A stretch of DNA of 64,000 nt from Escherichia coli (lineage in GTDB: Bacteria > Pseudomonadota > Gammaproteobacteria > Enterobacterales > Enterobacteriaceae). Shown here one piece after another: positions 1-64,000 of the stretch (positions within the stretch are counted from its first letter, which is position 1; the number at the start of each line of letters is the position of its first letter). The stretch lies in assembly GCF_044324875.1 (NCBI RefSeq), contig NZ_CP172185.1. One strand, given 5' to 3'. The translations under genes and the position numbers were made by a program. A model generated the notes under the pieces. The model had not been told where the DNA came from. It ran no database searches and was given only the letters and a program-made list of their open reading frames with translations.

Positions 1-13
1 GTGACATTGTCGT

Positions 14-1390
14 TCATTGCACTGGCACCTTCAGAGGGATCACCGGCACAAAGCCGGGATGCGTAATGGCATTACGCCGGATAATGTCCGCGTCACGCGC
101 CGCGTTATCAAACCAGGTCGCCGCCAGCACCAGCGCGGGTAAAACCTCATCCGGTGTGCGCTGAATGATCCGCGCAGACTGTTCAAGGCGCATGTTGATA
201 TCCGCATTCAGATCTGCTTTCACCCGGCGCAGCGCCAGAAACAGCGCATCACTGGTTGTACGGGACAACTCCTTATCAATTGTCGTATTCAGTGTGTCGC
301 GAATGTCAGTCAGTTCTTCCCACGTCGGCAGGTCAACCGTGCTTTTCACCGCCGGTGCATTGTTCAGTGCCGGATGCGTGACGGAAGGCCAGCCAGTGCT
401 CTGCGCAGGTGTTGTTGCCTGCCCCATTGCGGCATTCTGCATCACCGCGGAAGTTGTTGGCGCAGGCAATCGTGTGACGGCATACGCCGCTTCGCTGATT
501 GCGGTCGTACGAAGGGTGCTGGCAACCACGTTACGCTGCTGCGTCGCCGTAGCGGTAGTTTTACTGTCCGTTTTCCAGACGCCGCGCGGTTGCAGATCGC
601 TGCCGAGGCTGACACCGGAAAGCGTTTTGATCATGGTGACCAGGTCGCTGGCGTTACCATAAAGGCGTTTCCCGGTACGCCACATTTTCTGCACCTGCTC
701 AACGAAATTTTTGCCTGACGATGGCGGCGGCAGAAGTACCGAGATATCCCCCTGCAACAGCCTGGCGGCATCCGATACGGCAGAATCCACCACTTTCATC
801 GCATCAGAAACATACCCAAGCATTGTGCTGGCATTACCGACGACGTCGTTCTGCACAAAATCTGCCACGCCATCGATACTGAAACCACTGAAACTGTCAC
901 TGATGCAGTCATCCAGTGCAGAACAGGATGACATCAGCGTCTGCGCCGTCGCCGCACCTGATGTGGGGTAAGAGAGTTCTCCCGCTTCGACAAACTTCAG
1001 GTCAAAGCGGACAATACGCCCTTCACTCTTCGATGTGCTGACCCGAACCTCCCCGTCAACACAGACTTTCAGCTCACCGTATGTCGGATGGACAAGCGTG
1101 CCGGGACCGGGTTTATTCAGCGCGTCAATCAGGCGATCGCGCTGGTCAAAGCAGTCATCTCCCACCACATAAGCCGTGATGGACGGGCGAAAAGTGATTT
1201 TCCCCAGGTCTTCGGTATAGGGTTTGTCGCGGTTCGGGTATTCATGTGTTTCCACACGGCGACCGGTTCCCGCACTTTCTTCTTCAACCTTAAACGGCAC
1301 GCCGCGAAATGACGCGTCCTGAAGTCTGTCACGCCAGCCTGAAGACGACGAAAGTAATGAAGGTCGGGTGGGAAATGAGGATAAATCCAT
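14..1390 (-). CDS. Mu N-like DNA circularization protein (tail module)
   Basis: 458-aa ORF, N-terminus WRDRLQDASFRGVPF typical of Mu N family; downstream of tape measure gene. Confidence 0.55.
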   Translation of the reverse strand: MDLSSFPTRPSLLSSSSGWRDRLQDASFRGVPFKVEEESAGTGRRVETHEYPNRDKPYTEDLGKITFRPSITAYVVGDDCFDQRDRLIDALNKPGPGTLVHPTYGELKVCVDGEVRVSTSKSEGRIVRFDLKFVEAGELSYPTSGAATAQTLMSSCSALDDCISDSFSGFSIDGVADFVQNDVVGNASTMLGYVSDAMKVVDSAVSDAARLLQGDISVLLPPPSSGKNFVEQVQKMWRTGKRLYGNASDLVTMIKTLSGVSLGSDLQPRGVWKTDSKTTATATQQRNVVASTLRTTAISEAAYAVTRLPAPTTSAVMQNAAMGQATTPAQSTGWPSVTHPALNNAPAVKSTVDLPTWEELTDIRDTLNTTIDKELSRTTSDALFLALRRVKADLNADINMRLEQSARIIQRTPDEVLPALVLAATWFDNAARDADIIRRNAITHPGFVPVIPLKVPVQ

Positions 1391-1414
1391 AGACTGACCT
1401 CAAAAAGGACTGCA

Positions 1415-3322
1415 TTATCGTGGAAAACGAAAAGGGGAATACCCCACATCGTGCGTGATTTTCATCAGGGGATCGGCTTTGCCCGGTACATCAATTATCT
1501 TCATACCTGGCGGAGCATTCTCGAACGTGACTTTCAGTTCGCTGTGCTGTGTCATGGAAGAAGATGGATTCAACAGCGGAACATTGGGTTTGTACTGGCT
1601 CAGGCTGGCCTGATACTGCTCGTACTCTTTACGATCAAAAAAAGGCGTCCAGTCTGAAGCCAGAAACAGCCCTTTATTATCCAGCCAGTTAACCGTATCT
1701 TCAGGAACAACACTTTCCAGAGTATCTTTAACCGGCTCATACATCAGGGTTCCCAGAAAACCATATCCCCCGGCCTTCCCGATAAAGCCGCGGCCTTTCC
1801 CCATCAATCCCGTTTCTGCCGATACCTTCCCCAGCGTACGCATCTCTCTGGTCACTGCGGTAATGGATTTGGTAACGTCAGCAACCCATTTGGTTGCCAT
1901 AAACAGGGCAATCGCTTTCAGAACAGTTTCCCATCCCCCCATCGCCTGCGCCGTTTCATCCACCACGTGCCAGACTTTTTTTATGACAGGGCCTACGGTT
2001 TCCCAGTTATCAATAATGAGGTAAGCGCCACCAACCAGAAGAGCAATCAGCCCCTTAGCTGGCGTCATATTCATCACACCGCCGAGAACTTTCATAATTC
2101 TGGACAAAGAGCCTGCAGCGGCTCCCACCGTCAGTAAGGCCAGACCGATTTTAGCAATGGTCTTAACGAGCTCCGGGTTTTCACGGACAAACGTTCTCAC
2201 TTCCTCAAGGAGCGGTTTTACCGCTTCAAGACCATCATTAACCTCAGGAAGAAACGTTTCCCCCAGCGTGGAAGAAATGGCATCAAGTTGATTTTGCAGA
2301 AGTAAAAGCTGGTTTTCCGTCGTCGCTGCCCTCGAAGCATATTCCTTCTGCATCGAACTGCCATACTGCTGGGAATCCGCAACCCGCCTGAAGTTGGTAC
2401 GCAACAAATCAAGGTTAGTCAGCAGAGGTGCTATCGCGCCCAGAGACTCTTTCCCGAACAGGGCATTCAGCACAGCGGCCCGTTTTTCTTTAGGCACTTT
2501 AGCCATCGCATCCAGTACAGACAGCATGGTGCCCCGGGCATCTTTCTGCATATCAGCAGCTAATTTCTTCGGATTGATCCGCAGAAAACGCAATGCCTGT
2601 TTCTGCGATTTTGTCGCAGAATTTCCCGCGGTCAGGGAAAGCATGAAGTTCTTGATCCCTGTGGCGGCAATTTCTGACTCCACGCCCATCCCGGCAATGG
2701 TTGCCCCCATTGCCGCAATTTCGCCGGAAGCCACACCTGCAACACCACCTAAAGGACCAATACGCGTAACAATATCGGAGATTTTCTTCGCATTCGCCGG
2801 GCCGGTATTACCAAGGTAGTTGATTTTGTCAGCCAGCCCGGCCACTTCATCCTGCGTCATATTAAACGCAGTACGCCACTGGGCCATCATCTGCCCGGAC
2901 TCTTCAGCCGTTGTATCAAAGGCCACGCCCATCTTCACCGCATCAGTGGCAAACTGCATCAGTTCATCACGTGCAATCCCGGCCTGACCGCCAGCCGCCA
3001 CAATTTCCGCGATCCCGTCTGCAGACATGGGAAGCTCTGTAGACAAAGCGCGTACCTGCTCCGTCATGGCCTTAAATGCATCCGGCGTATCCAGACCGTC
3101 CACCACTTTGCGGACATCAGCCATCTTCGATTCAAGGGTGATGGCTGATTTTACAGGGAGTGCCAGTGCCCCCATTATTGCAGTACCCGCCCCGGCAGCA
3201 CCCAGAGCAAGGCTGGAGACTTCTTTCTGAAATCCCTTAAGCTGACGCTGCATACCTTTAAGCGGGCCGGATAGCCTGTCAACGGCGGTGATGATGGCTT
3301 TCAGCTGAAAATTATCAGCCAT
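1415..3322 (-). CDS. Tail tape measure protein
   Basis: 635-aa ORF, Ala/Gly-rich with hydrophobic central segments, positioned between tail chaperone and Mu N-like gene. Confidence 0.7.
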   Translation of the reverse strand: MADNFQLKAIITAVDRLSGPLKGMQRQLKGFQKEVSSLALGAAGAGTAIMGALALPVKSAITLESKMADVRKVVDGLDTPDAFKAMTEQVRALSTELPMSADGIAEIVAAGGQAGIARDELMQFATDAVKMGVAFDTTAEESGQMMAQWRTAFNMTQDEVAGLADKINYLGNTGPANAKKISDIVTRIGPLGGVAGVASGEIAAMGATIAGMGVESEIAATGIKNFMLSLTAGNSATKSQKQALRFLRINPKKLAADMQKDARGTMLSVLDAMAKVPKEKRAAVLNALFGKESLGAIAPLLTNLDLLRTNFRRVADSQQYGSSMQKEYASRAATTENQLLLLQNQLDAISSTLGETFLPEVNDGLEAVKPLLEEVRTFVRENPELVKTIAKIGLALLTVGAAAGSLSRIMKVLGGVMNMTPAKGLIALLVGGAYLIIDNWETVGPVIKKVWHVVDETAQAMGGWETVLKAIALFMATKWVADVTKSITAVTREMRTLGKVSAETGLMGKGRGFIGKAGGYGFLGTLMYEPVKDTLESVVPEDTVNWLDNKGLFLASDWTPFFDRKEYEQYQASLSQYKPNVPLLNPSSSMTQHSELKVTFENAPPGMKIIDVPGKADPLMKITHDVGYSPFRFPR

Positions 3323-3406
3323 GCTTCATCTCCTCATTTATACGGACGGCCTCTGCCTCCAGATCAGCAAAGTGGGAAATAGCCGTCCGGCGAAGTTCAA
3401 GTGGGT

Positions 3407-3730
3407 TTAATTTCCAGAACCACGCGACATTGTAGAATCGCTTCCTGAGGTCTCTTCCGTCTCCAAGCCGGTAAAAAAACGCATTACAATCATGCCTGCC
3501 TTGAAAATATCCAGCTTCGTCATCTGCGCTGCAGACGAGCGCGGGATCCCGGCCAGAAGCGGGATATATTTCAGCGCCACCTGACTGTCCATTTTCATAC
3601 CACCATCAGGCGAAACAGAGAAAGGGAACCCCAGCGCCTCAATCTCGTCATACGTAGGCTCACGTATTTCCAACACATGCAGTGTTTCTTTGTGGGCGAT
3701 GATCGGTTTTTTAAGTACAAGCTCAATCAC
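3407..3730 (-). CDS. Putative tail assembly chaperone
   Basis: 107-aa ORF between tail tube and tape measure genes; position-based. Confidence 0.35.
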   Translation of the reverse strand: MIELVLKKPIIAHKETLHVLEIREPTYDEIEALGFPFSVSPDGGMKMDSQVALKYIPLLAGIPRSSAAQMTKLDIFKAGMIVMRFFTGLETEETSGSDSTMSRGSGN

Positions 3731-4083
3731 TGGTAATCCCCTTCTTCACCGTGAAATTCAATATCGACCGTGCCTTCTTCGGCATTATGGTTCGCTTCGC
3801 CGTGCAGCCAGGCTGACGACAATACATAGACCTGACCGTTCGCCAGCTCGGCAGTGATGGTCATCTCATCAGACGAGGTGATTTTGCTCACCGGAAAATT
3901 CTTCGGTACCTTGAAGGTCCCTTTGACATAAGGTGCACGGTGAGTTTCCTTGCGGTCCACTGAACCGTCCAGACCGATGATGTCATCATTAACCGTTTTG
4001 TTCATGGGCACCTCAATGCCGCCGGTCAGCGATAGCTGCTGACCGTCAATCTTGAAATAACAGGTTCCCCCGATACGGGCCAT
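3727..4083 (-). CDS. Tail tube protein (Mu M-like)
   Basis: 118-aa ORF immediately downstream of the sheath gene, 1-nt junction. Confidence 0.5.
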   Translation of the reverse strand: MARIGGTCYFKIDGQQLSLTGGIEVPMNKTVNDDIIGLDGSVDRKETHRAPYVKGTFKVPKNFPVSKITSSDEMTITAELANGQVYVLSSAWLHGEANHNAEEGTVDIEFHGEEGDYQ

Positions 4084-5579
4084 TATGCGGACTCCTCTGA
4101 ATACTGAAGACGGAACTGGTTAACCACGGCAAAGACACGCAGCTGGTTAACATAGTCAGGCGGGAACAGCGTGTTCAGGCGATTTGGATCGCTGGCATCA
4201 CGCTCCACAACCAGGTACTGCTTAAACAGTTCGTAGTTTTCCACGATGCCCGCACGCTCGAGCTGACGGTAGGTTGCCAGCAGTTCCCCTTTGATCACCG
4301 CCGGGGTGACAATCGCCTGACCGGGACCAAAGCGGGTACCGTCGCTGGCAAGCTTGTGACGCCCGTACTTACTGGTAATGACGGATTTCAGTTTGCGCAG
4401 TACATACGCACTGGTATGCAGCGTCTCGCTGTCGAGGTAGCTGTTATCCGCAACCCCGTAAGCATTTTCCCTGTACGTGGTGACATCACGCTGAATGCGC
4501 AGCACCCCGCTTTCGACATACGCCGTTGCCACGCCATGAGACAGCAGGGTCTGTTGTTCTGTCATCGTGAACCGTTTCCCCTTCGGCGCAGGCAGCATAC
4601 CCACCAGCTCACCGGTCTGCGTGGGACGTGCCGGATCGTTGCGAATAAACACCGCTGCGCGGGCGGTACGGCTTGCCGCCAGCTCGTCGGCAGGCGTCTG
4701 GGTGTCTTTTTCGTATCCCGCCAGGGTAATGTGCTGCTGGTTAAACTGGTCACCTGCGGTCACCAGTTCTGACAGCGTGCCGATCTTTGCCGTATACACA
4801 TGACCATACAGCTGACGCGCATAGCTCCAGCGACCGCTGGTATCGTTCATCTCGGTCACCAGCGTGTTAACGGAGGCCGTGTCGTTGAACGGCAGGCCGA
4901 TATAATCAAACGGCTCATCCGCCATTGCAGCCACCGCGCCGGTGAGAACCGGAGCGCCCGTTCCGGCGGTACCCGTCGCCACAGCAATCTGTACACCCGC
5001 TGGCAGCACTTCGCCACCACCAAAGCCGTAGTAATTGAGGCTGACAGGAATTTCATTCCCGCAAAGCCCCTTATGACGCGCGGTCAGCGTGACCACGCCT
5101 GCCGAAGATGAGGCCGTAAACGGCAGGGTCGGAACGGCATTGATGGCATCCTGGATACTGCTGGCAATCGTCGTGACGTTATCGCCGTTGGTCACCGGTG
5201 CCTGCACGCGGGTACGTCCCACATAAACATTCACCGTGCCGCTTTCGGTTGCTGCTCCAGTCACCGTCAGCGTAACCGTTGCCGCCGCGCCCGTGGATTC
5301 AGGAACGGCAATCACATACAGCTCACCAAACGGGTCGGTCTGGCGATAAGCCTCGACCATACGCGCCAGCTGACTTCCCGCACCACAAATCTGGCATGCA
5401 TAGTCTGCCGACGGCATCAGCACCAGACTGTTGGCAACAATCTCTGCACCGTTATTGGCATGACCAATCAGCAGCGATGCTCCGCTGTCCTGTGCAGTAT
5501 TCGCAGCCTGGTTATCCATTTCCGCATAAAACAGCGGAACCAGCGTATTCGACGGAATGGTGTTAAAGCTTATCGTCAT
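4083..5579 (-). CDS. Contractile tail sheath protein (Mu L-like)
   Basis: 498-aa ORF, MTISFNTIPSNTLVPLFYAEMDN N-terminus typical of myovirus sheath proteins. Confidence 0.75.
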   Translation of the reverse strand: MTISFNTIPSNTLVPLFYAEMDNQAANTAQDSGASLLIGHANNGAEIVANSLVLMPSADYACQICGAGSQLARMVEAYRQTDPFGELYVIAVPESTGAAATVTLTVTGAATESGTVNVYVGRTRVQAPVTNGDNVTTIASSIQDAINAVPTLPFTASSSAGVVTLTARHKGLCGNEIPVSLNYYGFGGGEVLPAGVQIAVATGTAGTGAPVLTGAVAAMADEPFDYIGLPFNDTASVNTLVTEMNDTSGRWSYARQLYGHVYTAKIGTLSELVTAGDQFNQQHITLAGYEKDTQTPADELAASRTARAAVFIRNDPARPTQTGELVGMLPAPKGKRFTMTEQQTLLSHGVATAYVESGVLRIQRDVTTYRENAYGVADNSYLDSETLHTSAYVLRKLKSVITSKYGRHKLASDGTRFGPGQAIVTPAVIKGELLATYRQLERAGIVENYELFKQYLVVERDASDPNRLNTLFPPDYVNQLRVFAVVNQFRLQYSEESA

Positions 5580-5741
5580 CGGTATTCACCTTTTTATTCA
5601 CGCGCCGGATATCACCCGCTGCTTCACGGCGCAGCCAGTAGTTGTTCTCGTCAACATTTCGCCCTTCGGCGGGCAAAAGGTCGCCGCGGGCAGGGTCAGG
5701 CACTGACCGCCCTTTAACAGGTTTCACAAACATGAGGATCC

Positions 5742-6302
5742 TCAGGAAGGAAGGGTTATTTCGGTGTGATGTTCGATATCGCCGTCAGGCCCGTTACCGG
5801 GATCGAGATAATCAACATCAATCGCCAGCGTTCGCAGTTCATCCAGACTGTTCAGGTCATCCTGCTGGCGGGTATCGTCTTCGGTCAGCTCGCTGATGAC
5901 CGAAAAATCGAACTGATAAATCAGCTCATGACGATTCAGATCCAGCAGCGTGCCGCCGTCATAGGTAATCGGGTTACCGCACGCTTCCGGGTTCCAGCCC
6001 AGCAGAGCCTTAAAGAGCATCTGCCGGACATCGTCCACCACATCATACGAGGCAAACTGACCGCGCTCATCACGCCCGTTACTCAGTATGACAACCACGG
6101 AGAAGCCCTCTTTCAGCTCCTGCCAGTAGTCGGTCTGGCTTTTGTTTTCTCCCGGAGAGTCATCACCCGGTACCACATACGCCGCCGGGAGTCTCAGCTT
6201 TCCGACCTCCGGCAGATTTTTGAACTGTGCCGCGCCTGCCACCCGGTTTTCAAAATACGGGCAGCGGGCACGCAGCGCAGCAATAACAGGCGTCAGTTTC
6301 AT
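5742..6302 (-). CDS. Phage structural protein (head-tail joining or tail completion)
   Basis: 186-aa ORF in head-tail joining block; position-based. Confidence 0.4.
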   Translation of the reverse strand: MKLTPVIAALRARCPYFENRVAGAAQFKNLPEVGKLRLPAAYVVPGDDSPGENKSQTDYWQELKEGFSVVVILSNGRDERGQFASYDVVDDVRQMLFKALLGWNPEACGNPITYDGGTLLDLNRHELIYQFDFSVISELTEDDTRQQDDLNSLDELRTLAIDVDYLDPGNGPDGDIEHHTEITLPS

Positions 6303-6805
6303 CTGTGTCGTCGCTCCGGCTTCAGTGATTTACGCAATTCCCGCGCCAGAAAATAGCGTGTCCAGCTGCGGTTCTTTTCAAGAGTTTCCACCATAAAGTT
6401 ATTACGTGGAGCCAGCCGCCAGCCGCTGCCACCGGATGCACCACGATGATGGCTACGACGACGTTTTGCTCCTCCCCGGACACCAAAAAACAGAAACGCC
6501 GGATAGAAGTCACCAGAGATCATCCGGTTCCCCTTCCCGTTGCGCTGGTTAGGGGCAATGCGTGTCATAAAACCGGCTCGCTTTTTACTGGCTCTCGGCA
6601 CCATGTAACCAATCGAACGAGCCAGACGTCCGGTCTGATAACCGGGATTTTCACCCGGTGCCGACCGCGCACGGCGCATCACCAGCCGACGGGCATTACG
6701 CATATGACGCTGCCCAATCGTGACAAACGCCCGCCGGACACGGGCGCGGTTAAAGCGCATCTCCGCGGGCTGCTGAACATCAACGTGAAAAAAGGGAGTC
6801 GCCAT
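6299..6805 (-). CDS. Phage structural protein, Arg-rich
   Basis: 168-aa basic ORF overlapping neighbours by a few nt in operon arrangement. Confidence 0.35.
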   Translation of the reverse strand: MATPFFHVDVQQPAEMRFNRARVRRAFVTIGQRHMRNARRLVMRRARSAPGENPGYQTGRLARSIGYMVPRASKKRAGFMTRIAPNQRNGKGNRMISGDFYPAFLFFGVRGGAKRRRSHHRGASGGSGWRLAPRNNFMVETLEKNRSWTRYFLARELRKSLKPERRHR

Positions 6806-7190
6806 TGCTGCCTCCGTGACTCTGCGTAAATTCGCCCAGTTCCGTACACTCCAGCAGCAGAAAGCGCCGCGCCCCGTTCAGATCGCGCTGACGTTTCACC
6901 CGGTACACACTGTCACCGCAGACCACCTCATAATCAGCGGTGATCCCCCGGCGGTAGCGAATGGTGATGTAATGGGTGATGGCGTCTCCAGTCTGCGCGG
7001 TTTCCTGCCAGGTGGTGGCACTGGTCTGGATAACCTTCGCCCATGTCCGGAACGTAACCGGGTATTGATGCTCCACGCCAAAGTTATCCGCGGGCATATC
7101 CACCCGCTGGCGGATCAGGACGCGTTTATTCAGTTCACCGGGGTCCGGCAGAATGTAGGTTGCGCTGGTCTGCGCCTGACGAATTTTCAT
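6780..7190 (-). CDS. Head-tail adaptor or head closure protein
   Basis: 136-aa ORF in conserved position after connector gene. Confidence 0.45.
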   Translation of the reverse strand: MKIRQAQTSATYILPDPGELNKRVLIRQRVDMPADNFGVEHQYPVTFRTWAKVIQTSATTWQETAQTGDAITHYITIRYRRGITADYEVVCGDSVYRVKRQRDLNGARRFLLLECTELGEFTQSHGGSNGDSLFSR

Positions 7191-7510
7191 TGCGGAAAGT
7201 ACCTGTACGGGCCGACAAGCCAGCCAAAACTCTGCGGCATGTCGAGTTTCTCCACTTCCGTAACCGACGAGTGGTTTTCGTAAAAATGGCTGATAAGCAT
7301 CAGCATCCCCAGACGAATATCATCCGGCAGGTGCAGCCCGTCCGGATCGCTGTCCGGAATGGTTTCATCCGGTGCATAGAGCTTCCGGTTCAGATACGTT
7401 TCCGTCCGCTTTTGCGCCGCACAGGCCAGCAGTTGCAGATGGCGGTCATCAGCATCGAAATCCTCATCCAGCCGGAGTTGGGCTTTAATCTCTTCCATTG
7501 TCAGAAGCAT
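7187..7510 (-). CDS. Head-tail connector protein (gp6-like)
   Basis: 107-aa acidic ORF directly downstream of capsid gene block. Confidence 0.5.
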   Translation of the reverse strand: MLLTMEEIKAQLRLDEDFDADDRHLQLLACAAQKRTETYLNRKLYAPDETIPDSDPDGLHLPDDIRLGMLMLISHFYENHSSVTEVEKLDMPQSFGWLVGPYRYFPQ

Positions 7511-7512
7511 AC

Positions 7513-7713
7513 TCAGCCCTCTTTACTGGTCGTGGCTTTTTTCTCTTTTGCCGCTTTACTGCTTTTTGTACTGATTCCGCGCTCTGCTAACCCAGCCTGA
7601 AGTGCAATCTCCTGCACCCGGGCAGGAAGCGCCCCGTCGTCATACTCACCGGCCCGAATGACCTCAACACGCATACCGTCCGGTGACCATTTCAGATCTT
7701 GTTTCAGGATCAT
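7513..7713 (-). CDS. Small phage protein, hypothetical
   Basis: 66-aa ORF between capsid and connector genes. Confidence 0.3.
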   Translation of the reverse strand: MILKQDLKWSPDGMRVEVIRAGEYDDGALPARVQEIALQAGLAERGISTKSSKAAKEKKATTSKEG

Positions 7714-7761
7714 GATTCTTCACCCGTCAGAACAGGGGCGCGGTTCCGCGCCCCTGAGTGA

Positions 7762-8967
7762 TTACGCCGCTGCAATCTTCAGCAGTTTGATGGCCTGCGA
7801 ATCGACCAGCATCCCGCCGGTGCGCTTGGTGGTATAAAAACCGACAAACGGTTTATTGGTGTACGGGTCACGCAGAATGCGGGTGCCGATACGGTCAACG
7901 ATGGTGTAACCCCGTTTGAAGTTACCAAATGCAATGGCTTTCGCATCAGCGGCGATATCCGGCATCTGTTCGTTTTCAGCGATACCGTAACCCGCCAGAG
8001 AGGACGGCTGCCCCAGTTCCAGCCCCGGACGCCACAGATAGTTACCCTCGGTGTCTTTCAGCAGACGGATGGCAAACAGGCTGTTGTTGTTCATCATGAA
8101 CTTCGCGCCAGTGCGGTGTGCCTTACGCAGCGTGTAAATCAGTTTGATAATGGCGTCTGCGGTCACCGCCGTCGCTTCGCCGGATACAATATGCTGAAGT
8201 TTGCCGAACGCCCGGACCTTATCGGTTTCATCAGTGGATTCATACGCCAGGAACCCTTTCGGCTTCTTGGTACCATCGCCGGTGGTAAAGGCAATTTCTT
8301 CCTGTTCGGCAAATTCGGTTGCCAGCTCGCTGTTGATCCATGCTTCCACGTTGAAAAAGGCATCATCCAGCATTTTCTGGGTAGCCTGCGGGTTACCGTA
8401 GATTTCCCCCATGAAAGGTTCAATCAGTCCCAGTTTTGAGGTGGCAGTCTGGGAGCGCGCGTCAGTCTCGCCAACCCATCCGGAAGCCGTGCCGCCCAGA
8501 TTCACCAGTTTTTTGTAGTCGGAACCGCCAACGGTGATCACCGTGGCTTCCTGGCGCATCACCACTTCATCTTTCAGCAGGGTAAGAATGTTGCGATCCA
8601 GTGCTTCCGGCACGGCATAGCCGCCGTCTTCATCGGTGCCCACCTGTAATGCCTTGCGCTCCAGATCGCGCAGACCATCTTCACGGCCTTTACGCAGGAA
8701 GCCCACAAACGCTTCTTTATGCTCGGTGGCCAGTTTATTTTGCGCACCACCTGCCGGACGTTTCAGCTCAAGAAGCTCTTTTTCAAGATCGCTTTTGAGG
8801 TTTTCCAGCTCGCTGAGTTTCCCGTTCAGGGTTTCCACCTGCCCGGCAAGTTTGCCTTTTTCCTGCTCAATCGCATCCACGCGCTTGTCGTTCTTTGCTT
8901 TGAAGTCGTCAAACTTCTGCTGCAGCTCCTGCGCGACCTGTTCGACATCTTTAATATCAACCGCCAT
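7762..8967 (-). CDS. Major capsid protein, HK97 family
   Basis: 401-aa ORF with coiled-coil N-terminal delta domain then HK97-fold region; follows prohead protease. Confidence 0.85.
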   Translation of the reverse strand: MAVDIKDVEQVAQELQQKFDDFKAKNDKRVDAIEQEKGKLAGQVETLNGKLSELENLKSDLEKELLELKRPAGGAQNKLATEHKEAFVGFLRKGREDGLRDLERKALQVGTDEDGGYAVPEALDRNILTLLKDEVVMRQEATVITVGGSDYKKLVNLGGTASGWVGETDARSQTATSKLGLIEPFMGEIYGNPQATQKMLDDAFFNVEAWINSELATEFAEQEEIAFTTGDGTKKPKGFLAYESTDETDKVRAFGKLQHIVSGEATAVTADAIIKLIYTLRKAHRTGAKFMMNNNSLFAIRLLKDTEGNYLWRPGLELGQPSSLAGYGIAENEQMPDIAADAKAIAFGNFKRGYTIVDRIGTRILRDPYTNKPFVGFYTTKRTGGMLVDSQAIKLLKIAAA

Positions 8968-8981
8968 CGTATTTCTCCTGA

Positions 8982-9668
8982 TTAGAAGTTCAGATTTTTC
9001 AGTGCATTCAGTGCAGAGCCCACATCCTCAGCGTCGCGCAGGGACAGTGCGCCATAGCCCCCGGCCATGAATGCTTTGGCCTGGGTACGGGAGAGTCCGA
9101 CATCACGCAGGACTCTTTCGATTTTTTTCTGTTCGGGGATTTCCCCGCGGGCCAGTGCGTTCTTGACGTCGCTGATCCGCGCCTCGTCGTTAGACGGGAA
9201 CGTCACCAGGCTGACTTCCCAGAGGTCGATTTCTTTCAGCAGAAAGGCTTCTTTGCTCCGGTCGTATTCCCAGTCTTTCAGGACATACCCAATAGAAAGG
9301 CCGGTTAACGAACCGGCCTTCATGTGTGCATGTGCGCGTTTTGCGAGGGGATCATCATCAATAAGCAACCGTCCCCTGACGTAAAGCCCGACATCGTCTT
9401 CCTTCATTTCGGTGTAAACACCGATGGGTTCATCCATGCGGTGCTGCCAGAGCAGCGCAGGTAACGCTTTTCTGTCACTCCACGCCCGCAGGGAAGCAGC
9501 AAATGCCCCGGACATCACCACATCATCGTGGCTGTCCTTTACACCAAAGACGGAGCCATACCCTTCAAACTCACCGGAGTCACTGACAGATTTCAGACTC
9601 AGCGGTACATCAAGACGTTGTTTCGTCTGCATTGGCGTTATCCTTCTGCTTACCGGCTTTACTGCCAT
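8982..9668 (-). CDS. Prohead protease, HK97 family (true start may be an internal Met)
   Basis: 228-aa ORF between portal and capsid; 5' end overlaps portal gene. Confidence 0.8.
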   Translation of the reverse strand: MAVKPVSRRITPMQTKQRLDVPLSLKSVSDSGEFEGYGSVFGVKDSHDDVVMSGAFAASLRAWSDRKALPALLWQHRMDEPIGVYTEMKEDDVGLYVRGRLLIDDDPLAKRAHAHMKAGSLTGLSIGYVLKDWEYDRSKEAFLLKEIDLWEVSLVTFPSNDEARISDVKNALARGEIPEQKKIERVLRDVGLSRTQAKAFMAGGYGALSLRDAEDVGSALNALKNLNF

Positions 9669-10851
9669 CGGAGGGTTTCGTGGTCATGTTCATCGGTGTG
9701 AGATAGACATCCCCACCGGGACGCGGATTCATATCTTCCAGGTCGCGGCAGTCATTGGGAGAGTAAATTCCCCAGTTGATCCCGGTGGCGTAGGCTTCAA
9801 AACGGGACTTCATATCCCCGCGCAGTAACGCCCCGGCGTTAAATTTGGCGTAATAAACGCCCTGCTTACTTTTTCGTACCAGTCCGGTGTTGATCCGCTG
9901 TTCGATGCGGGTCAGATACGGCACCAGTGAATAGTTGATAAATCCCAGCCCCAGCTCTTCGATATTGTTGAAGGTGGCGCGATCGGTGTTCTGCACCATG
10001 TGCAACGGCACCCGGAACAGACGACAGATTTCTTCAAGCTGAAACTTGCGGGTTTCCAGGAACTGGCTGTCCTCGGCGTTCAGCGCCATCGACTTCCAGT
10101 CCAGCCCCATCTCAAGGATCATCGGGCGGTGAGCATTGCCAAGCCCGGTGTGACGCTCCTCAAAATCTTTCTTCAGGCGCTCATAAGCCTGATCTGACAG
10201 CGTCTGCTCTGTACGCAACACCCCCGACGTCACCGCGCCATTGCTGAACAGTCTGGCCCCGTGCTCTTCGGTCGCTGCCGCCAGCGATATTGCCTCGCGG
10301 GCATAGGCGACGGGATTCAGCCCCACCAGTCCGTCCAGCGTCAGCGTGCGCACATGCCAGATATCCTCCTGGCTCAGTACATCCGTGGAGCCATCCGGGA
10401 ATGTGACCTGATAGACCGGCTCCCAGCTACTGTTAAGCTTCGGTACCACACAACCGGGATCGACGGGCAGCAGTTCAGCCACTTCGCCAAATGCTTTCAC
10501 TTTGTAGGCGTAAAAATTTCCCCTCAGACACAGACAGGTGACCACCAGCTCCCAGAACTCCTGCGGCGTCATATAGCTATTGGGATGCGTGGAGATCAGT
10601 TTATGCAGACGTTCGCCGGTGGCTCTCTGCTTCAGGCTGCCGTTCAGGTGATACAGATTGCAGGGCAACATCCCGACCGACTCTGCCAGCACTCTGACGC
10701 AGGAAAAAACCGCCGTCAGTCGCATGGCTCGCTGACTGCTGATCTGCTTTCCGGTATAGGTGTCGTAGGACAACCCGATGGCATCCGCCAGCTCTGCTGG
10801 CGTGGTCACCGGTGCGTCACTTTTTCGTTGAAATAATCCCGAAAAGAACAC
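9610..10851 (-). CDS. Portal protein
   Basis: 413-aa ORF downstream of large terminase, HK97-type portal features. Confidence 0.8.
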   Translation of the reverse strand: MFFSGLFQRKSDAPVTTPAELADAIGLSYDTYTGKQISSQRAMRLTAVFSCVRVLAESVGMLPCNLYHLNGSLKQRATGERLHKLISTHPNSYMTPQEFWELVVTCLCLRGNFYAYKVKAFGEVAELLPVDPGCVVPKLNSSWEPVYQVTFPDGSTDVLSQEDIWHVRTLTLDGLVGLNPVAYAREAISLAAATEEHGARLFSNGAVTSGVLRTEQTLSDQAYERLKKDFEERHTGLGNAHRPMILEMGLDWKSMALNAEDSQFLETRKFQLEEICRLFRVPLHMVQNTDRATFNNIEELGLGFINYSLVPYLTRIEQRINTGLVRKSKQGVYYAKFNAGALLRGDMKSRFEAYATGINWGIYSPNDCRDLEDMNPRPGGDVYLTPMNMTTKPSDGSKAGKQKDNANADETTS

Positions 10852-11033
10852 TATTTACCTCCACCAACAGACAGCTGTGTACGGTCGAGATATCGCGCCA
10901 CCAGCCACGACCAGAACAGGCACAACGCCCCGGCAACAACAAACCCCGCCGGGGGATAAATCAGCCAGGCACCATACGCCAGCAAAAGCGCCCCCAGCAC
11001 GCCCACCAGAGGCGCGAGAATCAGCATGATCAT
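10851..11033 (-). CDS. Small two-helix membrane protein
   Basis: 60-aa ORF with two hydrophobic segments between large terminase and portal. Confidence 0.35.
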
Positions 11034-11044
11034 AATTACCTCAG

Positions 11045-12778
11045 TTAAAGCGAGCGGATCCCATAGGACTCAATGTGGTCAGACAGCGTGTCTTCTTTCT
11101 CGTACAGCATGGCTCTGCCAACCGCCATAATCAGCGCAACTGCACCATCGATTTTGTTTTCCGCCTGCTCTTTGACGGGCTTCACCACATCATCGTTACC
11201 CGGAATGGTTTTGCCGACCACGTTGCCGATACACCAGGTCATGATGGGATTGCCATCATGATGAAAGCGCCCCGATTCAATTGCCGCTTCCAGCTCTTTC
11301 ATCGGGTCGGACATGTTGGTGTAGTTCTGAATGATAGTGATGGGGTTCAGGTCTTCATCAGCAAGGTCATGTGAGAGCCCGGTCGCCCCGAAGGGGTCGA
11401 TGGGTGACTCGCTGACCGGGCTGATTTTGTTCGCCGCTTTGGCCTCTTCGAGGATGTAGCGATAATCCACCTCCGCACCATCGGTAACGGTCAGAACGCC
11501 CATTTCCACCCATTTCTGAAAGCGTTCGGCTGTCCGGCGATCTTCATTTTTCTCGACGCTGTACACCGTGTCATACGGTACCCAGAAACGCGGGGCTACA
11601 CTGTAGTAATGCGTTTTACCGTCAATCTCGCGGGTATAAAGTCGCGCCATGCTGTTCATATCCAGTTTACGCGCCAGGTCAAAGGCCAGAATGCACGGCT
11701 GCCCCTCGAACTGCTCAAGGGACAGTGATTTATCCTCGCAGCTCTGCCAGCTCACCAGGTTGAAATACGCCGAACGCGCCGACACCCAGATATTGAGGTG
11801 TTTTGTTTTAAAGACGTTTGCCAGACGGGCGTTATTTTTCGCACGCTGCTGCTGACTTAACAAAAATTCGCGATAAACCGACACGCCAATATTTGGATTG
11901 GCTTTTTCCAGCACCTGCGGGTCGGTCCAGTCGTCACCTTCATCAACGGTATAGATGATCCCGAACAGTTCATCGTTAGGCACCGAGCCGTTGAGCATCT
12001 CGATGACTTCCCGCCGTTTGTCGTAGCACGGCCCCTCAATGTTGTACCCGGCGGCAGTGATAGCCCACATCAGTGGCTGACGTCGCGCCCCCATCCCGGT
12101 AAGCATCGTGGTGTAAAGCGCATCTGTGGCGTGCTCGTGATATTCATCCACCACCGCACAGTGGGGTGATGAACCATCACCGGGGTTACCGATCAGCGGT
12201 TCAAAACGCGCACCATCCTCCGGACGGTTCATGTTTGAGGCGTTAACCTCAATCCCGAACGCTTCCGTCAGCATGGGTGTGCGTTTACACATCAGTCTTG
12301 CCGGGCGAAAGACTTCCCATGCCTGTTTCTCTGTCGTGGCACCGGAATACACTTCCGCGCCGAACTCGTTATCACAGGCAAAACAATACAGGGCGACACC
12401 GGCAGAGATTGCCGATTTGCCGTTCTTACGGGGGATTTCGGTATACACCTCACGGAAGCGGCGCAGCCGGGAGCCTTTATTGACCCAGCCAAACGCGCAG
12501 CAGATCACAAAGAGCTGCCACGGCTCCAGCGTGATGGGCATCCTCTTAAATGCCCACTCACCCTTGGTGTGCGGCAACAGCTGAATAAATTTGGCGGCCC
12601 GTTCAGCCAGGTCCTTGTCGAAGCGGTAACGAAACGACTTACTTTTTTCCGCCATCAGGTCATCAAGATGGCGCTGGCAGGCCTGAATCACAAACTGGCA
12701 GGCCACAATCTTTCCGCGCACGACATCACGGGCATACTGATTGGCAGCATTTACGTTGGGGTAAGATTTCCGGCTCAT
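11045..12778 (-). CDS. Terminase large subunit
   Basis: 577-aa ORF with ATPase and nuclease regions, overlapping small terminase by 4 nt. Confidence 0.85.
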
Positions 12779-13278
12779 GATTCGATGATTTTCAGAAACG
12801 GGTTAGTGGTTTTCTTCTGCCCCGCCAGGCCAATCAGACGCTGACGGCTGCTGGGGTCGAGTCCGAGCATTGCCCCCGTGCTGCTCATCTCGGACTCCTG
12901 TTCTTTTTTGGCGGTCAGCTCCGGATTTTTGACCATGCCGCCCATTGCACCGGTGATGGTGTTGCCCTGTCTGGCAATATTTTTCACGGCACGTCGCCAG
13001 AACTCGTAGGCCACGCACCACCGCTCAAGCACCGCGAGGTCAGTCACGCACAGCAGGCCCTGACCGCAGAGTTCTTTAGTTGTCAGTTGCCACATGATCG
13101 TAGCGAGAGGGAGATCTTCTTCAGCGAACCACTCCGGTGGCTCAACACCTTTGATGGGCGTAAAAACAGGTTCATCTTTATTCAGGGCTCGCTTGCCGGG
13201 GTTTCCGGCCAGCGCCTTGCGCGCCGTTGGCTTGGGGCGACGCCCGGAACGCCCCGCCGTTCCAGCCATATGCGGCAC
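12775..13278 (-). CDS. Terminase small subunit (P27 family-like)
   Basis: 167-aa ORF immediately upstream of large terminase. Confidence 0.65.
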
Positions 13279-13394
13279 TCCTGGTTAAATTTCATTTTTC
13301 GCGGGTATAAAAAAACGATGGGGCGGGCAGTCCGGAAGACGTCAGGTCACAGAGATTTGACCCGCCCCTCCCCTCAGACAGTTGAGAGTTATTA
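13279..13394. other. Putative cos / packaging recognition region
   Basis: Inverted repeat GGGGCGGGC...GCCCGCCCC at about 13321-13370 between HNH endonuclease and small terminase. Confidence 0.3.
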
Positions 13395-13745
13395 TCACTT
13401 AAGCCGTTCACGGGCCGTCTTCGCCTTATGGCACGGCCAGCACAGACTCTGCATATTACTGTCGGCATCAGTGCCACCATGTGCTTTAGGGATGATGTGG
13501 TCAACGGTTTTCGCTTCACGCGCCACACCAGCACGCAGACATAACTGACACAGGCCTTTGTCACGTTGCAGCACACGCACACGGATAACATCCCACTTAG
13601 AACCATAACCGCGCTGATGACGGGATTGTCCAGGTTTGTATTGCTTCCAGCCTTCGCTTTTGTGGCTTTCGCAGTAGCCTGAAGGGTCCGTGGTTGTAGA
13701 GCGGCAGCCGCGAACACGGCAGGCTTTTGGGGTTCGTGGGGGCAT
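13395..13745 (-). CDS. HNH endonuclease (packaging-associated)
   Basis: 116-aa ORF, Cys-rich zinc-finger pattern and HNH catalytic core (DHIIPKAHGGTD...CHPCH-like). Confidence 0.85.
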   Translation of the reverse strand: MPPRTPKACRVRGCRSTTTDPSGYCESHKSEGWKQYKPGQSRHQRGYGSKWDVIRVRVLQRDKGLCQLCLRAGVAREAKTVDHIIPKAHGGTDADSNMQSLCWPCHKAKTARERLK

Positions 13746-13876
13746 CCAATCACCTCTTAAATTATTACTATAGTTCTATCTATAACTTCGCAAATAAAAA
13801 TACCGGAGAACTAATCATCAAAAAAGATAATTAGTTCAACCAGCATTAATAATATGGAATATCCAGACAATCTATT

Positions 13877-14332
13877 TCATTTTAAATCTATATATAACAT
13901 TTTCCCTGCAAGCAAGGCCAATTCTGATTTAAAACCCTTTCCGGCCAAGAAAGCCATTTGAAGTTCTCGTAAATTATCCATGGTTTTAGAAATATCATCA
14001 TTTGAGTTAGATGATAGATAAATATTGCACCTAGATTGCAATTCATTAAAGGCTCTGATAATCAACTTTCTATTAACATAACCTTCATCATTTTCTAAAT
14101 TCTTTGGCATAGAAATCAAAGTATTATTATACTCAATGATAGCATCCATCAATTTCAATTTTTTGTCTTCATTATACTGTTTTTTCCATTGCCCTAATGC
14201 GAGAAAACCCACAATCCCTGCGAACAAAGTAACTCCAATACTCGCCAGACTCACAAGAGCAGAAAATTTAGCCCAAAATGCAGCATCTCTGTTAGCTACA
14301 AGAGTTTCATAAGCAATATAAGTAGCGTCCAT
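13877..14332 (-). CDS. Hypothetical single-pass membrane protein (AT-rich cargo)
   Basis: 151-aa ORF with one hydrophobic helix, very AT-rich, in bor-equivalent moron position. Confidence 0.45.
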   Translation of the reverse strand: MDATYIAYETLVANRDAAFWAKFSALVSLASIGVTLFAGIVGFLALGQWKKQYNEDKKLKLMDAIIEYNNTLISMPKNLENDEGYVNRKLIIRAFNELQSRCNIYLSSNSNDDISKTMDNLRELQMAFLAGKGFKSELALLAGKMLYIDLK

Positions 14333-14448
14333 TTACACCTCACTTTATTTTAGAGGTGATTATAGCAAATTACATTCAATCAGGGCTGTACAGTTTTTTA
14401 TCAATTATACTTCGCCATCTCGCTATTATATAACAATATCTTTACATA

Positions 14449-15078
14449 TTGATGGCGTGCCAGCACAATACTGTCACGTACAACCATTCGGATTACTCAG
14501 AGAAAAGTATGATTCAGGATTTACTGATCGAAGCAATTAGTCACGATAGGATGCATAAAAAGTTAAATGAACTGAATTGCTACTTCTACAATCGCAAACA
14601 TGAAACACAAATACGTGATGAGTTAGTTGTTATAATCAATCAAATCAGCACACTAACTGCTTTAAGTGAGCATCCAAAACTCGGTATCGGCGCTGTTGAC
14701 ATATCACTTTATAACCAGTCGATATTGACGCCTGAACATAATGGCAATGTTGCAACCATCGAGATAAAACATCATTACCCAAAAGATTTGCTTTATCGGC
14801 AGGTTCAAGAAGATATCACTTCCGATATTTCAAGAGTAATAGTTTCACCAACTACACACTTTATCCATATAATCCAGCAAAGAACCAGAATTAAAACTCC
14901 TTCTTTTGGTCAAGTGAAATTCCTTGAACGTGATGCAAGTGATATCAGCACTTATGTGCAATATCTTGAGGAGCTAAGTTCATTTCCCAGTAATTTTCAT
15001 AAAAAAAGTGTATGTATTGAGGTAATTGGTGAAATTATGTCGACATATACCTTTAACGTATATTCATTTGACAACTGA
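14449..15078 (+). CDS. Hypothetical protein (AT-rich cargo, opposite to late genes)
   Basis: 209-aa ORF, AT-rich, divergent from 13877-14332; true start may be internal Met near 14509. Confidence 0.45.
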   Translation: MMACQHNTVTYNHSDYSEKSMIQDLLIEAISHDRMHKKLNELNCYFYNRKHETQIRDELVVIINQISTLTALSEHPKLGIGAVDISLYNQSILTPEHNGNVATIEIKHHYPKDLLYRQVQEDITSDISRVIVSPTTHFIHIIQQRTRIKTPSFGQVKFLERDASDISTYVQYLEELSSFPSNFHKKSVCIEVIGEIMSTYTFNVYSFDN

Positions 15079-15099
15079 TTAAACTGTCAATTTTATTGC

Positions 15100-15357
15100 T
15101 TAATGGTTAGTTCTCTCTGAATCTATTTTACGAATGTCAGCTTTATCTCGATTGCAGTTAGCCAGCGCAGACAACAGACTCACATTCAACTCCAGACTAG
15201 CACCATACGTCAGCGGATTAGGTATAAACGGTACAGGAGTATCAGAAGTCAGGCTGGCTGGCAGTGGTGCCACCGGAGCGCTCACGTAAACCGTCCGCGA
15301 ATTTCCGCAACCGGTCAGCAGCGGCAGCAGGCACATGACGTGAAGCACAATCATCAT
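15100..15357 (-). CDS. Rz1: Rz1-type outer-membrane lipoprotein spanin (o-spanin)
   Basis: Lipobox LLTGC and proline-rich tail in alternative frame overlapping 3' end of Rz. Confidence 0.6.
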   Translation of the reverse strand: MMIVLHVMCLLPLLTGCGNSRTVYVSAPVAPLPASLTSDTPVPFIPNPLTYGASLELNVSLLSALANCNRDKADIRKIDSERTNH

Positions 15358-15634
15358 CCGTAACAGCCACTTTGATATCTTCCTGGGTTCTCTGTGACTC
15401 CAGTGCGATCTGCTGTTTTGCATGCTGGTTAGCCTCCAGAACTGTATTGACGATTTGTAGTGATTGCAGGACGTTATTGGTAATGGCAGTTGCTGATTCA
15501 GCATTTCGTACAGCCTCATCAGCACGTTTCTTTTCGTACTGATATTTGCTGTAGTAGTGGTTGGCTGACCAGATGAAAGAACCAATGACAGTAACGAAGA
15601 AAGCAGCGATAACCAGCTTATAGCTCAACTTCAT
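15242..15634 (-). CDS. Rz: Rz-type inner-membrane spanin (i-spanin)
   Basis: 130-aa ORF with N-terminal TM helix and coiled coil, directly after endolysin. Confidence 0.7.
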   Translation of the reverse strand: MKLSYKLVIAAFFVTVIGSFIWSANHYYSKYQYEKKRADEAVRNAESATAITNNVLQSLQIVNTVLEANQHAKQQIALESQRTQEDIKVAVTDDDCASRHVPAAAADRLRKFADGLRERSGGTTASQPDF

Positions 15635-16094
15635 TTACCACCCCACCAGCCTCTTTAAACCGGGCAATCAGGTCACCGATTTTATGTTCATACTGACCGT
15701 AACCAGCACCCGGCAGTGAAGCCCAGATATTGCTGCAACGGTCGATTGCCTGACGGATATCACCGCGATCAATCATCGGTAAAGCGCCACGCTCTTTAAT
15801 CTGCTGCAGAGCTACAGCGTCCTGGCTTTCTGGAGAAAAATCTTTCAGGCCAAGCTGTTTACGGTAAGCATCCCACCAGCGTGAAAGAAGCTGGTAACGT
15901 CCGGCGGCTGTTGATTTGAGTTTGGGGTTTAGCGTGACAAGTTTGCGAGGGTGATCGGAGTAATCAGTGAACAGTTCACCACCAACAATAACATCATAAC
16001 CGTGGTTACGTGTCGGTTGTCGCCCGTTATCCGTTCCTTCTGACCATGCCACCATATCGAGGAAAGCTTTACGCTGGGAATTTAGTACCTGCAT
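15618..16094 (-). CDS. R: Endolysin, lambda R-type lytic transglycosylase
   Basis: 158-aa ORF near-identical over most of its length to recalled lambda R (NQRKAFLDM...AWSEGTDNGRQ...). Confidence 0.9.
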   Translation of the reverse strand: MQVLNSQRKAFLDMVAWSEGTDNGRQPTRNHGYDVIVGGELFTDYSDHPRKLVTLNPKLKSTAAGRYQLLSRWWDAYRKQLGLKDFSPESQDAVALQQIKERGALPMIDRGDIRQAIDRCSNIWASLPGAGYGQYEHKIGDLIARFKEAGGVVNEVEL

Positions 16095-16097
16095 AAA

Positions 16098-16424
16098 TTA
16101 CTCCTTAGAGCCACCAAACTTATTACCGATTACTCTCATTGCAGCCCCACGAATAGCATCGACACCGATCAGCCCCACCCCACCACCAATGGCAACAGAA
16201 AGCGATTTAGGCCATCCGACATACTCAAGAGCGGATGCAAAAGTCAGCGTCAGAGCGCCACAGAGTAGAATTTCGAGTGTTTTTCGCTTCCAGCCACCAC
16301 CACCGCCAAAATAGGCAATGCGCAAGCCAGCCATAACGATCGACATAATCACTGCGCCCAGTGGTGTGTCTCCACGCCACCAGCTCTGGACCAACTCCAG
16401 CCAGGTATTTGGGTTATGAGGCAT
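16098..16424 (-). CDS. S: Holin, lambda S-like class I
   Basis: 108-aa ORF with three hydrophobic segments and charged C-terminus, immediately upstream of R. Confidence 0.75.
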   Translation of the reverse strand: MPHNPNTWLELVQSWWRGDTPLGAVIMSIVMAGLRIAYFGGGGGWKRKTLEILLCGALTLTFASALEYVGWPKSLSVAIGGGVGLIGVDAIRGAAMRVIGNKFGGSKE

Positions 16425-16564
16425 TTGTAGTTATCTCTCACCTCGCCGATACAGGAGGTGCAAATTGAGGGAGTACCACGAACCGCAAACCAGAAGCGGA
16501 AACGTAAAAGAAGCCGAGCCAATGGATAAGTACTAGATAGACCAAGCCCAACGAATACCAAGGC

Positions 16565-16598
16565 CCAGAAATGACAAAACCCGCTCGACGGCGGGTTT
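16565..16598 (-). terminator. Intrinsic terminator upstream of holin (tR'-like)
   Basis: Hairpin AAACCCGC-cgtcga-GCGGGTTT followed by T-rich tract on minus strand. Confidence 0.5.
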
Positions 16599-16755
16599 AA
16601 GCTGTGTGGCAAAGTAACCACTCTTAACACGATATAATACTTTTTGCGTACGCGTTAACTTTTTCTGTAGTATTTAGTGTAAGATTCTTCACAAGATAGA
16701 TACTTTGGAGTACATGATGTAAAGTGCTGTATGCATAAACAGTACAAAGGATATC

Positions 16756-17277
16756 ATGATGAACAAATTAGCACGCTTATTATTAACAGCCAGCTCAATT
16801 GCACCTGTTTGCGCAACTCTATTTTTTATTGGATATGTAAAAGATACGGTTTGGCTGATGCAATATAGCTTATGCGTTGGCATAGCAAGTTGGTTATTAG
16901 CAATAGGCCTGATTCAATATGCTGAGAAACAACTTGAACCTCTGACAAAAAATATTAGTTCAGTTTCTCCCGCTAACAAAGAAGTAACTAATTATTTCTT
17001 AAGCTATTTATTCCCTCTCCTAGGAACAGATTCTATTGCTGAAAATAAAGCATATGCGTTATTCTTTTATTTATCATTGTTATTTTACATCAGCTTTTCC
17101 GAGAACTATAACTTTAACCCAGTATTGTCACTTATCGGTTATAAATTTTACGAAGCTGAAGATGACACCGGCGTAGGTTTTGTATTGATTTCTAAATCAG
17201 TTATTACTGATATTAAAGATATCAAATTTACAGTTATTCAATTAACAGACTACACATTTCTACATGTTAAAGGATAA
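16756..17277 (+). CDS. Multi-pass membrane protein, first gene of AT-rich cargo cassette
   Basis: 173-aa ORF with 3-4 hydrophobic helices, AAGGA ribosome-binding site, opposite strand to flanking late genes. Confidence 0.6.
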   Translation: MMNKLARLLLTASSIAPVCATLFFIGYVKDTVWLMQYSLCVGIASWLLAIGLIQYAEKQLEPLTKNISSVSPANKEVTNYFLSYLFPLLGTDSIAENKAYALFFYLSLLFYISFSENYNFNPVLSLIGYKFYEAEDDTGVGFVLISKSVITDIKDIKFTVIQLTDYTFLHVKG

Positions 17278-17282
17278 TAACC

Positions 17283-18167
17283 ATGGCACTTTTTGCAGTA
17301 ATAGATAATACAATTGCAACGAGAATTGTTAGAGTCGAACTTGATGCAACAGCAAGTACTTCTGTTACGGCCATTTTCCAACAACAGCGTCAATATTTTG
17401 AAAGTCATCATAACAATATGATACCATTCTATGCCGGTTATACACCAAAACATAGTGAGTGTTTTGAAATACAAAACTTTACTGATTCTGCACGCCTGAT
17501 TGACGCAGTCAATAGGCCTACCGCCGTGCCTATCTGGGATCCTAGCCAAATTGATATTGGTTATATTAAAGCATTATTTGTTGGTGTTGACGCGCCAGCA
17601 AACCCCAATATTATTGCACTACAAACTTTCAACAAAAAACAAATCTTAGATACCTCAAAATCATTCTTTGGAAAGCTTTTTGCAAGCAAAACTACCTTTA
17701 GTAAAGCTAATAGCATCGGTTTTAATGTTGATGATAAACTAGTTGCAATAATTATCAATGATACAATACGATTTAAGAGTTTCTTTAATCTAAGAAGCAT
17801 TTTTGACATGTCGTCCTATTTTTCTGCTGCTACTGACCAAGAACTTAATGCATTTAGTCAACTTAGTGTATTTTCTACTCCCCAAGGTTTTGATCTAAAA
17901 TCCGTTGCAGATACAGTGATAAGAAATAAAGTAACACTAATAAATCAGACTGGGATGCTAACACCCCAAAATATGTCAAAGTTTAAATCCGAAGCTGCTA
18001 AAGTTAATTTCCCCTTACAAACCATAATAGTTGGCGGTGTTGAGAAAATTGTCATGCCTTCATCAAAAAAAGAAATAAAAGCCCTTCTTGACTTTCTTGA
18101 GGAAGACATTTGGGTTTCTGGAATAAGTGGAAGACGCTTTAAATCGAATTCAAAGCGCCCAATATAA
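17283..18167 (+). CDS. Hypothetical soluble protein, second gene of cargo cassette
   Basis: 294-aa ORF starting 5 nt after the preceding stop with its own AAAGGA ribosome-binding site; AT-rich. Confidence 0.6.
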   Translation: MALFAVIDNTIATRIVRVELDATASTSVTAIFQQQRQYFESHHNNMIPFYAGYTPKHSECFEIQNFTDSARLIDAVNRPTAVPIWDPSQIDIGYIKALFVGVDAPANPNIIALQTFNKKQILDTSKSFFGKLFASKTTFSKANSIGFNVDDKLVAIIINDTIRFKSFFNLRSIFDMSSYFSAATDQELNAFSQLSVFSTPQGFDLKSVADTVIRNKVTLINQTGMLTPQNMSKFKSEAAKVNFPLQTIIVGGVEKIVMPSSKKEIKALLDFLEEDIWVSGISGRRFKSNSKRPI

Positions 18168-18188
18168 CTAGAAGACAGTTAAGAATAG

Positions 18189-18551
18189 TTAACAGGCAAG
18201 AGTGCAAACAATGCCTTCAATGAAACCAAGCGATGTTTGCAACTCTTTCCTGATAGTCCCATCCGAACACTTTCTCTTCTTAGCAATGGCTCGCAATGAA
18301 ATCCCTACCACAAAATGGGCTATAACTAACTCATACTCTTCTGGTTTGTACTTTCTTAATCTAGCTACGCACCCATCGATCATGAGCCCCTCATCATCAT
18401 CACACTGAATCCGGGACTTTTTGCCATGAGGTAAAAGCCCCTTGAAGCCAGCGGCTACCGGTTGCCAGTCCACTCCGCTATTGTCTGAAGCAGCCCAAGC
18501 TCCCCAACGATCCATCACTTCATACATATCACGCATCAACTTTCTCCACAA
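18189..18551 (-). CDS. Late-gene antiterminator Q (DLP12 QuuD-like); start probably at Met 18533
   Basis: ORF shares the WGAWAA...AAGFKGL...CSDG pattern of the small Q family as recalled. Confidence 0.75.
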   Translation of the reverse strand: MWRKLMRDMYEVMDRWGAWAASDNSGVDWQPVAAGFKGLLPHGKKSRIQCDDDEGLMIDGCVARLRKYKPEEYELVIAHFVVGISLRAIAKKRKCSDGTIRKELQTSLGFIEGIVCTLAC

Positions 18552-18553
18552 AA

Positions 18554-19549
18554 TCAGGCCAGTACGCCAATTGCCAGCGCACGATCGATAAAACGAAATA
18601 TCAGCTCCAGCTGAGAGCCATACTTCTCTTCAAATGCCACGGTATCCGCATGCAGCTCGTCGTGATGCTTTCTGCACAAAGGCAACACAAAGAGGTCATG
18701 CGCTTTTGTACCCATTCCACCCTGACCGTGGCCTATCAGATGGTGGGGATCATCAGCAGGCTTTCCACAACATGCACACGGCTGTGTCTTAACCCAGCGC
18801 GTGTACTTTTCATTAACCCAGCGGCGGCTTTTTGGGCGTAACATAAAAGACTCCGGCGACTCCGGATCCACTTTCAGCGCCAGCACCTTTTTCGCTTTAT
18901 CCAGGATGATGCTGGTGGCAGGAACCGAAGGCACAAGGTCACTTTCCCGGGTGACAGACGGCACAACAGGTTTCGGTAATCTCAGCGCCTTACGGGCTGC
19001 GCTTTCAGGTAAGGCATCCGCCAGGTCATTACGAATCAGCCACCAGCACAGTTCCGGCATTGTCACGGCATGGTTATCATCAGAATCGAGATCCCGACGG
19101 ACTACAGACAACACCCAACGGGCACAGTTATCCGTTGCCATTGATTCCAGCCGCTCCGTGAACTGATCACGTAACTGATTATCGCAGTGCCAGCACAGAC
19201 GGATTGCACCCGGCGCGTGTCGCATTGTGGTCATGTTCTCGCTGTGCCAGTCGGAATGAGGCCACTGGCAGCCTTTTTCACGAAGTAACCAGCTTTCAAG
19301 ACATTCCAACCCACCAGCACGACGAATCACTGCCTCATTACGGAACACGGCCCGAACGGCAGGATCATCCGCCAGCGGTTGTGATGCCGCCGGAACGGCA
19401 CCACTGGCGAAAGATGAATAACGTTCCGGCTCAGGCTCCAGCAGGACACGCCCCTGCATAAACAGGGGCATCAGCTCTGAACCTGGCCTGAACAATACGA
19501 TCCCCATACGCGGGGCAATTTCAGGGGTCAGTAGCGCTCTCACGGTCAC
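18554..19549 (-). CDS. DUF968-family prophage protein
   Basis: 331-aa ORF with C-terminal Cys/His cluster CACCGKP...HHLIGHGQGGMG typical of this prophage family. Confidence 0.6.
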   Translation of the reverse strand: MTVRALLTPEIAPRMGIVLFRPGSELMPLFMQGRVLLEPEPERYSSFASGAVPAASQPLADDPAVRAVFRNEAVIRRAGGLECLESWLLREKGCQWPHSDWHSENMTTMRHAPGAIRLCWHCDNQLRDQFTERLESMATDNCARWVLSVVRRDLDSDDNHAVTMPELCWWLIRNDLADALPESAARKALRLPKPVVPSVTRESDLVPSVPATSIILDKAKKVLALKVDPESPESFMLRPKSRRWVNEKYTRWVKTQPCACCGKPADDPHHLIGHGQGGMGTKAHDLFVLPLCRKHHDELHADTVAFEEKYGSQLELIFRFIDRALAIGVLA

Positions 19550-19550
19550 C

Positions 19551-20381
19551 TCAATGAACGGTATCGAGCAGCTTTAACAGCTCAGGGAACCGGGATTCGA
19601 AGAAATGCGGCTGCGTCTCGCGCGGATTTGCGGGACTGGTGATGTTCTTGCCGAACATGCAGCCTTTCGCCGTCAGCGACCAGAATTTTTTGATGTTGTT
19701 AATCGCAGTGCGGCTGTATCGTTCACGTTGTTCAACGATCCCCAGCTTCGCCATCTGGTGATATGCCTGATTAGCTGTCAGGCGGATACCATACTGCTTC
19801 AGCAGTGCACTCAGTGACAGCGTGGGGCGGCTTGAGCCATCAGGCGCGTCAGCAGGAGCATCAATGGCATAGCGCGGTGCCAGATTCGGTAAGCCAACAG
19901 CCTCCTGGAGTTTCTGACAGGCACCAAGCACTGAAGAGTTAGACAGGTTTAATTCCCGGCGCATAAAGTCCAGCAGAATCACACCAGCCTGCATCTTGTC
20001 AGCAGCCTGTCCGGATAATTTTTCCGGTGCGCTGGTTACCATGTCGAAAGTACGGATCACCTTCAGATGGAATGACGGGCTTATCCACATTGCATAGGCA
20101 TACACCAGTTCTTTGCAGACATACGTCCCCTGGTTATTTCCGCCACGAATAACGTTAACTGGCTCTATATTGACCGAGTTGCAAATCTGCAACTCGCTTA
20201 TTAAACGTTCAGTTTGCTCATTGCGGAGCCAGAATGCAGGCTTATGCTTATCCAGAGAACCGGCAGCCCTGTGCAGATCGTTCAGGCTGTAACGACCATA
20301 AGCATCACGACGAACTTCAATACCATCAATGACCATCAGATTATTCATACTTCGTTTCTCCTCTTGATCAGGCGGCTGCAC
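19551..20381 (-). CDS. KilA-N domain protein
   Basis: N-terminal VIDGIEVRRDAYGRYSLNDLHRAAG motif of the KilA-N DNA-binding domain. Confidence 0.7.
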   Translation of the reverse strand: MQPPDQEEKRSMNNLMVIDGIEVRRDAYGRYSLNDLHRAAGSLDKHKPAFWLRNEQTERLISELQICNSVNIEPVNVIRGGNNQGTYVCKELVYAYAMWISPSFHLKVIRTFDMVTSAPEKLSGQAADKMQAGVILLDFMRRELNLSNSSVLGACQKLQEAVGLPNLAPRYAIDAPADAPDGSSRPTLSLSALLKQYGIRLTANQAYHQMAKLGIVEQRERYSRTAINNIKKFWSLTAKGCMFGKNITSPANPRETQPHFFESRFPELLKLLDTVH

Positions 20382-20757
20382 CCGCCGTTTTCTCGTACTT
20401 ACTGATGGTGATCTCGACCTTCCCTTTCGGGATAACCGGTCCCCACTCCACCAGCATTCTTTTCACCTGTCTGTCGTCTTCCCACACACCCGCGTGGGTC
20501 AACGCGTCAAACAGCGCCTTGTTATAGTTGTCCAGATCGCGGATCCGGTTATCCGGAGGAAACAACACGATCTCCACTGAAGCAGGTGCCGACGTTGGTT
20601 TTGGCAGACGACGTAACTGCTCAACTATTGCTGCGCACGCCGCGCTCTGAAATTTTCGCCCCGCCGCGCTTATCAGGCTCTTACCAGCAAATGCCCCTTT
20701 GTTGGGGTGTCGCCAGTACGTGTTCACGCTGGGCGGGAAAGGCAGGATCAGCTTCAT
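20368..20757 (-). CDS. rusA: Holliday junction resolvase RusA
   Basis: 129-aa ORF with RusA-like sequence in the ninR-equivalent region. Confidence 0.85.
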   Translation of the reverse strand: MKLILPFPPSVNTYWRHPNKGAFAGKSLISAAGRKFQSAACAAIVEQLRRLPKPTSAPASVEIVLFPPDNRIRDLDNYNKALFDALTHAGVWEDDRQVKRMLVEWGPVIPKGKVEITISKYEKTAGAAA

Positions 20758-21080
20758 ACTTTCAGGCCTCTCTCATGTAACCAGTGGGTTGCACGCAGCC
20801 TGGCGTTTTCCTCACCGGCAAGCAGTGAGCGGATAATCCCGACCGCCTCGCTGTCGTCGTCCTTCACCGCGGTATGAAGAGTGATACCCCGGGCCACGCC
20901 ACGCTTTATCGTGATGACGCCTTTTTTCTCCAGTGCGCGAAGATGTTCCACCGCTGCATTCACTGAACGGTATCCCAGCATGGTTGCCACCTCCTGATTG
21001 GTTGGCGGGAAGCCACGTTCTTTCTGGTAAGAAATCAGCATATCCAGCACCTGCTGCTGGCATTGAGTTAACGTCGTCAT
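20754..21080 (-). CDS. LexA DNA-binding-domain-like protein lacking peptidase domain
   Basis: 108-aa ORF aligning by eye to the LexA N-terminal winged helix (QQQVLDML...GFPPT..E.A..LGYRS.NAA.EHL.AL.KKGVI). Confidence 0.6.
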   Translation of the reverse strand: MTTLTQCQQQVLDMLISYQKERGFPPTNQEVATMLGYRSVNAAVEHLRALEKKGVITIKRGVARGITLHTAVKDDDSEAVGIIRSLLAGEENARLRATHWLHERGLKV

Positions 21081-21729
21081 GCCGCCATCTCCCTGACCAG
21101 TTTTTCCGCCTGCTGGCGAACCTGCGCCAGAAACGCCTCACCACATGCCTCAAGTTCATCGCGCCCGATGTAGCTGATTGCCGGTCCCTTCCAGGTCTTG
21201 TCGAAAACAGCAATAGCACCAGCGAAGAAAGCGCCTGTCGGCACCTGCTTCTCGTCCTTCGGTATAAACCAGGCAGGCAGTTCAAAACCAATACGCCCGC
21301 GAATAAAAGCAATATGATCTGCATCTTCCGGCCACCACACTTCGCTGGTGGCCGCTTTGATCAGGAAAACATAGCGCCCGCCCTTATCACGCATGGCACT
21401 GGCATGTTTCATGATGTAACGCATGCCGGTGATGTATTGCCCCTCATGCTGACTGGCGCGGCTGTATGGGGATTACCAAAGGCAGCACCTTTAAGCTCCG
21501 CAAGACGTTCTGACCAGTCATGCGCCAGCGCGTTATCTTCCGCCGTGTAATACGCGGCACATTTGGCGTTATCACCGTCAGTAAACAGATCCAGAACAAA
21601 CGGGCCAAACAGTGTGTTAATTCCCCAGAAAATGTTGTCCGGCGTGCGCCACTGATCGCCCACTTCCTTCAGTTCATGGGCTGGTTTGTTCCGCAGTTCC
21701 ACCAGTGCCTGACAATATTTATTACTCAT
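21077..21729 (-). pseudogene. Phage DNA N6-adenine methyltransferase (Dam family) split by a 1-nt frameshift
   Basis: ORFs 21409-21762 and 21077-21424 together match the Dam family (WRTPD...NAKC..YYT...FGNP); frame breaks in a G4 run at 21469-21472 exactly at the NPPY motif. Confidence 0.7.
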
Positions 21730-22223
21730 TAAGCCCCCACGTAATTCCCTGACAGATACCACTCTTCACCCGATGCTGCGCGCTTGCTGCTTTTCTGTAA
21801 GCACTGCTCACGACGCGCCAGAAAATTGTTTCGTTCTGGCTGGGAGTGGCTTTCACGGAATGCCGCCATCCACACCGTTGCAGCACGACGGTATAAGCCC
21901 CTGGACTCCAGTTCTTCAGCCTGGCGGGTCAGGCACAAAATCACCCGGGGATCGTTAGTGCCGACATAGAAATTGCGCACAGGTCTAGTTTCACGAACTG
22001 GTTGTGGTTCCGGCTCCTGCGCTCTCTCAGTCAGGCGCGGGAAATGTCTGCGTGTATCTCCTTCACAACGGTGAGCCACACGCCCACTCTGACGTAACTT
22101 GCTTGCTGACTGCAGAACGCGCTGTCGTGAGTAACCTGCAAAAGCATCCGCAATGTCTCCGGAAGTACACCCCGGATGGGCTTCAATGAATTTCTGAACT
22201 TCATTCAAAAGACTCATAATCAC
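21729..22223 (-). CDS. Phage early protein, putative regulator
   Basis: 164-aa ORF whose stop overlaps the Dam start (TAATG). Confidence 0.4.
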   Translation of the reverse strand: MIMSLLNEVQKFIEAHPGCTSGDIADAFAGYSRQRVLQSASKLRQSGRVAHRCEGDTRRHFPRLTERAQEPEPQPVRETRPVRNFYVGTNDPRVILCLTRQAEELESRGLYRRAATVWMAAFRESHSQPERNNFLARREQCLQKSSKRAASGEEWYLSGNYVGA

Positions 22224-23161
22224 CCCCTGAATCCTGCCGGGATCTGGCTGTAGTCCACGTTGTCGTAACTGGCTTTGAAGTACGGGTCTTCGCGTTTTTC
22301 TGTGTGCGTGCTGACGGACGGCGATAAGCGCAGGGAAAGCTCATCCCATTTTTCCCGCAACTTCGACGGGCTGAGCACGTTACGGCACCAGAACGGATCG
22401 CGGCTGACGCGGCTGTACATCTCGCAGATTTGTTTGTGAGTACGACCATCCTGCACACACATCAGGCGAATTTCGTTTGCCCAGGCTGTCCAGTTAGGTT
22501 CTTTGGGACGAACCACCTCGCCGTCACATTCGGCGGCCTGCTCGTACAGGGCGATGATTTTTTTCCAGAGCCACTGTGCGCAGGTCAAATCATCCTGCGT
22601 TCCCCACTGGCGCTTTTTAGGGCTGAATACAACCGCATCAGGATGGCGAGTTAAAAAATCCTGTTCATCCATCTGCGTGTCCGGTTGCGAAGCGTCCGGA
22701 CGAGAAGGTTTTTTATCTGATGGATCATGTTTTGATTTTACTGACGGATCCCCGCCAGATTCTGACGGGTGAAAACCCGCTTTTTTGCCAGATTTCGACG
22801 CATCAAATTTTGACGGGTCAGATTTTGATGCGTCAGATTTTGACGGGTCAGAATCTGACAGTTGAGAAAATGCCGCTGCCTGAAGCTTCGCAACGTTAAG
22901 CTGATAAACATTCGACGCATTGCGGTTACCCTGGCGACGCGCCTTACGCGTTAACCAGCCTTCTGCTTCCAGCCGTGCGATAGCCGTTCTGACGGTACTC
23001 ATCCCCGCGCCAATCTGGCGGGCAATGGTTTCAATTGATGGCCAGCACACACCTTCGTCATTACTGAAATCAGCCAGGCGGGCCATAATTGCCACGCTGG
23101 ATAATTTCATGCCTGACGCAGCGCAACCATCCCATACATAGCCGGTTAATTTAGTGCTCAT
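22220..23161 (-). CDS. Replication initiation protein, O-like with N-terminal HTH
   Basis: 313-aa ORF with HTH near the N-terminus and an internal iteron-encoded repeat, in the O position. Confidence 0.65.
   Translation of the reverse strand: MSTKLTGYVWDGCAASGMKLSSVAIMARLADFSNDEGVCWPSIETIARQIGAGMSTVRTAIARLEAEGWLTRKARRQGNRNASNVYQLNVAKLQAAAFSQLSDSDPSKSDASKSDPSKFDASKSGKKAGFHPSESGGDPSVKSKHDPSDKKPSRPDASQPDTQMDEQDFLTRHPDAVVFSPKKRQWGTQDDLTCAQWLWKKIIALYEQAAECDGEVVRPKEPNWTAWANEIRLMCVQDGRTHKQICEMYSRVSRDPFWCRNVLSPSKLREKWDELSLRLSPSVSTHTEKREDPYFKASYDNVDYSQIPAGFRG
22762..22860. repeat. Iteron array (putative phage origin) inside the O-like gene
   Basis: About six direct repeats of a 12-15 bp unit related to GATTTTGACGGG. 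Confidence 0.5.
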
Positions 23162-23509
23162 GACCGACCTCTATTTCCCTGAATTTACGACGAAACTGTT
23201 CGAGCGGACTGAAGCATTCATGCTCATAGCCTTCGCGGAGGTAGATAACCCGTTGTGTTTCCGGCTCCCAACGAATGACTCTGACGGGCACTCCGTAGTG
23301 ATCTTTGAACCAGCGGTTAACTTGTCGCAAAGGACTGTCTCCTTCTGCCGGTTGAAATCACCCACAGCCCACTCTGCAAAGCTGTGGGTTACAATTTCCC
23401 TGTCACCTAGTACATTCACTGCATAGCAATATTCCACCTTCGCTTTTCCACCCGGTACAGGAAGCGCAATCAGTTGCGAGCGACGGTAGTGTGTTGTTAA
23501 ACTGTTCAT
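23151..23509 (-). pseudogene. Small early gene upstream of O, apparently frameshifted (or two overlapping short ORFs)
   Basis: Protein-like N-terminal half in one frame and protein-like C-terminal half (...[23 protein letters not shown]...) in the -1 frame ending at the O start; junction near 23325-23350. Confidence 0.35.
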
Positions 23510-24075
23510 GCGTTAGTTTCTCCACAACCAGAAGCAATCGACGCCACGACGCCCGGAGCTGCACACTCGCGGGCGTCATTACTTTCTGAAATGCAAAAAA
23601 TTTTGTAGACAAGTGCTGCATGCTCCTGCAGCTTCGAAATTGAGAGATACAGCTCGTCGTTAATTGCTGTCTTCTCATGCGGTTCCACTACACCGTCTTC
23701 GATTGCTGAACGAATCTGTTTTGAATAACTGCCGATCTGTTCAATGACTTCCAGCAGACGCTGGTTAATATCGGCGTTGTCCACATCCTCGACGTCAGGA
23801 AGAGACACAAAGACGCCATTTGCAGACTGCGCCACAGCATCAGCAATGAAATGAGTGCCACCAGCACGCTGTAAAACCATTGCCCATCCCAGCGGGAAAA
23901 TCTGATCGCCATCTGCACGAAGGCGGTTGAATAAAGCGTTTTCTGTTACATCGAGCCAGTCAGCCGCTTCAGCGTAACCACCCGGCAACGCCGCGATAGT
24001 TTTTCTGACAGCTTTCACGTACCACTCAGGCTGTTTTTCTATTTTCCAGTGATGCTTACCCACGATTAGCCTCAT
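23506..24075 (-). CDS. Putative CII-like early regulatory protein
   Basis: 189-aa ORF in the cII-equivalent position directly downstream of cro; position-based. Confidence 0.35.
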
Positions 24076-24106
24076 CGTTCTGTGGTTAAAAATTGAAAGT
24101 GTTCTG

Positions 24107-24310
24107 CTAATCTTTCGGATAGATATCCGGTCTTAAGTCAGATTTCGTAATTGCACCTGACGTGCATTGCTCAAGTTTTTTAGCCAGCACAAAACTGGCT
24201 TTTTTATAGCCATTGAAAACCAGCCGTAAGTAGCCAGGTGTTGAGCCAACTTTTCCGGCCAACTCGCCCTGCTGTTCTTTGGTTAAAGAGTCCCAATACG
24301 CTTTCATACA
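24107..24310 (-). CDS. Cro-like repressor (YdaS/Cro family HTH)
   Basis: 67-aa product from Met 24310 with C-terminal DLRPDIYP-like motif; the listed longer ORF reads through the operator region. Confidence 0.7.
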   Translation of the reverse strand, partial: CMKAYWDSLTKEQQGELAGKVGSTPGYLRLVFNGYKKASFVLAKKLEQCTSGAITKSDLRPDIYPKD

Positions 24311-24397
24311 ATATGTACCTCCGGTATACATATTACATGATTGAAATGAACCTTCAAGATACTTGTACCTTAACGGTACAAGGGTTTTAATTTCGTT
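24311..24397. promoter_or_regulatory. Immunity switch: divergent promoters with palindromic operators
   Basis: Palindromes ATGTACC-tcc-GGTATACAT (24314-24332) and CTTGTACC-ttaac-GGTACAAG (24362-24382); no Shine-Dalgarno before the cI ATG. Confidence 0.6.
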
Positions 24398-25072
24398 ATG
24401 AAAACAATCCATGACATCCGGCGGTCTAACGCCAGAAAACTGAGAGATGGTGTTGGCGGGAATTCTTCCTTTGCCACTATGATTGATCGCGAGCCAACCC
24501 AGACCAGCAGGTTTATGGGAGATGGTGCTACTAAAAATATCGGTGACAGCATGGCACGACACATCGAAAAATGTTTCGACCTGCCTGTCGGATGGCTCGA
24601 TCAAGAACACCAGACAACGAACATCACAAAAAAACCTGATGTTTCAATCACTAATAAACAAATCACATTAGTCCCTGTCATATCATGGGTACAGGCCGGA
24701 GCATGGAAAGAAGTTGGATATTCTGAGGTTGATTTGAGCACAGCAGAAACGTATCCCTGCCCTGTACCCTGTGGGGAAATGACTTATATCTTGCGGGTGA
24801 TAGGTGATTCAATGATTGATGAGTACCGCCCGGGAGACATGATTTTTGTCGATCCTGAAGTACCTGCCTGCCACGGTGACGACGTTATTGCATTGATGCA
24901 CGATACAGGTGAAACCACCTTCAAAAGGTTGATAGAAGATGGGACACAGCGTTATCTCAAAGCGTTAAACCCAAACTGGCCTGAGCCTTACATTAAGATC
25001 AACGGTAATTGCTCTATAATTGGAACTGTGATTTTCTCAGGAAAACCAAGAAGATACAAAATCAAAGCCTAA
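24398..25072 (+). CDS. CI-like repressor with HTH and LexA-like S24 peptidase domain
   Basis: 224-aa ORF; N-terminal HTH and C-terminal GDSM...K autocleavage domain. Confidence 0.85.
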   Translation: MKTIHDIRRSNARKLRDGVGGNSSFATMIDREPTQTSRFMGDGATKNIGDSMARHIEKCFDLPVGWLDQEHQTTNITKKPDVSITNKQITLVPVISWVQAGAWKEVGYSEVDLSTAETYPCPVPCGEMTYILRVIGDSMIDEYRPGDMIFVDPEVPACHGDDVIALMHDTGETTFKRLIEDGTQRYLKALNPNWPEPYIKINGNCSIIGTVIFSGKPRRYKIKA

Positions 25073-25084
25073 TCAATGTTTATG

Positions 25085-25108
25085 AACCTGCTTCGGCAGG
25101 TTTTTTTA
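25085..25108 (+). terminator. Intrinsic terminator after the repressor gene
   Basis: CCTGC-ttcg-GCAGG hairpin followed by seven T. Confidence 0.6.
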
Positions 25109-25111
25109 TAC

Positions 25112-25140
25112 TTGACAATGTACCTTTGGGATACATAATG
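25112..25140 (+). promoter_or_regulatory. pL-like promoter with overlapping operator
   Basis: TTGACA, 16-17 bp spacer containing TGTACC...GGATACA operator-like half-sites, then CATAAT. Confidence 0.55.
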
Positions 25141-25226
25141 TGCCCAAGAGAAACAACAAACAGGCAGGACGCCCACGAAGTAGCCGCCTGGAGCATATGA
25201 AGTCTAGGATGATTCGTTAGCAACAA

Positions 25227-25261
25227 AAAAGCGCCCTACAGGACGCTTAGCTCTTTAACAA
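25227..25261 (+). promoter_or_regulatory. Hairpin plus rrn-type boxA-like element in pL leader
   Basis: GC-rich hairpin 25231-25246 then GCTCTTTAACAA at 25250-25261, matching the rrn boxA core. Confidence 0.4.
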
Positions 25262-25306
25262 TCAGGTCCCCATCAACAAGTAACTGATAACTTGAGGAGG
25301 TGTGAA

Positions 25307-25513
25307 ATGCACAAAACAGAACCAAAAATCGTCGCGCCCGGATACACAAATGAGGAAATTTACGAGTGGATGGCAAAGAAGCTGGCAGCTATAAACCAGC
25401 TTCGTGAAGTGCTGTCTTATCGACAGGAAACAATAGACTCCTTAAAAAAACTGGATCAGGAAATCACGGTTTTATCACAGGATGTTACTTTAGATATTGT
25501 GCAGACAAATTAG
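25307..25513 (+). CDS. Hypothetical 68-aa protein, first gene after pL
   Basis: Strong GAGGAGG ribosome-binding site 6 nt before ATG; no arginine-rich motif. Confidence 0.5.
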   Translation: MHKTEPKIVAPGYTNEEIYEWMAKKLAAINQLREVLSYRQETIDSLKKLDQEITVLSQDVTLDIVQTN

Positions 25514-25919
25514 GATCCCATTCATTTTCGTCAAAATCATCAAAGTGATGAATTTGTGATCTCCAGTCTCGATAATCTAAAAATTTCTGGGCGGTTACGC
25601 TTATTTTATCAAGCGTGAGTTCATCCTGAATTGAAAGAAGAAGTTCATCAAATTTCATCTCATTAATCTGTTTTGGCATCCAGTGATGCTTCATCAGAAT
25701 AAGGTGAACCAGAGCTTTTTTCCCATTCAACTGATTATAGGGAGTGCCGAATTTCTTCCGGTGCTCATGTAAGACAAGGTCCAGAAGAGTAAGTAATGTT
25801 GCCCTTGATTCAACTTTGCTTATTTCGACTGATGACACTACCCCACTGATTTCAATGCCCCGATACTTTCCAACATTTTCACAGTGGGATTTGTACAGCG
25901 TATAGATATTACCGGACAT
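25485..25919 (-). CDS. Hypothetical 144-aa protein antisense to the pL operon
   Basis: AT-rich ORF with AAGGA ribosome-binding site; 3' end overlaps 25307-25513 convergently by 29 nt. Confidence 0.5.
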   Translation of the reverse strand: MSGNIYTLYKSHCENVGKYRGIEISGVVSSVEISKVESRATLLTLLDLVLHEHRKKFGTPYNQLNGKKALVHLILMKHHWMPKQINEMKFDELLLSIQDELTLDKISVTAQKFLDYRDWRSQIHHFDDFDENEWDPNLSAQYLK

Positions 25920-26070
25920 TTCTTTTCCTTTTGCGTTGTTGGGGATAACCAGATTAACCGAATCCTTGTTGTTGGGGAATAACCAGGTCCACCTCGCCTG
26001 ATGTGGCTAAAAGCAGGCACATAACAGCTAAGTATTTTCAACCAGAGAGAATCCTTAGCGTTGTGGTGAA

Positions 26071-26387
26071 TGCGGCTCAGCGCACGCGGGTTAAGGTTGA
26101 GGCTGACAGTCGACCTTCTGTGGATACCCACCCGCCTGGTGTGCAACCTTCGCCAGGCACCGGGAGGCACCCGGCACCACAACTTTATGCTGCGTGTAGT
26201 CTTGGCGGTACCAGCTTTTACCCTTGCTTCCGGCTGGTACCGTCCTTTTTACAAAACAGAGAAGAGCATTACCGGACGACGGGCTCATAACTCAATCCAT
26301 CCGGGCGGCTGCCACCGCAGGTGTTCTTCTCTGTTTTGTGGAGAAACTAATCGGCTTTGCAGGGTCGATATGATGAGGAGCAGCAAA
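26071..26387. other. GC-rich structured noncoding segment (candidate cis-acting RNA or ncRNA)
   Basis: Nested inverted repeats including a 12-bp stem GGCGGTACCAGC/GCTGGTACCGTC (26211-26251); short ORFs in several frames without ribosome-binding sites. Confidence 0.3.
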
Positions 26388-26750
26388 ATGGCTAGCGAAC
26401 GCAGTACTGATGTGCAAGCATTTATCGGGGAGCTGGACGGCGGCGTATTTGAAACCAAAATCGGCGCAGTTCTCAGTGAAGTCGCTTCCGGTGTGATGAA
26501 CACGAAAACCAAAGGTAAGGTCTCACTCAACCTGGAAATCGAACCATTTGATGAAAACCGTGTGAAAATCAAACACAAACTCTCATATGTTCGCCCGACT
26601 AACCGCGGGAAAATTTCCGAAGAAGACACCACCGAAACGCCGATGTATGTCAATCGCGGTGGTCGCCTGACTATTCTGCAGGAAGACCAGGGACAATTAC
26701 TGACTCTTGCCGGTGAACCTGACGGAAAACTCCGCGCAGCAGGTCATTAA
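26388..26750 (+). CDS. Hypothetical early-left protein (CPS-53 YfdP-like)
   Basis: 120-aa product from Met 26388 preceded by GAGGAG; the upstream in-frame extension from 26070 looks noncoding. Confidence 0.5.
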   Translation: MASERSTDVQAFIGELDGGVFETKIGAVLSEVASGVMNTKTKGKVSLNLEIEPFDENRVKIKHKLSYVRPTNRGKISEEDTTETPMYVNRGGRLTILQEDQGQLLTLAGEPDGKLRAAGH

Positions 26751-26815
26751 TATCGTTCTTAATTAACCGATTATTTATCTCATCACTGAATATCTTAATA
26801 TAGTGAGGACTTATT

Positions 26816-27640
26816 ATGTCTCAAAACTTAGACGCAACCGCATTTAATCAAATCCATGCCCTTATTTCTGCTCAGGGTGTTAATGAAATTATCAGTAAGA
26901 TTGGTGCCGATGCTGTGGCATTGCCTGAGAATTTCCGCATTCATGATCTGGAAAAATTTAATTTAAATCGCTTCCGTTTCCGTGGTGCGCTTTCCACTGC
27001 CAGCATCGATGACTTTACCCGTTATTCTAAAGATCTTGCAGATGAAGGCACCCGCTGCTTTATCGATGCTGATAATATGCGTGCCGTCAGTGTGCTTAAC
27101 CTGGGTACTATTGATGAACCAGGTCACGCAGATAACACCGCCACTCTCAAACTGAAAAAGACAGCACCGTTCTCTGCTCTGTTGTCTGTTAATGGCGAGC
27201 GTAACTCCCAGAAATCACTGGCAGAATGGATTGAAAACTGGGCCGACTACCTTGTGGGCTTTGATGCTAATGGTGACGCCATTCAGGCAACCAAAGCGGC
27301 GGCGGCTATCCGTAAAATCACAATTGAAGCGAACCAGACCGCTGATTTTGAAGATAATGACTTCAGCGGCAAACGCTCCCTGATGGAGTCTGTCGAAGCG
27401 AAGACCAAAGACATTATGCCAGTGGCATTTGAATTTAAATGCGTTCCGTTTGAAGGCCTGAAAGAACGTCCATTTAAATTACGCCTCAGCATTATCACTG
27501 GCGATCGTCCTGTACTGGTTCTGCGCATTATTCAGCTGGAAGCGGTGCAGGAAGAAATGGCTAACGAATTTCGTGATCTGCTTGTTGAGAAATTCAAAGA
27601 CAGCAAAGTAGAAACCTTTATTGGTACTTTCACCGCCTGA
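26816..27640 (+). CDS. DUF2303-type protein (YfdQ-like)
   Basis: 274-aa ORF recalled as matching E. coli CPS-53 YfdQ. Confidence 0.6.
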
Positions 27641-27767
27641 TTTCATTACTGCAAATGCCCCTGCGGGGGAATTTATGGAAACGTAATTAACTCAATAATC
27701 GCCGGATGGTGAGGACTTCCTTTTACCAGAATTCAGCGCGGTGCAGCGCATATACGTGGAGAACAAA

Positions 27768-28304
27768 ATGTCATTTATTAAAACTTTTTCCGGGAAGCAT
27801 TTTTATTATGACAAGATAAATCAAGACGACATCGTTATTAACGATATCGCGGTTTCCCTTTCAAATATCTGTCGCTTTGCAGGACATCTTTCACATTTCT
27901 ACAGCGTCGCCCAACATGCGGTGCTTTGCAGCCAACTGGTGCCGCAGGAATTTGCTTTTGAAGCGTTAATGCATGATGCAACAGAAGCGTATTGCCAGGA
28001 CATCCCGGCGCCACTGAAACGCCTTCTTCCTGACTATAAACGGATGGAAGAAAAAATAGACGCCGTAATCCGTGAGAAATACGGGTTACCCCCAGTTATG
28101 AGTACACCCGTGAAATATGCCGATCTCATCATGCTGGCAACTGAACGCCGCGATCTCGGGCTTGATGATGGCTCTTTCTGGCCAGTACTGGAAGGTATCC
28201 CGGCAACAGAGATGTTCAAAGTTATTCCACTGGCACCGGGCCATGCCTACGGGATGTTTATGGAACGCTTCAACGAGTTATCGGAATTACGCAAATGTGC
28301 ATAA
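27768..28304 (+). CDS. HD-domain phosphohydrolase (YfdR-like 5'-deoxynucleotidase)
   Basis: 178-aa product with H..HD metal-binding signature (HAVL...MHDATEAY). Confidence 0.65.
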   Translation: MSFIKTFSGKHFYYDKINQDDIVINDIAVSLSNICRFAGHLSHFYSVAQHAVLCSQLVPQEFAFEALMHDATEAYCQDIPAPLKRLLPDYKRMEEKIDAVIREKYGLPPVMSTPVKYADLIMLATERRDLGLDDGSFWPVLEGIPATEMFKVIPLAPGHAYGMFMERFNELSELRKCA

Positions 28305-29173
28305 CTCATGTAGTTAGTTTTTCTGGCGGGAGAACATCCGCATATCTTGTTCACCTGATGGAAGAACAAAGAAAGGCTGGCAATAACGTCTGCTACATCT
28401 TTATGGATACCGGTTGCGAACATCCGCTGACATACCGCTTTATCCGGGAGGTTGTGAAGTTCTGGGACATACCACTAACTGTGTTACAGGTCGATATAAA
28501 TCCTGAGCTTGGGCAGCCAAATGGTTATACAGAATGGGAGCCAACGGATATTCAGACACGAATGCCGGTGCTTAAACCGTTTATGGACATGGTTAAAAAG
28601 TACGGCACGCCATACATCGGCGGCGCGTTCTGTACTGACAGGCTAAAACTCATCCCTTTCACGAAATACTGCGATAACCATTTCGGGCGAGGTAATTACA
28701 TCACATGGCTGGGTATTCGTGCAGACGAACCCCGTAGGCTGAAACCGAAATCGGGCGTCCGGTATCTTGCCGAGCTGTCAGATTTTGATAAGTCGGATGT
28801 TATCCGGTGGTGGCGAAAACAACCTTTTGATTTGCAAATCCCGGAGCATCTCGGGAACTGTGTTTTCTGCATCAAAAAGTCAACGCAAAAGCTGGGGCTT
28901 GCATGTAAAGACGAACCAGGTCTGATGCGAGTTTTTAATGAGCTGGTTACAGGCAAACACGTCAGGGATGGTCATCGCAGAACAGGTAAAGACATTATGT
29001 ACCGTGGTCACCTGACGCTTGACGGAATTGCCAGAATGTCTGCCAACAGCGACTACAGAAATTTGTATCAGGCGATGGTACAGGCCAGGCGATTCGATAC
29101 CGGCTCGTGTTCAGAGTCATGTGAAATCTGGGGTGATCAATTGGAATTGGAATTCGAAGAGGTAGGGGTATGA
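28295..29173 (+). CDS. PAPS reductase-like PP-loop protein
   Basis: 292-aa ORF with N-terminal SFSGGRTS PP-loop ATP-pyrophosphatase motif. Confidence 0.7.
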   Translation: MCITHVVSFSGGRTSAYLVHLMEEQRKAGNNVCYIFMDTGCEHPLTYRFIREVVKFWDIPLTVLQVDINPELGQPNGYTEWEPTDIQTRMPVLKPFMDMVKKYGTPYIGGAFCTDRLKLIPFTKYCDNHFGRGNYITWLGIRADEPRRLKPKSGVRYLAELSDFDKSDVIRWWRKQPFDLQIPEHLGNCVFCIKKSTQKLGLACKDEPGLMRVFNELVTGKHVRDGHRRTGKDIMYRGHLTLDGIARMSANSDYRNLYQAMVQARRFDTGSCSESCEIWGDQLELEFEEVGV

Positions 29174-29514
29174 CAACCGAAATTAACTACCATGCACTGC
29201 TTGAGCGCGCACGGAATAAAGTGCAGAGCATTGAGTTCGCCTTAACACAGAGTGCATTCGCTGAGATTCGCGCTGAGCTTGAAAATGATTTAGAACTGGC
29301 ACGGATTGCACTGGCATCTCTGGAAGTTGAGCCAGATGAACGCGCAGCCTATGAATTATTTATGGAAAAGCGTTTCGGTAAAACAGTCGATCGTCGGAGA
29401 GCAAAAAACGGCGATAACGAATACATGGCATGGGATATGACTCTCGGTTGGATCATCTGGCAGCAACGAGCTGGTATCCATTTTTCAACAATGTCACAAC
29501 AAGAGGTGAAATAA
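29170..29514 (+). CDS. Hypothetical protein
   Basis: 114-aa ORF overlapping previous stop by 4 nt. Confidence 0.45.
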   Translation: MTTEINYHALLERARNKVQSIEFALTQSAFAEIRAELENDLELARIALASLEVEPDERAAYELFMEKRFGKTVDRRRAKNGDNEYMAWDMTLGWIIWQQRAGIHFSTMSQQEVK

Positions 29515-29628
29515 TAGAGCCATACAGCCTCACACTCGATGAGGCCTGTTCATTGCTCAATGATATCCAGACCTACCATCGCCGCATCAATGCGGCTTTT
29601 TCTTGCGTGTAATTGCGGAGACTTTGCG

Positions 29629-29847
29629 ATGTACTTGACACTTCAGGAGTGGAACGCTCGCCAGCGACGCCCAAGAAGCCTTGAAACAGTTCGTCGATGG
29701 GTGCGCGAATGCAGGATATTCCCTCCTCCGGTTAAGGATGGAAGAGAGTATCTGTTCCACGAATCAGCGGTAAAGGTTGACTTAAATCGACCAGTAACAG
29801 GTAGCCTTTTGAAGAGGATCAGAAATGGGAAGAAGGCGAAGTCATGA
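29629..29847 (+). CDS. xis: Excisionase Xis (lambda)
   Basis: 72-aa product MYLTLQEWNARQRRPRSLETVRRW... matches lambda Xis as recalled. Confidence 0.9.
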   Translation: MYLTLQEWNARQRRPRSLETVRRWVRECRIFPPPVKDGREYLFHESAVKVDLNRPVTGSLLKRIRNGKKAKS

Positions 29848-30895
29848 GCGCCGGGATTTACCCCCTAACCTTTATATAAGAAACAATGGATATTACTGCT
29901 ACAGGGACCCAAGGACGGGTAAAGAGTTCGGATTAGGCAGAGACAGGAGGATAGCAATTACTGAAGCAATACAGGCAAACATTGAGTTATTTTCAGGACA
30001 CAAACACAAGCCTCTGACAGCGAGAATCAACAGTGATAATTCTGTTACGTTACATTCATGGCTTGATCGCTACGAAAAAATCCTCGCCAGCAGAGGAATC
30101 AAGCAGAAGACACTTATAAATTACATGAGCAAAATTAAAGCAATAAGGAGGGGGCTACCTGATGTTCCACTTGAAGACATCACCACAAAAGAAATTGCAG
30201 CAATGCTCAATGGATACATAGACGAGGGCAAGGCGGCGTCAGCCAAGTTAATCAGATCAACACTGAGCGATGCATTCCGAGAGGCAATAGCTGAAGGCCA
30301 TATAACAACAAACCCGGTCGCTGCCACTCGCGCAGCAAAATCAGAGGTAAGGAGATCAAGACTTACGGCTGACGAATACCTGAAAATTTATCAAGCAGCA
30401 GAATCATCACCATGTTGGCTTAGACTTGCAATGGAACTGGCTGTTGTTACCGGGCAGCGAGTTGGTGATTTATGCGAAATGAAGTGGTCTGATATCGTAG
30501 ATGGATATCTTTATGTCGAGCAAAGCAAAACAGGCGTAAAAATTGCCATCCCAACAGCATTGCATGTTGATGCTCTCGGAATATCAATGAAGGAAACACT
30601 TGATAAATGCAAAGAGATTCTTGGCGGAGAAACCATAATTGCATCTACTCGTCGCGAACCGCTTTCATCCGGCACAGTATCAAGGTATTTTATGCGCGCA
30701 CGAAAAGCATCAGGTCTTTCCTTCGAAGGGGATCCGCCTACCTTTCACGAGTTGCGCAGTTTGTCTGCAAGACTCTATGAGAAGCAGATAAGCGATAAGT
30801 TTGCTCAACATCTTCTCGGGCATAAGTCGGACACCATGGCATCACAGTATCGTGATGACAGAGGCAGGGAGTGGGACAAAATTGAAATCAAATAA
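29825..30895 (+). CDS. int: Integrase Int (lambda, tyrosine recombinase)
   Basis: 356-aa product MGRRRSHERRDLPPNLYIRNNGYYCYRDPRTGKEF... matches lambda Int as recalled. Confidence 0.95.
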   Translation: MGRRRSHERRDLPPNLYIRNNGYYCYRDPRTGKEFGLGRDRRIAITEAIQANIELFSGHKHKPLTARINSDNSVTLHSWLDRYEKILASRGIKQKTLINYMSKIKAIRRGLPDVPLEDITTKEIAAMLNGYIDEGKAASAKLIRSTLSDAFREAIAEGHITTNPVAATRAAKSEVRRSRLTADEYLKIYQAAESSPCWLRLAMELAVVTGQRVGDLCEMKWSDIVDGYLYVEQSKTGVKIAIPTALHVDALGISMKETLDKCKEILGGETIIASTRREPLSSGTVSRYFMRARKASGLSFEGDPPTFHELRSLSARLYEKQISDKFAQHLLGHKSDTMASQYRDDRGREWDKIEIK

Positions 30896-30983
30896 TGATT
30901 TTATTTTGACTGATAGTGACCTGTTCGTTGCAACAAATTGATAAGCAATGCTTTTTTATAATGCCAACTTAGTATAAAAAAGC
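30896..30983. other. attL: phage P' arm and 15-bp att core
   Basis: TTAGTATAAAAAAGC at 30969-30983 is the reverse complement of the lambda core GCTTTTTTATACTAA, preceded by lambda P' arm sequence. Confidence 0.85.
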
Positions 30984-31029
30984 AGGCTTCAACGGATTCA
31001 TTTTTCTATTTCATAGCCCGGAGCAACCT

Positions 31030-32313
31030 GTGAACACATTTTCAGTTTCCCGTCTGGCGCTGGCATTGGCTTTTGGCGTGACGCTGACCGCCTGTAGCTC
31101 AACACCACCCGATCAACGTCCTTCTGATCAAACCGCGCCTGGTACCTCTTCTCGCCCGATTCTGTCGGCAAAAGAAGCGCAGAATTTCGATGCTCAACAC
31201 TATTTTGCGTCCCTGACGCCAGGTGCTGCAGCGTGGAATCCTTCCCCGATTTCCCTGCCTGCGCAACCTGACTTTGTTGTCGGCCCGGCAGGTACTCAAG
31301 GTGTAACGCATACCACGATTCAGGCGGCGGTAGATGCGGCAATTATCAAGCGTACCAACAAGCGCCAGTATATTGCCGTGATGCCTGGTGAGTATCAGGG
31401 AACGGTGTATGTCCCTGCTGCTCCGGGTGGAATTACTCTGTACGGTACAGGTGAAAAACCGATTGATGTGAAGATTGGGCTTTCCCTTGATGGGGGCATG
31501 AGCCCTGCCGACTGGCGTCACGACGTCAACCCGCGCGGCAAATATATGCCAGGTAAACCAGCGTGGTATATGTACGATAGCTGCCAGAGCAAACGCAGCG
31601 ACAGTATCGGTGTTCTCTGCTCTGCGGTCTTCTGGTCACAAAACAATGGCCTGCAACTGCAAAATCTGACCATCGAAAACACGCTGGGCGATAGCGTAGA
31701 TGCGGGTAACCATCCGGCGGTGGCACTGCGTACTGATGGTGACAAAGTGCAGATCAATAACGTCAACATTCTCGGTCGTCAGAATACCTTCTTTGTCACC
31801 AACAGTGGTGTGCAAAACCGTCTGGAAACCAACCGTCAGCCGCGTACTCTGGTGACCAACAGTTACATTGAAGGGGATGTGGATATCGTTTCTGGTCGCG
31901 GCGCAGTGGTGTTCGATAATACCGAATTCCGCGTGGTGAACTCTCGTACTCAGCAAGAAGCTTATGTGTTTGCACCGGCAACACTGTCTAACATCTATTA
32001 CGGTTTCCTCGCCGTAAACAGCCGTTTCAATGCTTCAGGTGATGGCGTGGCGCAACTGGGCCGCTCGCTGGATGTTGATGCTAATACCAACGGTCAGGTG
32101 GTGATCCGTGATAGTGCCATCAACGAAGGTTTTAACACGGCGAAACCGTGGGCCGATGCGGTGATTTCCAATCGTCCGTTTGCGGGTAACACCGGCAGCG
32201 TTGATGATAACGACGAAGTACAGCGTAATCTGAATGACACTAACTACAACCGCATGTGGGAATACAATAACCGCGGCGTGGGTAGCAAAGTGGTTGCAGA
32301 GGCGAAGAAGTAA
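31030..32313 (+). CDS. ybhC: Outer-membrane lipoprotein YbhC (pectinesterase-like), GTG start
   Basis: 427-aa product with lipoprotein signal LTACSS; K-12 synteny. Confidence 0.9.
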   Translation: MNTFSVSRLALALAFGVTLTACSSTPPDQRPSDQTAPGTSSRPILSAKEAQNFDAQHYFASLTPGAAAWNPSPISLPAQPDFVVGPAGTQGVTHTTIQAAVDAAIIKRTNKRQYIAVMPGEYQGTVYVPAAPGGITLYGTGEKPIDVKIGLSLDGGMSPADWRHDVNPRGKYMPGKPAWYMYDSCQSKRSDSIGVLCSAVFWSQNNGLQLQNLTIENTLGDSVDAGNHPAVALRTDGDKVQINNVNILGRQNTFFVTNSGVQNRLETNRQPRTLVTNSYIEGDVDIVSGRGAVVFDNTEFRVVNSRTQQEAYVFAPATLSNIYYGFLAVNSRFNASGDGVAQLGRSLDVDANTNGQVVIRDSAINEGFNTAKPWADAVISNRPFAGNTGSVDDNDEVQRNLNDTNYNRMWEYNNRGVGSKVVAEAKK

Positions 32314-32384
32314 AAAAGAAAACCCGATAGTCTGAACCATCGGGTTAATGAAACTGGGCGCTATATTTCATAGCGCCTTTTTTT
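32312..32384. terminator. Convergent intrinsic terminators between ybhC and ybhJ
   Basis: Two hairpins (32321-32348 and 32357-32384) with flanking A/T runs. Confidence 0.55.
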
Positions 32385-34644
32385 ACATCTGACGGTTTTT
32401 ATTGAAGTTAATCAAACTACCCGCCTTGATAATCTCGCGCTCTTCAGCAGTCAGACTTTCCATATAGAGCGTAATCTCTGTTACTGGCGCATCTTCATGG
32501 ATCACATAACCCTTAAACGTCGTACCCGGATTATCCAGCGCCGCTTTAATGCCAGGGATGTAAATGTAATCCCCCACTTCAAACGTTGGTGCTTCCGCCA
32601 TCTGCAGCGGTAACATCCCCCAGTTGATGACGTTAGAACGGTAGCGTTTAGTCGCGTACTCCTCGGCAATATTCGCCAGACCGCCAATCACACGCTGGCA
32701 GCTCGCCGCCTGCTCACGCGCAGAACCATCGCCTGGTTTCACCGCATAGACCATGCTGCCAATTTCAGTTTGCAGCGGATCAATATGCTCCTGACCAGCA
32801 ATCTGCTTAATGCGCGCAAACACCTCTGTCAGCTCGCTGACATTCCCCGCCAGACGCTGATTTTCCAGCTCAGCAGTCACTTTACTTCTGCCAACATAAC
32901 CGGGATCGCGGCGTGACAGGGTAAACTCCGCCAGACCAATCGGATTTGAACGATAAGAAGAGGTTTCACCGGAAGGGATCAGTTCGTCGGTGGTGGTCAC
33001 TTCGTCGAGGATCTTCGAGCACACTTTGAGGACGATATTGTCAGTCAGCGCCCCCAATTCCGGCCAGTCTTTAATGTTCGGTCCGTAAATCAGCGGTTGC
33101 TGAGTTGCCCCTTTCACAAAGCCCTGATAAACACGGTTTTTATACGGCGTTACATCGAAGGCGTACTCCGGCACGTTGTCCCAGCAATCGAGTTCGCTGG
33201 CAGAAGTTAAATAGCCACCGTTTGCCGCAGTCGCAGCGATAGAACGAGCGTCCATCAACGCCACCGCTGACATCTGCCCATTGGCTGGCTTAGAGCCTTC
33301 GCGGTTCGGGAAGTTACGCGTGGTGTGGCGAATACTCAAACCGTTGTTGATTGGCGTATCGCCCGCGCCAAAGCATGGGCCGCAGAACGCGGTTCTGATG
33401 ATTGCGCCTGCGCCAATCAAATCTGCTACCACACCTTTTTTGGCGAGATCCATAAACACCGGCTGTGATGACGGGTAAACCGCTAACGAGAAGGTGTCAT
33501 TGCCACAGGATTGACCGCGCAGTGCATTCGCCGCCGCGATGACGTTTTCGTAGTTACCGCCAGAACAGCCCGCGATAATCCCCTGCTGCACTTTCAGGCG
33601 ACCATTTTCCACTTTATCCAGCAGCGAGAGTTTGGCTTTACCGTGCGCCACGCGTTCGGACTCAATTTCAATCTCACGCAGAATGTCGGTCAGGTTCTGG
33701 TTCAGCGTGTCGATTTCATACACGTTGCTCGGGTGAAACGGCAGCGCAATCATTGGTTTGATGGCGCTTAAATCAACGCTGATGCAGCCATCGTAGTACG
33801 CCATCGGTTGAGGGTTAAGCTGGCAGTAATCCTGGCCGCGACCGTGCAGCGCCAGCCAGTTATGGACTTCTTCATCGGTTTGCCAGACAGAACTTAAACA
33901 GGTCGTTTCAGTGGTCATAACGTCAACGCTGTTACGGAAATCGGTAGAGAGCGCAGCAACACCGGGACCTACGAATTCCATCACTTTGTTTTTGACGTAG
34001 CCGTTTTTGAACACGGCACCGATGATAGCCAGCGCCACATCCTGTGGCCCCACATACGGCGCTGGTTTTCCGGTCAGATGCACCGCAACAACTCCCGGAT
34101 AGTCGATATCCCAGGTGTCATTAAGCAATTGTTTTACCAACTCGCCGCCGCCCTCACCGACTGCCATTGTCCCTAATGCACCGTAACGGGTGTGGCTGTC
34201 TGACCCGAGGATCATTTTGCCGCCGCCTGCCATCATCTCACGCATATATTGATGGATGACCGCAATATGCGGAGGCACAAAAATACCGCCATAACGCTGC
34301 GCTGCCGATAAACCAAAAACATGGTCATCACCGTTAATGGTGCCGCCGACGGCGCAAAGTGAGTTATGGCAGTTGGTCAGCACATACGGCAGCGGGAAAC
34401 GTTCCATACCGGACGCTTTAGCAGTCTGTACAATCCCAACAAAGGTAATATCGTGAGAGGCTAATGAATTAAACTTAATTTTAAGTTTATCCATATTTCC
34501 GGACGTATTATGAGAAGAGAGAATAGACCAGGCAATAGTGCCTTTTTTGGCTTCTTCTTTTTTAATTTCGCCGGTGAAATGTTCTTCGGCAATTATTTCG
34601 TTATTACTGGCGAGAAACACGCCTTTTTCAGATAACTTGATCAT
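32383..34644 (-). CDS. ybhJ: Aconitase-family protein YbhJ
   Basis: 753-aa product from Met 34644 with GGAG ribosome-binding site; K-12 synteny. Confidence 0.85.
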
Positions 34645-34721
34645 CAAATGCTCCAGATATCTGCGCACCGAGAAGTGCGCAGAAAGATAATAAATGGATA
34701 TACTCTAAATAATTAGAGTTG

Positions 34722-34826
34722 CAGGAAGGCGACTAGCGAGTGAATCCCCAGGCGCTTACATAAGTAAGTGACTGGGGTGAGCGAACGCAGACGCAGCACA
34801 TGCAACTTGAAGTATGACGAGTATAT
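34722..34826. repeat. ERIC-like intergenic repeat element
   Basis: GTGAATCCCCAGGCGCTTACATAAGTAAGTGACTGGGGTGAGCGAACGCAG... matches the enterobacterial repetitive intergenic consensus as recalled. Confidence 0.6.
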
Positions 34827-36260
34827 TTACAGCATGTTCCAGCCGATCAGCATATTCCACCACCACACACCGAGGGTGATATGTACCAGGAAGGTTAATA
34901 TCGTCAGTACCGCACCGACCAACCACCAGGATTTAATATCGTTGTAACCCACGCCAAAGATGACCGGACCTGCCGCGCCGCCATAGTGAGTAACCATGCC
35001 GCCATAGGAGTTGGAGAACAACAGTGCCAGCGCGGTTAACATTAACGGTGCGCCGGAGACGTTCGCCAGCATGGCAAATACCGGTAACATAGCAACGATA
35101 TAGGCACTACCGGAAGCGAAGAAATAACGAACGATGATGCTGAGGAAAATAATAACGAAGAAAGCAACGTTACCGTGACCATCAAATGCCAGGTTATTTT
35201 TAAAGACTTCAGCTAACCATTCGAAGAATTTAACTTTCGATAATAAGGAGCTTAAGCCGATAATACCGCCGTACCAGATTAAGGTATTCCAGCCGCCTTT
35301 ATTTTTAACCACGTCTTCCCAGGTAACGATACCCAGCAGCAGCATAGTCGCCATAACAACGATTGCCACGGTGGATTCATCAACCCCCAGTGACTTACTG
35401 AAAATCCAGCCCAGCAGCGCCAGCACGAAGACACCGAGCAGCATTTTTTCGCGGATTTTCATCGGTCCCAGTTCGGCAAGGCCCGCTTTGGCGATAGTTT
35501 TGTTATCCACCTTCTTAATTTCTGGCGGATACATGGTGTAAATCACCAGCGGGGTGACCAGCAGCATAATGATACCCGGCAATCCGGCGGCCAGCGCCCA
35601 TCCACCCCAGCTAATTTGCAGGTGCAGAATGTCGTTGATCATTTTCAGCGCCAGAATGTTCCCCGCCATTGCGGTAAAGAACATATAGCTGGTGGTTTTG
35701 GTGACCATGTAAATGGACATCATCAGGTAATGTCCGACACGACGCGGGCTTTTTTCAGGTTCTGACCCCAAAGCCACCGCCACGCTGTTGATGATCGGTA
35801 ACACAATGCCGCCCGCACGCGCGGTGTTAGACGGTGTTGCCGGAGCCAGTACCAGATCGAGAAATACCGTAACGTAACCCAGGCCCAGGGTAGTGCTACC
35901 AATTTTACCAATCAGCAAATAGGCAATACGTTTACCTAAGCCGGTGGTCACAAATGCGGCGCTTAAGGTAAACGCCGAGAACACCAGCCAGGTGGTACCT
36001 GAAGAGTAACCGCTTAATACGGCGGTGGTTTTAAACGCACCGTCGGATAAGTTACCGACCACCACCATGGAGGCAGCAACGGCAATTAACAGTACGACAG
36101 GTTCCGGGAAAGGCTTGATAACCAGCCCCACAATGGCCGCCAGGTAAATACCAAAAAGCACCCACGCCAGTTCGCTTAATCCTGCCGGAGCTGGCATAAA
36201 GCCAATAATACATGGGATCGCTAATATCAGAATTAGCTTCCATAACGATTTTTTATTCAT
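34827..36260 (-). CDS. ybhI: Anion permease YbhI (DASS family)
   Basis: 477-aa polytopic membrane protein; K-12 synteny. Confidence 0.9.
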   Translation of the reverse strand: MNKKSLWKLILILAIPCIIGFMPAPAGLSELAWVLFGIYLAAIVGLVIKPFPEPVVLLIAVAASMVVVGNLSDGAFKTTAVLSGYSSGTTWLVFSAFTLSAAFVTTGLGKRIAYLLIGKIGSTTLGLGYVTVFLDLVLAPATPSNTARAGGIVLPIINSVAVALGSEPEKSPRRVGHYLMMSIYMVTKTTSYMFFTAMAGNILALKMINDILHLQISWGGWALAAGLPGIIMLLVTPLVIYTMYPPEIKKVDNKTIAKAGLAELGPMKIREKMLLGVFVLALLGWIFSKSLGVDESTVAIVVMATMLLLGIVTWEDVVKNKGGWNTLIWYGGIIGLSSLLSKVKFFEWLAEVFKNNLAFDGHGNVAFFVIIFLSIIVRYFFASGSAYIVAMLPVFAMLANVSGAPLMLTALALLFSNSYGGMVTHYGGAAGPVIFGVGYNDIKSWWLVGAVLTILTFLVHITLGVWWWNMLIGWNML

Positions 36261-36335
36261 TTAAAATCCTGTTCTTTCTGTATGACTCATACAGAAGTCC
36301 TTTATTGATTGTCCTTATCCTGACAACGAATTTTT

Positions 36336-37388
36336 TCAGGGAAGAAAAACTTCACCGGAAAATATTTTTCTGGTTGTCCGAATAACAGATGCGCGTAACG
36401 TCGTGGCATCCTGACCTTCATTACTTAAATGAACGTCGAGCGCACCACTGGGGTGTTCAATATTGATATTGCCGTATCCTACAGAAGGGACGATTTGTCG
36501 GGTGACGGTGCCTTCCAATGCACAACTACTGGAAATGGCAATAGCACCGGTTATCGCCAGCGCGCGATGGCAAGAATGCGGCATAAAATAACGCACATTA
36601 ATTGCTCCGCCTTTCTGCGCTGGAGAAATAAGCACAGGTTTAGGGATAACCATATTACTGACATCGCCTAATCCCATTGCTTTACCCGCTTGTAGACGGA
36701 TAGATTCAATGCGGGCTAATAATGCTTTGTCGGCATCCAGCTCCGCCGGTAATTCATAGCCTGTTTTTCCCAGATATTCAGCAGGAATAATGACAACTGG
36801 CATCGCCATATCGATACAGGTCACCGGGACATCGTCAAAATAATCAATCTGATTATCAGTCGGGAAGATTTTTCCGGTTTTGGTTCCGGCGGCATTCAGG
36901 AAAGTGAGCGCAACCGGTGCGGCAGTACCCGGTACGCCGTCAATTCTGGCGCTACCCTCGTACTCGACAACACCATTTGGCGTTTGCACATCAGCTTCGA
37001 TGAACGTACCCGTATTGACGTTGCGGATACGTACGCGGGTAACTGGCGAAGTCGCTGCAATCAAACCATTTTCAATGGCGAATGCCCCAACCCCAGACAA
37101 CATATTGCCGCAGTTTGGTGTTGTATCGACACGCTGCTCATGGACAATAACCTGAGCAAACAGATAATCGACATCAGCACGCGGATCGTCGGAATGGCTA
37201 ATAATGGCGACTTTACTGGTCAGCGGATTACCGCCGCCAATACCGTCAATTTCCAGATCGTTACCGGAACCCATAATTGCCATCAATATTTTATCGCGCT
37301 GCGTTTGATCTTCGGGTAGATGTTCCGCTAACAGGAACGCGCCCCTCGAGGTTCCCCCTCTCATCATCACGCAGGGTATTTTTTTCAT
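36336..37388 (-). CDS. ybhH: PrpF-family isomerase YbhH
   Basis: 350-aa product; K-12 synteny. Confidence 0.9.
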   Translation of the reverse strand: MKKIPCVMMRGGTSRGAFLLAEHLPEDQTQRDKILMAIMGSGNDLEIDGIGGGNPLTSKVAIISHSDDPRADVDYLFAQVIVHEQRVDTTPNCGNMLSGVGAFAIENGLIAATSPVTRVRIRNVNTGTFIEADVQTPNGVVEYEGSARIDGVPGTAAPVALTFLNAAGTKTGKIFPTDNQIDYFDDVPVTCIDMAMPVVIIPAEYLGKTGYELPAELDADKALLARIESIRLQAGKAMGLGDVSNMVIPKPVLISPAQKGGAINVRYFMPHSCHRALAITGAIAISSSCALEGTVTRQIVPSVGYGNINIEHPSGALDVHLSNEGQDATTLRASVIRTTRKIFSGEVFLP

Positions 37389-37571
37389 AATAATGCCCTC
37401 AATTTAAAAACATAACTTATTGCGATATGGTTACATTAAGGGCAAAGCATCTCTAATGACTTTAGCTCAACGATTAATAACATTTTTTCATTAATTTAAG
37501 TTAGCTAAATGCAGTTAAAATTTTTAACGGCCAGTCACCCAAAATCGACGCTTCCATTTTCCGGAGTAATA

Positions 37572-38525
37572 ATGAAGCATGAATTATCAAGTATGAAGGC
37601 ATTTGTCATACTGGCAGAGTCCAGTTCATTTAACAATGCCGCTAAATTACTCAATATTACGCAACCTGCATTAACGCGAAGAATAAAAAAGATGGAGGAA
37701 GATTTACATATCCAACTATTTGAGCGTACAACTCGCAAGGTTACGTTAACAAAAGCAGGAAAAAGATTGCTCCCGGAGGCGCGGGAATTAATAAAGAAAT
37801 TCGATGAAACGCTTTTTAATATTCGTGATATGAATGCTTATCATCGTGGTATGGTGACATTAGCGTGTATTCCGACCGCAGTATTTTATTTTTTACCGCT
37901 GGCAATCGGTAAATTTAATGAGCTTTATCCCAATATTAAAGTGCGGATTCTGGAACAAGGTACGAATAATTGCATGGAATCGGTGCTGTGTAACGAATCA
38001 GACTTTGGCATAAACATGAACAACGTCACAAATTCATCCATCGATTTTACCCCCCTGGTCAACGAGCCGTTCGTGCTGGCCTGTCGGCGTGACCATCCAT
38101 TGGCCAAAAAGCAGCTTGTAGAATGGCAGGAGTTAGTGGGTTACAAAATGATTGGCGTACGCTCCTCCAGCGGCAACCGACTGTTGATAGAACAACAGCT
38201 GGCCGACAAGCCCTGGAAGCTGGACTGGTTTTACGAAGTGCGTCATCTTTCGACGTCATTAGGACTGGTGGAGGCGGGACTGGGAATTTCGGCGCTTCCT
38301 GGTCTGGCAATGCCCCATGCACCCTATTCTTCGATTATTGGTATCCCGCTGGTGGAACCGGTTATACGTCGAACATTGGGGATTATTCGCCGCAAAGATG
38401 CCGTGCTTTCTCCGGCAGCTGAACGCTTTTTTGCCTTGCTGATTAATTTGTGGACTGACGATAAAGACAATTTGTGGACCAATATCGTCGAACGCCAGAG
38501 ACATGCGTTACAGGAGATAGGTTAA
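37572..38525 (+). CDS. ybhD: LysR-type transcriptional regulator YbhD
   Basis: 317-aa product from Met 37572 with GGAG ribosome-binding site; divergent from ybhH. Confidence 0.85.
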   Translation: MKHELSSMKAFVILAESSSFNNAAKLLNITQPALTRRIKKMEEDLHIQLFERTTRKVTLTKAGKRLLPEARELIKKFDETLFNIRDMNAYHRGMVTLACIPTAVFYFLPLAIGKFNELYPNIKVRILEQGTNNCMESVLCNESDFGINMNNVTNSSIDFTPLVNEPFVLACRRDHPLAKKQLVEWQELVGYKMIGVRSSSGNRLLIEQQLADKPWKLDWFYEVRHLSTSLGLVEAGLGISALPGLAMPHAPYSSIIGIPLVEPVIRRTLGIIRRKDAVLSPAAERFFALLINLWTDDKDNLWTNIVERQRHALQEIG

Positions 38526-38565
38526 TACACCGGCGCAGAAGAGACTGCGCCGGGTAAATCAGCGG

Positions 38566-39597
<1,032 letters not shown>

Positions 39598-39715
39598 CTA
39601 AAATTAGTCGCTTTTGGCGGTGAATGCTGAATTAAAACGCAGAATTTTGTCCGATAGTGGTATCGGTGTACCATTCGCGCAGAAGAAAATTCTTAACCTT
39701 AATCTGGAATACGCC

Positions 39716-40534
39716 ATGACCACACGCGTGATTGCTCTCGACTTAGACGGCACCTTATTGACCCCGAAAAAGACCCTGCTTCCTTCATCGATAGAAGCCC
39801 TGGCCCGCGCTCGCGAAGCAGGCTATCAATTAATCATCGTCACAGGTCGCCATCACGTCGCTATTCATCCTTTTTATCAGGCGCTGGCGCTGGATACACC
39901 TGCTATTTGCTGTAATGGCACCTATTTGTATGATTATCATGCAAAAACAGTGCTGGAAGCGGACCCAATGCCCGTTAATAAAGCCCTGCAACTCATTGAG
40001 ATGCTGAATGAACACCACATTCACGGTCTGATGTATGTGGATGATGCAATGGTCTATGAGCACCCGACCGGGCATGTCATTCGCACGTCTAACTGGGCGC
40101 AAACCCTGCCGCCGGAACAGCGTCCGACTTTCACACAAGTCGCTTCTCTGGCTGAAACGGCGCAACAAGTTAACGCCGTATGGAAGTTCGCTCTGACGCA
40201 CGATGACCTGCCGCAATTGCAGCATTTTGGTAAGCATGTCGAACATGAACTGGGACTGGAGTGTGAATGGTCCTGGCACGATCAGGTTGATATTGCACGC
40301 GGCGGCAACAGCAAAGGTAAACGTTTGACGAAATGGGTTGAGGCACAAGGTTGGTCGATGGAAAACGTCGTGGCATTCGGCGATAACTTTAATGATATCA
40401 GTATGCTGGAAGCCGCTGGTACGGGCGTGGCGATGGGCAACGCCGATGACGCGGTAAAAGCGCGCGCCAACATTGTGATTGGTGATAACACCACCGACAG
40501 CATTGCCCGGTTCATTTATAGCCACCTGATTTAA
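39716..40534 (+). CDS. ybhA: Pyridoxal phosphate phosphatase YbhA (HAD family)
   Basis: 272-aa product from MTTRVIALDLDGTLL. Confidence 0.9.
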   Translation: MTTRVIALDLDGTLLTPKKTLLPSSIEALARAREAGYQLIIVTGRHHVAIHPFYQALALDTPAICCNGTYLYDYHAKTVLEADPMPVNKALQLIEMLNEHHIHGLMYVDDAMVYEHPTGHVIRTSNWAQTLPPEQRPTFTQVASLAETAQQVNAVWKFALTHDDLPQLQHFGKHVEHELGLECEWSWHDQVDIARGGNSKGKRLTKWVEAQGWSMENVVAFGDNFNDISMLEAAGTGVAMGNADDAVKARANIVIGDNTTDSIARFIYSHLI

Positions 40535-41593
40535 TCAGGCGGTTATCGACACACTTTTAATTTGCGCGTACAGCCACAGGCCAGGTTTGATCGCCAGTTC
40601 ATCCCTGGCCCACGGGCTGATACGCGCCCACAGCGTTTTACCGCCGACTTCCAGCTCCACTTCCACCTGGCCGTTGTCGTCATAACTATTAACAACTTTT
40701 GCCCGCAATACGTTACGAATGCTGGTTTGCTGCGGCGGTTGTAAAACCAGAGAAACATCGGAAGCCTGAATGCGGATACGTAGCGCAGCTTGCAGCGGTT
40801 CGTCCAGCTTATTAACCCACAAATGCTGATCGCCCAGCGCCAGCGCGGTCATCGCGTAATGCGGATGATGCTCAAGCACCGTCACTTTCAGAATGCTACT
40901 TTGTTGCTCTTTCGGCAGCCACGGATTCATCACGCTACTGCCCCACACTTCCTCCAGCGCGCCAAAGGCTTTCACCTGACCGTTTTCCAGTACCATCACT
41001 CTGTCTGCCAGATGGAGGATCTCATCCAGCGAATGGCTGACATACAACATCGGAATGTTGATTTCCCGTGTCAGCCGTTGCAGATAAGGCAACAGTTCGC
41101 GTTTACGCGGAATATCCAGTGACGCCAGCGGTTCATCCAGCAACAGCAATTCCGGTGCTGTCAGCAAAGCCCGACCAATCGCCACGCGCTGTTTTTCGCC
41201 TCCGGAAAGGCTGCCCGGTAAACGCTCAAGAAACGGTTCAATGCCTAAAAGCGCCACCAGCTTATCGAACTGATCGACCATACTTTTCGACATGCCGTAG
41301 CGCAGATTGCCACGCACTTTGTAATGCGGGAACAGCCGCGCATCCTGAAAAACATAGCCAACGCGACGCTTTTCCGGCGTCAGGCAGATACCTTTTTCGG
41401 CATCATTTAGTACCCGCCCATTGAGGACAATCCGCCCTTTTTGCGGACGCGTCAGTCCACTGATGGCGTTAATCAGCGAAGTTTTTCCGGCACCGGAGAC
41501 GCCAAAGATAGCAGTGATGCCATTGGCGGGCAGCGTTTCATTAATGGTCAGGCAATGGTTGCCCAACGTCTGGGAAAAATTCAGTTCCAGCAT
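40535..41593 (-). CDS. modC: Molybdate ABC transporter ATPase
   Basis: 352-aa product with Walker [10 protein letters not shown] and C-terminal MOP domain. Confidence 0.95.
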
Positions 41594-41595
41594 GA

Positions 41596-42285
41596 TTAGC
41601 GCCCCGCCCGTTCACGGCTGATTCTGGCCAGCCATTCTGAAATCAACAGGGAGATCATCGCCAGCGCAATAGAAATAATGCACAGTCTCGCCGCGCCACT
41701 TTCCCCGCCGGGGGTCTGGATCAGGGTATACATGGCAGAGGGAATAGTTCGCGTTTCGCCAGGAATGTTCGACACAAAGGTGATGGTTGCACCAAACTCA
41801 CCGAGAGAACGAGCAAAAGCCAGTACCGTACCAACAATAATGCCCGGTAAGGTCAGCGGTAACGTGATAGTAAAGAAAACTCGCCAGCGCCCGGCCCCCA
41901 GTGTTCTTGCGGCCTGCTCCAGTTTGATATCAACACCTTCCAGCGCCAGACGAATCGCCCGCACCATCAGCGGAAAAGACATGACAGCGGCAGCGAGAAC
42001 CGCACCGCGCCAGCTAAAGGCGAAGGTAATGCCAAACCAGTCATACAGACGTTCACCGATAAATCCGCGCCGTCCCATCGAAACTAATAATAAGTAACCG
42101 ACGACCACGGGCGGTAACACCAGCGGTAGATGCAGTACGCTATCGAGCAGAGCTTTGCCCGGAAACGTGCAACGTACCAGTAACCAGGCAAAAAAGATCC
42201 CAAACGGCAGGCTAAACAGCACAGCCAGGGAAGAAACTTTCAGGCTTAATAAAACTGCCTGCCATTCTGGATCGGTCAGTATCAT
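41596..42285 (-). CDS. modB: Molybdate ABC transporter permease
   Basis: 229-aa membrane product; operon position. Confidence 0.95.
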
Positions 42286-43058
42286 TACTTGGTTGTAAAT
42301 CCGTAACGTTTAAAGATTTCCGCAGCCTGCGGCCCCTTCAGATAATCATAAAATGCTATCACTGTCGCATTATTATGCCCTTCCACAACAGCAACCGGAT
42401 ATTCCACTTTTTTATGTGAATCTTCCGGGAAGGTGGCAACCACTTTTACCCCTTTGCTGGCAACTGCGTCAGAACCGTAAACAATACCCAGCGGCGCTTC
42501 ATTGCGTTCGACCAACGCCAGCGCGCCACGAACATCTTCCGCCGGAGCCAGTTTCGGGGAGAGCGTATCCCATGCGCCCAGTTTTTGCAGTGCTTCTTTT
42601 GCATAAATGCCAGCAGGGACATGTTCCGGATCGCCAACCGCGAGGCGACCGCCATTCAGCAGCGAAGTCCAGTTAGTTTTGCTGTCGATGGTGAAATCTT
42701 TCTGCTCGCTGGCTTTCGGTGCTACAACGACCAGGCTATTGCCGAGCAGTGTCTGGCGCGAAGCTGTATCGATCGCTTTTTTATCAACCGCATAATCCAT
42801 CCATTTCTGATCGGCAGAAATAAACAGATCCGCAGGCGCACCCGCTTCAATCTGACGGGCCAAAGTAGATGACGAAGCGAAAGAAGAAACCACATCCACG
42901 CCTTTCTCTTTTTTATACTGCGTAGCAATGTCCTGCATTGCGTTAGTCAGTGATGCGGCGGCGAACACCGTGATTTTCCCTTCATCTGCCAGTGCATTGC
43001 CAGCAACAGCGAAAGAGAGTGCCGCCCCGGTAAACAAGTTCAACCATTTACGAGCCAT
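42285..43058 (-). CDS. modA: Molybdate periplasmic binding protein
   Basis: 257-aa product with signal peptide. Confidence 0.95.
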   Translation of the reverse strand: MARKWLNLFTGAALSFAVAGNALADEGKITVFAAASLTNAMQDIATQYKKEKGVDVVSSFASSSTLARQIEAGAPADLFISADQKWMDYAVDKKAIDTASRQTLLGNSLVVVAPKASEQKDFTIDSKTNWTSLLNGGRLAVGDPEHVPAGIYAKEALQKLGAWDTLSPKLAPAEDVRGALALVERNEAPLGIVYGSDAVASKGVKVVATFPEDSHKKVEYPVAVVEGHNNATVIAFYDYLKGPQAAEIFKRYGFTTK

Positions 43059-43067
43059 TGGTAACCC

Positions 43068-43102
43068 CTTAATGTAACGTTATGTAGGCGTCAATATAAC
43101 GG
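43068..43102 (-). promoter_or_regulatory. modA operator region (ModE binding site)
   Basis: Reverse complement reads CGTTATATTGACGCCTACATAACGTTACATTAAGG just upstream of modA, resembling the recalled ModE operator. Confidence 0.45.
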
Positions 43103-43224
43103 CAAGTTCGGAATTTTCCCAGCAGTTATTGTTAACCTTTGTGAGGTAGATGAGAAAAAATATCGGCAGGAAAAGCAGGAAGTTGAGAAAAAGAAAATGC
43201 CCGACTAAGCGGGCATTCAGGGAA

Positions 43225-43392
<168 letters not shown>

Positions 43393-43502
43393 TCATGAGA
43401 CTATTCTAACCGCTAAGCACAGAAAAGCACTCCCCTTTTGTGCGGTCAGCTTTGCGTGGCGTTCGTTTTCCGTCACAATAAGACTTTTGCCAGGACATTG
43501 TT

Positions 43503-44291
43503 ATGCAGGCCGAAATCCTTCTCACCCTTAAGCTCCAACAAAAATTATTCGCCGACCCGCGCCGCATTTCGCTACTAAAACACATTGCGCTTTCCGGTTC
43601 CATTAGCCAGGGAGCGAAAGATGCCGGTATCAGCTATAAAAGCGCCTGGGATGCCATTAACGAGATGAATCAGTTAAGTGAGCATATTCTGGTCGAGCGC
43701 GCAACAGGCGGTAAAGGTGGCGGCGGCGCAGTACTGACCCGCTATGGTCAGCGACTGATTCAGCTCTATGACTTACTGGCGCAAATCCAGCAAAAAGCCT
43801 TTGATGTGTTAAGTGACGATGACGCCCTGCCGCTGAACAGCCTGCTGGCCGCGATCTCACGTTTTTCACTGCAAACCAGCGCCCGTAACCAGTGGTTCGG
43901 TACCATCACCGCCCGCGATCATGATGACGTTCAACAGCATGTTGATGTCTTACTGGCTGACGGAAAAACACGCCTGAAAGTCGCAATTACCGCACAAAGC
44001 GGCGCGCGTCTGGGGCTGGATGAAGGCAAAGAAGTGTTGATATTACTAAAAGCGCCGTGGGTAGGCATTACTCAGGACGAAGCGGTCGCACAAAACGCCG
44101 ACAACCAATTACCGGGTATTATTAGTCATATTGAGCGCGGCGCAGAGCAGTGCGAAGTATTAATGGCGCTACCCGACGGGCAAACACTGTGCGCCACAGT
44201 GCCGGTAAATGAAGCGACTTCTCTTCAGCAAGGACAGAATGTCACGGCCTACTTTAATGCCGACAGCGTGATTATCGCCACGCTGTGCTAA
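43503..44291 (+). CDS. modE: Molybdate-responsive transcriptional regulator ModE
   Basis: 262-aa product; divergent from acrZ-modABC. Confidence 0.95.
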   Translation: MQAEILLTLKLQQKLFADPRRISLLKHIALSGSISQGAKDAGISYKSAWDAINEMNQLSEHILVERATGGKGGGGAVLTRYGQRLIQLYDLLAQIQQKAFDVLSDDDALPLNSLLAAISRFSLQTSARNQWFGTITARDHDDVQQHVDVLLADGKTRLKVAITAQSGARLGLDEGKEVLILLKAPWVGITQDEAVAQNADNQLPGIISHIERGAEQCEVLMALPDGQTLCATVPVNEATSLQQGQNVTAYFNADSVIIATLC

Positions 44292-44358
44292 GCGTGTTGA
44301 CAATTTGTTATGAAACACGTATCCCTGTCAGTAATCGCTGCACAAAATGGGATATAAA

Positions 44359-45831
44359 ATGTCATTGTTGCAAATTTTGCAAGGCACGTTTCGTCTTAGC
44401 GACACAAAAACGCTGCAATTGCCTCAGCTAACGTTAAACGCGGGTGATAGTTGGGCGTTTGTCGGTTCGAATGGAAGCGGGAAATCGGCCCTGGCCCGCG
44501 CGCTGGCGGGGGAACTTCCGCTTTTGAAAGGTGAACGGCAAAGCCAGTTTTCCCACATCACTCGTCTCTCCTTCGAGCAATTGCAAAAGCTCGTCAGCGA
44601 CGAATGGCAGCGGAATAACACCGATATGCTCGGCCCTGGCGAAGATGACACCGGGCGTACCACGGCTGAAATCATTCAGGATGAAGTAAAGGATGCACCG
44701 CGTTGTATGCAACTGGCGCAGCAGTTCGGTATTACCGCCCTCCTCGACCGACGCTTTAAATACCTTTCCACTGGCGAGACGCGAAAAACCCTGCTGTGTC
44801 AGGCGCTGATGTCGGAGCCTGACTTGTTGATTCTTGATGAGCCGTTCGATGGCCTGGATGTTGCCTCACGTCAGCAGCTGGCTGAGCTACTCGCCTCGTT
44901 ACATCAGTCCGGTATTACTCTGGTACTGGTGCTCAATCGCTTCGATGAGATCCCGGAATTTGTCCAGTTTGCTGGCGTGCTGGCGGATTGTACGTTAGCG
45001 GAAACGGGCGCTAAAGAGGAACTGCTCCAACAAGCACTCGTTGCGCAACTGGCGCATAGCGAACAGCTTGAAGGTGTACAACTGCCGGAGCCGGATGAAC
45101 CTTCAGCACGTCACGCCTTACCCGCCAACGAACCGCGCATTGTGCTGAACAACGGCGTGGTTTCTTATAATGATCGCCCCATTCTTAATAACCTTAGCTG
45201 GCAGGTGAATCCAGGTGAACACTGGCAAATTGTCGGGCCAAATGGCGCGGGAAAATCGACGTTATTAAGCCTGATTACTGGCGATCATCCGCAAGGTTAC
45301 AGCAACGATTTGACGCTTTTCGGACGACGTCGCGGCAGCGGCGAAACCATCTGGGATATCAAAAAGCATATCGGTTACGTCAGCAGTAGTTTGCATCTGG
45401 ATTACCGGGTCAGTACTACTGTGCGTAATGTGATTCTTTCTGGCTATTTTGATTCGATTGGCATTTATCAGGCCGTTTCGGATCGCCAGCAAAAACTGGT
45501 GCAGCAGTGGCTGGATATTCTCGGCATTGATAAACGCACGGCTGACGCTCCGTTCCATAGTCTTTCCTGGGGGCAACAACGCCTGGCGCTGATCGTCCGC
45601 GCGCTGGTGAAACATCCGACGTTGCTTATTCTCGATGAACCACTACAGGGGCTTGATCCGCTCAATCGCCAGCTTATCCGCCGGTTTGTTGATGTGCTGA
45701 TTAGCGAAGGTGAAACGCAATTGTTGTTTGTTTCGCACCACGCTGAAGATGCGCCTGCCTGTATTACCCATCGTCTTGAGTTCGTGCCAGACGGCGGACT
45801 CTATCGCTATGTGCTGACAAAAATAAATTGA
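44359..45831 (+). CDS. modF: ABC-type ATPase ModF
   Basis: 490-aa product from Met 44359 with two ATP-binding cassettes. Confidence 0.9.
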   Translation: MSLLQILQGTFRLSDTKTLQLPQLTLNAGDSWAFVGSNGSGKSALARALAGELPLLKGERQSQFSHITRLSFEQLQKLVSDEWQRNNTDMLGPGEDDTGRTTAEIIQDEVKDAPRCMQLAQQFGITALLDRRFKYLSTGETRKTLLCQALMSEPDLLILDEPFDGLDVASRQQLAELLASLHQSGITLVLVLNRFDEIPEFVQFAGVLADCTLAETGAKEELLQQALVAQLAHSEQLEGVQLPEPDEPSARHALPANEPRIVLNNGVVSYNDRPILNNLSWQVNPGEHWQIVGPNGAGKSTLLSLITGDHPQGYSNDLTLFGRRRGSGETIWDIKKHIGYVSSSLHLDYRVSTTVRNVILSGYFDSIGIYQAVSDRQQKLVQQWLDILGIDKRTADAPFHSLSWGQQRLALIVRALVKHPTLLILDEPLQGLDPLNRQLIRRFVDVLISEGETQLLFVSHHAEDAPACITHRLEFVPDGGLYRYVLTKIN

Positions 45832-45994
45832 GTCGGTAGTGCTGACCGTGCCGGAGGCGGCCTAAGCGCCCTCTCCGGCCAACGGTTCGACGCATCCAGG
45901 CATGAAACCGCGTCTTTTTTTTCAGATAAAAAGCGCAATCATTCATAAACCCTCTGTTTTATAATCACTTAATCGCGCATAAAAAACGGCTAAA

Positions 45995-46130
45995 TTCTTG
46001 TGTAAACGATTCCACTAATTTATTCCATGTCACACTTTTCGCATCTTTGTTATGCTATGGTTATTTCATACCATAAGCCTAATGGAGCGAATTATGAGAG
46101 TTCTGGTTACCGGTGGTAGCGGTTACATTG
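45995..46130 (+). promoter_or_regulatory. gal operon control region: GalR operators OE and OI, P1/P2 promoters
   Basis: GTGTAAACGATTCCAC at 46000-46015 (OE) and GTGGTAGCGGTTACAT at 46113-46128 (OI, inside galE). Confidence 0.7.
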
Positions 46131-47110
46131 GAAGTCATACCTGTGTGCAATTACTGCAAAACGGTCATGATGTCATCATTCTTGATAACCTCTGTAACAG
46201 TAAGCGCAGCGTACTGCCCGTTATCGAGCGTTTAGGCGGCAAACATCCAACGTTTGTTGAAGGCGATATTCGTAACGAAGCGTTGATGACCGAGATCCTG
46301 CACGATCACGCTATCGACACCGTGATCCACTTCGCCGGGCTGAAAGCCGTTGGCGAATCGGTACAAAAACCGCTGGAATATTACGACAACAATGTCAACG
46401 GTACTCTCCGCCTGATTAGCGCCATGCGCGCCGCGAACGTCAAAAACTTTATTTTTAGCTCCTCTGCCACCGTTTATGGCGATCAGCCCAAAATTCCATA
46501 CGTTGAAAGCTTCCCGACCGGCACACCGCAAAGCCCTTACGGCAAAAGCAAACTGATGGTTGAACAGATCCTCACCGATCTGCAAAAAGCCCAGCCGGAC
46601 TGGAGCATTGCCCTGCTGCGCTACTTCAACCCGGTTGGCGCACATCCGTCGGGCGATATGGGCGAAGATCCGCAAGGCATTCCGAATAACCTGATGCCAT
46701 ACATCGCCCAGGTTGCTGTAGGCCGTCGCGACTCGCTGGCGATTTTTGGTAACGATTATCCGACCGAAGACGGTACTGGCGTACGCGATTACATCCACGT
46801 AATGGATCTGGCGGACGGTCACGTCGTGGCGATGGAGAAACTGGCGAACAAGCCAGGCGTACACATCTACAACCTCGGCGCTGGCGTAGGCAGCAGCGTG
46901 CTGGACGTGGTTAATGCCTTCAGCAAAGCCTGCGGCAAACCAGTTAACTATCATTTTGCACCGCGTCGCGAGGGCGACCTTCCGGCCTACTGGGCGGACG
47001 CCAGCAAAGCCGACCGTGAACTGAACTGGCGCGTGACGCGCACACTCGATGAAATGGCGCAGGACACCTGGCACTGGCAGTCACGCCATCCACAGGGATA
47101 TCCCGATTAA
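46094..47110 (+). CDS. galE: UDP-glucose 4-epimerase
   Basis: 338-aa product MRVLVTGGSGYIGSH. Confidence 0.97.
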   Translation: MRVLVTGGSGYIGSHTCVQLLQNGHDVIILDNLCNSKRSVLPVIERLGGKHPTFVEGDIRNEALMTEILHDHAIDTVIHFAGLKAVGESVQKPLEYYDNNVNGTLRLISAMRAANVKNFIFSSSATVYGDQPKIPYVESFPTGTPQSPYGKSKLMVEQILTDLQKAQPDWSIALLRYFNPVGAHPSGDMGEDPQGIPNNLMPYIAQVAVGRRDSLAIFGNDYPTEDGTGVRDYIHVMDLADGHVVAMEKLANKPGVHIYNLGAGVGSSVLDVVNAFSKACGKPVNYHFAPRREGDLPAYWADASKADRELNWRVTRTLDEMAQDTWHWQSRHPQGYPD

Positions 47111-47119
47111 GGAACGACC

Positions 47120-48166
47120 ATGACGCAATTTAATCCCGTTGATCATCCACATCGCCGCTACAACCCGCTCACCGGGCAATGGATTCTGGTTTCACCGCAC
47201 CGCGCTAAGCGCCCCTGGCAGGGGGCGCAGGAAACGCCAGCCAAACAGGTGTTACCTGCGCACGATCCAGATTGCTTCCTCTGCGCAGGTAATGTGCGGG
47301 TGACAGGCGATAAAAACCCCGATTACACCGGGACTTACGTTTTCACTAATGACTTTGCGGCCTTGATGTCTGACACGCCAGATGCGCCAGAAAGCAACGA
47401 TCCGCTGATGCGTTGCCAGAGCGCGCGCGGTGCCAGCCGGGTGATCTGCTTTTCACCGGATCACAGTAAAACGTTGCCAGAACTCAGCGTTGCGGCATTG
47501 ACGGAAATCGTCAAAACCTGGCAGGAGCAAACCGCAGAACTGGGGAAAACATACCCATGGGTGCAGGTCTTTGAAAACAAAGGTGCGGCGATGGGCTGCT
47601 CTAACCCGCATCCGCACGGACAGATTTGGGCAAATAGCTTCCTGCCTAACGAAGCTGAGCGCGAAGACCGCCTGCAAAAAGAATATTTTGCCGAACAGAA
47701 ATCACCAATGCTGGTGGATTATGTTCAGCGCGAGCTGGCAGACGGTAGCCGTACCGTTGTCGAAACCGAACACTGGTTAGCCGTCGTGCCTTACTGGGCT
47801 GCCTGGCCGTTCGAAACGCTACTGCTGCCCAAAGCCCACGTTTTACGGATCACCGATTTGACCGACGCCCAGCGCAGCGATTTGGCACTGGCGTTGAAAA
47901 AGCTGACCAGTCGTTATGACAACCTCTTCCAGTGCTCCTTCCCCTACTCTATGGGCTGGCACGGCGCGCCATTTAATGGCGAAGAGAATCAACACTGGCA
48001 GCTGCACGCGCACTTTTATCCGCCTCTGTTGCGCTCCGCCACCGTACGTAAATTTATGGTTGGTTATGAAATGCTGGCAGAGACCCAGCGAGACCTGACC
48101 GCAGAACAGGCAGCAGAGCGTTTGCGCGCAGTCAGCGATATCCATTTTCGCGAATCCGGAGTGTAA
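47120..48166 (+). CDS. galT: Galactose-1-phosphate uridylyltransferase
   Basis: 348-aa product with HPHGQ active-site motif. Confidence 0.97.
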
Positions 48167-48169
48167 GAA

Positions 48170-49318
48170 ATGAGTCTGAAAGAAAAAACACAATCTCTGT
48201 TTGCCAACGCATTTGGCTACCCTGCCACTCACACCATTCAGGCGCCTGGCCGCGTGAATTTGATTGGTGAACACACCGACTACAACGACGGTTTCGTTCT
48301 GCCCTGCGCGATTGATTATCAAACCGTGATCAGCTGTGCGCCACGCGATGACCATAAAGTTCGCGTAATGGCAGCCGATTATGAAAATCAGCTCGACGAG
48401 TTTTCCCTCGATGCGCCCATTGTCGCGCATGAAAACTATCAATGGGCTAACTACGTTCGTGGCGTGGTGAAACATCTGCAACTGCGTAACAACAGCTTCG
48501 GCGGCGTGGACATGGTGATCAGCGGCAATGTGCCGCAGGGTGCCGGGTTAAGTTCTTCCGCTTCACTGGAAGTCGCGGTCGGAACCGTATTGCAGCAGCT
48601 TTATCATTTGCCGCTGGATGGCGCACAAATCGCGCTTAACGGTCAGGAAGCAGAAAACCAGTTTGTTGGCTGTAACTGCGGGATCATGGATCAGCTAATT
48701 TCCGCACTCGGCAAGAAAGATCATGCCTTGCTGATTGACTGCCGCTCACTGGGGACTAAAGCAGTTTCCATGCCGAAAGGTGTGGCTGTCGTCATCATTA
48801 ACAGTAACTTCAAACGTACCCTGGTTGGCAGCGAATACAACACCCGTCGTGAACAGTGCGAAACCGGTGCGCGTTTCTTCCAGCAGCCAGCGCTGCGCGA
48901 TGTCACCATTGAAGAGTTCAACGCTGTTGCGCATGAACTGGACCCGATCGTGGCAAAACGTGTGCGTCATATACTGACTGAAAACGCCCGCACCGTTGAA
49001 GCTGCCAGTGCGCTGGAGCAAGGCGACCTGAAACGTATGGGCGAGTTGATGGCGGAGTCTCATGCCTCTATGCGCGATGATTTCGAAATCACCGTTCCGC
49101 AAATTGACACTCTGGTAGAAATCGTCAAAGCTGTGATTGGCGACAAAGGTGGCGTACGCATGACCGGCGGCGGATTTGGCGGCTGTATCGTCGCGCTGAT
49201 CCCGGAAGAGCTGGTGCCTGCCGTACAGCAAGCTGTCGCTGAACAATATGAAGCAAAAACAGGTATTAAAGAGACTTTTTACGTTTGTAAACCATCACAA
49301 GGAGCAGGACAGTGCTGA
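48170..49318 (+). CDS. galK: Galactokinase
   Basis: 382-aa GHMP kinase product. Confidence 0.97.
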
Positions 49319-50352
49319 ACGAAACTCCCGCACTGGCACCCGATGGTCAGCCGTACCGACTGTTAACTTTGCGTAACAACGCAGGGATGGTAGTCACGCT
49401 GATGGACTGGGGTGCGACTTTACTTTCAGCCCGTATTCCGCTTTCCGATGGCAGCGTCCGCGAGGCGCTGCTCGGCTGTGCCAGCCCGGAATGCTATCAG
49501 GATCTGGCCGCGTTTCTGGGGGCCTCTATTGGTCGTTATGCCAACCGCATCGCCAATAGCCGTTATACCTTTGACGGTGAAACCGTGACGCTTTCGCCAA
49601 GTCAGGGCGTCAACCAATTGCACGGCGGCCCGGAAGGGTTCGACAAACGTCGCTGGCAGATTGTGAACCAGAACGATCGTCAGGTGCTGTTTGCCCTGAG
49701 TTCAGATGATGGCGATCAGGGCTTCCCGGGTAATCTCGGCGCGACGGTGCAATATCGTCTGACCGACGATAACCGTATCTCCATTACTTATCGCGCCACA
49801 GTTGATAAACCTTGCCCGGTGAATATGACTAATCACGTCTATTTCAATCTTGACGGCGAGCAGTCTGACGTGCGCAATCACAAGTTGCAGATTCTGGCGG
49901 ACGAATATCTGCCGGTTGATGAAGGCGGCATTCCCCACGACGGCCTGAAATCTGTCGCCGGAACGTCTTTTGATTTCCGCAGCGCCAAAATCATCGCCAG
50001 TGAGTTTCTTGCCGACGACGATCAGCGCAAAGTGAAAGGTTACGATCACGCGTTCTTGTTACAGGCCAAAGGCGATGGCAAGAAAGTGGCGGCGCATGTC
50101 TGGTCAGCAGATGAAAAATTGCAGCTGAAGGTCTACACCACCGCTCCGGCTCTGCAATTCTACTCCGGCAACTTCCTCGGCGGCACACCGTCGCGGGGAA
50201 CCGAACCTTACGCCGACTGGCAAGGGCTGGCTCTGGAAAGCGAATTTCTGCCGGACAGCCCGAACCACCCTGAATGGCCGCAACCAGACTGCTTCCTGCG
50301 TCCTGGCGAAGAGTATTCCAGCCTGACGGAATATCAGTTTATTGCTCAGTAA
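49312..50352 (+). CDS. galM: Aldose 1-epimerase (galactose mutarotase)
   Basis: 346-aa product; overlaps galK stop. Confidence 0.95.
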
Positions 50353-50505
50353 TGTTAAGCCCTCGTCATGAGGGCTTTATCCTCATATTGTTCAAATCAC
50401 CAGCAAACACCGACATATTTGCAACTCAATATTCACAACAACCTTACACTGCGACACTATTTTCGCTATGGTTATGCGTAAGCATTGCTGTTGCTTCGTC
50501 ACGGC

Positions 50506-50530
50506 AATATAATGAGAATTATTATCATTA
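50506..50530 (+). promoter_or_regulatory. Putative Fur box upstream of gpmA
   Basis: AATATAATGAGAATTATTATCATT resembles the Fur consensus GATAATGATAATCATTATC. Confidence 0.45.
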
Positions 50531-50554
50531 AAAGATGATTTGAGGAGTAAGTAT

Positions 50555-51307
50555 ATGGCTGTAACTAAGCTGGTTCTGGTTCGTCATGGCGAAAGTCAGT
50601 GGAACAAAGAAAACCGTTTCACCGGTTGGTACGACGTGGATCTGTCTGAGAAAGGCGTAAGCGAAGCAAAAGCAGCAGGTAAGCTGCTGAAAGAGGAAGG
50701 TTACAGCTTTGACTTTGCTTACACCTCTGTGCTGAAACGCGCTATCCATACCCTGTGGAATGTGCTGGACGAACTGGATCAGGCATGGCTGCCCGTTGAG
50801 AAATCCTGGAAACTGAACGAACGTCACTACGGTGCGTTGCAGGGTCTGAACAAAGCGGAAACTGCTGAAAAGTATGGCGACGAGCAGGTGAAACAGTGGC
50901 GTCGTGGTTTTGCAGTGACTCCGCCGGAACTGACTAAAGATGATGAGCGTTATCCGGGTCACGATCCACGTTACGCGAAGCTGAGCGAGAAAGAACTGCC
51001 ACTGACGGAAAGCCTGGCGCTGACCATTGACCGCGTGATCCCTTACTGGAATGAAACCATTCTGCCGCGTATGAAGAGCGGTGAGCGCGTAATCATCGCT
51101 GCACACGGTAACTCGTTACGTGCGCTGGTGAAATATCTTGATAACATGAGCGAAGAAGAGATTCTTGAGCTGAATATCCCGACCGGCGTGCCGCTGGTTT
51201 ATGAGTTTGACGAGAACTTCAAACCGCTGAAACGCTATTATCTGGGTAATGCTGACGAGATCGCGGCGAAAGCAGCAGCCGTTGCGAACCAGGGTAAAGC
51301 GAAGTAA
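50555..51307 (+). CDS. gpmA: 2,3-bisphosphoglycerate-dependent phosphoglycerate mutase
   Basis: 250-aa product [17 protein letters not shown]. Confidence 0.95.
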
Positions 51308-51329
51308 ACGTCATTCGCTTAAAAATGAG

Positions 51330-51360
51330 AAAGCCGACTGCAAGTGAGTCGGCTTTTTTA
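51330..51360. terminator. Intrinsic terminator between gpmA and aroG
   Basis: AGCCGACT-gcaagtg-AGTCGGCT hairpin followed by T run; REP-like palindromes follow at about 51370-51460. Confidence 0.6.
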
Positions 51361-51472
51361 TTTTTCGTTGCTACCAATGGAGCACATTGCCTGATGCGAC
51401 GCTGCGCGTCTTGTCAGGGCTACGGTGATTCATCGGATACGCCACTCTGACGGCGCATCCGACAATTAAACC

Positions 51473-52525
51473 TTACCCGCGACGCGCTTTTACTGCATTC
51501 GCCAGTTGACGTAATAGAGCATCGGTATCTTCCCAGCCGATGCAGGCATCAGTGATGCTCTTTCCGTAGGCCAGCGGCTCCCCGCTCTCGAGGCTCTGAT
51601 TGCCTTCCACCAGATGGCTTTCCACCATCACGCCAATAATGGCCTTTTCGCCACCGGCAATCTGCTGGCAAACGTCAGCACAAACATCCATCTGCTTTTT
51701 GAATTGTTTGGACGAATTAGCATGGCTGAAATCGATCATCACCTGTGCTGGCAGGCCTGCTTTGTTCAGCCCTTCTTTCACTTCAGCAACGTGCTTCGCA
51801 CTGTAGTTAGGCTCTTTACCGCCGCGCAGAATGATATGGCAATCGCCGTTACCGCTGGTATTCACAATCGCCGAATGCCCCCATTTCGTTACGGACAGGA
51901 AGCAGTGCGGCGCACCGGCGGCATTAATGGCATCGATAGCCACTTTAATCGTACCATCAGTGCCATTTTTGAAGCCTACCGGGCAAGAAAGCCCTGATGC
52001 CAGTTCGCGGTGCACCTGCGATTCCGTAGTACGTGCGCCAATTGCGCCCCAGCTCATCAGGTCAGCGAGATATTGTGGGGTGATCATATCCAGGAATTCA
52101 CCCGCCGCTGGCAGACCGCTGTCGTTAATATCGAGCAGCAATTTGCGGGCAATACGCAGACCGTCGTTGATCTGGAAGCTGTTATCCATATGCGGATCGT
52201 TAATCAGCCCTTTCCAGCCCACCGTAGTACGCGGCTTTTCAAAATAGACGCGCATCACGATTTCCAGCTCATCTTGCAGCTCTTCACGCAGCGTCAGCAA
52301 GCGAGCGGCATACTCTTTAGCCGCGACAGGATCATGAATTGAGCACGGACCAATCACCACCAACAGGCGATCATCATTACCTTTCAGGATTTTATGGATC
52401 GCTTTTCGGGCATGGGCGACCGTATTCGCGGCATTTTCAGTAGCGGGGAATTTTTCCAGCAATGCGACAGGAGGAAGTAACTCTTTGATTTCTTTGATGC
52501 GTAAATCGTCGTTCTGATAATTCAT
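51473..52525 (-). CDS. aroG: DAHP synthase, Phe-sensitive
   Basis: 350-aa product MNYQNDDLRIKEIKELLPP. Confidence 0.95.
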   Translation of the reverse strand: MNYQNDDLRIKEIKELLPPVALLEKFPATENAANTVAHARKAIHKILKGNDDRLLVVIGPCSIHDPVAAKEYAARLLTLREELQDELEIVMRVYFEKPRTTVGWKGLINDPHMDNSFQINDGLRIARKLLLDINDSGLPAAGEFLDMITPQYLADLMSWGAIGARTTESQVHRELASGLSCPVGFKNGTDGTIKVAIDAINAAGAPHCFLSVTKWGHSAIVNTSGNGDCHIILRGGKEPNYSAKHVAEVKEGLNKAGLPAQVMIDFSHANSSKQFKKQMDVCADVCQQIAGGEKAIIGVMVESHLVEGNQSLESGEPLAYGKSITDACIGWEDTDALLRQLANAVKARRG

Positions 52526-52839
52526 GTCTGTTCCAGTGTTGCCATACTTATCTTAGTGAATGCAATACTTCCAATCTATATCTTCCGTCAGAATGTGTAA
52601 ACGGGGTTTTACACTATGAACGGATTAATCCTGGAATTAGCAAGAAAAACGCCAGATTGTCGCGAAAAACGAGATCTCTCCTACAATTTCTAACTGTAAC
52701 TCCTTTGTTTGTTAATTATTTCAAGATTCTCTGCTGGGTATCTTAGCCTGGCTGAAATCTTAAACCATTGCCTATATTCACCTGCAAATGCACTGTTGGA
52801 AGAGGTTATCCGACATAACGACCATAACAGGAGCATCCT

Positions 52840-53220
52840 ATGAAAATGACAAAACTGGCCACACTATTTTTGACTGCCACTCTAAGCCTTGCCAGCGGTG
52901 CCGCACTGGCTGCCGATAGCGGAGCGCAAAGCAATAACGGCCAGGCAAACGCCGCAGCTGATGCGGGCCAGGTAGCCCCTGATGCCCGTGAAAATGTCGC
53001 GCCAAATAACGTCGACAATAACGGGGTAAATACCGGTTCTGGTGGCACAATGCTGCATCCGGATGGTTCTTCAATGAACAATGACGGCATGACCAAAGAT
53101 GAAGAGCACAAGAACACCATGTGCAAAGATGGTCGCTGCCCGGATATCAATAAAAAAGTCCAAACCGGTGATGGCATCAACAATGATGTCGATACCAAAA
53201 CCGACGGTACCACGCAGTAA
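52840..53220 (+). CDS. ybgS: Secreted low-complexity protein YbgS
   Basis: 126-aa product with signal peptide and N/G/D-rich body. Confidence 0.9.
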
Positions 53221-53333
53221 CCCTGCGAAATAGCCAATAATGGGAGAGCGGAGTCTCTCCCTTTTAATTTTTCCCTTCTAAAAGCAGTATGATGTCATAA
53301 AGTTAAGTGAGAATAATTAAGGGATGACTCGTC

Positions 53334-54275
53334 ATGGCGCACTCACACTCACACACTTCCTCACACCTGCCAGAAGATAATAATGCTCGTCGCTTGTTGT
53401 ATGCTTTCGGCGTGACTGCCGGGTTTATGCTGGTAGAAGTCATTGGTGGTTTTCTTTCCGGTTCTCTGGCATTGCTGGCCGATGCGGGTCATATGTTGAC
53501 CGATACTGCCGCCCTGCTTTTCGCCCTACTCGCAGTGCAATTTTCCCGTCGTCCTCCCACCATTCGCCACACTTTCGGTTGGCTAAGATTGACCACGCTC
53601 GCGGCGTTTGTGAATGCCATCGCCCTGGTGGTGATTACTATTTTGATTGTCTGGGAGGCGATAGAACGCTTCCGCACTCCGCTTCCGGTCGAGGGCGGCA
53701 TGATGATGGCAATTGCCGTGGCTGGGCTGCTGGCAAATATACTTTCTTTCTGGTTACTTCATCACGGCAGCGAAGAGAAAAACCTCAACGTGCGAGCAGC
53801 GGCACTGCATGTGCTCGGGGACCTGCTGGGTTCGGTTGGGGCTATTATTGCCGCGTTGATTATTATCTGGACCGGCTGGACACCTGCTGACCCCATTCTC
53901 TCAATACTGGTGTCGCTTCTGGTTCTGCGTAGCGCGTGGCGACTGTTGAAAGATAGCGTGAATGAATTACTTGAAGGTGCACCGGTATCGCTGGATATCG
54001 CCGAACTGAAGCGTCGTATGTGCCGGGAAATCCCGGAAGTCCGCAATGTGCACCATGTACATGTATGGATGGTAGGCGAGAAGCCGGTGATGACGCTGCA
54101 TGTGCAGGTGATCCCGCCACACGATCACGATGCCTTGTTAGATCAGATCCAACACTACCTGATGGATCACTATCAGATTGAACACGCCACTATTCAGATG
54201 GAATATCAACCTTGTCATGGGCCAGACTGCCACCTGAATGAAGGGGTGTCTGGCCATTCACATCATCACCATTAA
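53334..54275 (+). CDS. zitB: Zinc efflux transporter ZitB (CDF family)
   Basis: 313-aa membrane product with His-rich termini. Confidence 0.95.
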
Positions 54276-54991
54276 TGGGACAGCGCGCGTGAACCTCTTT
54301 CGCGTGCGCTGTTGATCCACATCCGGCTGCCGTTGAGGGCAATAAAGGTCAGGATGATGTACTCCAGAGACATGGCGTAAACGCCCTGAAGTGCAAAAAT
54401 AACGACGCTAATCACGTTAATAATCACCCACAACAGCCAGTTTTCCACATACTTACGCGTCATCAGAATCATTGCCACGATAGATAACACCATCATGCAG
54501 GAATCCCAGAACGGGAAAGCGTCCGGCTGTAGTTCAGGCATCGCAACCTGTAATCCTAATGCTTGCATGATCATGACTGCCACGCGGGTCAAAAATGCAA
54601 ACACCGGATTGATAAATACCGTCATCAGACCAATCGAAACAACGCAAACCGCCAACCAGCTTAGCGCCTTCGGCAATGGCAACCAGCGAATTTTCAACTC
54701 CGCCTCGTTCTGACTGGTTTGTCGCGACCACGCATACCAGCCGTAAATATTCGCGGCAAAGAAAAACACCTGTAATAGCAGGCTGGCATACAGCTGAATC
54801 TGAAAGAAAATAATGCCAAACAATGTGACGTTGATCAGGCCAAAGAAGTAGTTGCTGATCTTCTCCAGACTGGCAAGGCCAATACACAGCAACCCGGCGA
54901 TCGTGCCTACCGCTTCGATCCATGAGAGATCATAACCGCCTGCTCCTATTGGTATATGTACCAGGATATTCTGCACACTAAAAAAATCCAT
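54272..54991 (-). CDS. pnuC: Nicotinamide riboside transporter PnuC
   Basis: 239-aa membrane product. Confidence 0.95.
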
Positions 54992-55028
54992 CTTTCCCCC
55001 AAAGCGTAACGTTACGCCTTATTATTCG

Positions 55029-56073
55029 TTATCCACGTAGTGTAGCCGCAAAATCCAGCATACGATTGAGCGGCACCAGCGCCCTCTCTCGCAGCCTTTC
55101 CTCAACATGAACCTCGTGGATTGCTTCCTTCCTGTTCTAATGCCTCTGCGATGGCCTGAAGGCCATTCATGGCCATCCACGGACAATGCGCGCAGCTGCG
55201 GCAGGTTGCGCCCTCACCCGCGGTTGGTGCTTCCAGTAACTCTTTATCTGGTACCGCCTGCTGCATTTTGTAGAAAATACCCCGATCGGTTGCCACGATA
55301 AGTCGCTGATGTGGCAATGTTTTCGCAGCAGCAATCAGTTGACTGGTGGAACCGACCGCATCCGCCATCTCTACAATAGCTTGCGGTGATTCTGGATGCA
55401 CCAGTATGGCAGCATCCGGGTATTCTTCTTGCAAGCGGGTTAACGCCTGAGTCTTAAACTCATCATGCACAATGCAGGCACCCTGCCAGCATAAAATGTC
55501 TGCGCCCGTCTGTTTTTGCACGTAACGCCCCAGATGTTTGTCGGGTGCCCAGATGATTTTTTCACCCAAACTATCCAGATGATCAATAAGTTCGACGGCA
55601 ATGCTTGAAGTTATCACCCAATCTGCCCGCGCTTTTACCGCAGCAGAAGTGTTGGCGTAGACGACGACAGTATGATCGGGATGGGCATCGCAAAATGCGT
55701 TAAATTCTTCAACTGGGCAGCCGAGATCCAGTGAACATTCAGCCTGAAGTGTCGGCATCAGAATTGTTTTTTCCGGACTGAGAATTTTGGCGGTTTCTCC
55801 CATAAATCTCACCCCAGCGACTAACAACGTAGAAGCGGGATGCTTTGCACCGAAGCGCGCCATTTCCAGAGAATCAGAAATACAGCCACCGGTTTCTTCT
55901 GCCAGTTGTTGAATTTCGGGATCGGTATAGTAGTGGGCAACCATCACCGCATTACGTTCTTTTAGCAGACGTTTTATCTTCTCGCGGTAATACACTTTTT
56001 CATCAATGCTTAACGGCGTCGGCTTCGGGGGGAAAGGATAAATCGCCGTGTCTGGATCAAACATCACGCTCAT
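55029..56073 (-). pseudogene. nadA: Quinolinate synthase NadA with 1-nt insertion near 3' end (C-terminal frameshift)
   Basis: ORF 55102-56073 gives 323 aa ending ...[11 protein letters not shown]; deleting one C at about 55118-55119 restores ...[30 protein letters not shown] ending at 55029 (347 aa). Confidence 0.7.
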
Positions 56074-56145
56074 CTTACCATCTCGTTTTACAGGATTAAC
56101 GTTAAAGCCGACCTAAGCGTGATATTCGCTATTATCGGCGTAATT

Positions 56146-56163
56146 TGTTTTATATGCTAAACA
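56146..56163 (-). promoter_or_regulatory. Putative NadR operator in nadA promoter
   Basis: TGTTTTATATGCTAAACA resembles the TGTTTA-N6-TAAACA NAD box. Confidence 0.4.
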
Positions 56164-56319
56164 AGATAGTCGAATGGTGGGGAAAAGTCACTCGAATTAC
56201 GTATGAGATGACGAATGCCACACTTTGCGTCTTATTCCTCCGACGTAGAGTTGTTTACGCAGCAAGCGCGGAGTATGTCATCAGGGTTAAGAATTGAAAT
56301 TGAGAGATGCCTGAATAGC

Positions 56320-56347
56320 AAAAAAGCGCCTTTAGGGCGCTTTTTTA
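56320..56347. terminator. Bidirectional intrinsic terminator after lysQ
   Basis: A-run, GCGCC-ttta-GGCGC hairpin, T-run. Confidence 0.6.
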
Positions 56348-56350
56348 CAT

Positions 56351-56426
56351 TGGTGGGTCGTGCAGGATTCGAACCTGCGACCAATTGATTAAAAGTCAAC
56401 TGCTCTACCAACTGAGCTAACGACCC
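56351..56426 (-). tRNA. lysQ: tRNA-Lys (UUU)
   Basis: Reverse complement is a 76-nt tRNA-Lys with CCA end; position 7 of the lysT operon. Confidence 0.95.
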
Positions 56427-56459
56427 CTTGCGGGATTATGCTGCTTTAATCATTCAGGA

Positions 56460-56535
56460 TGGTGGGTCGTGCAGGATTCGAACCTGCGACCAATTGATTA
56501 AAAGTCAACTGCTCTACCAACTGAGCTAACGACCC
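56460..56535 (-). tRNA. lysZ: tRNA-Lys (UUU)
   Basis: Identical 76-nt tRNA-Lys copy. Confidence 0.95.
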
Positions 56536-56583
56536 ATACGGGTGTTACCTGAAAGATTTCTACTCGGAACCAATCTTTAAAAT

Positions 56584-56600
56584 TGGTGGGTCGTGCAGGA
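56584..56600 (-). repeat. tRNA-Lys 3'-end fragment at start of a ~70-bp spacer repeat
   Basis: TGGTGGGTCGTGCAGGA then diverges; the spacer recurs at 57077-57150. Confidence 0.5.
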
Positions 56601-56681
56601 TGACTCGCTTCGCTCGCCCTACGGGCCGTTGCTGGCGCAACGTTATCCTTCACGCTTAACATCTGAGTTTGATGTTAAAAT

Positions 56682-56757
56682 TGGTGGGTCGTGCAGGATT
56701 CGAACCTGCGACCAATTGATTAAAAGTCAACTGCTCTACCAACTGAGCTAACGACCC
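56682..56757 (-). tRNA. lysY: tRNA-Lys (UUU)
   Basis: 76-nt tRNA-Lys. Confidence 0.95.
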
Positions 56758-56760
56758 GAG

Positions 56761-56836
56761 TGGTGGGTGATGACGGGATCGAACCGCCGACCCCCTCCTT
56801 GTAAGGGAGGTGCTCTCCCAGCTGAGCTAATCACCC
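56761..56836 (-). tRNA. valZ: tRNA-Val (UAC)
   Basis: Reverse complement GGGTGATTAGCTCAGCTGGGAGAGCACCTCCCTTACAAGGAGG...CCA. Confidence 0.95.
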
Positions 56837-56887
56837 GATACTGCGCTGGATACTACAAACTACTTCCACCGAACCCACCGTAATTAG

Positions 56888-56963
56888 TGGTGGGTCGTGC
56901 AGGATTCGAACCTGCGACCAATTGATTAAAAGTCAACTGCTCTACCAACTGAGCTAACGACCC
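56888..56963 (-). tRNA. lysW: tRNA-Lys (UUU)
   Basis: 76-nt tRNA-Lys. Confidence 0.95.
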
Positions 56964-56965
56964 GG

Positions 56966-57041
56966 TGGTGGGTGATGACGGGATCGAACCGCCGACCCCC
57001 TCCTTGTAAGGGAGGTGCTCTCCCAGCTGAGCTAATCACCC
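56966..57041 (-). tRNA. valT: tRNA-Val (UAC)
   Basis: 76-nt tRNA-Val. Confidence 0.95.
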
Positions 57042-57076
57042 GATACTACGCTGGATACTACAACTAACTAGGTTAG

Positions 57077-57093
57077 TGGTGGATCGTGCAGGA
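57077..57093 (-). repeat. Second tRNA 3'-end fragment with spacer repeat
   Basis: TGGTGGATCGTGCAGGA followed by the same ~55-nt spacer as at 56601. Confidence 0.5.
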
Positions 57094-57176
57094 TGACTCG
57101 ACTTCGTCTCGCCCTTCGGGCCGTTGCTGATGCAACGTTATCCTTCACGTTTTACTACCGCTTCCACCTTAGCGAT

Positions 57177-57252
57177 TGGTGGGTCGTGCAGGATTCGAAC
57201 CTGCGACCAATTGATTAAAAGTCAACTGCTCTACCAACTGAGCTAACGACCC
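57177..57252 (-). tRNA. lysT: tRNA-Lys (UUU)
   Basis: 76-nt tRNA-Lys, first gene of the operon. Confidence 0.95.
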
Positions 57253-57415
57253 ACTTTTCGTTGCTTTCGGGTTGTTTGATATCCCGTGGCAACGGCGGCA
57301 TATATTACTGATTTCAGACTTGAGCGCAACAAAAATTTCGATGCAGATCACTCAACTGCTTATGATTCGCACGACACGACCAGAAATAATGCGACTTCTG
57401 GTCGTGTGTTATGCA

Positions 57416-58207
57416 TTACATCGCGTTCAGACGTTTTTGCGCCTGTTTAGCGCCATCAGTACCAGGATATTTACTGATAACCTGCTGGTATACGGCTTTC
57501 GCTTTTGCGGTGTCACCTTTGTCCTGCATGATGACGCCGACTTTAAACATCGCATCTGCAGCCTTTGGTGACTTCGGATAGTTTTTCACTACCGAAGCAA
57601 AATAGTACGCCGCATCATCTTTTTTACCCTTGTTGTAGTTTAACTGACCCAGCCAATAATTGGCGTTTGGCAGGTAAGTTGAATCAGGGTAATTTTTGAT
57701 GAAATTCTGAAATGCCACCATTGCGTCATCCTGGCGGGATTTATCCTGCACCAGCGCAATAGCTGCATTGTAATCCGTGTTTGCATCACCGCTTTTCACC
57801 GGCGCGCCAGCATTCGCAGTACCAGCATCAGCTGTCGGCGTCGTTGATGCCGCCGCACCGCTTTGATCGCCGCTGGTTGATTGCGCCGCTGCACCACCGC
57901 TGCTGAGGCTATCGATCTGCAACAGGATCTGCTTTTGCCGCTCCACGACCTGATTCAGTTGATACTGATTTTCCTGAATCTGACCACGCAGGGAATCAAT
58001 ATCGGATTGATTATCAGAGAGTTGTTGCTGGAGTTGGGTTAAAAGCTGGCTGTGAGCATTTGAAATACGCTCAAGTTGAGTGACGCGGTCTTCGACCGAG
58101 CCTGAGCCGACACTACTGATTGGTGCCTGAGCAAAAGCGGCCCAGGGGGCCGCTATACCAACCAGTAACGACAGACTCAATAGTTGATGTCTGAAGTTAC
58201 TGCTCAT
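57416..58207 (-). CDS. cpoB: Cell division coordinator CpoB (YbgF)
   Basis: 263-aa product with signal peptide, coiled coil and TPR region. Confidence 0.95.
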   Translation of the reverse strand: MSSNFRHQLLSLSLLVGIAAPWAAFAQAPISSVGSGSVEDRVTQLERISNAHSQLLTQLQQQLSDNQSDIDSLRGQIQENQYQLNQVVERQKQILLQIDSLSSGGAAAQSTSGDQSGAAASTTPTADAGTANAGAPVKSGDANTDYNAAIALVQDKSRQDDAMVAFQNFIKNYPDSTYLPNANYWLGQLNYNKGKKDDAAYYFASVVKNYPKSPKAADAMFKVGVIMQDKGDTAKAKAVYQQVISKYPGTDGAKQAQKRLNAM

Positions 58208-58216
58208 GCAATTCTC

Positions 58217-58762
<546 letters not shown>

Positions 58763-58772
58763 TTAATTATTA

Positions 58773-60065
58773 TCACAGATACGGCGACCAGGCAGGAAAT
58801 TTGACCTGTCCATCAGTTGCCGGAAGACGCGCTTTGAAACGCCCATCTGTAGAAACCAAATTCAGCACGGATCCCATCCCCTGAGAAGAGCTGTAGATTA
58901 CCATAGTGCCGTTAGGTGCCAGACTTGGCGTTTCATCCAGGAACGTGGACGACAGAACTTGTACGCCTCCCGTTGCCAGATCTTGTTTGGCAATGTGCTG
59001 CTGCCCACCATTGGAGCTGACCATTACCATAAATTTACCGTCGCTGCTGACATCCGCATCCTGGTTCTGCGAACCTTCCCAGGTAATACGTTGTGGCGCA
59101 CCGCCGTTGATATTCACTTTATAAACCTGTGGACGACCGGCCTGGTCAGAAGTAAATGCCAGGTTCTGGCTGTCCGGGAACCAGGTCGGTTCGGTATTGT
59201 TACTGCGACCATCCGTCACCTGGCGGATCTGACCAGAAGCCAAATCCATTACGTACAGGTTCAGACTACCGGTTTTCGACAAGGCGAATGCCAGTTTGCT
59301 GCCGTCTGGCGAGAATGCAGGTGCACCGTTGTGACGCGGGAACGAAGCCACCTGACGTACTGCGCCATTTGCCAGCGTTTGGATGACCAGCGCGGAACGA
59401 CCGCTTTCGAAGGTCACATAAGCCAGTTTAGAACCGTCTGGTGACCACGCCGGAGACATCAGCGGCTGCGGTGAACGGTGAACGACAAACTGGTTGTAAC
59501 CGTCATAGTCAGATACGCGCAGTTCATACGGGAACTGACCGCCGTTGGTCTGAACAACGTAGGCAATACGGGTACGGAACGCACCTTTAATGCCGGTCAG
59601 TTTTTCAAACACTTCATCACTGGCGGTATGACCAGCATAACGCAGCCACTGCTTGTTCACTTTGTACGAGTTCTGAGCAAGTACAGTACCCGGTGCGCCG
59701 CCAGTGTCAACAAGTTGATAAGCAACATTGTAAGAACCGTCCGGATTCGGAGTGACCTGGCCGACAACCACTGCGTCGATCCCCAGCGCAGACCATGCAG
59801 CTGGTTGTACTTCCTGCGCACTACCCGGCTGCTGTGGCAGACGAGCGCGATCTAACGGATTAAATTTACCGCTGTTACGCAAGTCAGCAGCAACGATACC
59901 GCCAATATCTTCAGGTGCCGCACCAGGACCCGCCCACTGGAAAGGAACAACGCCAATAGGACGACCGGAATCTACACCGCTGTCGATCACAATGCGGACT
60001 TCAGCATGCAGAACTGATGCCCACAGTATGAGAAAACCAAATGCTACTCGTAATGCCTGCTTCAT
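58773..60065 (-). CDS. tolB: Tol-Pal system periplasmic protein TolB
   Basis: 430-aa product from [14 protein letters not shown]. Confidence 0.95.
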
Positions 60066-60197
60066 CATATCTCCCTTATCTGGACCGATGGCCCACGATA
60101 ATTTAGCAGAATGTTAACAAACTAAAATACACAAAACTACCAGAACCCCGTGGCAACCGGTGCCTGATGTTGACCGTCGGAACAGTCAACATCGCGA

Positions 60198-61463
60198 TTA
60201 CGGTTTGAAGTCCAATGGCGCGTTTTTGAACACTTCATATACTGCCTGGCTTGGTGGTTTCGGGATCTTCGCAAGTTTAGCTGCTGCCAACGCAGCCTGA
60301 CAAAGTGCGGGATCGCCACCTTCAGGTTTGATATCCAGTAACATACCATCGGGTGCCAGTTTTATGCGCAGCGTACAGGTTTTGCCTGCATAGGACGATG
60401 CGTCATAGAACTTACTTTCGATAGCAGATTTAATCTGCCCGGCATAGTTATTGATATCGGCCCCTGATGCGCCATTGTTTTTAGTATTACCACTCCCGGC
60501 TGGCGAAGCATTGTTCCCTTTCGCCCCTCCCCCCGTTTTCGGTGCATTCTTACCAGAGCTTAGCTCACCGAAAATATCATCTGCCTCTGCGGCCGCTTTT
60601 GCTGCAGCGGCTTTTTCAGCTGCTGCTTTTGCAGCTGCCGCTTTTTTGTCTGCGGCGGCTTTTTCTGCCGCTGCTTTCTTATCAGCTGCTGCCTTTTCAG
60701 CAGCCGCTTTTTCTGCTGCTTTTTTGTCGGCTGCAGCTTTCTCTGCTGCCGCTTTCTTATCAGCTGCAGCCTTTTCAGCAGCCGCTTTCTTCTCAGCTTC
60801 TGCCTTGGCTTTTTCAGCAGCTTCAGTTGCCGCTTTCTTTCTTGCTTCAGCTGCAGCTGCTTCTGCCGCTTCCGCTTTCTTCTTCAGTGCCGCCGCGGCT
60901 GCCTCGGCTTTTTTCTGCGCTTCGGCTGCGGCTTTGGCGGCTTCTGCTTCTGCTTTTTTCTTCGCGTCTGCAGCCGCTTTCTTCGCAGCTTCTTCCGCAG
61001 CTTTAGCATCCGCTTCGGCCTTCGCTTTAGCATCTGCCGCCGCTTTCGCTGCCGCCTCTTCCGCTTGCTTCTGCTTTAACTCGGCCTGTTTTGCGGCTTC
61101 TTCAGCCTGCTTTTTCTGCTCCTGAGCCGCTAACCGCTCTTTCTCAAGTTGCTTCAGGCGTTCCTGTTCAGCCGCTTGTTTCTCACGCAGTTCTTCAGCA
61201 GCCTGCTGTTCCTTCATCTTGCGCTGCTCATCAGAACGCTTCGCGCTTGATTCCTGGCTTTGCATGCGTTTGTACTGCTCAACTACCGCACCTGAATCAA
61301 CCATGACAGCGTCGATGGACGAACCACCGCCGCCTCCGGCTGAAGCTTCTATATTCTCATCGAACGAACTCCAGATCAGCGCCGCAAATAAGATGACATG
61401 CAGCACTGCTGAAATAATTATCGCCCGCTTGAGCTTGTCGTTTTGTTCGGTTGCCTTTGACAC
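60198..61463 (-). CDS. tolA: Tol-Pal system protein TolA
   Basis: 421-aa product with Ala/Lys/Glu-rich repetitive helical domain. Confidence 0.95.
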   Translation of the reverse strand: MSKATEQNDKLKRAIIISAVLHVILFAALIWSSFDENIEASAGGGGGSSIDAVMVDSGAVVEQYKRMQSQESSAKRSDEQRKMKEQQAAEELREKQAAEQERLKQLEKERLAAQEQKKQAEEAAKQAELKQKQAEEAAAKAAADAKAKAEADAKAAEEAAKKAAADAKKKAEAEAAKAAAEAQKKAEAAAAALKKKAEAAEAAAAEARKKAATEAAEKAKAEAEKKAAAEKAAADKKAAAEKAAADKKAAEKAAAEKAAADKKAAAEKAAADKKAAAAKAAAEKAAAAKAAAEADDIFGELSSGKNAPKTGGGAKGNNASPAGSGNTKNNGASGADINNYAGQIKSAIESKFYDASSYAGKTCTLRIKLAPDGMLLDIKPEGGDPALCQAALAAAKLAKIPKPPSQAVYEVFKNAPLDFKP

Positions 61464-61527
61464 TCTCGGTTTCCAAAAACTGTTCGCCTGTTACCCGCTC
61501 TCTTTCAAGCAAGGGAAACGCAGATGT

Positions 61528-61956
61528 TTAGATAGGCTGCGTCATTAAACCAACCGATTTCACACCCGCACTATGTAACAAGTTCAGTGCTTTAATTATT
61601 TCATCGTAAGGCACATCTTTTGCGCCACCGATCAGAAAGACCGTTTTCGGGTTGGCCTTGAAACGGCTGGACACTTCCGCCACCACCTGCTCTGGTGGTA
61701 AACGCTCCAGGCGATCTTTCTCAACCACCACGGTGTACTGACCAATACCAGACACTTCAACAATCACTGGCGGATTATCGTTACTGCTCACCGCCTGTGA
61801 TTCAGTAGCGTCTGGCAGATCGACCTCCACGCTCTGGGTGATGATGGGCGCTGTCGCCATAAAGATCAGCAACAGCACCAGCAGTACGTCCAGCAACGGT
61901 ACAATGTTGATTTCGGACTTGAGATCGCGACGACCTCGTCCACGCGCTCTGGCCAT
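61528..61956 (-). CDS. tolR: Tol-Pal system protein TolR
   Basis: 142-aa product. Confidence 0.95.
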   Translation of the reverse strand: MARARGRGRRDLKSEINIVPLLDVLLVLLLIFMATAPIITQSVEVDLPDATESQAVSSNDNPPVIVEVSGIGQYTVVVEKDRLERLPPEQVVAEVSSRFKANPKTVFLIGGAKDVPYDEIIKALNLLHSAGVKSVGLMTQPI

Positions 61957-61959
61957 GGC

Positions 61960-63053
<1,094 letters not shown>

Positions 63054-63151
63054 TTTACATCCCGGTAATGCAACAAAAGTTAGAGCTTTTAAACGCTGCT
63101 ACTATACGCGCGCGATTGAGGTTTGGGAATGAGGGCAAGTTAAGGGAGCGT

Positions 63152-63187
63152 AAAAATTTATGGGCCTGGAGCGGCCCATAATTTTTT
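63152..63187. terminator. Bidirectional intrinsic terminator after ybgE
   Basis: A-run, TGGGCC-tggagc-GGCCCA hairpin, T-run. Confidence 0.55.
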
Positions 63188-63202
63188 AAAGAGAATTCTG
63201 AT

Positions 63203-63496
63203 TTAAAAGAAGAAGAAAATCAGCCCGACAATGAGAACAATATCGGCAAGCAATGGGCAAAAAATCCCTTGCCAAAGAACCTTCTGCGGACGAAAGCCCA
63301 CGCCGTGAATCACACCAGCACAGACGGCCCACATCAGCAATAAACCATGCCAGATTTCCAGTTCACTGGTCTTCGCGGCGAAACGTGATGGGTCCCAAAA
63401 CATACATCCTGCTAACAGAAGCGCCATCACGAAGGAAAGCGCCCGCAGGGGGCGCTTGTCCATTACCGCATACAAGGTTGCGATAATCTTACTCAT
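63203..63496 (-). CDS. ybgE: Small membrane protein YbgE
   Basis: 97-aa membrane product. Confidence 0.9.
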   Translation of the reverse strand: MSKIIATLYAVMDKRPLRALSFVMALLLAGCMFWDPSRFAAKTSELEIWHGLLLMWAVCAGVIHGVGFRPQKVLWQGIFCPLLADIVLIVGLIFFFF

Positions 63497-63609
63497 CAGA
63501 TGTCTTCTTGACCGGCTTTGCCTGATTCGACGTGCTCAAGCGCCAGCGCGGTGATTACCCCAAACGAACAGGCAAGAAGCGTTCCCAGAATCCATGCGAA
63601 ATACCACAT
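63496..63609 (-). CDS. cydX: Cytochrome bd-I accessory subunit CydX
   Basis: 37-aa product MWYFAWILGTLLACSFGVITALALEHVESGKAGQEDI; stop overlaps ybgE start. Confidence 0.85.
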   Translation of the reverse strand: MWYFAWILGTLLACSFGVITALALEHVESGKAGQEDI

Positions 63610-63623
63610 TTTTAGCTCCTTAC

Positions 63624-64000
63624 TTAGTACAGAGAGTGGGTGTTACGTTCAATATCTTCTTTGGTGATACGACCGAACATTTTCCAGTAACACCAGGCGG
63701 TGTAGAGCAGAATGATCGGTACCAGAACCACCGCAACCCAGGTCATGACGTTAAGTGTCAGCTGGCTGGAAGTTGCATCCCACATTGTCAGACTTGCGTT
63801 CATCATGGTGCTGGACGGCATCACAAACGGGAACATTGCGATACCGGCAGTCAGGATGATGCAGGCCAGCGTCAGGGAGGAGAACACAAACGCCCACGCG
63901 GCTTTATCCATACGTGCAGTCAGGATGGTCAGCAGCGGCAGAACCACACCCAGTGCCGGAATAGCCCACAGAATTGGCGTGTTGTTGAAGTTTACCAGCC
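63624..64000 (-). CDS. cydB: Cytochrome bd-I ubiquinol oxidase subunit II, 3' part (continues beyond window)
   Basis: C-terminal sequence ...YTAWCYWKMFGRITKEDIERNTHSLY; frame stays open to the window edge. Confidence 0.9.
   Translation of the reverse strand, partial: LVNFNNTPILWAIPALGVVLPLLTILTARMDKAAWAFVFSSLTLACIILTAGIAMFPFVMPSSTMMNASLTMWDATSSQLTLNVMTWVAVVLVPIILLYTAWCYWKMFGRITKEDIERNTHSLY

Follow-up and report, generated by a model that had tools for sequence, protein, structure and literature searches.

A segment of about 225 bp (positions 22652-22876 of the window, i.e. of the whole 64-kb stretch of DNA that was analysed) is very likely the replication origin of a lambdoid prophage of the SfIV/SfII/CPS-53 type, embedded in the gene of its own initiator. 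The preliminary description had proposed a probable origin at the repeats within this gene, and the comparison with homologs speaks for it: each prediction which can be checked at the level of the sequence was borne out. From this comparison, we infer that initiator binding, unwinding and origin activity take place at 22652-22876.

An origin of this kind is to be expected for a lambdoid replication module; the version with its own repeats seems to be undescribed. The SfIV record contains no annotated rep_origin feature, the paper on the SfIV genome is silent about an origin, and neither the literature on yfdO/CPS-53 nor a general literature search yielded a description of an HTH_36-type origin. 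In the plasmid database, minimal replicons with the initiator gene were not found, as the matches were exclusively large prophage-bearing plasmids or phage-sized circular records. Among 5426 complete E. coli genomes, 2058 (about 38%) contain a match to the origin segment, and K-12 has an orphan copy of the origin in CPS-53. The initiator gene also occurs in SfII and SfIV, serotype-converting phages of Shigella. Of these, SfIV, with the same module as described here, was obtained from S. flexneri as a serotype-converting phage (PMC3851460). A known start site and the sites read by the initiator may help to annotate prophages of the SfII/SfIV type. Knowledge of the origin also helps to interpret read-depth peaks after induction, and to build or to avoid replicons derived from the prophage. 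The features discussed below are compiled in Table 1.

Table 1. Features of the initiator gene and of the proposed origin (positions in the window)
Feature	Position	Strand	Basis or remark
Replication-initiator gene, "O-like", 313 aa	22220..23161	-	ORF, PHROG 391, Pfam HTH_36, SfIV/SfII identity, AlphaFold2 layout
N-terminal winged-helix DNA-binding domain (aa 1-100), presumed iteron reader	22862..23161	-	HTH_36, AlphaFold2, Foldseek
C-terminal domain (aa ~165-280), homologous to the C-domains of lambda O and phi80 gp15	22322..22669	-	BLASTP, AlphaFold2
Zone of suppressed synonymous change, proposed extent of the origin	22652..22876	.	Sliding 10-codon comparison, four homologs
Tandem array, five 15-bp iterons	22788..22862	-	Repeat searches, motif scan, homolog logo
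Array cores TCA-N5-TGA	22848-22858, 22833-22843, 22818-22828, 22803-22813, 22788-22798	-	Last core degenerate: TCGAAATCTGG
Spacer with A6 run, GCGGG and T4 run, from the array to the detached iteron	22766..22787	-	Gene strand CAAAAAAGCGGGTTTTCACCCG
Detached iteron	22755..22765	-	Gene strand TCAGAATCTGG; homolog comparison
AT-rich, easily melted segment, candidate DNA-unwinding element	22702..22751	-	Duplex stability, GC, alignment
Inverted repeat GTCCGG-N11-CCGGAC	22679..22701	-	Downstream edge of the constrained zone

The initiator and its domains

The protein matches PHROG 391 ("replication initiation O-like") with an E-value of 1.5e-135, and its gene shares 98.9% nucleotide identity with gp41 of Shigella phage SfIV and with the "O protein family protein" of SfII. 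The AlphaFold2 (AF2) model and homology indicate a layout consisting of an N-terminal winged-helix domain, a disordered linker and a lambda-O-type C-terminal domain; residues 103-154 of the linker are predicted by AF2 to be disordered. Pfam HTH_36 covers residues 23-70 (E 4e-11). In agreement with this assignment, the helix/strand pattern of the N-domain in the AF2 model is that of a winged helix, with block-mean pLDDT values of 64-89. A Foldseek comparison of the N-domain with the PDB gave generic winged-helix proteins of the MarR/ArsR type as best matches, all of them weak (best E 2e-3, none at or below 1e-3). According to both Pfam and the AF2 model, the protein contains a single winged-helix domain.

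For the C-domain, the block means of pLDDT are 72-94 and a Foldseek search of the PDB gave no match. BLASTP relates the protein to lambda O with an E-value of 8e-26 over residues 70-277, there being no similarity at the N-terminus, and to phi80 gp15 with an E-value of 4e-25 in the C-terminal domain. The C-domains of the initiator and of lambda O have the stretches WGT..DLT.A.W, WAN.IRLM..DGR.H, and FW..NVLSP.KLR.KW in common. Judged by these alignments, the C-terminal domain of the initiator and that of lambda O are truly homologous. By the same kind of evidence, the DNA-binding domain at the N-terminus belongs to HTH_36 and not to the Phage_rep_O type of lambda O: Pfam did not report PF04492 (Phage_rep_O) for the 313-residue protein, whereas lambda O itself matches this family with an E-value of 6e-36. 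Nor did Pfam detect a Rep_3 domain, and the match to RP-C is weak and below threshold (17 bits; cut-off 24.4 bits).

Arrangement of the repeats

About six direct repeats of 12-15 bp had been reported at 22762-22860 inside the O-like gene, coding for a recurrent SD.SK peptide. They are indeed located there, in the minus-strand ORF of the initiator; the unit is exactly 15 bp long, five units are arranged in tandem and one is detached, and the peptide encoded by the units is SDSDPSKSDASKSDPSKFDASKSG. The originally given range contains the repeats but is too short for the functional element, which probably extends over about 22652-22876. Tandem Repeats Finder described the interval 22789-22852 both as 4.3 copies with period 15 (81% matches) and as 2.1 copies with period 30 (88%); a second repeat search found the same register and an extra copy at 22741-22770. 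If up to three mismatches are allowed, the consensus CAGATTTTGACGGGT has nine matches in the window, six of which lie within 22756-22857. Shuffled sequences gave on average 1.8 matches per whole window, and none of 100 shuffles reached nine. The core TCARAWYYTGA occurs exactly at four adjacent positions (22803, 22818, 22833, 22848), which account for eight of its 11 strand-matches, compared with 0.86 expected for the whole window. No second motif cluster or other repeat array was found elsewhere in the window.

Each repeat unit is composed of an 11-bp near-palindrome, TCA-N5-TGA, and a variable 4-bp spacer. One further TCA-N5-TGA site is found in the AT-rich stretch (22725-22735). The detached iteron is the best conserved single site across the homologs: nearly all members of the close clade (phiNP, Klebsiella ST101, LLS, phiP27, Stx2_KH16-043, EKP1) have it at the corresponding position, as do the loci L095 and L097. 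Its counterpart in YeP1 has two changes in the core, and those in Kp4866-6 and L096 have diverged. The spacer between array and detached iteron is conserved in outline in a DNA alignment of nine homologs. The number of units is polymorphic, with alleles having two fewer, one more, or two more than the array analysed here. These alleles stem from 80 loci collected by an IMG/VR scan, all with an N-domain 99-100% identical to that of the query; divergent homologs were taken from a phage database and from protein-cluster look-ups.

Constraint on the DNA sequence

In a sliding 10-codon scan of four homologs, identical amino acids keep the same codon in 73-100% of cases within codons 96-170. Outside the constrained zone, this share is 25-65% (codons 1-95) and 35-68% (codons 166-275). 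Compared with eight homologs, the N-domain has an amino-acid identity of 61-88% and the same codon at 33-57% of the identical residues, whereas the linker has a lower amino-acid identity (45-82%) and the same codon at 64-96% of the identical residues. The serine codon of the core is TCA in 40 out of 44 cases, as opposed to 16% elsewhere (Fisher p = 1e-20).

A sequence logo deduced from 45 units of nine homologs contains 0.87-2.0 bits at the 11 core positions, with 1.07-2.0 bits at the six half-site bases of TCA-N5-TGA, and 0.25-0.77 bits in the 4-bp spacer. Wobble positions within the core carry 1.0-1.6 bits, compared to 0.5-0.8 bits for first and second codon positions in the spacer. In 37 of the 45 units, the third base of the codon preceding GA is a T, the amino acid encoded being variable (S, F, I, T, N, P, Y). 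Conservation follows the palindrome and not the codon structure. Note that recent duplication alone cannot explain the conservation of the core, because the spacer bases of the same units vary freely.

The motif depends neither on the reading frame nor on the peptide. In phiP27 and Stx2_KH16-043, one copy of the motif lies in another reading frame and encodes TLQNL(D/T) instead of DPS(D/E)SG. The E. coli clade L095 possesses an array of 4.6 copies of GTCCAGAAACTGAAC, which has the same 15-bp period and position and encodes the peptide RPETE, not DPSKS. Purifying selection acts on the repeats at the level of the DNA, independently of the encoded peptide.

Repeat type and N-terminal domain

Members of the close clade retain TCA-N5-TGA, and L095 carries CCAGAAACTGA. 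Where the N-domain is distant or unrelated, different repeats are found at the same place in the gene. Min27 has three copies of GGGGCAGGAGCTGCCC and the Klebsiella phage ST13-OXA48phi12.5 has two copies of TATGCCAYCWGATGGCA, in both cases combined with a different N-domain. In mEp460_4F5, an unrelated N-domain and five repeats of about 23 bp are joined to a C-domain which is almost identical (96.6% nucleotide identity). In this qualitative comparison, the repeat sequence appears to be specific to the N-terminal DNA-binding domain and to be swapped together with it. Within the family, N-domain/iteron pairs and natural domain swaps form a clean series, which could be used to study how initiator specificity evolves within a coding sequence.

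The inverted repeat marks the junction at which different modules of N-domain and iterons are connected to the same C-domain; in mEp460_4F5, the junction is located exactly there. L095 and L096 have conserved the inverted repeat, and L097 has it almost unchanged.

The AT-rich flank

The AT-rich segment lies immediately downstream of the repeats, and its DNA sequence is conserved among nine homologs. Of all 30-bp duplexes in the gene, and also in the region 21.5-24.1 kb, the one at 22711-22740 is the least stable, with a dG of -32.9 compared with a gene mean of -42.4 (sd 3.0); the GC content of 22700-22739 is 30%. The segment contains two GATCC-headed, A-rich repeats with GATC at 22723 and 22747. 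Methylation by Dam at GATC was considered as a required feature and was left out of the mechanism: although the two sites are conserved in most homologs, both read GAACC in Stx2_KH16-043. A search for DnaA boxes (TTWTNCACA, at most one mismatch) gave no match within 22652-22876.

Proposed mechanism and alternative explanations

According to the model that we favor, dimers of the winged-helix N-domain would bind to the 11-bp TCA-N5-TGA near-palindromes, i.e. to the five tandem sites spaced at 15 bp, to the detached site, and to the site in the AT-rich stretch. The resulting nucleoprotein complex would destabilise the adjoining AT-rich stretch, and the lambda-O-type C-domain would then recruit the machinery for helicase loading to the melted region. 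The place of the origin would be one that the protein tolerates, namely the disordered linker between the two domains. Because of this location, the repeated DPSKS/DASKS peptide can be regarded as a mere consequence of the sites in the DNA. Lambda cannot simply serve as the template for the geometry of the complex, as the sites are shorter (11 bp) and closer to each other (15 bp, about 1.4 helical turns).

The array could alternatively consist of cis-acting sites for protein binding which are not the origin, with initiation occurring at another site. For example, the initiator or another winged-helix protein of the phage, such as the downstream PerC-family/YfdN-like protein or CII, might regulate transcription from there, or the sites might titrate the initiator or control the copy number. 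Constraint at the DNA level indicates a function, not which one, two other DNA-binding proteins are encoded next door, and iteron-like sites have control roles in some replicons. We nevertheless regard this explanation as improbable, since the type of repeat follows the N-domain of the initiator even in natural chimeras with a different downstream gene, and the array is always coupled to a low-stability AT-rich segment. Moreover, its position agrees with the experimentally defined origins of lambda and phi80, and the window offers no other cluster or array of repeats.

It is highly improbable that the constraint reflects an RNA element in the initiator mRNA, such as a hairpin controlling translation or stability, or an antisense gene that overlaps it. 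For the RNA of 22695-22870, the folding energy is -53 kcal/mol, compared to a mean of -35.5 for shuffled sequences (z = -4.7); however, tandem near-palindromes give rise to such folding automatically. The only Rfam match is miRNA-like and far below threshold (30.7 bits, 97 needed), a spurious match caused by the palindromes. In addition, alleles differ in array length by whole units, and a long hairpin would be altered by this. On the antisense strand of the window, ORF 22720-22899 runs through the repeats without a stop, and several homologs likewise have an open antisense frame there. At least one antisense frame with three or fewer stops exists over the origin region in all 12 of 12 homologs, and it is fully open in seven of the 12, these being regions of different length whose frames are not comparable. 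Finally, the constraint also includes the AT-rich part, of which only the 5' end takes part in the predicted pairing, and the inverted repeat, which is outside the folded segment.

Least credible of all is the explanation that the repeats are a low-complexity, slippage-prone stretch which encodes a flexible Ser/Asp/Lys-rich linker and has no cis-acting role in the DNA, the origin being elsewhere. The repeats do encode the predicted disordered linker, and their copy number varies between alleles as slippage would cause. However, conservation at synonymous sites is much stronger here than in the structured domains, while that of the peptide is weaker. The palindrome made up by the conserved bases extends across codon boundaries and includes wobble positions, and the motif reappears in a different frame and also with an entirely different peptide.

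Helicase loading

Downstream of the initiator gene, positions 21729-22223 are occupied by a YfdN-like gene of the PerC family, and no helicase gene is adjacent to the initiator gene. When lambda P, phi80 gp14, and two DnaC-like loaders were used as queries, tblastn found no match in the 64-kb window. In lambda, the C-terminal domain of O is the domain which interacts with P. One could speculate, although we consider it rather unlikely, that this family of origins works without a phage-encoded helicase loader of known type, and that the C-domain recruits host DnaB/DnaC directly or via the PerC-family (YfdN-like) protein. In this case, the HTH_36 domain would read 15-bp-phased palindromes, with successive dimers on alternating faces of the helix, and the small PerC-family protein would take the position of P. 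If this were true, a module present in about 38% of complete E. coli genomes would follow a new path from origin recognition to helicase loading. The occurrence of a lambda-O-type C-domain without a partner of the lambda P type is the one point which possibly leads to something new.

Comparison with known origins

The parallel to lambda drawn in the preliminary description is supported by the mid-gene position in the linker, the AT-rich flank and the homology of the C-domains; the N-domain is of another type (Phage_rep_O in lambda, HTH_36 here). In both cases, tandem dyad-symmetric repeats, which are bound by the initiator in lambda and probably also here, are located mid-gene (nt 349-433 of 900 in lambda, nt 300-407 of 942 here), in the part encoding the linker between the N-terminal DNA-binding domain and the C-terminal domain, and an easily melted AT-rich stretch is located downstream of them. 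Lambda has four sites of 18 bp at a spacing of 20-24 bp; the array described here has 11-bp cores at a strict spacing of 15 bp, with five sites in tandem and two detached ones. Further differences are the two GATCC-headed repeats in the AT-rich part and the gene following that of the initiator, which here belongs to the PerC family and is not a homolog of lambda P.

Gene 15 of phage phi80 (JX871397) contains four annotated gp15 binding sites mid-gene (nt 365-441), and the C-domain of gp15 is homologous to that of our initiator, as stated above. In contrast, the phi80 sites (…GGGAA-type, 21-bp spacing) and the phi80 N-domain are unrelated to those found here, and phi80 possesses a lambda-P-like gene 14. 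For a homolog of the initiator in Pantoea, the source even gives the name "Replication protein 15".

That lambda, P22 and L have distinct iterons within their O/18 genes is an accepted rule (PMC8022706). In the Salmonella phages P22 and L, imprecise repeats in gene 18 mark the probable origin, and in phage L these are six copies of an 11-bp sequence (PMC8022706). The published inference is the same as ours, namely that repeats inside an O-like gene indicate the probable origin (PMC8022706). The repeat sequences are different, and gene 18 is paired with gene 12, which encodes a DnaB-type helicase, whereas no helicase gene is adjacent here.

With iteron plasmids of the RepA/RepE/pi type, the prophage module shares an array of direct repeats, a winged-helix initiator, and an adjoining AT-rich unwinding element, which is a candidate in our case. 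It differs from them in having neither a Rep_3-type domain nor a DnaA box, and in the location of the repeats within the coding sequence of the initiator. Initiators of the Rep_3/RepA type contain two winged-helix domains, compared with one here. Plasmid iterons are typically spaced by roughly 22 bp, so that the 15 bp observed here are shorter.

Two further systems were considered and set aside. A study of the origin of Stx phage "P27" (PMC7466680) provides no direct evidence, as its P27 iterons are of the lambda type (ATCCCTCAAAACGAGGGA) and are not those of the HTH_36 gene in phiP27 (NC_003356). The origin oriJ of the Rac prophage was considered as an experimental anchor; YdaU of K-12 is a DUF1376 protein and not HTH_36, so that the oriJ literature is not transferable. 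In the Rac-like locus L096, a homolog of the initiator gene is located beside a DnaC-like gene.

Repeat array and initiator gene

The initiator gene (PHROG 391, 'replication initiation O-like', E 1.5e-135) shares 98.9% DNA identity with gp41 of the Shigella phage SfIV and 98.6% with the 'O protein family protein' of SfII. Gene order is the usual lambdoid one: a cI-like repressor, a gene in the cro position, a CII-like gene, and then the initiator. For 22789-22852, Tandem Repeats Finder (TRF) reported a period of 15 bp with 4.3 copies and, equally, a period of 30 bp with 2.1 copies; a separate repeat search agreed with this register and gave an additional copy at 22741-22770. Allowing at most three mismatches, the consensus CAGATTTTGACGGGT was matched nine times in the 64-kb window, with six of these matches inside 22756-22857; the mean for shuffled sequences was 1.8, and none of 100 shuffles reached nine. 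On the gene strand, a 4-bp spacer precedes the 11-bp near-palindromic core TCA-N5-TGA, typically TCAAAATCTGA, in each unit. The pattern TCARAWYYTGA occurs exactly at 22803, 22818, 22833, and 22848, which are four adjacent 15-bp steps; 0.86 occurrences are expected per whole window. The preliminary description had placed about six direct repeats of 12-15 bp at 22762-22860 and had read them as the probable origin. The direct repeats within an O-like minus-strand ORF, their 15-bp period and the encoded peptide SDSDPSKSDASKSDPSKFDASKSG were all found; unit size and number were refined to five tandem 15-bp units plus two further sites (Table). An isolated, exact copy of the core (TCAGATTTTGA) at 28778-28788, in a 292-aa ORF (28295-29173, plus strand), is probably due to chance.

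Table. Coordinates of the features of the proposed origin and of comparable repeats in two other phages
Feature	Position	Strand	Remark
Initiator ORF, 313 aa	22220-23161	-	contains 22762-22860
Five tandem 15-bp units, last degenerate	22788-22862	-	
A6…T4 spacer	22766-22787		downstream of array in the direction of the gene
Detached site, best conserved iteron	22755-22765	-	
Seventh site, within adjoining AT-rich stretch	22725-22735	-	
Two GATCC-headed A-rich repeats	22702-22751		GATC at 22723 and 22747
Inverted repeat GTCCGG-N11-CCGGAC	22679-22701		
PerC-family/YfdN-like protein, 164 aa, MarR-like N-terminus, not a helicase loader	21729-22223	-	lambda P position
Min27 HTH_36 'O' protein, repeats 3 x GGGGCAGGAGCTGCCC	L092 (Min27 locus) 1438-2106		just after winged helix
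Klebsiella ST13-OXA48phi12.5 HTH_36 'O' protein, repeats 2 x TATGCCAYCWGATGGCA	L093 (ST13-OXA48phi12.5 locus) 1438-2172		just after winged helix

In an AlphaFold2 model built on an alignment of 31 sequences, residues 1-100 of the initiator form a winged-helix N-domain (block-mean pLDDT 64-89), residues 103-154 a disordered linker (pLDDT <50), and residues 165-280 a helical C-domain (block-mean pLDDT 72-94). The linker corresponds to 22700-22855, i.e. exactly to the repeats and the AT-rich stretch. HTH_36 (residues 23-70) is the only Pfam domain above threshold; among solved folds, the N-domain comes nearest to winged-helix proteins of the MarR/ArsR type, although the scores are weak. Homology of the C-domain extends to the C-terminal domains of lambda O (BLASTP E 8e-26) and phi80 gp15 (E 4e-25). 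The N-domain differs in type from that of lambda O, which matches the Pfam family Phage_rep_O; the initiator studied here does not. The proposed likeness to lambda thus holds for the origin-in-gene architecture and the C-domain, but not for the N-domain; the initiator belongs to the lambda O family with respect to its C-domain only.

Comparison with known origins and the presumed unwinding stretch

The architecture is common to ori-lambda and other lambdoid origins located inside O-like genes. The sites described here span nt 300-407 of the 942-nt initiator gene; the lambda record lists four iterons at nt 349-433 of O with an A-rich sequence after them, and phi80 has four annotated gp15 sites in its gene 15, at nt 365-441. 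Repeats inside O-like genes have been described as the rule for lambda, P22, and L (PMC8022706). A published description of the SfIV/SfII-type origin was not found; the SfIV genome paper makes no mention of an origin, and the records contain no rep_origin feature.

The least stable 30-bp duplex of the gene, and of the region 21.5-24.1 kb, is located at 22711-22740 (dG -32.9 kcal/mol; gene mean -42.4 kcal/mol, sd 3.0), where the GC content is as low as 30%. The constrained zone 22652-22876 contains no DnaA box. That the repeats are a regulatory binding array and not an origin is disfavoured by their constant coupling to this unwinding-prone segment, by the position in the gene, which matches lambda and phi80, and by the lack of any other candidate array within the window. 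The only hint of an RNA element is a strong predicted fold (z = -4.7); such a fold, however, arises automatically from tandem palindromes, and Rfam gave nothing real.

A pair of GATC sites, 24 bp apart, heads the A-rich repeats of the presumed unwinding element (22723-22750), and a Dam-type methyltransferase is encoded nearby in most related loci. A role of methylation is uncertain, because Stx2_KH16-043 has GAACC at both sites. In the window, a phage N-6-adenine-methyltransferase (TIGR01712) at 21077-21762 (minus strand) consists of two overlapping ORFs, with 21409-21762 matching profile positions 1-69 and 21077-21424 matching positions 74-165; this split points to a frameshift, which reflects either a pseudogene or a sequencing error. 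To the right of the AT-rich region, lambda (TCGTCAGAGAATTCTGGCGAATCCTCTGAC, L094 860-895) and phi80 (TCGTCCGAGAATTCTGACGAATCCTCTGAC, L098 6780-6815) have a motif in common, which loosely resembles the detached iteron plus GATCC region CCGTCAGAATCTGGCGGGGATCCGTCAG (22740-22771); this likeness could be due to common ancestry or to chance.

Constraint on DNA and peptide

Homologs were chosen by graded N-domain identity: 88% (Citrobacter phiNP, a Klebsiella phage, Escherichia phage LLS), 81% (Yersinia YeP1), and 59-64% (phiP27, Stx2_KH16-043, EKP1, Klebsiella Kp4866-6); three further chromosomal loci were added. In all collected homologs, the winged-helix domain is immediately followed by a tandem array with a 15-bp period and a copy number between about 3 and 6 (TRF). 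A sequence logo of 45 units from nine genes gave 0.87-2.0 bits at all 11 core positions, including 1.0-1.6 bits at the three wobble positions, and only 0.25-0.77 bits in the 4-bp spacer, first and second codon positions included. Of 44 core serine codons, 40 are TCA; in the remainder of these genes, TCA accounts for 16% of serine codons (Fisher p = 1e-20). Compared with eight homologs, the N-domain has an amino acid identity of 61-88% and the same codon at only 33-57% of identical residues, whereas in the linker the amino acid identity is lower (45-82%) and the same codon is used at 64-96% of identical residues. A sliding scan against four homologs sharing the C-domain type gave a synonymous-codon identity of 0.73-1.00 for codons 96-170 (22652-22876), compared with 0.25-0.65 upstream and 0.35-0.68 downstream. 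Moreover, in phiP27 and Stx2_KH16-043 one motif copy is read in another frame, as TLQNL(D/T) versus DPS(D/E)SG, and in L095, a locus of an E. coli clade whose recognition helix differs, the array GTCCAGAAACTGAAC lies at the same place with the same period, yet the peptide is RPETE and not DPSKS. Taken together, these comparisons show the repeated peptide to be a by-product of a DNA element. Both the synonymous-site evidence and the motif in the other frame contradict the reading as a mere linker or slippage repeat. Two copies of the motif (C)CCTTCAGAWTCTGG, about 30 nt from each other and in different reading frames (FDPSDSG and LTLQNLD), are present at nt 421 and 453 of the gene in phiP27 (L006) and at nt 436 and 468 of that in locus L088.

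Pairing of repeats and N-domain

The close clade keeps the core TCA-N5-TGA, and deviations from it are small and specific to single clades: position 4 is G in the phiP27 group, position 9 is T in the group of Kp4866 and the Rac-like locus L096, and position 1 is C in L095. In more distant HTH_36 initiators, other repeats with dyad symmetry occupy the equivalent place; those of Min27 and ST13-OXA48phi12.5 are probable origins of these phages. A natural chimera is mEp460_4F5 (L101 723-1703), which combines a C-domain nearly identical to the one described here (96.6% nucleotide identity) with an unrelated N-domain. Its junction lies at the GTCCGG-N11-CCGGAC element (TCTCGTCCGGACGCTTCGCAACCGGAC), and the N-domain part contains five repeats of its own of about 23 bp (GGTCAAAATG…CCATCG) and an A-rich stretch of 3 x ACAGAGAATACA. 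Conversely, the N-domain and repeat module is also joined to two other types of C-domain. The first is Phg_2220_C (Pfam) in phiNP, with a similar C-terminal sequence in LLS, YeP1, and Kp4866-6; the second is the phiP27 type, followed downstream by a DnaC-like loader and then a DnaB-type helicase. Modular exchange of this kind is a classical property of O genes in the lambda family, and a pair of initiator and iterons predicts it.

Proposed mechanism

Dimers of the winged-helix N-domain would bind the TCA-N5-TGA cores, the loaded array would destabilise the adjacent AT-rich stretch, and the lambda-O-type C-domain would bring in the helicase-loading machinery. Anatomy, the pairing of repeats and N-domain, and the analogy to lambda suggest the first two steps. 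The third, suggested by C-domain homology only, is the weakest. No lambda-P, phi80-14 or DnaC-like gene was found anywhere in the 64-kb window, despite the lambda-O-type C-domain. The PerC-family/YfdN-like gene overlaps the initiator stop codon by 4 nt; in other homologs the gene downstream of the initiator differs (DnaC-like, DUF1627, methyltransferase or small unknown genes). Wider potential lies only in the question of how a C-domain of the lambda O type functions with no P-type partner; otherwise, the origin will not surprise a specialist. With a strict spacing of 15 bp, or about 1.4 turns, neighbouring dimers would sit on nearly opposite sides of the helix, and the 30-bp super-period seen by TRF fits a register of every second site; the lambda O-some is therefore no ready template for the complex.

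Distribution in E. coli and the K-12 copy

Of 5426 complete E. coli genomes, 2058 have a match to the proposed origin segment. Unit number varies in a set of 80 IMG/VR loci that share 99-100% N-domain identity with the query: there are alleles two units shorter, one unit longer, and two units longer, and several of the point changes fall on spacer positions. These loci encode 52 distinct proteins, including iteron copy-number variants of 303, 318, and 323 aa; a few initiator genes are truncated (145 and 205 aa). In the CPS-53 prophage of K-12 MG1655, upstream of the annotated yfdO (L100 7250-7590), the iterons, the AT-rich part, and the inverted repeat are all kept together with the C-terminal half of the initiator gene, at 97.6% identity. 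Because the N-terminal DNA-binding domain has been lost, this segment is a candidate orphan origin, carried by the standard laboratory strain.

Follow-up and report, generated by a model that had tools for sequence, protein, structure and literature searches.

Within the window (the whole 64-kb stretch of DNA that was analysed), the spacer between a cro-like gene and a phage repressor gene, together with the promoter region beyond the repressor gene, very probably forms the OR/OL operator set of an e14/SfV-type lambdoid immunity switch. Two palindromes in the spacer (O1 and O3) and one in the pL promoter (OL1) are supported by their sequence as operators, and we infer that they are the sites of the repressor and Cro. 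The best of these palindromes overlaps the repressor's own promoter, pRM, and a K-12 locus identical in this segment yields a published leaderless repressor mRNA.

Gene content and immunity group of the locus

The genes on either side of the spacer, and the spacer itself, were as follows:

24107–24307, minus strand: cro-like gene, ymfT/croE homologue, 66 aa (ORF with its ATG at 24307)
24308–24397: cro–repressor spacer (OR region), 90 bp, as is the K-12 e14 ymfT/ymfK spacer
24398–25072, plus strand: repressor gene, ymfK/cohE homologue, 224 aa, with an N-terminal HTH and an S24 autocleavage domain

The Cro ORF gave weak Pfam matches (YdaS_toxin and HTH_3) and differed by one residue from K-12 YmfT, the gene being named ymfT in E. 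coli genome annotations. The next gene leftward of cro encodes a CII(CP76)-type regulator. Residues 93–212 of the repressor matched Peptidase_S24 (E 1.5e-26), AG and GDSM motifs were seen in its translation, and a profile of its first 73 residues matched PDB 5d50_A ('Repressor', phage DNA-binding domain; E 4.5e-8). We take the 5D50 chain to be Rep of Salmonella phage SPC32H; it has 199 residues compared with 224 in the window repressor, and the match is to the N-terminal domain only. SPC32H Rep is reported to be a tetramer when bound to DNA, and its inactivation to depend on an antirepressor, not on self-cleavage (PMC9638917).

The arrangement is that of a lambdoid switch. A small HTH Cro and an S24 repressor are divergent with a 90-bp spacer between them, inverted-repeat operators lie over both divergent promoters (the promoter positions being partly inferred, with pRM anchored by the K-12 transcription start site), and operators occur again at pL beyond the repressor gene.

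The cro–repressor–pL region was 93–99% identical to those of SfIV, SfV, cdtI, Ayreon and Stx2c phages, and the repressor N-terminal domain was 99–100% identical in the same phages. The repressor DNA-binding domain, Cro and the operators are thus near-identical, as expected within one e14/SfV immunity group. Differences between the window and SfV/SfIV-type phages are of single bases only, mostly in the N5 centres of the operators. In the SfV record U82619.2 a 'putative operator region' corresponds exactly to 24313–24381, i.e. to the outer edges of O1 and O3, and the terminator is annotated too. N and cIII are not reported for SfV/SfIV (PMC3851460). Genes at this position are annotated as ymfK/ymfT in E. 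coli genomes, and the immunity region of K-12 e14 comprises ymfK/cohE, ymfT/croE, ymfL and ymfM. The immunity type is very common: of 5426 complete E. coli genomes, 1962 carry a match to the module, which is found also in Shigella serotype-converting phages and in phages named as Stx2c-converting or cdt-carrying. On the far side of both pL and the CII-like gene, the prophage resembles SfIV, not e14.

Other features of the window were recorded. Five tRNA-Lys and two tRNA-Val genes lie at 56351–60068, with ORFs sized like cpoB, pal and tolB. Host DNA thus makes up the right end of the window, and the prophage ends before about 56 kb. The replication-protein ORF (22220–23161, minus strand) contains a Ser/Asp/Lys-rich repetitive stretch (SDPSKSDASKSDPSKFDASKSG, 22600–22900), on which an Rfam match to mir-5880 was spurious.

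Probable operators in the cro–repressor spacer and at pL

The spacer had been predicted to be 87 bp long and to hold two palindromes sharing the half-site TGTACC. Measured from the cro ATG (24307) to the repressor ATG (24398) it is 90 bp; both palindromes were recovered, one of them imperfect, and a degenerate candidate was found between them:

24313–24331: operator O1, ATGTACC-TCCGG-TATACAT, imperfect, over the predicted pR −10/+1 and the cro Shine-Dalgarno sequence (SD)
24318–24322, minus strand: cro SD GGAGG (complement CCTCC), within O1; anti-SD pairing −10.8 kcal/mol
24346–24364: candidate weak operator O2, ATGAACC-TTCAA-GATACTT, 2 mismatches, over the pR −35
24363–24381: operator O3, TTGTACC-TTAAC-GGTACAA, perfect palindrome with 0 mismatches, at −35 to −17 from the repressor start

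The arms of O3 extend to a perfect 8 bp once 24362 and 24382 are counted. The same half-sites had also been expected within a pL-like promoter at 25119–25136. They recur there, in a site that spans 25118–25136, and the pL side comprises:

25084–25110, plus strand: intrinsic terminator 3′ of the repressor gene; hairpin (25084–25103) of −11.6 kcal/mol, z −4.6, then U7
25112–25139, plus strand: pL, TTGACA-16-CATAAT, 11/12 consensus matches, called by the promoter scan
25118–25136: operator OL1, ATGTACC-TTTGG-GATACAT, which fills the 16-bp pL spacer; 0 mismatches to the degenerate pattern
25138–25156: operator OL2, ATGTGCC-CAAGA-GAAACAA, over the pL −10/+1; its centre is 20 bp from that of OL1

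The terminator is annotated also in SfV and Ayreon; pL is annotated as a promoter in phage Ayreon and is identical in K-12, SfV and Ayreon. Two leftward terminator-like hairpins were seen on the minus strand in the pL leader (25160–25176 and 25229–25248), which might keep convergent transcripts from the minus-strand ORF at 25485–25919 out of the repressor gene. Further along the pL-driven operon, an STnc100-like sRNA match (26042–26253, plus strand) scored 42.8 bits against a gathering threshold of 47 (E 4.8e-7), and a weak DicF-like match (26191–26245) overlaps it. Over the switch itself, the Rfam scan detected no known RNA family.

Chance similarity in an AT-rich spacer, a reading to which we assign next to no probability, is already refuted. 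The pattern TGTAYC-N5-GRTACA with ≤1 mismatch occurred four times in the 64 kb compared with 0.28 expected, and none of 100 shuffles reached four. Three of the four matches are O1, O3 and OL1, all in regulatory spacers, and the fourth, at 58331, lies in a host ORF. Six of the 23 TGTACC/GGTACA hexamers of the window fall within 24314–25119. The one observation in favor of chance is that at 2 mismatches the motif was not enriched window-wide (9 vs. 4.8 expected); it is outweighed by the shuffles, by the positional conservation across genera described below, and by a half-site matrix, its training set confined to sites from Hafnia, Pseudomonas and Vibrio phages, which ranked O3 first, OL1 third and O1 fourth of 63,982 window positions. 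The second-best matrix match (58330–58348, in the host ORF beside the tRNA Lys/Val cluster) was set aside as chance. Two single half-sites in the repressor ORF, 24688–24693 (GGTACA) and 24762–24780 (CTGTACC, matrix rank 5), are probably chance as well, because each has one good half and no proper partner.

Relatives were collected by tblastn with the repressor N-terminal domain as the query. Identity in this domain was 74% in Hafnia phage yong2, 44–59% in Pseudomonas phages and 55% in a Vibrio phage. Their cro–repressor spacers carry TGTACC-N5-(G/T)GTACA over the cro SD, and TGTAC(C/A/T/G)-N5-GGTAC(A/T) with its 17-mer core at −34 to −18 from the repressor ATG in 5/5 divergent phages; 5 nt follow the O3-type site and then a hexamer at −12 to −7 (TTTAAT, TGGAAT, TGAAAT or TAACAT). 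In an alignment of seven phages the invariant columns were the cro start, GTACCTCC (O1 plus SD, so that the O1 left half and CCTCC are unchanged in all seven), ACC..CAAG (O2 left half and pR −35), TGTAC and GGTAC of O3, T−12/A−8/T−7, and the ATG. Two of the database records contain apparent annotation errors: in Hafnia phage yong2 (1501–1618) the repressor CDS starts 39 codons 3′ of the conserved N-terminus, and in Vibrio phage p42 (1219–1494) a repressor-like gene is noted as 'cro' and a cro-like CDS is extended over the operator region.

The variation within the immunity group follows the same lines. Viral contigs were scanned for diverse relatives, but all loci returned were 99–100% identical in the matched domain, too close for deep comparison and suited instead to a population footprint. 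From 80 viral contigs, SfV and Ayreon, 82 loci in all, each at least 99% identical in the repressor N-terminal domain, 34 spacer haplotypes were obtained. Among these haplotypes, 2/24 positions of the O1 and O3 half-sites were variable compared with 7/10 positions of their central N5 (Fisher p = 6.5e-4), and the pRM −10 hexamer did not vary (0/6). OL1 and OL2 showed the same pattern, the OL1 half-sites being fixed and its N5 taking many forms among 74 relatives. With the matrix ranks and the half-sites that are invariant across genera, this concentration of variation in the N5 supports the operator reading of the original prediction.

The window carries two half-site variants of its own. The K-12 e14 spacer differs from it by one base, 24326, in the O1 right half: A here (TATACA), and G in K-12 e14 and many of the 34 haplotypes (TGTACA). 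TGTACA is nearer to the consensus, so that the change from A to G, one of the two half-site variants in the population, improves the motif match, and the O1 right half of the window is the weaker one. The pL/OL region of K-12 e14 is two bases off, with the half-sites at pL and OL1 the same as in the window. In OL2, K-12 and all haplotypes listed (33 of the 74 relatives as sequence) read TGTACC or TGTATC, N5, GAAACA. The window has G, not A, at 25142 (TGTGCC), alone among the haplotypes listed and K-12, which weakens the left half; its matrix rank here is 23, at chance level. By its sequence this is a possible operator-weakening variant specific to this prophage.

TGTAC sites were kept in relatives whose repressor has the recognition helix TQ(T/V)SR, and TGTAC sites are absent from the Bordetella and Moraxella relatives, whose helix lacks TQ(T/V)SR. 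The phages of this comparison also have homologous Cro proteins (32–62% identity). Judged from these alignments, repressor, Cro and operators travel as one module, and covariation cannot separate repressor binding from Cro binding because Cro is homologous in the same relatives. The palindromes might be targets of Cro (YmfT) or of the CII-like protein alone, with the S24 repressor recognising something else, and a Cro homologue does accompany the motif in every relative that carries it. We consider this highly improbable: the motif lies in the pL spacer 3′ of the repressor gene, as expected for a maintenance repressor, no other repeated motif is common to OR and OL, and the motif is gone where the repressor recognition helix is altered. 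The site of YdaT is TTGATT-N6-AATCAA (PMC9986795). It is absent from the region; a search for a pRE-like CII/YdaT site of this form returned only chance-level matches with 3 mismatches, none informative near the switch. The palindrome at 24362–24382 could also be an RNA hairpin, acting not as a protein site but as an intrinsic terminator or attenuator for transcripts that reach the repressor gene from upstream. It was picked up by the terminator scan (8-bp stem, then GGTTTTAATT), and its RNA has a folding energy of −13.1 kcal/mol (z −3.8), so that a stable hairpin and a U-run are both present here. In relatives, however, the Hafnia and Pseudomonas hairpins are no better than shuffles (z −0.2 and −0.6) and no U-run follows. 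What is conserved is the half-site sequence, not pairing through compensatory change; O1 and OL1 have the same half-sites without a U-run, and the mapped K-12 transcription start lies downstream of the O3 palindrome. We rejected the terminator reading, to which we give hardly any probability, since the relatives retain the half-site sequence but neither the hairpin nor the U-run. O1, O3 and OL1 are thus best read as operators.

The status of O2 is less clear. It may be that only O1 and O3 are real in OR, each controlling one promoter independently, and that O2 is the pR −35 beside a stray half-site; we put this at somewhat under an even chance. By the matrix, O2 is no better than chance: it ranks 13, and shuffled sequence is expected to hold 8.6 positions with such a score. 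None of the relatives has a good right half there, and the O2 and O3 centres are separated by 17 bp here and by 16 bp in Pseudomonas and Vibrio, whereas the spacing at OL is 20 bp. The invariant CAAG, complementary to the pR −35 TTG and unchanged across genera, is accounted for by that promoter element. Against this, three Pseudomonas phages carry a perfect TGTACC where the left half of O2 lies; the enteric phages read TGAACC there, and ACC is invariant. Only singleton variants occurred in the O2 half-sites among the 34 haplotypes, and the O2 centre is at ∼−43 relative to the repressor start, where OR2 classically lies in lambda.

The literature consulted contained no EMSA, footprint or ChIP on YmfK/YmfT, and a search for the exact operator strings gave no match. 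The main text of the Reg-Seq preprint lists ymfT among its targets and reports no footprint for it.

Predicted OR promoters and leaderless repressor transcript

The promoter elements assigned in the spacer were:

24330–24357, minus strand: predicted pR; −35 TTGAAG (24357–24352), 16-bp spacer, −10 TAATAT (24335–24330)
24363–24391, plus strand: pRM; −35 TTGTAC (24363–24368), 17-bp spacer, −10 TTTAAT (24386–24391)
24398, plus strand: predicted transcription start, the A of the repressor ATG, by identity with the mapped K-12 ymfK

The pR hexamers would place its start near 24323. Both pR and pRM match the consensus at 8/12 positions and neither was called by the promoter scan. The TTTAAT hexamer, which the original prediction placed 7–12 nt before the repressor ATG, is indeed at −12 to −7. 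It is without the usually critical A at −11, and its T−12, A−8 and T−7 are invariant across the seven phages. Among the −10 hexamers of the relatives, A at −11 was found only in the Vibrio one. The Pseudomonas relatives have TG at −15/−14 (an extended −10) before TGGAAT or TGAAAT, where the enteric copies have GG.

The absence of an SD before the repressor ATG, also predicted, was confirmed by pairing energies. Because a background SD distribution built on crude ORF calls carried too much noise to be of use, cro was contrasted with the repressor gene instead: the best anti-SD pairing at −16 to −4 of the repressor ATG was −2.7 kcal/mol vs. −10.8 kcal/mol for cro. An AAGGG at −18 to −14 (−4.3 kcal/mol) is too distant. 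The −10 element is thus placed for a start on the A of AUG and no SD is present, the configuration of a leaderless mRNA.

Published dRNA-seq of K-12 ymfK reports a class-I start, RVS_(I)-1202156, that equals the gene start 1202156, i.e. a leader of 0 nt (PMC4681348, Table S3), and ymfK is one of only five leaderless E. coli mRNAs (Romero et al., 2014; PMC4681348). K-12 e14 and the window are identical from 24327 to the repressor ATG. The leaderless repressor transcript foreseen from the sequence is therefore supported both by the conserved TnnAAT at −12 to −7 and by the published K-12 start (PMC4681348).

Comparison with known switches and proposed operation

In lambda, the repressor and cro genes are divergent, palindromic 17-bp operators are shared with a pL behind a terminator, and the S24 repressor is autocleaving. 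The window resembles it in the divergent repressor and cro, the operators shared with pL behind a terminator, the S24 repressor and the transcript from AUG; the maintenance transcript of lambda cI starts at its AUG (cited in PMC4681348 and PMC8630535). The switch departs from lambda in its operator sequence, which is unrelated, in its YdaS-type Cro and in its CP76/YdaT-type CII. In OR, the window has two strong sites separated by 50 bp and a doubtful third 17 bp from O3, compared with three sites 23–24 bp apart in lambda; its best site is over pRM, not pR, and it has two OL sites, not three. Three evenly spaced OR sites with the strongest over pR, the lambda-specific arrangement, were thus not found, which leaves membership of the lambdoid class unaffected.

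Prophage CP-933P of E. coli O157:H7 (PaaR2, YdaS, YdaT) has a 97-bp spacer; 5′ RACE showed its repressor mRNA to be leaderless, and both proteins gave footprints on palindromic operators in OR and at a pL-like promoter (PMC8630535). It shares with the window a YdaS-type Cro, a YdaT-type CII and the same gene architecture, and differs in its repressor PaaR2, which is not S24-type, and in its GTTTAGTAA-based 18-bp palindromes. The cI of H-19B/Stx1-phage is 40.7% identical to the window repressor in the N-terminal domain, and its sites have the same 6-N5-6 geometry with another half-site (TTTAYC-N5-GATAAA). Unlike the window repressor gene, H-19B cI has a recognisable SD (AGAGGG, −6.3 kcal/mol), so that nothing in the H-19B sequence suggests a leaderless transcript.

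We propose that dimers of a LexA-like YmfK/CohE-type repressor, and of a YmfT-type Cro, would bind the 17–19-bp (A/T)TGTACC-N5-GGTACA(A/T) sites. O1 would cover the pR start region and the cro ribosome-binding site, with a possible weak O2 over the pR −35, and occupancy of O1/O2 would turn off cro and the lytic and replication genes. O3 would cover the −35 and spacer of pRM. Since its core at −34 to −18 must compete with RNA polymerase, repressor or Cro bound there would limit or turn off repressor synthesis, by negative autoregulation or by Cro shut-off, respectively. That the best palindrome lies over the repressor's own promoter suggests negative autoregulation. Such a placement is the opposite of the lambda affinity order, so the order of occupancy is uncertain. 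With its start on the A of the ATG, the pRM maintenance transcript would have neither leader nor SD. OL1, in the pL spacer, and OL2, over the pL −10/+1, are two helical turns apart, and through them the same repressor would silence the leftward early operon. Upon DNA damage, RecA-stimulated self-cleavage of the S24 domain would lift repression; SOS induction is implied by the S24 domain with its AG and GDSM motifs.

This switch is already known: its leaderless transcript is published and its operator region was annotated as putative in 2002, so the present work adds detail, not a new principle. What is added is (i) the cross-genus conservation, (ii) OL2 and the doubtful O2, (iii) the O3-over-pRM geometry, and (iv) the two strain-specific operator variants. 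Four points went beyond the original prediction: OL2, the degenerate O2 in the middle of OR, the overlap of the best palindrome with pRM, and the identity of the module as the e14/SfV one. A more ambitious reading is offered as a speculation that we think unlikely to hold: a two-operator switch wired unlike that of lambda and predominantly negatively autoregulated, in which the highest-affinity site, O3, would sit on pRM and one strong operator would double as cro ribosome-binding-site DNA. In this reading the degenerate O2, which abuts O3 (16–17 bp centre-to-centre), and O3 may be occupied alternately, not cooperatively, and the design would extend from enterobacterial phages to those of Pseudomonas and Vibrio. 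Biologically, the locus is a textbook-style lambdoid switch, and knowledge of its exact operators, with their natural variants, helps to predict shared superinfection immunity among prophages as well as their ease of induction.

Follow-up and report, generated by a model that had tools for sequence, protein, structure and literature searches.

The window, by which we mean the whole 64-kb stretch of Escherichia coli DNA analysed here, carries a mosaic lambdoid prophage, and the features of its early region are collected in Table 1. The cI-like repressor gene and its intrinsic terminator are followed by a pL-like promoter with 11 of 12 matches, which was the top promoter-like site in our scan of the 20–31 kb region; transcription of pL would start near position 25146. 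In the pL leader region the prophage shows 98% identity with Shigella phage SfIV and has segments in common with SfV, SfII, ST64B and mEp460; the same promoter is found downstream of ymfK in the K-12 prophage e14.

The 68-aa ORF lies on the pL-sense strand, and the RefSeq annotation of a genome with 99% identity includes it too. Its product is acidic and helical, is not N-like, and contains no arginine-rich motif on direct reading. The 144-aa accessory gene lies in the reverse orientation. For this gene we obtained no match with PADLOC, and the promoter scan of 20–31 kb detected no sigma-70-like promoter for it. Further into the pL operon, and upstream of the genes running from yfdP-yfdQ-yfdR to xis-int, we identified a strong hairpin (-25.7 kcal/mol, z = -3.4) that qualifies as a candidate intrinsic terminator. 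It forms the 3'-terminal part of an Rfam match to STnc100 that lies near the threshold (26042–26253) and of a weak DicF-like match, and the segment that carries it is conserved in SfV.

Table 1. Coordinates of the features in and around the pL leader of the prophage (positions are those of the window).
Feature	Position	Strand	Details
cro-like gene	24307–24110	- (opposite to repressor gene)	CII-like gene in the same direction
LexA-type repressor gene, cI-like	24398–25072	+	ymfK type of K-12 e14
Intrinsic terminator ending the ymfK-type repressor gene	25084–25110	+	8-pair stem, then T-run; -11.6 kcal/mol, z = -4.6
pL-like sigma-70 promoter	25112–25139	+	TTGACA 25112–25117, 16-nt spacer, CATAAT 25134–25139
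Structured leader RNA	25156–25217	+	62 nt, between pL and the module; invariant 23-nt core 25162–25184
Leader RNA outer stem	25156–25160 with 25213–25217	+	
Leader RNA small invariant hairpin	25163–25165 with 25171–25173	+	
Leader RNA inner stem	25187–25191 with 25204–25208	+	
U-tract UUUUUUGUUG of opposite-strand intrinsic terminator	25219–25228	-	A-run on + strand conserved in all module copies
Terminator hairpin	25229–25248	-	8 uninterrupted pairs in - strand RNA, one U·G
rrn-type boxA GCTCTTTAACAA	25250–25261	+ (pL transcript)	putative NusB/NusE site
68-aa ORF	25307–25513	+	strong Shine-Dalgarno GAGGAGG; start 45 nt past boxA; phrog_1744, unknown function
144-aa accessory gene, 'ECs1072 family'	25485–25919	-	phrog_5286 full length, E = 1.5e-90; RefSeq annotation
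Strong hairpin, 13 pairs (26204–26245), then CUUUUU	26204–26252	+	candidate intrinsic terminator within the pL operon
lambda-like xis and int	29539–30895		close the early-left operon

The boxA of the pL transcript and the adjacent hairpin

The first-pass annotation had placed a near-perfect match to the ribosomal boxA in the pL leader. The match proved to be complete, since the 12-mer GCTCTTTAACAA agrees at every position with the core of the boxA in the E. coli rrnB leader, TGCTCTTTAACAA. It lies at approximately +105 from the inferred pL start, on the same strand as the promoter, and it is the single exact occurrence in the window, where simple arithmetic over both strands gives a chance expectation of ~0.008. 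The first eleven positions, GCTCTTTAACA (25250–25260), fit the consensus of functional gamma-proteobacterial boxA elements, GYTCTTTAANA (PMC5725501). For the rrn form of BoxA, the affinity of NusB:NusE is 5–8 nM, compared with 80–90 nM for the lambda nut BoxA (PMC2800207). The dataset of Baniulyte et al. 2017 contains the entry 'GCTCTTTAACA, 31 bp, hypothetical protein' for E. coli UMN026 and E. fergusonii (PMC5725501). In the window, the distance from boxA to the TTG at 25292 is the same as in that entry; based on this agreement, the site has probably been catalogued there already, without interpretation.

Sequence elements that accompany boxA in other systems were looked for on its 3' side. 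Direct reading identified no G/C hairpin of the boxB type 3' of boxA, and no boxC-like GU-rich element follows it: the adjoining sequence is TCAGGTCCCCATCAACAAG, with nothing resembling the TGTGTGGG of rrnB. A weaker boxA copy had also been proposed early in the pR transcript, inside the cro coding region. This site, ACTCTTTAACCA (24280–24291, minus strand), carries two mismatches to boxA, departs from GYTCTTTAANA at G1 and A11, and sits inside a translated ORF. The window contains 8 matches with two mismatches, where 5.2 are expected. Because their frequency is at the chance level and the G1 and A11 substitutions break the consensus, we discarded the cro site, and no second boxA that could serve pR was found in the window.

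The hairpin upstream of boxA was described in the same annotation as GC-rich, as ending 3 nt before boxA and as placed in the order of rrn leaders. The order stands: the boxB hairpin of rrnB ends 2 nt before its boxA, and lambda nutL and nutR have the opposite arrangement. The gap of 3 nt holds when the G/C core alone is counted and shortens to 1 nt for the full stem. A hairpin is indeed present at this position; on the plus strand, however, it is only weakly GC-rich, contains an internal C·A mismatch and has a folding energy of -7.5 kcal/mol (z = -1.35), compared with approximately -12 kcal/mol on the minus strand. This asymmetry between the strands arises because one conserved position is read as C·A in the plus-strand RNA and as U·G in the minus-strand RNA.

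Read on the minus strand, the sequence runs AAGCGUCCUGUAGGGCGCUU and then UUUUGUUGCU, and it was the top intrinsic-terminator-like site in the 20–31 kb region, whereas the plus-strand hairpin lacks a proper U-tract. Although a hairpin ending 1 nt 5' of boxA has the geometry of a boxB analogue, this one is more stable on the minus strand and bears the U-tract of that strand. The hairpin is better explained as an opposite-strand intrinsic terminator than as an analogue of rrn boxB. The 144-aa reverse ORF ends 236 nt upstream of this terminator (25248–25219), where its transcript would come to an end.

A portable module and the conservation of its boxA

Comparison with other phages identified the hairpin and boxA as one module of ~45 nt, of which the copy in the window spans 25219–25261. 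SfV and the window have pL and the first ~70 nt of the leader in common; SfV then diverges at ~25213 and rejoins at ~26010. As the break falls exactly at ~25213, the hairpin and boxA lie on the border of an exchanged cassette. In PhiR49_1 the leader, the hairpin and boxA are likewise present, followed there by a different reverse-strand gene ending ~20 nt away. In a Klebsiella phage with an unrelated repressor, promoter and leader we found the same 45 nt, with the loop alone changed, beside yet another reverse gene. The module is common to phages that have unrelated repressors, promoters and downstream sequence.

Our scans of viral contigs gave 54 distinct boxA-anchored contexts among the matches listed. 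A reverse ORF was present within 300 nt in 52 of these and within 40 nt in 25, and the reverse ORFs beside the module, again among the matches listed, belonged to seven unrelated protein families. This diversity rules out a single gene family carrying the module as its 3' UTR and indicates instead that the module is the shared 3' end of accessory genes inserted backwards. The possibility that the reverse ORFs are known defence genes was also rejected, as PADLOC returned no meaningful hits. SfV, AH07 and YeP1 have reverse ORFs and lack the module, which is therefore not obligatory for such genes. In e14, the same pL and leader run straight into the forward gene ymfJ, and the module is absent. 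From these comparisons, boxA appears to travel with backward-facing cassettes, as an accessory feature rather than one of a phage group.

To avoid circularity in assessing the conservation of boxA, we sampled by the hairpin alone, blind to boxA, which gave 115 distinct contexts among the matches listed. boxA was present in 52 of these listed contexts, and in ~60 the same stem was followed by unrelated sequence. Among the listed contexts that bear boxA (54), GCTCTTTAA was invariant in 53–54, and position 10 was C in 45 and A in 8; this sole variable site of boxA corresponds to the N of GYTCTTTAANA. Per-site entropy in the listed matches was 0–0.13 bits at boxA positions 1–9 and 0.73 bits at position 10. 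By the same measure it reached 1.54 bits at the spacer base 25249, which was free to vary (C in 22, A in 20 and T in 12 of the 54), and 1.2–1.4 bits in the loop, for which at least 24 different sequences were found on a conserved stem. Past boxA, conservation continued for ~10 nt, through TCTGGATATC, and faded gradually. With invariant blocks on both sides of a maximally variable spacer, boxA cannot simply have hitch-hiked with the terminator.

The distribution of the two kinds of hairpin was also informative. Among the matches listed, all 58 boxA-less hairpins lay away from the leader RNAs described below; 41 boxA-bearing hairpins, plus 3 without the spacer, lay no more than 700 nt downstream of such a leader RNA. 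The presence of boxA thus tracks position in a pL transcript, which favours a function of boxA on the plus strand over one associated with the terminator. These alignments show that boxA is under purifying selection and is a genuine element of the pL-sense strand.

Absence of N and a structured leader RNA

Consistent with the earlier claim that this prophage has no recognisable N, none of the ORFs tested in the pL and pR operons matched an antitermination family in PHROGs, and no arginine-rich N-terminus was present among the tested early-operon ORFs. We searched for the conventional arrangement, with a boxB after boxA and an N gene, and found neither; the order of lambda nutL and nutR (boxA, then boxB) is reversed in the window. 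An HK022-type put RNA was likewise not detected in the prophage with a covariance model. The analysis of related phages showed that 93 of 114 distinct related pL leaders (~80%), including those of e14, SfV and ST64B, have no boxA within 260 nt, and boxA is therefore not a general replacement for N.

These results bear directly on the suggestion that the phage relies on host rrn-style antitermination. In its full form, this explanation takes the hairpin and boxA as an rrn-like boxB-boxA antiterminator that provides the main N-independent read-through of both early operons, with the cro boxA acting for pR. The boxA core, the hairpin-then-boxA order shared with rrnB and the failure to detect either N or put are all in keeping with it, but several observations speak against it. 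The hairpin is better formed on the minus strand and bears the U-tract of that strand, no boxC-like element lies past boxA, the cro site is an off-consensus sequence in a translated ORF that occurs at chance frequency, and ~80% of related pL leaders have no boxA, among them those of e14 and SfV, in which promoter and leader are the same as in the window. Furthermore, rrn-type complexes act mainly against Rho and are poor at suppressing intrinsic terminators, and the candidate terminator at 26204–26252 is of the kind that such complexes handle poorly. We consider this explanation unlikely. What survives of the suggestion is the boxA itself, which is on consensus, genuine and selected, and probably functional; the hairpin is probably not a boxB analogue, and boxA does not generally substitute for N.

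Between pL and the module lies a structured leader RNA. Across 103 distinct sequences of this RNA, 97.3% of cells were paired, compared with 75% in shuffles and 22–45% when the partners were slid. Double compensatory changes were observed in 9 of its 13 pairs, two stems co-vary, and the covariation score was 0.54 versus 0.14. Our covariance model gave one hit in the 64-kb window, at 86 bits, and thus no second copy serving pR in the window.

The core of this leader RNA occurs in more than 120 viral contigs and in ~1,800 of 5,426 complete E. coli genomes (about one third), including K-12 e14, and in the contigs and genomes that carry the core it was never found annotated. In every case it closely follows a strong promoter and a cI-like gene; the repressors differ, and the phages that carry it come from Escherichia, Shigella, Salmonella, Citrobacter, Klebsiella, Pantoea, Yersinia, Pectobacterium and Aeromonas. 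Rfam gave no match to the leader RNA, and a literal search of the open literature for the core sequence found no paper. No N-like ORF follows the leader RNA; the first forward ORFs downstream of it fall into 82 unrelated clusters with no match to an antiterminator family.

The motifs CGAAC-GGC and GGAUGA suggested that the leader RNA could be a member of the put family, an assignment that reciprocal covariance models rejected. The leader model (R1) had no hit on HK022 putL or putR. The put model (R2) recovered HK639 putL at 94 bits and had no hit at any of five leaders, those of the window, ST64B, SPN3UB, ZF40 and YeP1. Phages with annotated put elements and phages with the leader RNA form disjoint sets. 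A 2025 survey had speculated that ST64B-like phages “may” use put (PMC12315714). We also considered a put-like RNA in the GC-rich segment 26040–26385 and rejected it, as its alignment with putL and putR was unconvincing and Rfam gave the near-threshold STnc100 match instead.

The position of the leader RNA, the absence of a conserved expression platform and the extremely strong conservation of its unpaired positions would suit an RNA whose target is a conserved host machine, for example RNA polymerase. We propose that it may act in cis on RNA polymerase, which would make it a more plausible candidate for a general antiterminator than boxA. The leader RNA is far more conserved than the module and is the more novel object of the two.

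Proposed roles of the module and comparison with known systems

We hypothesised that the module serves both strands, the minus strand providing a terminator for reverse genes and the plus strand a boxA that shields the pL transcript from Rho. We rate this two-strand reading at somewhat better than even; its terminator role on the minus strand is well supported, and its role on the plus strand is one that we infer. That NusB/NusE bind, that Rho is counteracted and that the leader RNA acts as proposed are all predictions from sequence.

On the minus strand, the hairpin and its U-tract would end the transcripts of accessory genes inserted backwards, which in the window would be that of the 144-aa gene (25919–25485). 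Such termination would keep reverse transcripts out of pL and prevent their antisense entry into the repressor gene. Transcription from pL, on the plus strand, would pass the hairpin because the conserved C·A mismatch weakens the stem and a proper U-tract is missing on this strand. The emerging GCUCUUUAACAA would then bind host NusB/NusE and nucleate a Nus complex (NusA, NusG and SuhB). This complex is expected to protect polymerase elongating from pL against Rho across an untranslatable stretch, which would span ~25514–26387 in the window and owes its untranslatability to running antisense to the inserted gene. The logic would be the same as that of rrn operons and of boxA-protected CRISPR arrays, and in the latter there is a Nus-dependent precedent for boxA alone protecting long untranslated transcripts from Rho (PMC7665894).

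Several observations fit the Rho-shielding part of the two-strand reading less well. In the window cassette the 68-aa ORF starts only 45 nt after boxA, so that the transcript is not untranslated right after it. Comparison of the untranslated distance between boxA-bearing and boxA-less leaders gave p = 0.02, a weak and confounded difference. The plus-strand RNA downstream is not conspicuously C-rich and G-poor except at ~25800–25900, and a Rho loading site is therefore not evident.

The same 68-aa ORF is central to an alternative modelled on suhB, in which Nus factors bound to boxA would repress translation of this ORF and thereby bring about Rho termination, attenuating the early-left operon. 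A boxA less than 50 bp from the start codon represses suhB and a ParE-like toxin, and the 31 bp given for GCTCTTTAACA in the same dataset matches the distance from boxA to the TTG at 25292 (PMC5725501). In the window, however, the Shine-Dalgarno sequence lies ~35 nt from boxA. Most contexts of the module, moreover, have no forward ORF after boxA but just the end of the reverse gene, so that the conserved function is not repression of one particular ORF. A role of this kind appears improbable to us.

Another alternative assigns the conserved sequence to the minus-strand RNA. Conserved single-stranded segments beside terminators are typical of 3'-UTR-derived regulatory RNAs, and the module is found at the 3' end of reverse genes in 52 of the 54 contexts among the matches listed. 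On this strand, UUGUUAAAGAGC immediately precedes the terminator and would belong to the 3' UTR of accessory mRNAs, serving either as a site for Hfq or another protein or as an anti-boxA that pairs with the boxA RNAs of incoming lambdoid phages or of rrn leaders. The conservation that extends ~10 nt past boxA, through TCTGGATATC, would agree with such an element, but the boundaries and lone variable position of the selected sequence coincide exactly with the plus-strand NusB/NusE consensus, which would be hard to put down to chance, and the same hairpins serve elsewhere as terminators without the boxA sequence. An RNA directed against rrn boxA would also endanger the host. We therefore doubt that the minus-strand RNA accounts for the conservation. 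Least probable is a functionless boxA, a chance resemblance carried by a recently spread terminator or recombination linker: the mosaic junctions right at the module edges and the close relationship of many copies speak for it, but an exact rrn boxA 12-mer is expected only ~0.008 times per window, and nine boxA positions are invariant in 53–54 of the 54 contexts (among the matches listed) despite a spacer of maximal variability (1.54 bits) and at least 24 loops.

The two-strand module remains our preferred reading. The element itself is best described as a mobile module in which a boxA standing on its own is joined back to back to a terminator of the opposite strand. A broader and more tentative proposal, which we regard as possible but less likely than the two-strand reading itself, is that N-less prophages of the e14/SfV/ST64B type use two RNA devices. 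One would be a new class of cis-acting leader RNA, unrelated to put, that renders the polymerase termination-resistant. The other would be a portable, strand-asymmetric insulator for backward genes, composed of terminator and boxA, that recruits the host rrn machinery.

These proposals bear on how lambdoid phages without N or put read through their early terminators, and they offer concrete, mutable targets. If correct, the module would be the first phage use of Rho protection by boxA alone, in the style of rrn operons and CRISPR arrays. It would also provide a compact design rule for the insertion of antisense genes into an operon, of relevance to moron acquisition and to synthetic biology.

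Among known systems, lambda nut resembles the window element in lying within the pL leader of lambdoid phage DNA and in having a boxA for host NusB/NusE, which in the window is a putative site; one boxA variant of the module, GCTCTTTAAAAAT, resembles that of lambda nutL, GCTCTTAAAAAT. The window differs in its reversed order, in having neither a following boxB nor an N gene, and in carrying the full high-affinity rrn form of boxA where lambda has a weaker one. HK022 put resembles the leader RNA rather than boxA: both are structured RNAs found in lambdoid phages without N, at the very start of the pL transcript, both lack a conserved expression platform downstream, and CGAAC-GGC and GGAUGA occur in both. 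Their topologies differ, as the leader RNA is an enclosing stem with two internal hairpins whereas HK022 put consists of two side-by-side stems, and a phage has one copy of the leader RNA but two of HK022 put.

The boxA in the 5' UTR of suhB (Baniulyte et al. 2017, PMC5725501) also fits GYTCTTTAANA and lies less than 50 bp from an ORF start. That of suhB represses translation and promotes Rho termination, whereas most copies of the module have no forward ORF downstream. Comparable to the window element is also the boxA upstream of CRISPR arrays in Salmonella and Vibrio (Stringer et al. 2020, PMC7665894): it stands alone, with neither N nor boxB, ahead of a long untranslated transcript, is proposed to block premature termination by Rho and was acquired independently outside rRNA. 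The window boxA, a putative NusB/NusE site, differs from it in residing in a phage early operon, back to back with a terminator of the other strand. With the E. coli rrn leader (boxB-boxA-boxC; NusA/B/E/G, SuhB and S4) the window shares the GCUCUUUAACAA core, a hairpin ending 1–2 nt upstream of it and a boxA ~100 nt downstream of a strong promoter. In the window, however, the hairpin is an opposite-strand terminator weakened on the sense strand and a boxC-like element is absent; downstream lies the RNA of a phage operon, containing a short ORF as well as an antisense stretch, rather than a structural RNA, and the element moves between phages.

Leader RNA at the start of the early-left transcript

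At the 5' end of the transcript from the early-left promoter, pL, we identified an unannotated leader RNA that shows strong covariation and is built around an invariant core of 23 nt, AGGCAGGACGCCCACGAAGTAGC. More than 120 viral contigs carry this RNA; among complete E. coli genomes it is present in about 1,800 out of 5,426, and it has a counterpart in the K-12 prophage e14. Rfam holds no entry for the leader RNA, and reciprocal covariance models showed no relationship with put, the antiterminator RNA of the N-less phage HK022.

In SPN3UB-type phages, another conserved hairpin element, ..TTAACGCGCAGNAGGTNTAAACGTTCCGCTGGCCGGCGATAAGGCA, lies 3' of the leader RNA; the same element occurs in many IMG/VR loci, and in a Klebsiella phage lacking the leader core it stands ahead of the portable hairpin/boxA module. 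The stem of this element shows apparent covariation (CGCTGG/CCAGCG, CGCCAG/CTGGCG). The module itself varies among the comparison loci: three copies (L265, L286 and L305) have no spacer between hairpin and boxA, and the L080 copy, a natural "mutant", retains the hairpin next to a degenerate boxA (CACTTTTGAAC).

Candidate elements further along the pL operon

A full-length match to Rfam STnc100 scored 42.8 bits (E = 2.5e-7), just below the gathering score of 47. Its 3' end forms a 13-pair hairpin followed by CUUUUU, which also gave a weak DicF-like match. The segment may encode an sRNA of the prophage, act as the first genuine terminator in the pL operon, or both. In or beside it, the RefSeq annotation of a 99% identical genome places a frameshifted "hypothetical" CDS.

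Two direct repeats, GTTGTTGGGGA(A)TAACCAG, adjoin the start (25919) of the 144-aa reverse ORF, on its upstream side in the sense of the minus strand. Because a promoter scan found no sigma-70-like promoter for this accessory gene, its regulation might act through these repeats. A perfect inverted repeat of 15 bp, ACAAAACAGAGAAGA ... TCTTCTCTGTTTTGT, was spotted by eye a short way upstream of yfdP (start 26388); about 60 nt separate its arms, and it is kept in SfV.

Coordinates of the elements described (window positions unless a locus is named)
Feature	Position	Strand	Source
Leader RNA	25156-25217	+	
e14 counterpart of leader RNA	L318 ~6110-6190	-	
Second hairpin element, SPN3UB	L010 ~1575-1625		
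Second hairpin element, Kp4882-1	L004 ~2960-3000		
Direct repeats	25935-25952, 25967-25985		
STnc100-like segment	26042-26253	+	Rfam
13-pair hairpin and CUUUUU	26204-26252		
Inverted repeat	~26251-26340	+	by eye
Seven tRNA genes and two RtT elements	56354-57252	-	Rfam
cpoB/ybgF RNA thermometer	58178-58316	-	Rfam

Host surroundings and composition of the prophage

The tRNA/RtT cluster and the cpoB/ybgF thermometer belong to the host and are ordinary chromosomal surroundings near the lambda attachment site. When window positions 24000-27000 were compared with complete E. coli genomes, no match exceeded 99.0%. The prophage at 20000-31000 is a mosaic, in which e14-type immunity (homologues of ymfK, ymfT, ymfL and ymfM) is combined with an SfIV-type pL cassette, the yfdP-yfdQ-yfdR genes, a PAPS-reductase-like gene and lambda-like xis and int.

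Follow-up and report, generated by a model that had tools for sequence, protein, structure and literature searches.

Introduction

In phage lambda, rexAB is an immunity-adjacent, two-gene exclusion system that is expressed in the lysogen. Its genes lie upstream of pL and are co-directional and co-transcribed with cI. The lambda sieB gene is antisense to pL transcription, and the first gene after pL encodes N in lambda and Nun in HK022. In the sieB/esc/sas system of P22, an exclusion gene of the pL region is expressed in the lysogen, and escape occurs via an early product and an antisense RNA (as summarised in PMC12197685 and PMC7067206). The Qin prophage carries the dicBF operon with the gene order ydfA-ydfB-ydfC-dicF-dicB. 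Its third gene, ydfC, for whose product no function has been reported, is located just 5' of an untranslated stretch that carries dicF and a Rho-independent terminator (PMC5069750).

For the prophage ST64B, Owen et al. (2020) described STMMW_20121 as a single candidate accessory gene. Its transcript, which starts at a promoter of its own and runs antisense to the lytic genes, was present under nearly all conditions, while its partner gene and its family went unremarked (PMC7067206). In their Table S5, STMMW_20121 (2090066-2090500, 435 nt) comes immediately after the holin gene and overlaps STMMW_20131 (360 nt) by 71 nt (PMC7067206). Apart from this, the two protein families treated here, YdfC and ECs1072, are catalogued as hypothetical proteins. 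Our literature search gave no paper that links both families, notes their conserved convergent overlap or assigns them a function.

Here we describe a convergent gene pair, termed p68 and p144 according to the length of the products, in the early leftward (pL) region of a prophage within 64,000 nucleotides of Escherichia coli DNA (contig NZ_CP172185.1 of assembly GCF_044324875.1; this whole stretch is referred to as the window). In contrast to rexAB, the pair is located downstream of pL and is not homologous to that system (no match in PADLOC). With N and Nun, p68 shares its map position as the first ORF after pL, but neither homology nor an arginine-rich motif, and no boxB-type nut site is established at this locus. 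Likewise, p144 has no similarity in sequence or fold to SieB, a membrane protein of family PF14163, and Esc is an in-frame product of sieB itself, whereas p68 is encoded by a separate convergent gene. P22 SieB/Esc/sas is still the closest working analogy to the model suggested below. We propose that p68 and p144 constitute a conserved mobile module with reciprocal expression, that is, a two-gene accessory ('moron') cassette in the early leftward operon which does not substitute for N. We estimate the probability of this model as a whole at about 0.5. The conservation of the pairing is new. An earlier note on this DNA, made from the sequence alone, had missed both that p68 is a YdfC homologue and that the pair can be read as such a module.

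Results and discussion

The pL region and its variable site

Across the pL region, the prophage in the window is ~98% identical to Shigella phage SfIV, and judged by its sequence it is an SfIV/SfV-like lambdoid prophage. Its cI gene encodes a LexA/S24-type repressor (24398-25072, plus strand; phrog_4 transcriptional repressor, E 2e-49) and is annotated as cI in SfIV and SfV. It is followed by an intrinsic terminator with an 8-bp stem and a T run (25084-25103, plus strand), which is an annotated terminator in SfV. Further downstream, the promoter TTGACA-16-CATAAT (25112-25139, plus strand) matches the consensus at 11 of 12 positions. A copy of the CI operator (TGTACCTTTGGGATACA, 25119-25135) is situated inside the spacer of this promoter and resembles three sites between cro and cI (24313-24380). 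We therefore regard it as the CI-controlled pL. The next conserved gene of the operon is yfdP (26379-26750, plus strand; phrog_204), which carries this annotation in relatives.

The pL leader contains a conserved stretch of 68 nt (25151-25218, plus strand), with homology blocks in SfV, SfII, mEp460_4F5, ST64B and L012 (L-numbers are labels of related loci that were compared with the window). This stretch is common to heteroimmune relatives and forms the left flank of a variable site, the conserved right flank of which is an STnc100/DicF-like RNA with its terminator. Homology to SfV, SfII and mEp460_4F5 ends at 25218 and restarts at 25989, thereby delimiting a cargo cassette of ~770 bp (25219-25988); in the comparison with PhiR29 the breaks are at 25266 and 25935. 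Between the same flanks, SfV and mEp460_4F5 harbour sense genes for 99 aa and 122 aa, respectively. The gene of SfII (63 aa) and a larger one of PhiR29 are antisense. ST64B shares the 68-nt leader and the RNA region from 25989 onward with the window and has no cargo between these flanks at pL. Based on these alignments, the site between the leader and the RNA is a variable cargo hotspot, and the differing content between 25218 and 25989 corresponds to the variable presence by which prophage morons are defined. In the relative L106, a SieB gene adjoins the p144 homologue in the same orientation.

The block from 25150 to ~26350 is intact in 80 IMG/VR contigs. In 50 of these 80 loci, homology breaks exactly at ~25150, and at least two kinds of immunity region are found upstream of this point. 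One E. coli chromosome shows a third upstream arrangement, in which an additional gene for a BRCT-domain protein is present. Overall, 409 of 5426 complete E. coli genomes carry the cassette, and a scan for related loci returned only copies that are 100% identical.

These data bear on three statements of the earlier note. Its pL-like promoter is confirmed by the consensus match and the operator in the spacer. Its description of the pair as lying where N would normally be is lambda-centred and does not hold: SfIV, SfV and SfII are reported to lack N, cII and cIII (PMC3851460), so that in this group nothing is 'replaced' or 'missing' at the first pL position. The proposed likeness to sites of exclusion genes stands insofar as the locus is an accessory, exclusion-type hotspot with other cargo elsewhere and SieB in L106, but not with respect to the position of rexAB, which is upstream of pL.

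The two genes of the cassette

p68 is encoded on the plus strand (25307-25513, in an ORF open from 25292) and starts with an ATG at 25307, 6 nt behind the ribosome-binding site GAGGAGG (25295-25301). The 68-aa product matches phrog_1744 from end to end (residues 1-68 of 68, E 4.8e-34) and is 38-39% identical to the products of annotated ydfC genes over residues 1-66 (tblastn; E 1e-15 in blastp). It carries the N-terminal motif of YdfC, EP-I-APxYTxEE(I/L)YxWM. On these grounds p68 is a member of the YdfC family, whose namesake is encoded in the Qin dicBF operon. The similarity extends over the full length (68 versus 72 aa) and includes the genetic context, since both genes are part of a repressor-controlled leftward operon and precede an untranslated stretch with a DicF-like RNA and a terminator. 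Unlike p68, Qin ydfC is not faced by an ECs1072-family gene, and the RNA in the window scores as STnc100-like, not as DicF. Among the IMG/VR copies, 43 were located via the exact string of the ribosome-binding site, and each of them has an intact p68 ORF; this count leaves aside 36 further copies with the exchange G25300A in this site.

p144 is encoded on the minus strand (25485-25919), with the ribosome-binding site AAGGA ~9 nt 5' of its ATG. The G+C content of the gene is 36-42%, compared to 44-56% in the flanks. The protein matches the NCBIfam model NF033230 (ECs1072 family phage-associated protein) with 157.8 bits at a cut-off of 70, residues 4-144 aligning to positions 2-142 of 142, and phrog_5286 with E 1.5e-90 over residues 1-144 of 144. 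In an alignment of 51 ECs1072-family sequences, H72 and W134 are invariant and R54, L64, G66, A69, and W80 are conserved to at least 90%. All of these residues are found in p144, which is a member of this family by sequence. The coding 3' ends of both genes overlap by 29 nt from stop to stop (25485-25513). Both ORFs have end-to-end family matches and homologues at 20-55% identity, and are therefore more than chance reading frames. Thus, the coordinates, the overlap, both ribosome-binding sites and the AT-rich nature of p144 agree with what the note had reported.

Pfam gave no match for either protein, nor did NCBIfam for p68. PADLOC-DB v2, which covers systems up to 2023, contained no family at E ≤1 for p68, p144 or seven divergent homologues. 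Together, Pfam, NCBIfam and PADLOC provided nothing beyond 'hypothetical' family names, and sequence searches of the PDB were likewise without a match. An identity of either protein as N or Nun was rejected, in line with the earlier claim: PHROGs, Pfam and NCBIfam yielded no N or Nun match, and no arginine-rich motif is present. p68 contains just two arginines among its 68 residues (R33 and R39), none of them N-terminal, and has a net charge of about -3. By its sequence it is therefore no N or Nun analogue.

An AlphaFold2 model of p144, based on the 51-sequence alignment, predicts an all-helical protein with seven helices (pLDDT 93.9, pTM 0.88). A Foldseek search of this model against AFDB50 returned no functionally annotated match but essentially uncharacterised proteins, mostly family members; the sole exception was a weak match to DUF29 (E 6e-3). 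No match was obtained against BFVD. In a fused model of p144, a linker and p68, derived from a partly paired alignment, p68 is predicted to consist of a single long helix preceded by an ordered segment at the N-terminus (pLDDT 85-94). Given its pTM of 0.62 and no PAE, this fused model was discarded as evidence of binding, and a complex of p68 and p144 is not established by it.

Conservation of the convergent pairing

A library search for the ECs1072 family yielded ~65 representative clusters of proteins, mostly 144-155 aa in length and 22-38% identical to p144. We surveyed 14 divergent lineages with an ECs1072-family gene, including that of the window. In 11 of them, the ECs1072-family gene faces a convergent YdfC-like ORF that extends over its 3' end (the window, L008, L009, L015, L016/17, L018-20, L103, L104/5, L106-8, L110, Sakai Sp4, and ST64B). 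The identity of the p144 homologues decreases from 52% (L009) and 38% (L015) to 34% (L018-20), 30% (L016/L017), 29% (L110), and 22% (L106-108), so that the pairing persists down to ~22-30% identity. A small YdfC profile was run on the six-frame ORFs of each locus (roughly at least 100 ORFs each). In each divergent pairing locus profiled, the top-scoring ORF was the one overlapping the 3' end of the ECs1072-family gene, and in L016 and L106 it was found where no gene had been called. The partners have the N-terminal motif (E/Q)P-(I/Y)-(I/Y/F)-A/x-x-(Y/L)-(T/S/N)-x-EE-L-(Y/L)-x-W-(M/L) in common.

The pairs occupy four different positions: the start of the pL operon, the stretch of the pR operon from cII to O, the region between Q/pR' and holin, and the region between terminase and mom. 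In every pair the YdfC-like gene is co-oriented with the phage operon and the ECs1072-like gene is antisense to it. In prophage Sp4 of the O157 strain Sakai, the namesake of the family, ECs_5703 (formerly ECs1072), is antisense between cII and a replication gene. Its partner is an unannotated convergent ORF beginning MSNDKK...PHIWRGGLSDVELAEWL (YdfC profile E 6.5e-7). In ST64B (sequence L112), the ECs1072-family ORF is located at 2345-2779 and Sb50 at 2709-3068. The matching lengths and the 71-nt overlap identify these two ORFs as STMMW_20121 and STMMW_20131, respectively. The former, unannotated in the phage record, resembles p144 (profile E 3e-45, 29% identity, 144 aa), and Sb50 is YdfC-like with a profile E of 6e-18. 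Hence, the convergent overlap with a YdfC-like gene is shared with the window, but the ST64B pair lies between the late promoter/terminator and the holin gene and not at pL.

Based on the conserved arrangement, the convergent YdfC-like/ECs1072 pairing is a conserved feature at the sequence level. The alternative would be that both genes are functionally unrelated neighbours, with a moron that came to lie beside ydfC by chance and an overlap that reflects genome compaction. This would agree with the separate occurrence of both families: L007 carries an ECs1072-family gene without a detectable YdfC-like partner, the short contigs L101/102 have another neighbour and probably no partner, L109 gives a weak YdfC-profile match only, and YdfC is found without a facing ECs1072-family gene in Qin-like phages. 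The length of the overlap is not conserved either, as it ranges from 14 to 194 nt across the pairs and reaches ~317 nt in Sakai if the long ORF is real. Such a chance arrangement is nevertheless very unlikely in our view, because it would have to account for convergent pairing in 11 of 14 lineages at ~22-30% identity and four genomic positions, and for the overlapping ORF being the best profile match each time. A Mantel test for co-divergence of all 11 pairs gave r 0.46 (p = 0.004), but this signal disappeared once two close pairs were removed, and therefore adds little. Minus-strand ORFs annotated downstream of ydfC in PhiR42_1 were also considered as possible partners; these ORFs gave no match to the ECs1072 profile and appear spurious.

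Transcription of p144 and its homologues

No good consensus promoter is present upstream of p144. The best candidate is TTCCCC-17-TAATCT on the minus strand (25951-25979; -35 element at 25979-25974, -10 element at 25956-25951), a weak consensus match whose -10 element is 31 nt away from the ATG. Identical or similar hexamers are found at a distance of 29-39 nt from the start codon in L008, L009, L110 (TTTCCA/TAAACT), L007 (TTCCTC/TACTCT), L016 and L107 (both TGnTATCTT), and Sakai (TATAAT). We consider 25951-25979 to be a probable promoter of p144. On the same strand, an intrinsic terminator is located 5' of the p68 start (25229-25248; AAGCGTCCTGTAGGGCGCTT followed by U6, -11.5 kcal/mol) and has conserved counterparts in L008 and L009. 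Within the p68 ORF, ~85 nt past the p144 stop, a 9-bp hairpin (25378-25403, minus strand; -15.6 kcal/mol, z -3.5) has a weak U tract and may possibly serve as a weak first terminator. In L103, L104 and L110, better terminator-like hairpins are located within the ORF of the partner, 30-50 nt beyond the stop. With these terminators in and 5' of p68, the p144 mRNA should cover p68 in antisense, either partly or completely. Conversely, the pL transcript is expected to be antisense to all of p144. A mutual regulation via the antisense overlap, as had been suggested, is thus plausible, and the conserved convergent layout as well as the RNA-seq data of ST64B lysogens (PMC7067206) are in agreement with it.

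These data show that, in 16 of 17 lysogen conditions, STMMW_20121 reaches 60-270 TPM, compared to 0.3-33 TPM for the holin gene and 1.5-7 TPM for sb49 (PMC7067206). Among the homologues of p144, it is the only one for which lysogenic expression is shown. High TPM values in lysogens were also reported for STMMW_20131 (PMC7067206). The annotated 5' end of this gene spans a promoter, TTGAAA-N16/17-TATGAT, followed by a terminator hairpin, a combination that by sequence is typical of a short constitutive transcript of the pR' type. We therefore did not count these values as evidence for synthesis of the YdfC-like protein in lysogens, since they are confounded by the promoter and terminator. In a microarray study of strain Sakai, ECs1072 was among the genes changing at the transition to stationary phase (-2.1-fold), which indicates that it is at least detectably transcribed.

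The expression data could also be read as those of a toxin-antitoxin-like addiction or abortive-infection pair, in which both proteins are present in the lysogen, one is toxic, the other neutralises it, and the overlap sets their ratio. The small size and mobility of the two-gene module and its tight linkage across large divergence would fit, as would the high TPM of both annotated ST64B genes. Furthermore, toxin-antitoxin systems are located nearby in related prophages (ParE/RelB in L019, HicAB in L110). But the value for STMMW_20131 is subject to the confounding described above, the YdfC-like gene is part of a repressed phage operon at every locus, either gene can occur alone, and Pfam, NCBIfam and PADLOC gave no match to a toxin-antitoxin family. 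p68 and p144 show neither the co-directional bicistronic operon nor the recognisable toxin or antitoxin fold of type II systems. We regard this explanation as unlikely.

Another possibility is that p144 regulates the prophage itself, acting on induction, on the repressor or on host transcription, with p68 as its lytic antagonist and no anti-phage role for either protein. Layout and expression evidence would be the same as for the module with reciprocal expression, and Owen et al. left 'accessory or regulatory' open for STMMW_20121 (PMC7067206). In addition, expression falls in Salmonella during late stationary phase and in Sakai upon the transition to stationary phase, which suggests growth-linked control. 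What makes a purely regulatory p144 improbable is that the confident structural model has no DNA-binding fold or helix-turn-helix and that Pfam gave no match. Moreover, close relatives exist without the cassette, which is therefore dispensable.

Model for the p68/p144 module

The conserved mobile module with reciprocal expression could work as follows. p144, being antisense to the phage operon and having its own weak sigma-70-type promoter, would be made in the lysogen while this operon is silent. p68 would be translated from the CI-repressed pL transcript and would thus be made only upon infection or induction. Once pL fires, RNA polymerase would run head-on through the p144 transcription unit, and p144 synthesis would be lowered by transcriptional interference together with antisense pairing. 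The same transcription would deliver p68 against p144 protein already present. The target of p68 may be p144 itself or its pathway, the simplest mode being direct binding to p144. The latter may provide a function that benefits the lysogen, for example superinfection exclusion or abortive infection, whose effects the phage must escape.

By analogy with the P22 system introduced above, we favour a lysogen-benefiting role of p144 that is either exclusion- or abortive-infection-like or regulatory. The SieB gene next to the p144 homologue of L106 would fit such a neighbourhood. No similarity to a known defence protein, a Pfam family or an annotated fold was observed, so that a defence role is argued from context and analogy. 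A more specific version, in which the two proteins form a hitherto unrecognised system with a new fold, p144 blocks superinfecting or co-resident phages or another host process, and p68, supplied by early or late phage transcription, acts together with head-on silencing as the off-switch, is a tentative and rather doubtful proposal.

If the module with reciprocal expression is real, it would be widespread: the allele of the window alone is found in ~7.5% of complete E. coli genomes, and the ECs1072 family spans Enterobacterales. Its architecture itself would encode a toggle between lysogeny and lysis. It would provide the first functional context for YdfC, a K-12 protein that has been without a function for decades, and a testable role for the ECs1072 family including STMMW_20121, the highly lysogen-expressed gene of ST64B. 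It would also illustrate how antisense cargo inside a phage operon can be tolerated.

Leader, downstream RNA and terminator

The pL leader of the window contains a boxA-like element of the rrn type, AGCTCTTTAACAA (25249-25261, plus strand), which is the sole match with ≤1 mismatch in the 64-kb window. It is also found in SfIV, PhiR29, L008, L009, L012, L110 and L007 and is absent from SfV, SfII, ST64B and others among the relatives compared. The right flank of the hotspot is formed by an RNA that ends in an intrinsic terminator (26042-26253, plus strand). It matches Rfam RF02076 over the full length of the model (E 4e-7) with 42.8 bits, which is below the gathering score of 47, and its 3' hairpin gives a weak DicF score of 23 bits. 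Judged by these scores, it is best called STnc100-like. The terminator stem (26204-26244) comprises 13 bp (-25.7 kcal/mol, z -5.7), with a U run directly behind it.

This arrangement allows one to ask if p68 could be an early transcription factor, that is, an N analogue without an arginine-rich motif that mediates reading through the terminator at ~26250. No protein other than p68 is encoded in the interval from pL to the terminator stem, YdfC-like genes are often found just after a promoter/terminator (pL here, pR'-tR' in ST64B), and the phage group has no N (PMC3851460). However, the protein is acidic, lacks the motif and is not similar to the N, Nun or Q families, and in some members the boxA-like element offers a protein-independent route. 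Furthermore, the gene is absent from SfV, SfII and ST64B despite the same leader, RNA and terminator, and therefore p68 is not required for reading them. We consider such a function of p68 extremely unlikely.

The downstream RNA was also compared with the put RNAs of HK022. Alignment of putL and putR to 26050-26135 produced scattered matches only, and a put-like nature of this RNA is unsupported.

As a separate observation, the boxA-like element, the small RNA and the terminator suggest that pL transcription in the SfV/SfIV group is controlled independently of N.

The pL transcript: leader, boxA-like element and RNA region

The transcript that starts at the pL promoter carries a boxA-like element, AGCTCTTTAACAA (25249-25261, + strand), directly 3' of a hairpin at 25229-25248. 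Compared with the E. coli rrn boxA consensus (TGCTCTTTAACAA), 12 of the 13 positions agree. Across the 64-kb window, this is the only match with at most one mismatch, while about 0.08 would be expected by chance. The element is kept in SfIV, PhiR29 and the comparison loci L008, L009 and L012; it is near-perfect in L007 and perfect in L110. The antisense cargo of PhiR29 differs. The element is missing from SfV, SfII, mEp460_4F5, ST64B, L015 and L107. Downstream of p68, the YdfC-family gene at the head of the operon, the pL transcript remains untranslated for ∼860 nt (25514-26378), a stretch that is antisense to the convergent gene p144 and then covers the RNA region described below. In CRISPR arrays, boxA protects transcripts from Rho (PMC7665894). 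Recruitment of NusB/S10 by the boxA-like element could shield the untranslated pL transcript from Rho.

The operon begins with a 68-nt leader (25151-25218, + strand; starting about 5-10 nt past the predicted pL start), which is conserved in heteroimmune phages, namely SfV, SfII, mEp460_4F5, ST64B, L012 and L107. Its + strand RNA fold is unexceptional (z -1.4), and a terminator-like hairpin lies on the - strand (25176-25160, followed by TTGTTGTTTC).

Between the p68/p144 cassette and yfdP, we located a conserved STnc100-like RNA (26042-26253, + strand; Rfam 42.8 bits, under the gathering score of 47), which every relative carries, ST64B among them. Its 3' end is formed by a DicF-like terminator hairpin (stem 26204-26244, + strand; -25.7 kcal/mol, z -5.7), and transcription of yfdP-xis-int in this N-less phage group would have to pass this terminator. 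The region was also compared with the HK022 put RNA, but the likeness was unconvincing. In the SfIV record, two long ORFs run across the STnc100-like RNA, namely orf35 (345 nt; 25838-26182, - strand) and orf34 (681 nt; 26070-26750, + strand). RefSeq annotates only a 363-nt yfdP and a "frameshifted" pseudogene in the E. coli copies. Both long SfIV ORFs are probably spurious.

Reading frames, a repeat at the putative p144 promoter and further cargo

Codons 46-48 of p68 contain an A7 run (25441-25447), and in many database entries for this protein the frame shifts or the sequence is cut short near residue 48, as in the 80-aa E. albertii copy (L008) and in clusters P0048-P0055. Sequencing error, decay or slippage could account for this. 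In ST64B (L112), the YdfC-like ORF probably starts at an internal Met (MQDGKQQPYFF...). The annotated 5' end of sb50/STMMW_20131 (3068-2960, - strand) contains a pR'/tR'-like late promoter, TTGAAA-N16/17-TATGAT, and behind it a GC hairpin with a T run, which makes up a terminator for a short transcript.

A direct repeat, GGGGATAACCAG / GGGAATAACCAG (25941-25959 and 25975-25993; spacing 34 nt), overlaps the -35 and start region of the putative p144 promoter. It is also kept upstream of the different antisense cargo of PhiR29, where homology resumes from 25935, and could be the site of a regulator or else a shared promoter module.

One E. coli prophage (L012, strain Res13) combines the same p68/p144 cassette with a different repressor gene. 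Between the two lies an antisense gene for a 296-aa BRCT-domain protein (4922-5812), which is further cargo at the hotspot. In the window, the prophage has an SfIV-like early region, and its xis and int genes (29539-30895) are presumably all but identical to their phage lambda counterparts; if so, their juxtaposition exemplifies lambdoid mosaicism.

Follow-up and report, generated by a model that had tools for sequence, protein, structure and literature searches.

Direct repeats upstream of an antisense prophage gene in Escherichia coli as a candidate promoter and leader of a portable module

The two direct repeats that lie upstream of a minus-strand gene for a 144-aa protein in a lambdoid prophage of Escherichia coli are most likely ordinary promoter-region anatomy, and not a replication or immunity element. 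In the window (the whole stretch of DNA that was analysed, 64,000 nucleotides long), comparison with related phage sequences supports their being a selected cis-acting element among the expression signals of this gene. On the same comparisons we lean towards a more specific reading, in which the repeats are a tandemly duplicated, weak sigma-70-type promoter together with the short leader of a portable module. In the sequences compared this module is conserved, holds a fixed position relative to many genes and coincides with mosaic breakpoints, and we propose that mosaic recombination has joined it to approximately ten unrelated accessory ("moron") genes. The repeats had been described in an earlier note as a regulatory element. 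That idea stands insofar as they appear to be a cis-acting expression element of the minus-strand gene, conserved upstream of the ribosome-binding sites of many genes, while the DnaA and repressor readings that came with it are not borne out.

The repeat pair and its prophage setting

The basic geometry given in the earlier note, with two copies about 17 bp apart directly upstream of the ribosome-binding site of the 144-aa gene, is accurate. The repeat GGTTATTCCCCAACAAC is matched exactly at 25984-25968 and GGTTATCCCCAACAAC at 25950-25935, the copies are 17 nt apart (25967-25951), and the proximal one ends 4 nt before the Shine-Dalgarno sequence (Table 1). The likeness between the copies is wider than had been seen, reaching 5' to CTGG, and the repeat units including their flanks span approximately 34 nt, of which 25 positions are identical in the window. 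On the minus strand, the stretch over both repeats and upstream of the gene reads GGTGGACCTGGTTATTCCCCAACAACAAGGATTCGGTTAATCTGGTTATCCCCAACAACGCAAAAGGAAAAGAAATG. The best local direct-repeat score within 25920-26070 was 15, a value reached by none of 2000 dinucleotide-preserving shuffles of the same interval (mean 6.45, sd 0.97, maximum 11). The 64-kb window has exactly three occurrences of the 11-nt core TCCCCAWCAAC, namely the two repeats and one inverted copy on the plus strand (25267-25277), and the repeats are conserved in more than 60 distinct related sequences of other phages.

The window holds the immunity region of an SfIV/SfV/e14-like lambdoid prophage, and the 144-aa gene lies antisense within its early-left (pL) operon, directly downstream of the repressor gene. 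A third operator, TGTACCTTTGGGATACA, at 25119-25135 overlaps the predicted pL, and the leader at 25145-25225 is kept even in a Salmonella phage of different immunity. The cassette has a G+C content of 0.38 against 0.43-0.55 in its flanks. Rightwards of the repeats, from 25989, there is a core that is conserved in many phages, then yfdP, yfdQ and the rest of the early-left operon. An Rfam scan of 24000-27500 placed no family over the repeats; adjoining them it gave a weak DicF-like match and, at 26042-26253, a match to STnc100 whose 42.8 bits fall short of the gathering score of 47.

Table 1. Features in and around the repeat region, in window coordinates
Feature	Position	Strand	Basis or remark
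cro	ends near 24310	-	immunity region
oR operators, TGTACC-N5-GGTACA dyads	24314 and 24364		sequence search
cI	24398-25072	+	followed by a terminator at 25084-25103
Predicted pL, TTGACA-16-CATAAT	25112-25139	+	strong promoter-like; points rightwards, convergent through the cassette
Terminator-like hairpin and T-run	25229-25248	-	would end a minus-strand transcript
rrn-like boxA, GCTCTTTAACAAT	25250-25262	+	5' of the inverted repeat copy
Inverted, degenerate third repeat copy, TCCCCATCAACAAG	25267-25280	+	far end of the cassette; only in some lineages
Small convergent ORF, 68 aa from ATG	25307-25513	+	alternative TTG start at 25292
144-aa gene, ECs1072 family of phage-associated proteins	25485-25919	-	NCBIfam NF033230, E 1.7e-46; phrog_5286
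Shine-Dalgarno AAGGA of the 144-aa gene	25926-25930	-	sequence; ATG at 25919
Proximal repeat, CTGGTTATCCCCAACAAC (unit 2)	25935-25952	-	predicted start at about 25946-25944
Predicted -10, TAATCT, between the repeats	25951-25956	-	position-weight-matrix scan
Distal repeat, CTGGTTATTCCCCAACAAC	25968-25986	-	core of unit 1 (about 25993-25960); conserved in all aligned lineages
Predicted -35, TTCCCC, inside the distal repeat	25974-25979	-	position-weight-matrix scan
Two interleaved stems adjoining the distal repeat upstream	25989-26018		covariation of helix A and helix B

The structural model of the 144-aa protein is all-helical and confident (pLDDT 91), and a fold search with it returned no match to a PDB fold. 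The 3' end of the small plus-strand ORF overlaps the gene by 29 bp. In eight contexts, ECs1072-family genes have beside them a small ORF homologous to this one (22-70% identity), and P6, I8, W21, K25 and A28 are invariant among these homologues. The prototype of the family, ECs1072 of O157 Sakai (Sp4 prophage), is a distant homologue of the 144-aa gene and lies antisense in a rightward operon, between a cII-like gene and a replication gene. It carries just one repeat unit, TATAATCTGTGGTTCCCAATCGACAG, in which the hexamer at the homologous position is a perfect TATAAT, and its -10 site reads TATAATCTG. In a microarray study of growth transitions in O157:H7 Sakai, ECs1072 was down 2.1-fold at one transition (PMC2241611). 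In K-12, ymfI-ymfJ of e14, whose position is homologous to that of the window's 144-aa gene and small plus-strand ORF, is listed as a convergent overlapping transcript pair (PMC12288877). By analogy, both observations are consistent with transcription of such genes in culture.

Distribution of the module and its cargo genes

In megablast comparisons with phages and 5,426 E. coli genomes, homology to the window begins at discrete points, namely 25935, 25949, 25989 or further right. For the PhiR29 group it begins at 25935, with both repeats kept and a different minus-strand gene, and for SfV and e14 it begins at 25989, without the repeats. In SfV, e14, PhiR29 and SfIV, different inserts lie between the conserved pL leader to the left and the conserved core, from 25989, to the right. 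Searching with a short query brought up the repeat pair in phages of Klebsiella, Salmonella and Enterobacter and of the HK639 type. Viral contigs were then scanned for TGTTGGGGA-N20-28-TGTTGGGGA, which gave at least 120 stretches and, once unrelated tandem arrays had been removed, at least 116 module instances representing at least some 63 distinct module sequences. The module is hosted by lambdoid prophages of E. coli, Shigella, Salmonella, Klebsiella and Enterobacter with unrelated repressors, and is present in thousands of E. coli, Shigella, Salmonella and Klebsiella genomes.

The element consists of two copies of the core TCCCCAACA spaced 32-35 bp apart, and in all cassettes 6-9 nt separate the core from the Shine-Dalgarno. 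Among the matches listed, every element stands directly upstream of a same-strand Shine-Dalgarno and ATG, and the cargo clusters into four large unrelated families and several singletons, approximately ten unrelated small genes. These include the ECs1072 family, a 73-76-aa Zn-ribbon protein (in HK639 it overlaps HK639_45, which is probably mis-called), a protein of about 170 aa beginning MIAEL (phrog_1244), proteins of 78, 83, 97 and 75 aa, and proline-rich peptides of about 30 aa, as well as others. The Zn-ribbon family weakly matches the PADLOC defence candidate PDC-M14A (E 6e-6).

Because the core 9-mer belonged to the search pattern used for the viral contigs, the invariance of the core in the motif-collected set is partly an artefact. 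Samples collected by protein are free of this effect. A Zn-ribbon sample gathered by protein and not by motif has the same module, and the core variants seen in protein-collected samples are CCCCCAACAG, CCTCAACAG, CCCCAATAAC and TTCCACAG. Among near-identical cassettes the divergence is too shallow to separate conservation of the repeats from that of the spacer. Some ECs1072 and Zn-ribbon members, and other minus-strand genes at this position such as e14 ymfI, are preceded by another type of sequence that lacks the repeats. No description of the module turned up in word searches of open-access text, and a motif search returned unrelated primers alone.

The predicted promoter and competing readings

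In gene orientation, the aligned module runs from helices A and B through (G/C)YTATTCCCCAACA(A/G)C, AAG(G/A)AWTCG and NT-TAATCT, then 4-7 nt, TCCCCAACA, 6-9 nt, the Shine-Dalgarno, about 7 nt and the ATG. A position-weight-matrix scan of 25 diverse module sequences ranked TTCCCC-N16-18-TAnnnT among the top three candidates in 24 of them and at the top in 18, and this is the sole -35/-10 pair common to nearly all aligned lineages. At the same position other lineages have TACTCT, TAAAAT, TATTAT or TATAAT as the -10; in lineage L069 the hexamer is CAATCT, and its pair did not rank among the best, and the -10 candidate of the variant lineage L361 is without the A at -11. The window's own candidate, TTCCCC-17-TAATCT, has A-11 and T-7. 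A generic promoter scan left it below threshold and did not call it, since both hexamers match at only three of six positions. The spacing from -35 to -10 is fixed; the distance from the -10 to the proximal core varies (4-7 nt), as does that from copy to copy (32-35 bp). Other single repeat units directly follow a -10-like hexamer or a terminator. Conservation of the core (TCCCCAACA and flanks) spans more positions than a -35 hexamer requires.

From this arrangement we infer promoter activity, a start site, a leader function and interference from pL. The distal unit would supply the -35 hexamer TTCCCC, and the stretch between the cores the -10 TAATCT. Given these two hexamers, the predicted start falls at the proximal repeat, whose core would be the 5' end of an unstructured, C/A-rich leader of about 25 nt running into the Shine-Dalgarno. 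In the lysogen, where pL is repressed, the weak module promoter would transcribe the 144-aa gene, and the transcript would end at the hairpin and T-run at 25248-25229. Upon induction, strong convergent pL transcription through the cassette and its promoter would silence the gene, through transcriptional interference and antisense pairing. The antisense position within the pL operon thus leads us to expect expression in the prophage and silencing after induction, and convergent pL, rather than a dedicated regulator, would most likely be the source of conditional expression.

The two halves of the element appear to share an origin. In the window, unit 1 is GGTGGACCTGGTTATTCCCCAACAACAAGGATTC and unit 2 is GGTTAATCTGGTTAT-CCCCAACAACGCAAAAGGAA; against the 25 of 34 positions that these share, the units of eight other lineages share 19-23 (19-25 over all examined). 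The counterpart in unit 1 of unit 2's -10 reads GGACCT or GATCCT. Where there is no duplication (e14 ymfI, SfV, and the Serratia and Enterobacter ECs1072 homologues), TATGCT, TATCCT or TATCTT stands there, with a -35-like TTCACC or TTGACC 16 bp upstream of the -10-like hexamer. For ymfI of K-12 this single-unit promoter is predicted to have its -10, TATGCT, at NC_000913.3 1,201,456-1,201,461 and to start near 1,201,466-1,201,470 on the plus strand. The simplest reading of these alignments is a tandem duplication, of approximately 34 bp, of a "-10 plus initial transcribed sequence". After such a duplication the upstream -10 would have decayed, and the upstream core would have landed at the -35 of the downstream promoter. 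The copies also seem to change together: both copies carry TTCCACAG(N)CAA in L358 and L361, where they are spaced by the same 33 bp, CAACAG in the HK639 type and CAACAAAAA in L070. To judge from the alignments, this fits gene conversion or repeated duplication of adjacent units; a common trans-acting partner would also fit. No anti-motif or partner sequence was found near the variant modules of L358 and L361.

Shuffled versions of the minus-strand RNA covering 25920-26022 fold better than the RNA itself (z = +1.56), and RNAalifold found neither conserved pairs nor a consensus structure in the repeats. On these results a structured RNA in the repeats was rejected, and they fit an open, C/A-rich leader. 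An unstructured C/A-rich tract lies 6-9 nt from the Shine-Dalgarno in all cassettes, as would be expected of a C/A-rich enhancer or small-RNA target. The sequence upstream of the distal repeat behaves differently. In helix A, 26018-26014 pairs with 26000-25996; pairing is kept in 99%, with compensatory changes at three of the five pairs. None of 500 shuffles reached the observed covariation, which fell from 0.176 to 0.05 or below in slid controls. RNAalifold predicts helix A unaided; thermodynamically, the stems do no better than shuffles. In helix B, 26006-26003 pairs with 25992-25989, and covariation is seen there too when offsets in the alignment are taken into account; in L070 helix B and a U-run form an obvious gene-strand terminator. 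An automatic genome-wide search to assign the strand of the hairpins produced too many false positives. The covariation of helix A implies that some RNA, of one strand or the other, runs through the sequence upstream of the repeats. Should this be the gene-strand RNA, transcription would truly begin further upstream and the leader would contain both repeats.

This last possibility can be extended into a reading, to our minds quite unlikely, in which transcription starts upstream of 25990 and both repeats act in the RNA as C/A-rich single-stranded elements, each with an AAGGA-like tract; candidate roles would be a translational enhancer, a ribosome stand-by site, or a target of Hfq or of a GcvB-type, G/U-rich small RNA. 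The lack of structure, the build of each unit (a core, then a Shine-Dalgarno-like AAGGA) and the constant 6-9 nt from core to Shine-Dalgarno all agree with it, although the HK639-type distal unit is without the GGA, and the stretch complementary to GcvB, about 7 nt at best, is not conserved. That the helices act on the gene strand is thinly favoured by three G-U wobbles (one in helix A and two in helix B, counted by eye) against one for the opposite strand, and in an alternative type of upstream region a homologous C/A-rich core lies in a stem loop with two compensatory pairs (GCUGG/CCAGC versus CUUGG/CCAAG). However, there is no conserved promoter candidate upstream of helix A, where the sequence differs wholly between contexts, and several contexts have, within 12-20 nt upstream of it, an opposite-strand terminator or the beginning of a divergent gene. 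The conserved TAnnnT between the repeats is also left unexplained. A trans-acting regulator that binds the cores as paired DNA sites, at the -35 and at the start, and switches the gene on or off is likewise unlikely in our estimation. Such a factor could be encoded by the host, or by the phage outside its immunity region, and could act on top of the promoter that we propose. It would explain why an asymmetric core of 9-13 nt is conserved in both copies when lineage spacers have diverged by 30-40%, why the conserved span exceeds a -35 hexamer and why the copies of L358, L361, L070 and the HK639 type share their variants; the poor -35 also resembles that of activator-dependent promoters. Yet the spacing of the copies varies between 32 and 35 bp, so helical phasing is not kept, and the sites have no dyad symmetry. 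Outside the module the core occurs at chance level, in 19 contexts against about 17 expected in approximately 2.3 Mb of related phage DNA, and some ECs1072 and Zn-ribbon members, as well as e14 ymfI, are served by upstream regions free of the repeats. No regulator gene co-occurs with the module. The cI types found with it are unrelated, and a CP76-type CII gene is present in some cases and absent in others; in L013, L015, L034 and L035, the longer contigs of the HK639 type, a cI-like gene was detected and no CP76 relative. Recent tandem duplication with gene conversion accounts for the joint change of the copies without any binding factor. To our knowledge none of sigma-54, -32, -28 and -E, nor PhoB, PmrA, CsgD, RcnR or similar proteins, fits the conserved positions. 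The broader form of this idea, that the TCCCCAACA cores are sites for a trans-acting host protein, phage protein or small RNA governing a "moron regulon", we consider equally doubtful. If it were true, the factor would co-ordinate many unrelated accessory genes of the lambdoid prophages of Enterobacteriaceae, and the joint change of the copies (TTCCACAG twice) would reflect co-evolution with it.

Far less probable are roles for the repeats in replication (as DnaA boxes or iterons), in immunity (as operators of the prophage repressor) or in recombination (as sites for inversion or cassette exchange). In favour of the DnaA-box-like reading of the earlier note, the proximal TTATCCCCA does match the DnaA consensus TTATNCACA at eight of nine positions, but its TTAT half is specific to this variant and not conserved in relatives, which have GATATCCCCA, AATCTCCCCA and CTATTCCCCA. 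The conserved block TCCCCAACA lies mostly outside the DnaA consensus, and the distal copy, TTATTCCCC(A), is interrupted by an extra T and fits TTATNCACA poorly. Iterons, which come as three or more tandem repeats of 17-22 bp within or beside a replication gene or an A+T-rich origin, were rejected since there are just two direct copies and the replication genes are distant, lying beyond cro/cII on the homologous SfIV map. The suggestion that a prophage repressor binds here is not supported either: the operators at 24314, 24364 and 25119 are dyads and the repeats have none, and a search of 25920-26070 for TGTACC-N5-GGTACA found no match even at three mismatches. Moreover, the cI genes next to the module are of at least five unrelated types, their identity to the window's cI being 100%, about 87%, about 41%, about 35% or undetectable, which means that the module is not an immunity operator. 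For recombination sites one can cite the third, inverted copy at the opposite end of the cassette and the mosaic breakpoints that fall at the repeats. The inverted copy, however, is missing in most lineages, a synthetic inversion junction had no match of at least 80% coverage in 5,426 complete E. coli genomes, and breakpoints at conserved flanks are expected from ordinary homologous recombination and selection.

Relation to known prophage systems

The duplicated promoter and leader that we favour can be set beside several known systems. Morons of lambdoid phages are autonomous promoter-gene-terminator units, as exemplified by lom and bor of lambda and gene 15 of HK97. Like them, the window gene is small, low in G+C and inserted between sequences that are contiguous in relatives, and it comes with a predicted promoter and a terminator-like site and is probably expressed in the prophage. 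The insertion between conserved flanks, the terminator-like site at 25248-25229 and the deviant G+C are thus all found here, and in these respects the element resembles a moron's promoter end. Unlike morons, one promoter-leader, itself a tandem duplication, is common to approximately ten unrelated cargo genes, and the window gene is antisense inside the early operon; in the ECs1072 case it is also paired with a convergent small ORF. The pairing resembles the ymfI-ymfJ excludon of e14 in that the two genes overlap at their 3' ends, and differs in that the e14 pair has the alternative upstream region without repeats.

The region downstream of the lambdoid repressor gene is a hotspot for exclusion, defence and fitness factors expressed in the lysogen. 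Lysogen-expressed exclusion genes between cI and the pL operon include rexAB of lambda, with pLIT, and sieB of lambda and P22. The window gene shares with these its niche just downstream of the repressor gene and the variability of the cargo. Genes of the rexAB/sieB type are co-directional with cI or pL, whereas the orientation of the window gene differs, and no sequence similarity to their promoters was seen. At the CII-dependent promoters of lambda (pRE, pI and paQ), direct TTGC-N6-TTGC repeats straddle a poor -35. A weak -35, direct repeats and a position antisense to the early operon are features in common with the module. Its repeats, in contrast, are 32-35 bp apart, at the -35 and +1, and not 10 bp apart around the -35; TTGC-N6-TTGC is absent from either strand of the repeat-region sequence, and the module also occurs in contigs in which no CP76-type CII relative was detected. 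Known translational enhancers and GcvB targets include C/A-rich elements that precede ribosome-binding sites, and the module is similarly C/A-rich, unstructured and 6-9 nt upstream of the Shine-Dalgarno, but its distal copy is probably outside the transcript and its complementarity to GcvB is short. A comparison of putL of HK639 with the window's conserved pL leader gave no convincing alignment.

The less usual aspects of the finding are the reuse of one promoter-leader over several genera and its antisense placement in an early operon, as in the window and in Sakai Sp4. The module provides a simple sequence tag with which to find cargo genes, several of which are unannotated or mis-annotated, and it yields a testable model in which such a gene would be expressed in the lysogen and shut off on induction.

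A convergent partner of the ECs1072-family gene

The ECs1072-family gene (144 aa in the window) was accompanied every time by a small convergent ORF of ~60-90 aa with the motif EPxI.A.G..[DE]E..(E/Q)WM..K..A, the two overlapping at the 3' end of the partner (in the window and in the related phage and prophage loci L037, L057, L092, L288-L292 and L293 39150-39816). The pair was seen in E. coli, E. albertii, Serratia and Enterobacter, and the partner is also found, unannotated, in the O157 Sakai prophage Sp4. The two genes are a conserved two-gene module. The predicted structure of the 144-aa protein is all-helical and confident (pLDDT 91), and a PDB fold search with this model gave no match.

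In HK639 (locus L007), the corresponding cargo is a conserved gene of the Zn-ribbon family (MQTMRTVCPDCGSE...), to which the annotated HK639_45 lies antisense and is probably a mis-call. In PADLOC, the Zn-ribbon family has a weak match (E 6e-6) to PDC-M14A, a defence candidate. Salmonella phage F1055 (L006, ~2640-2680) carries a T-arm-like sequence, GGTTCGATTCC, at the place equivalent to the HK639 tRNA-Ile gene.

Features of the window and of HK639 (L007)
Feature	Coordinates	Strand	Remark
pL leader	25145-25262 (incl. boxA)	+	conserved
Small convergent ORF	25307-25513	+	3' end overlaps ECs1072-family gene
ECs1072-family gene	25485-25919	-	144 aa
ORFs across non-coding core	25838-26182	-	
	26003-26290	+	
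	26070-26750	+	
Helix A (GCCUG/CAGGC) and helix B (CCAC/GUGG)	25989-26018		directly 5' of distal repeat
STnc100-like element	26042-26253	+	
Long inverted repeat	26251-26339		18-nt arms, 94% complementary; 53-nt loop
HK639_45	L007 2175-2522	+	annotated
Zn-ribbon gene	L007 2253-2474	-	73 aa
tRNA-Ile gene	L007 2608-2677	+	just downstream of two-repeat module

RNA elements of the non-coding core and the pL leader

The core contains a match to STnc100, a prophage small RNA family that a 2026 preprint ties to the PasD small RNAs; at 42.8 bits (E 3e-7) this match stays below the gathering score of 47. The match bears a DicF-like hairpin at its 3' side, and in its 5' portion, GAATCCTTAGCGTTGTGGTGAAT, the repeat region recurs a third time, in degenerate form and on the plus strand (repeat search, D8 and D11). 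Between this element and the start of yfdP, which is likely the ATG at 26388, sits the long inverted repeat, and this could be a terminator, an attenuator or a processing stem. ORFs spanning the core are annotated as SfIV_34 and SfIV_35, and as ymfH in K-12 (e14). Such ORFs overlap the promoter module as well as the STnc100-like element, and they are probably spurious.

Helices A and B are interleaved and both covary, and in HK639-type, L069, L070, L350 and L356 contexts their structure is kept while their sequence is not. The pL leader stem also covaries, differing by phage (CCUGG/CCAGG, CCCGG/CCGGG, CCGG/CCGG); downstream of the leader comes an almost perfect boxA of the rrn type, GCTCTTTAACAAT. 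The leader may be a cis-acting antitermination or processing element; it gave no convincing alignment with the annotated putL of HK639.

Upstream regions that lack the repeats

L004 (e14), L288-L291 and the L296 group have another type of upstream region, which consists of a single unit and lacks the repeats: GGTGG-TATGCT-GG-TAGTTCTCACACAG-CCAGC-AAGG. It is homologous to ~25935-25990 of the window. Between lineages its stem differs by two compensatory pairs (GCUGG/CCAGC versus CUUGG/CCAAG), and the genes behind it include some of the same families (ECs1072, Zn-ribbon) together with e14 ymfI. The Zn-ribbon cassette of L357 (~1120-1165) carries, 5' of its ribosome-binding site, a perfect 11-bp palindrome, ATATCCTTACA-N13-TGTAAGGATAT, in place of the repeats. 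Because this palindrome looks like a classical operator, cassettes at the position equivalent to that in the window may be regulated differently from one another.
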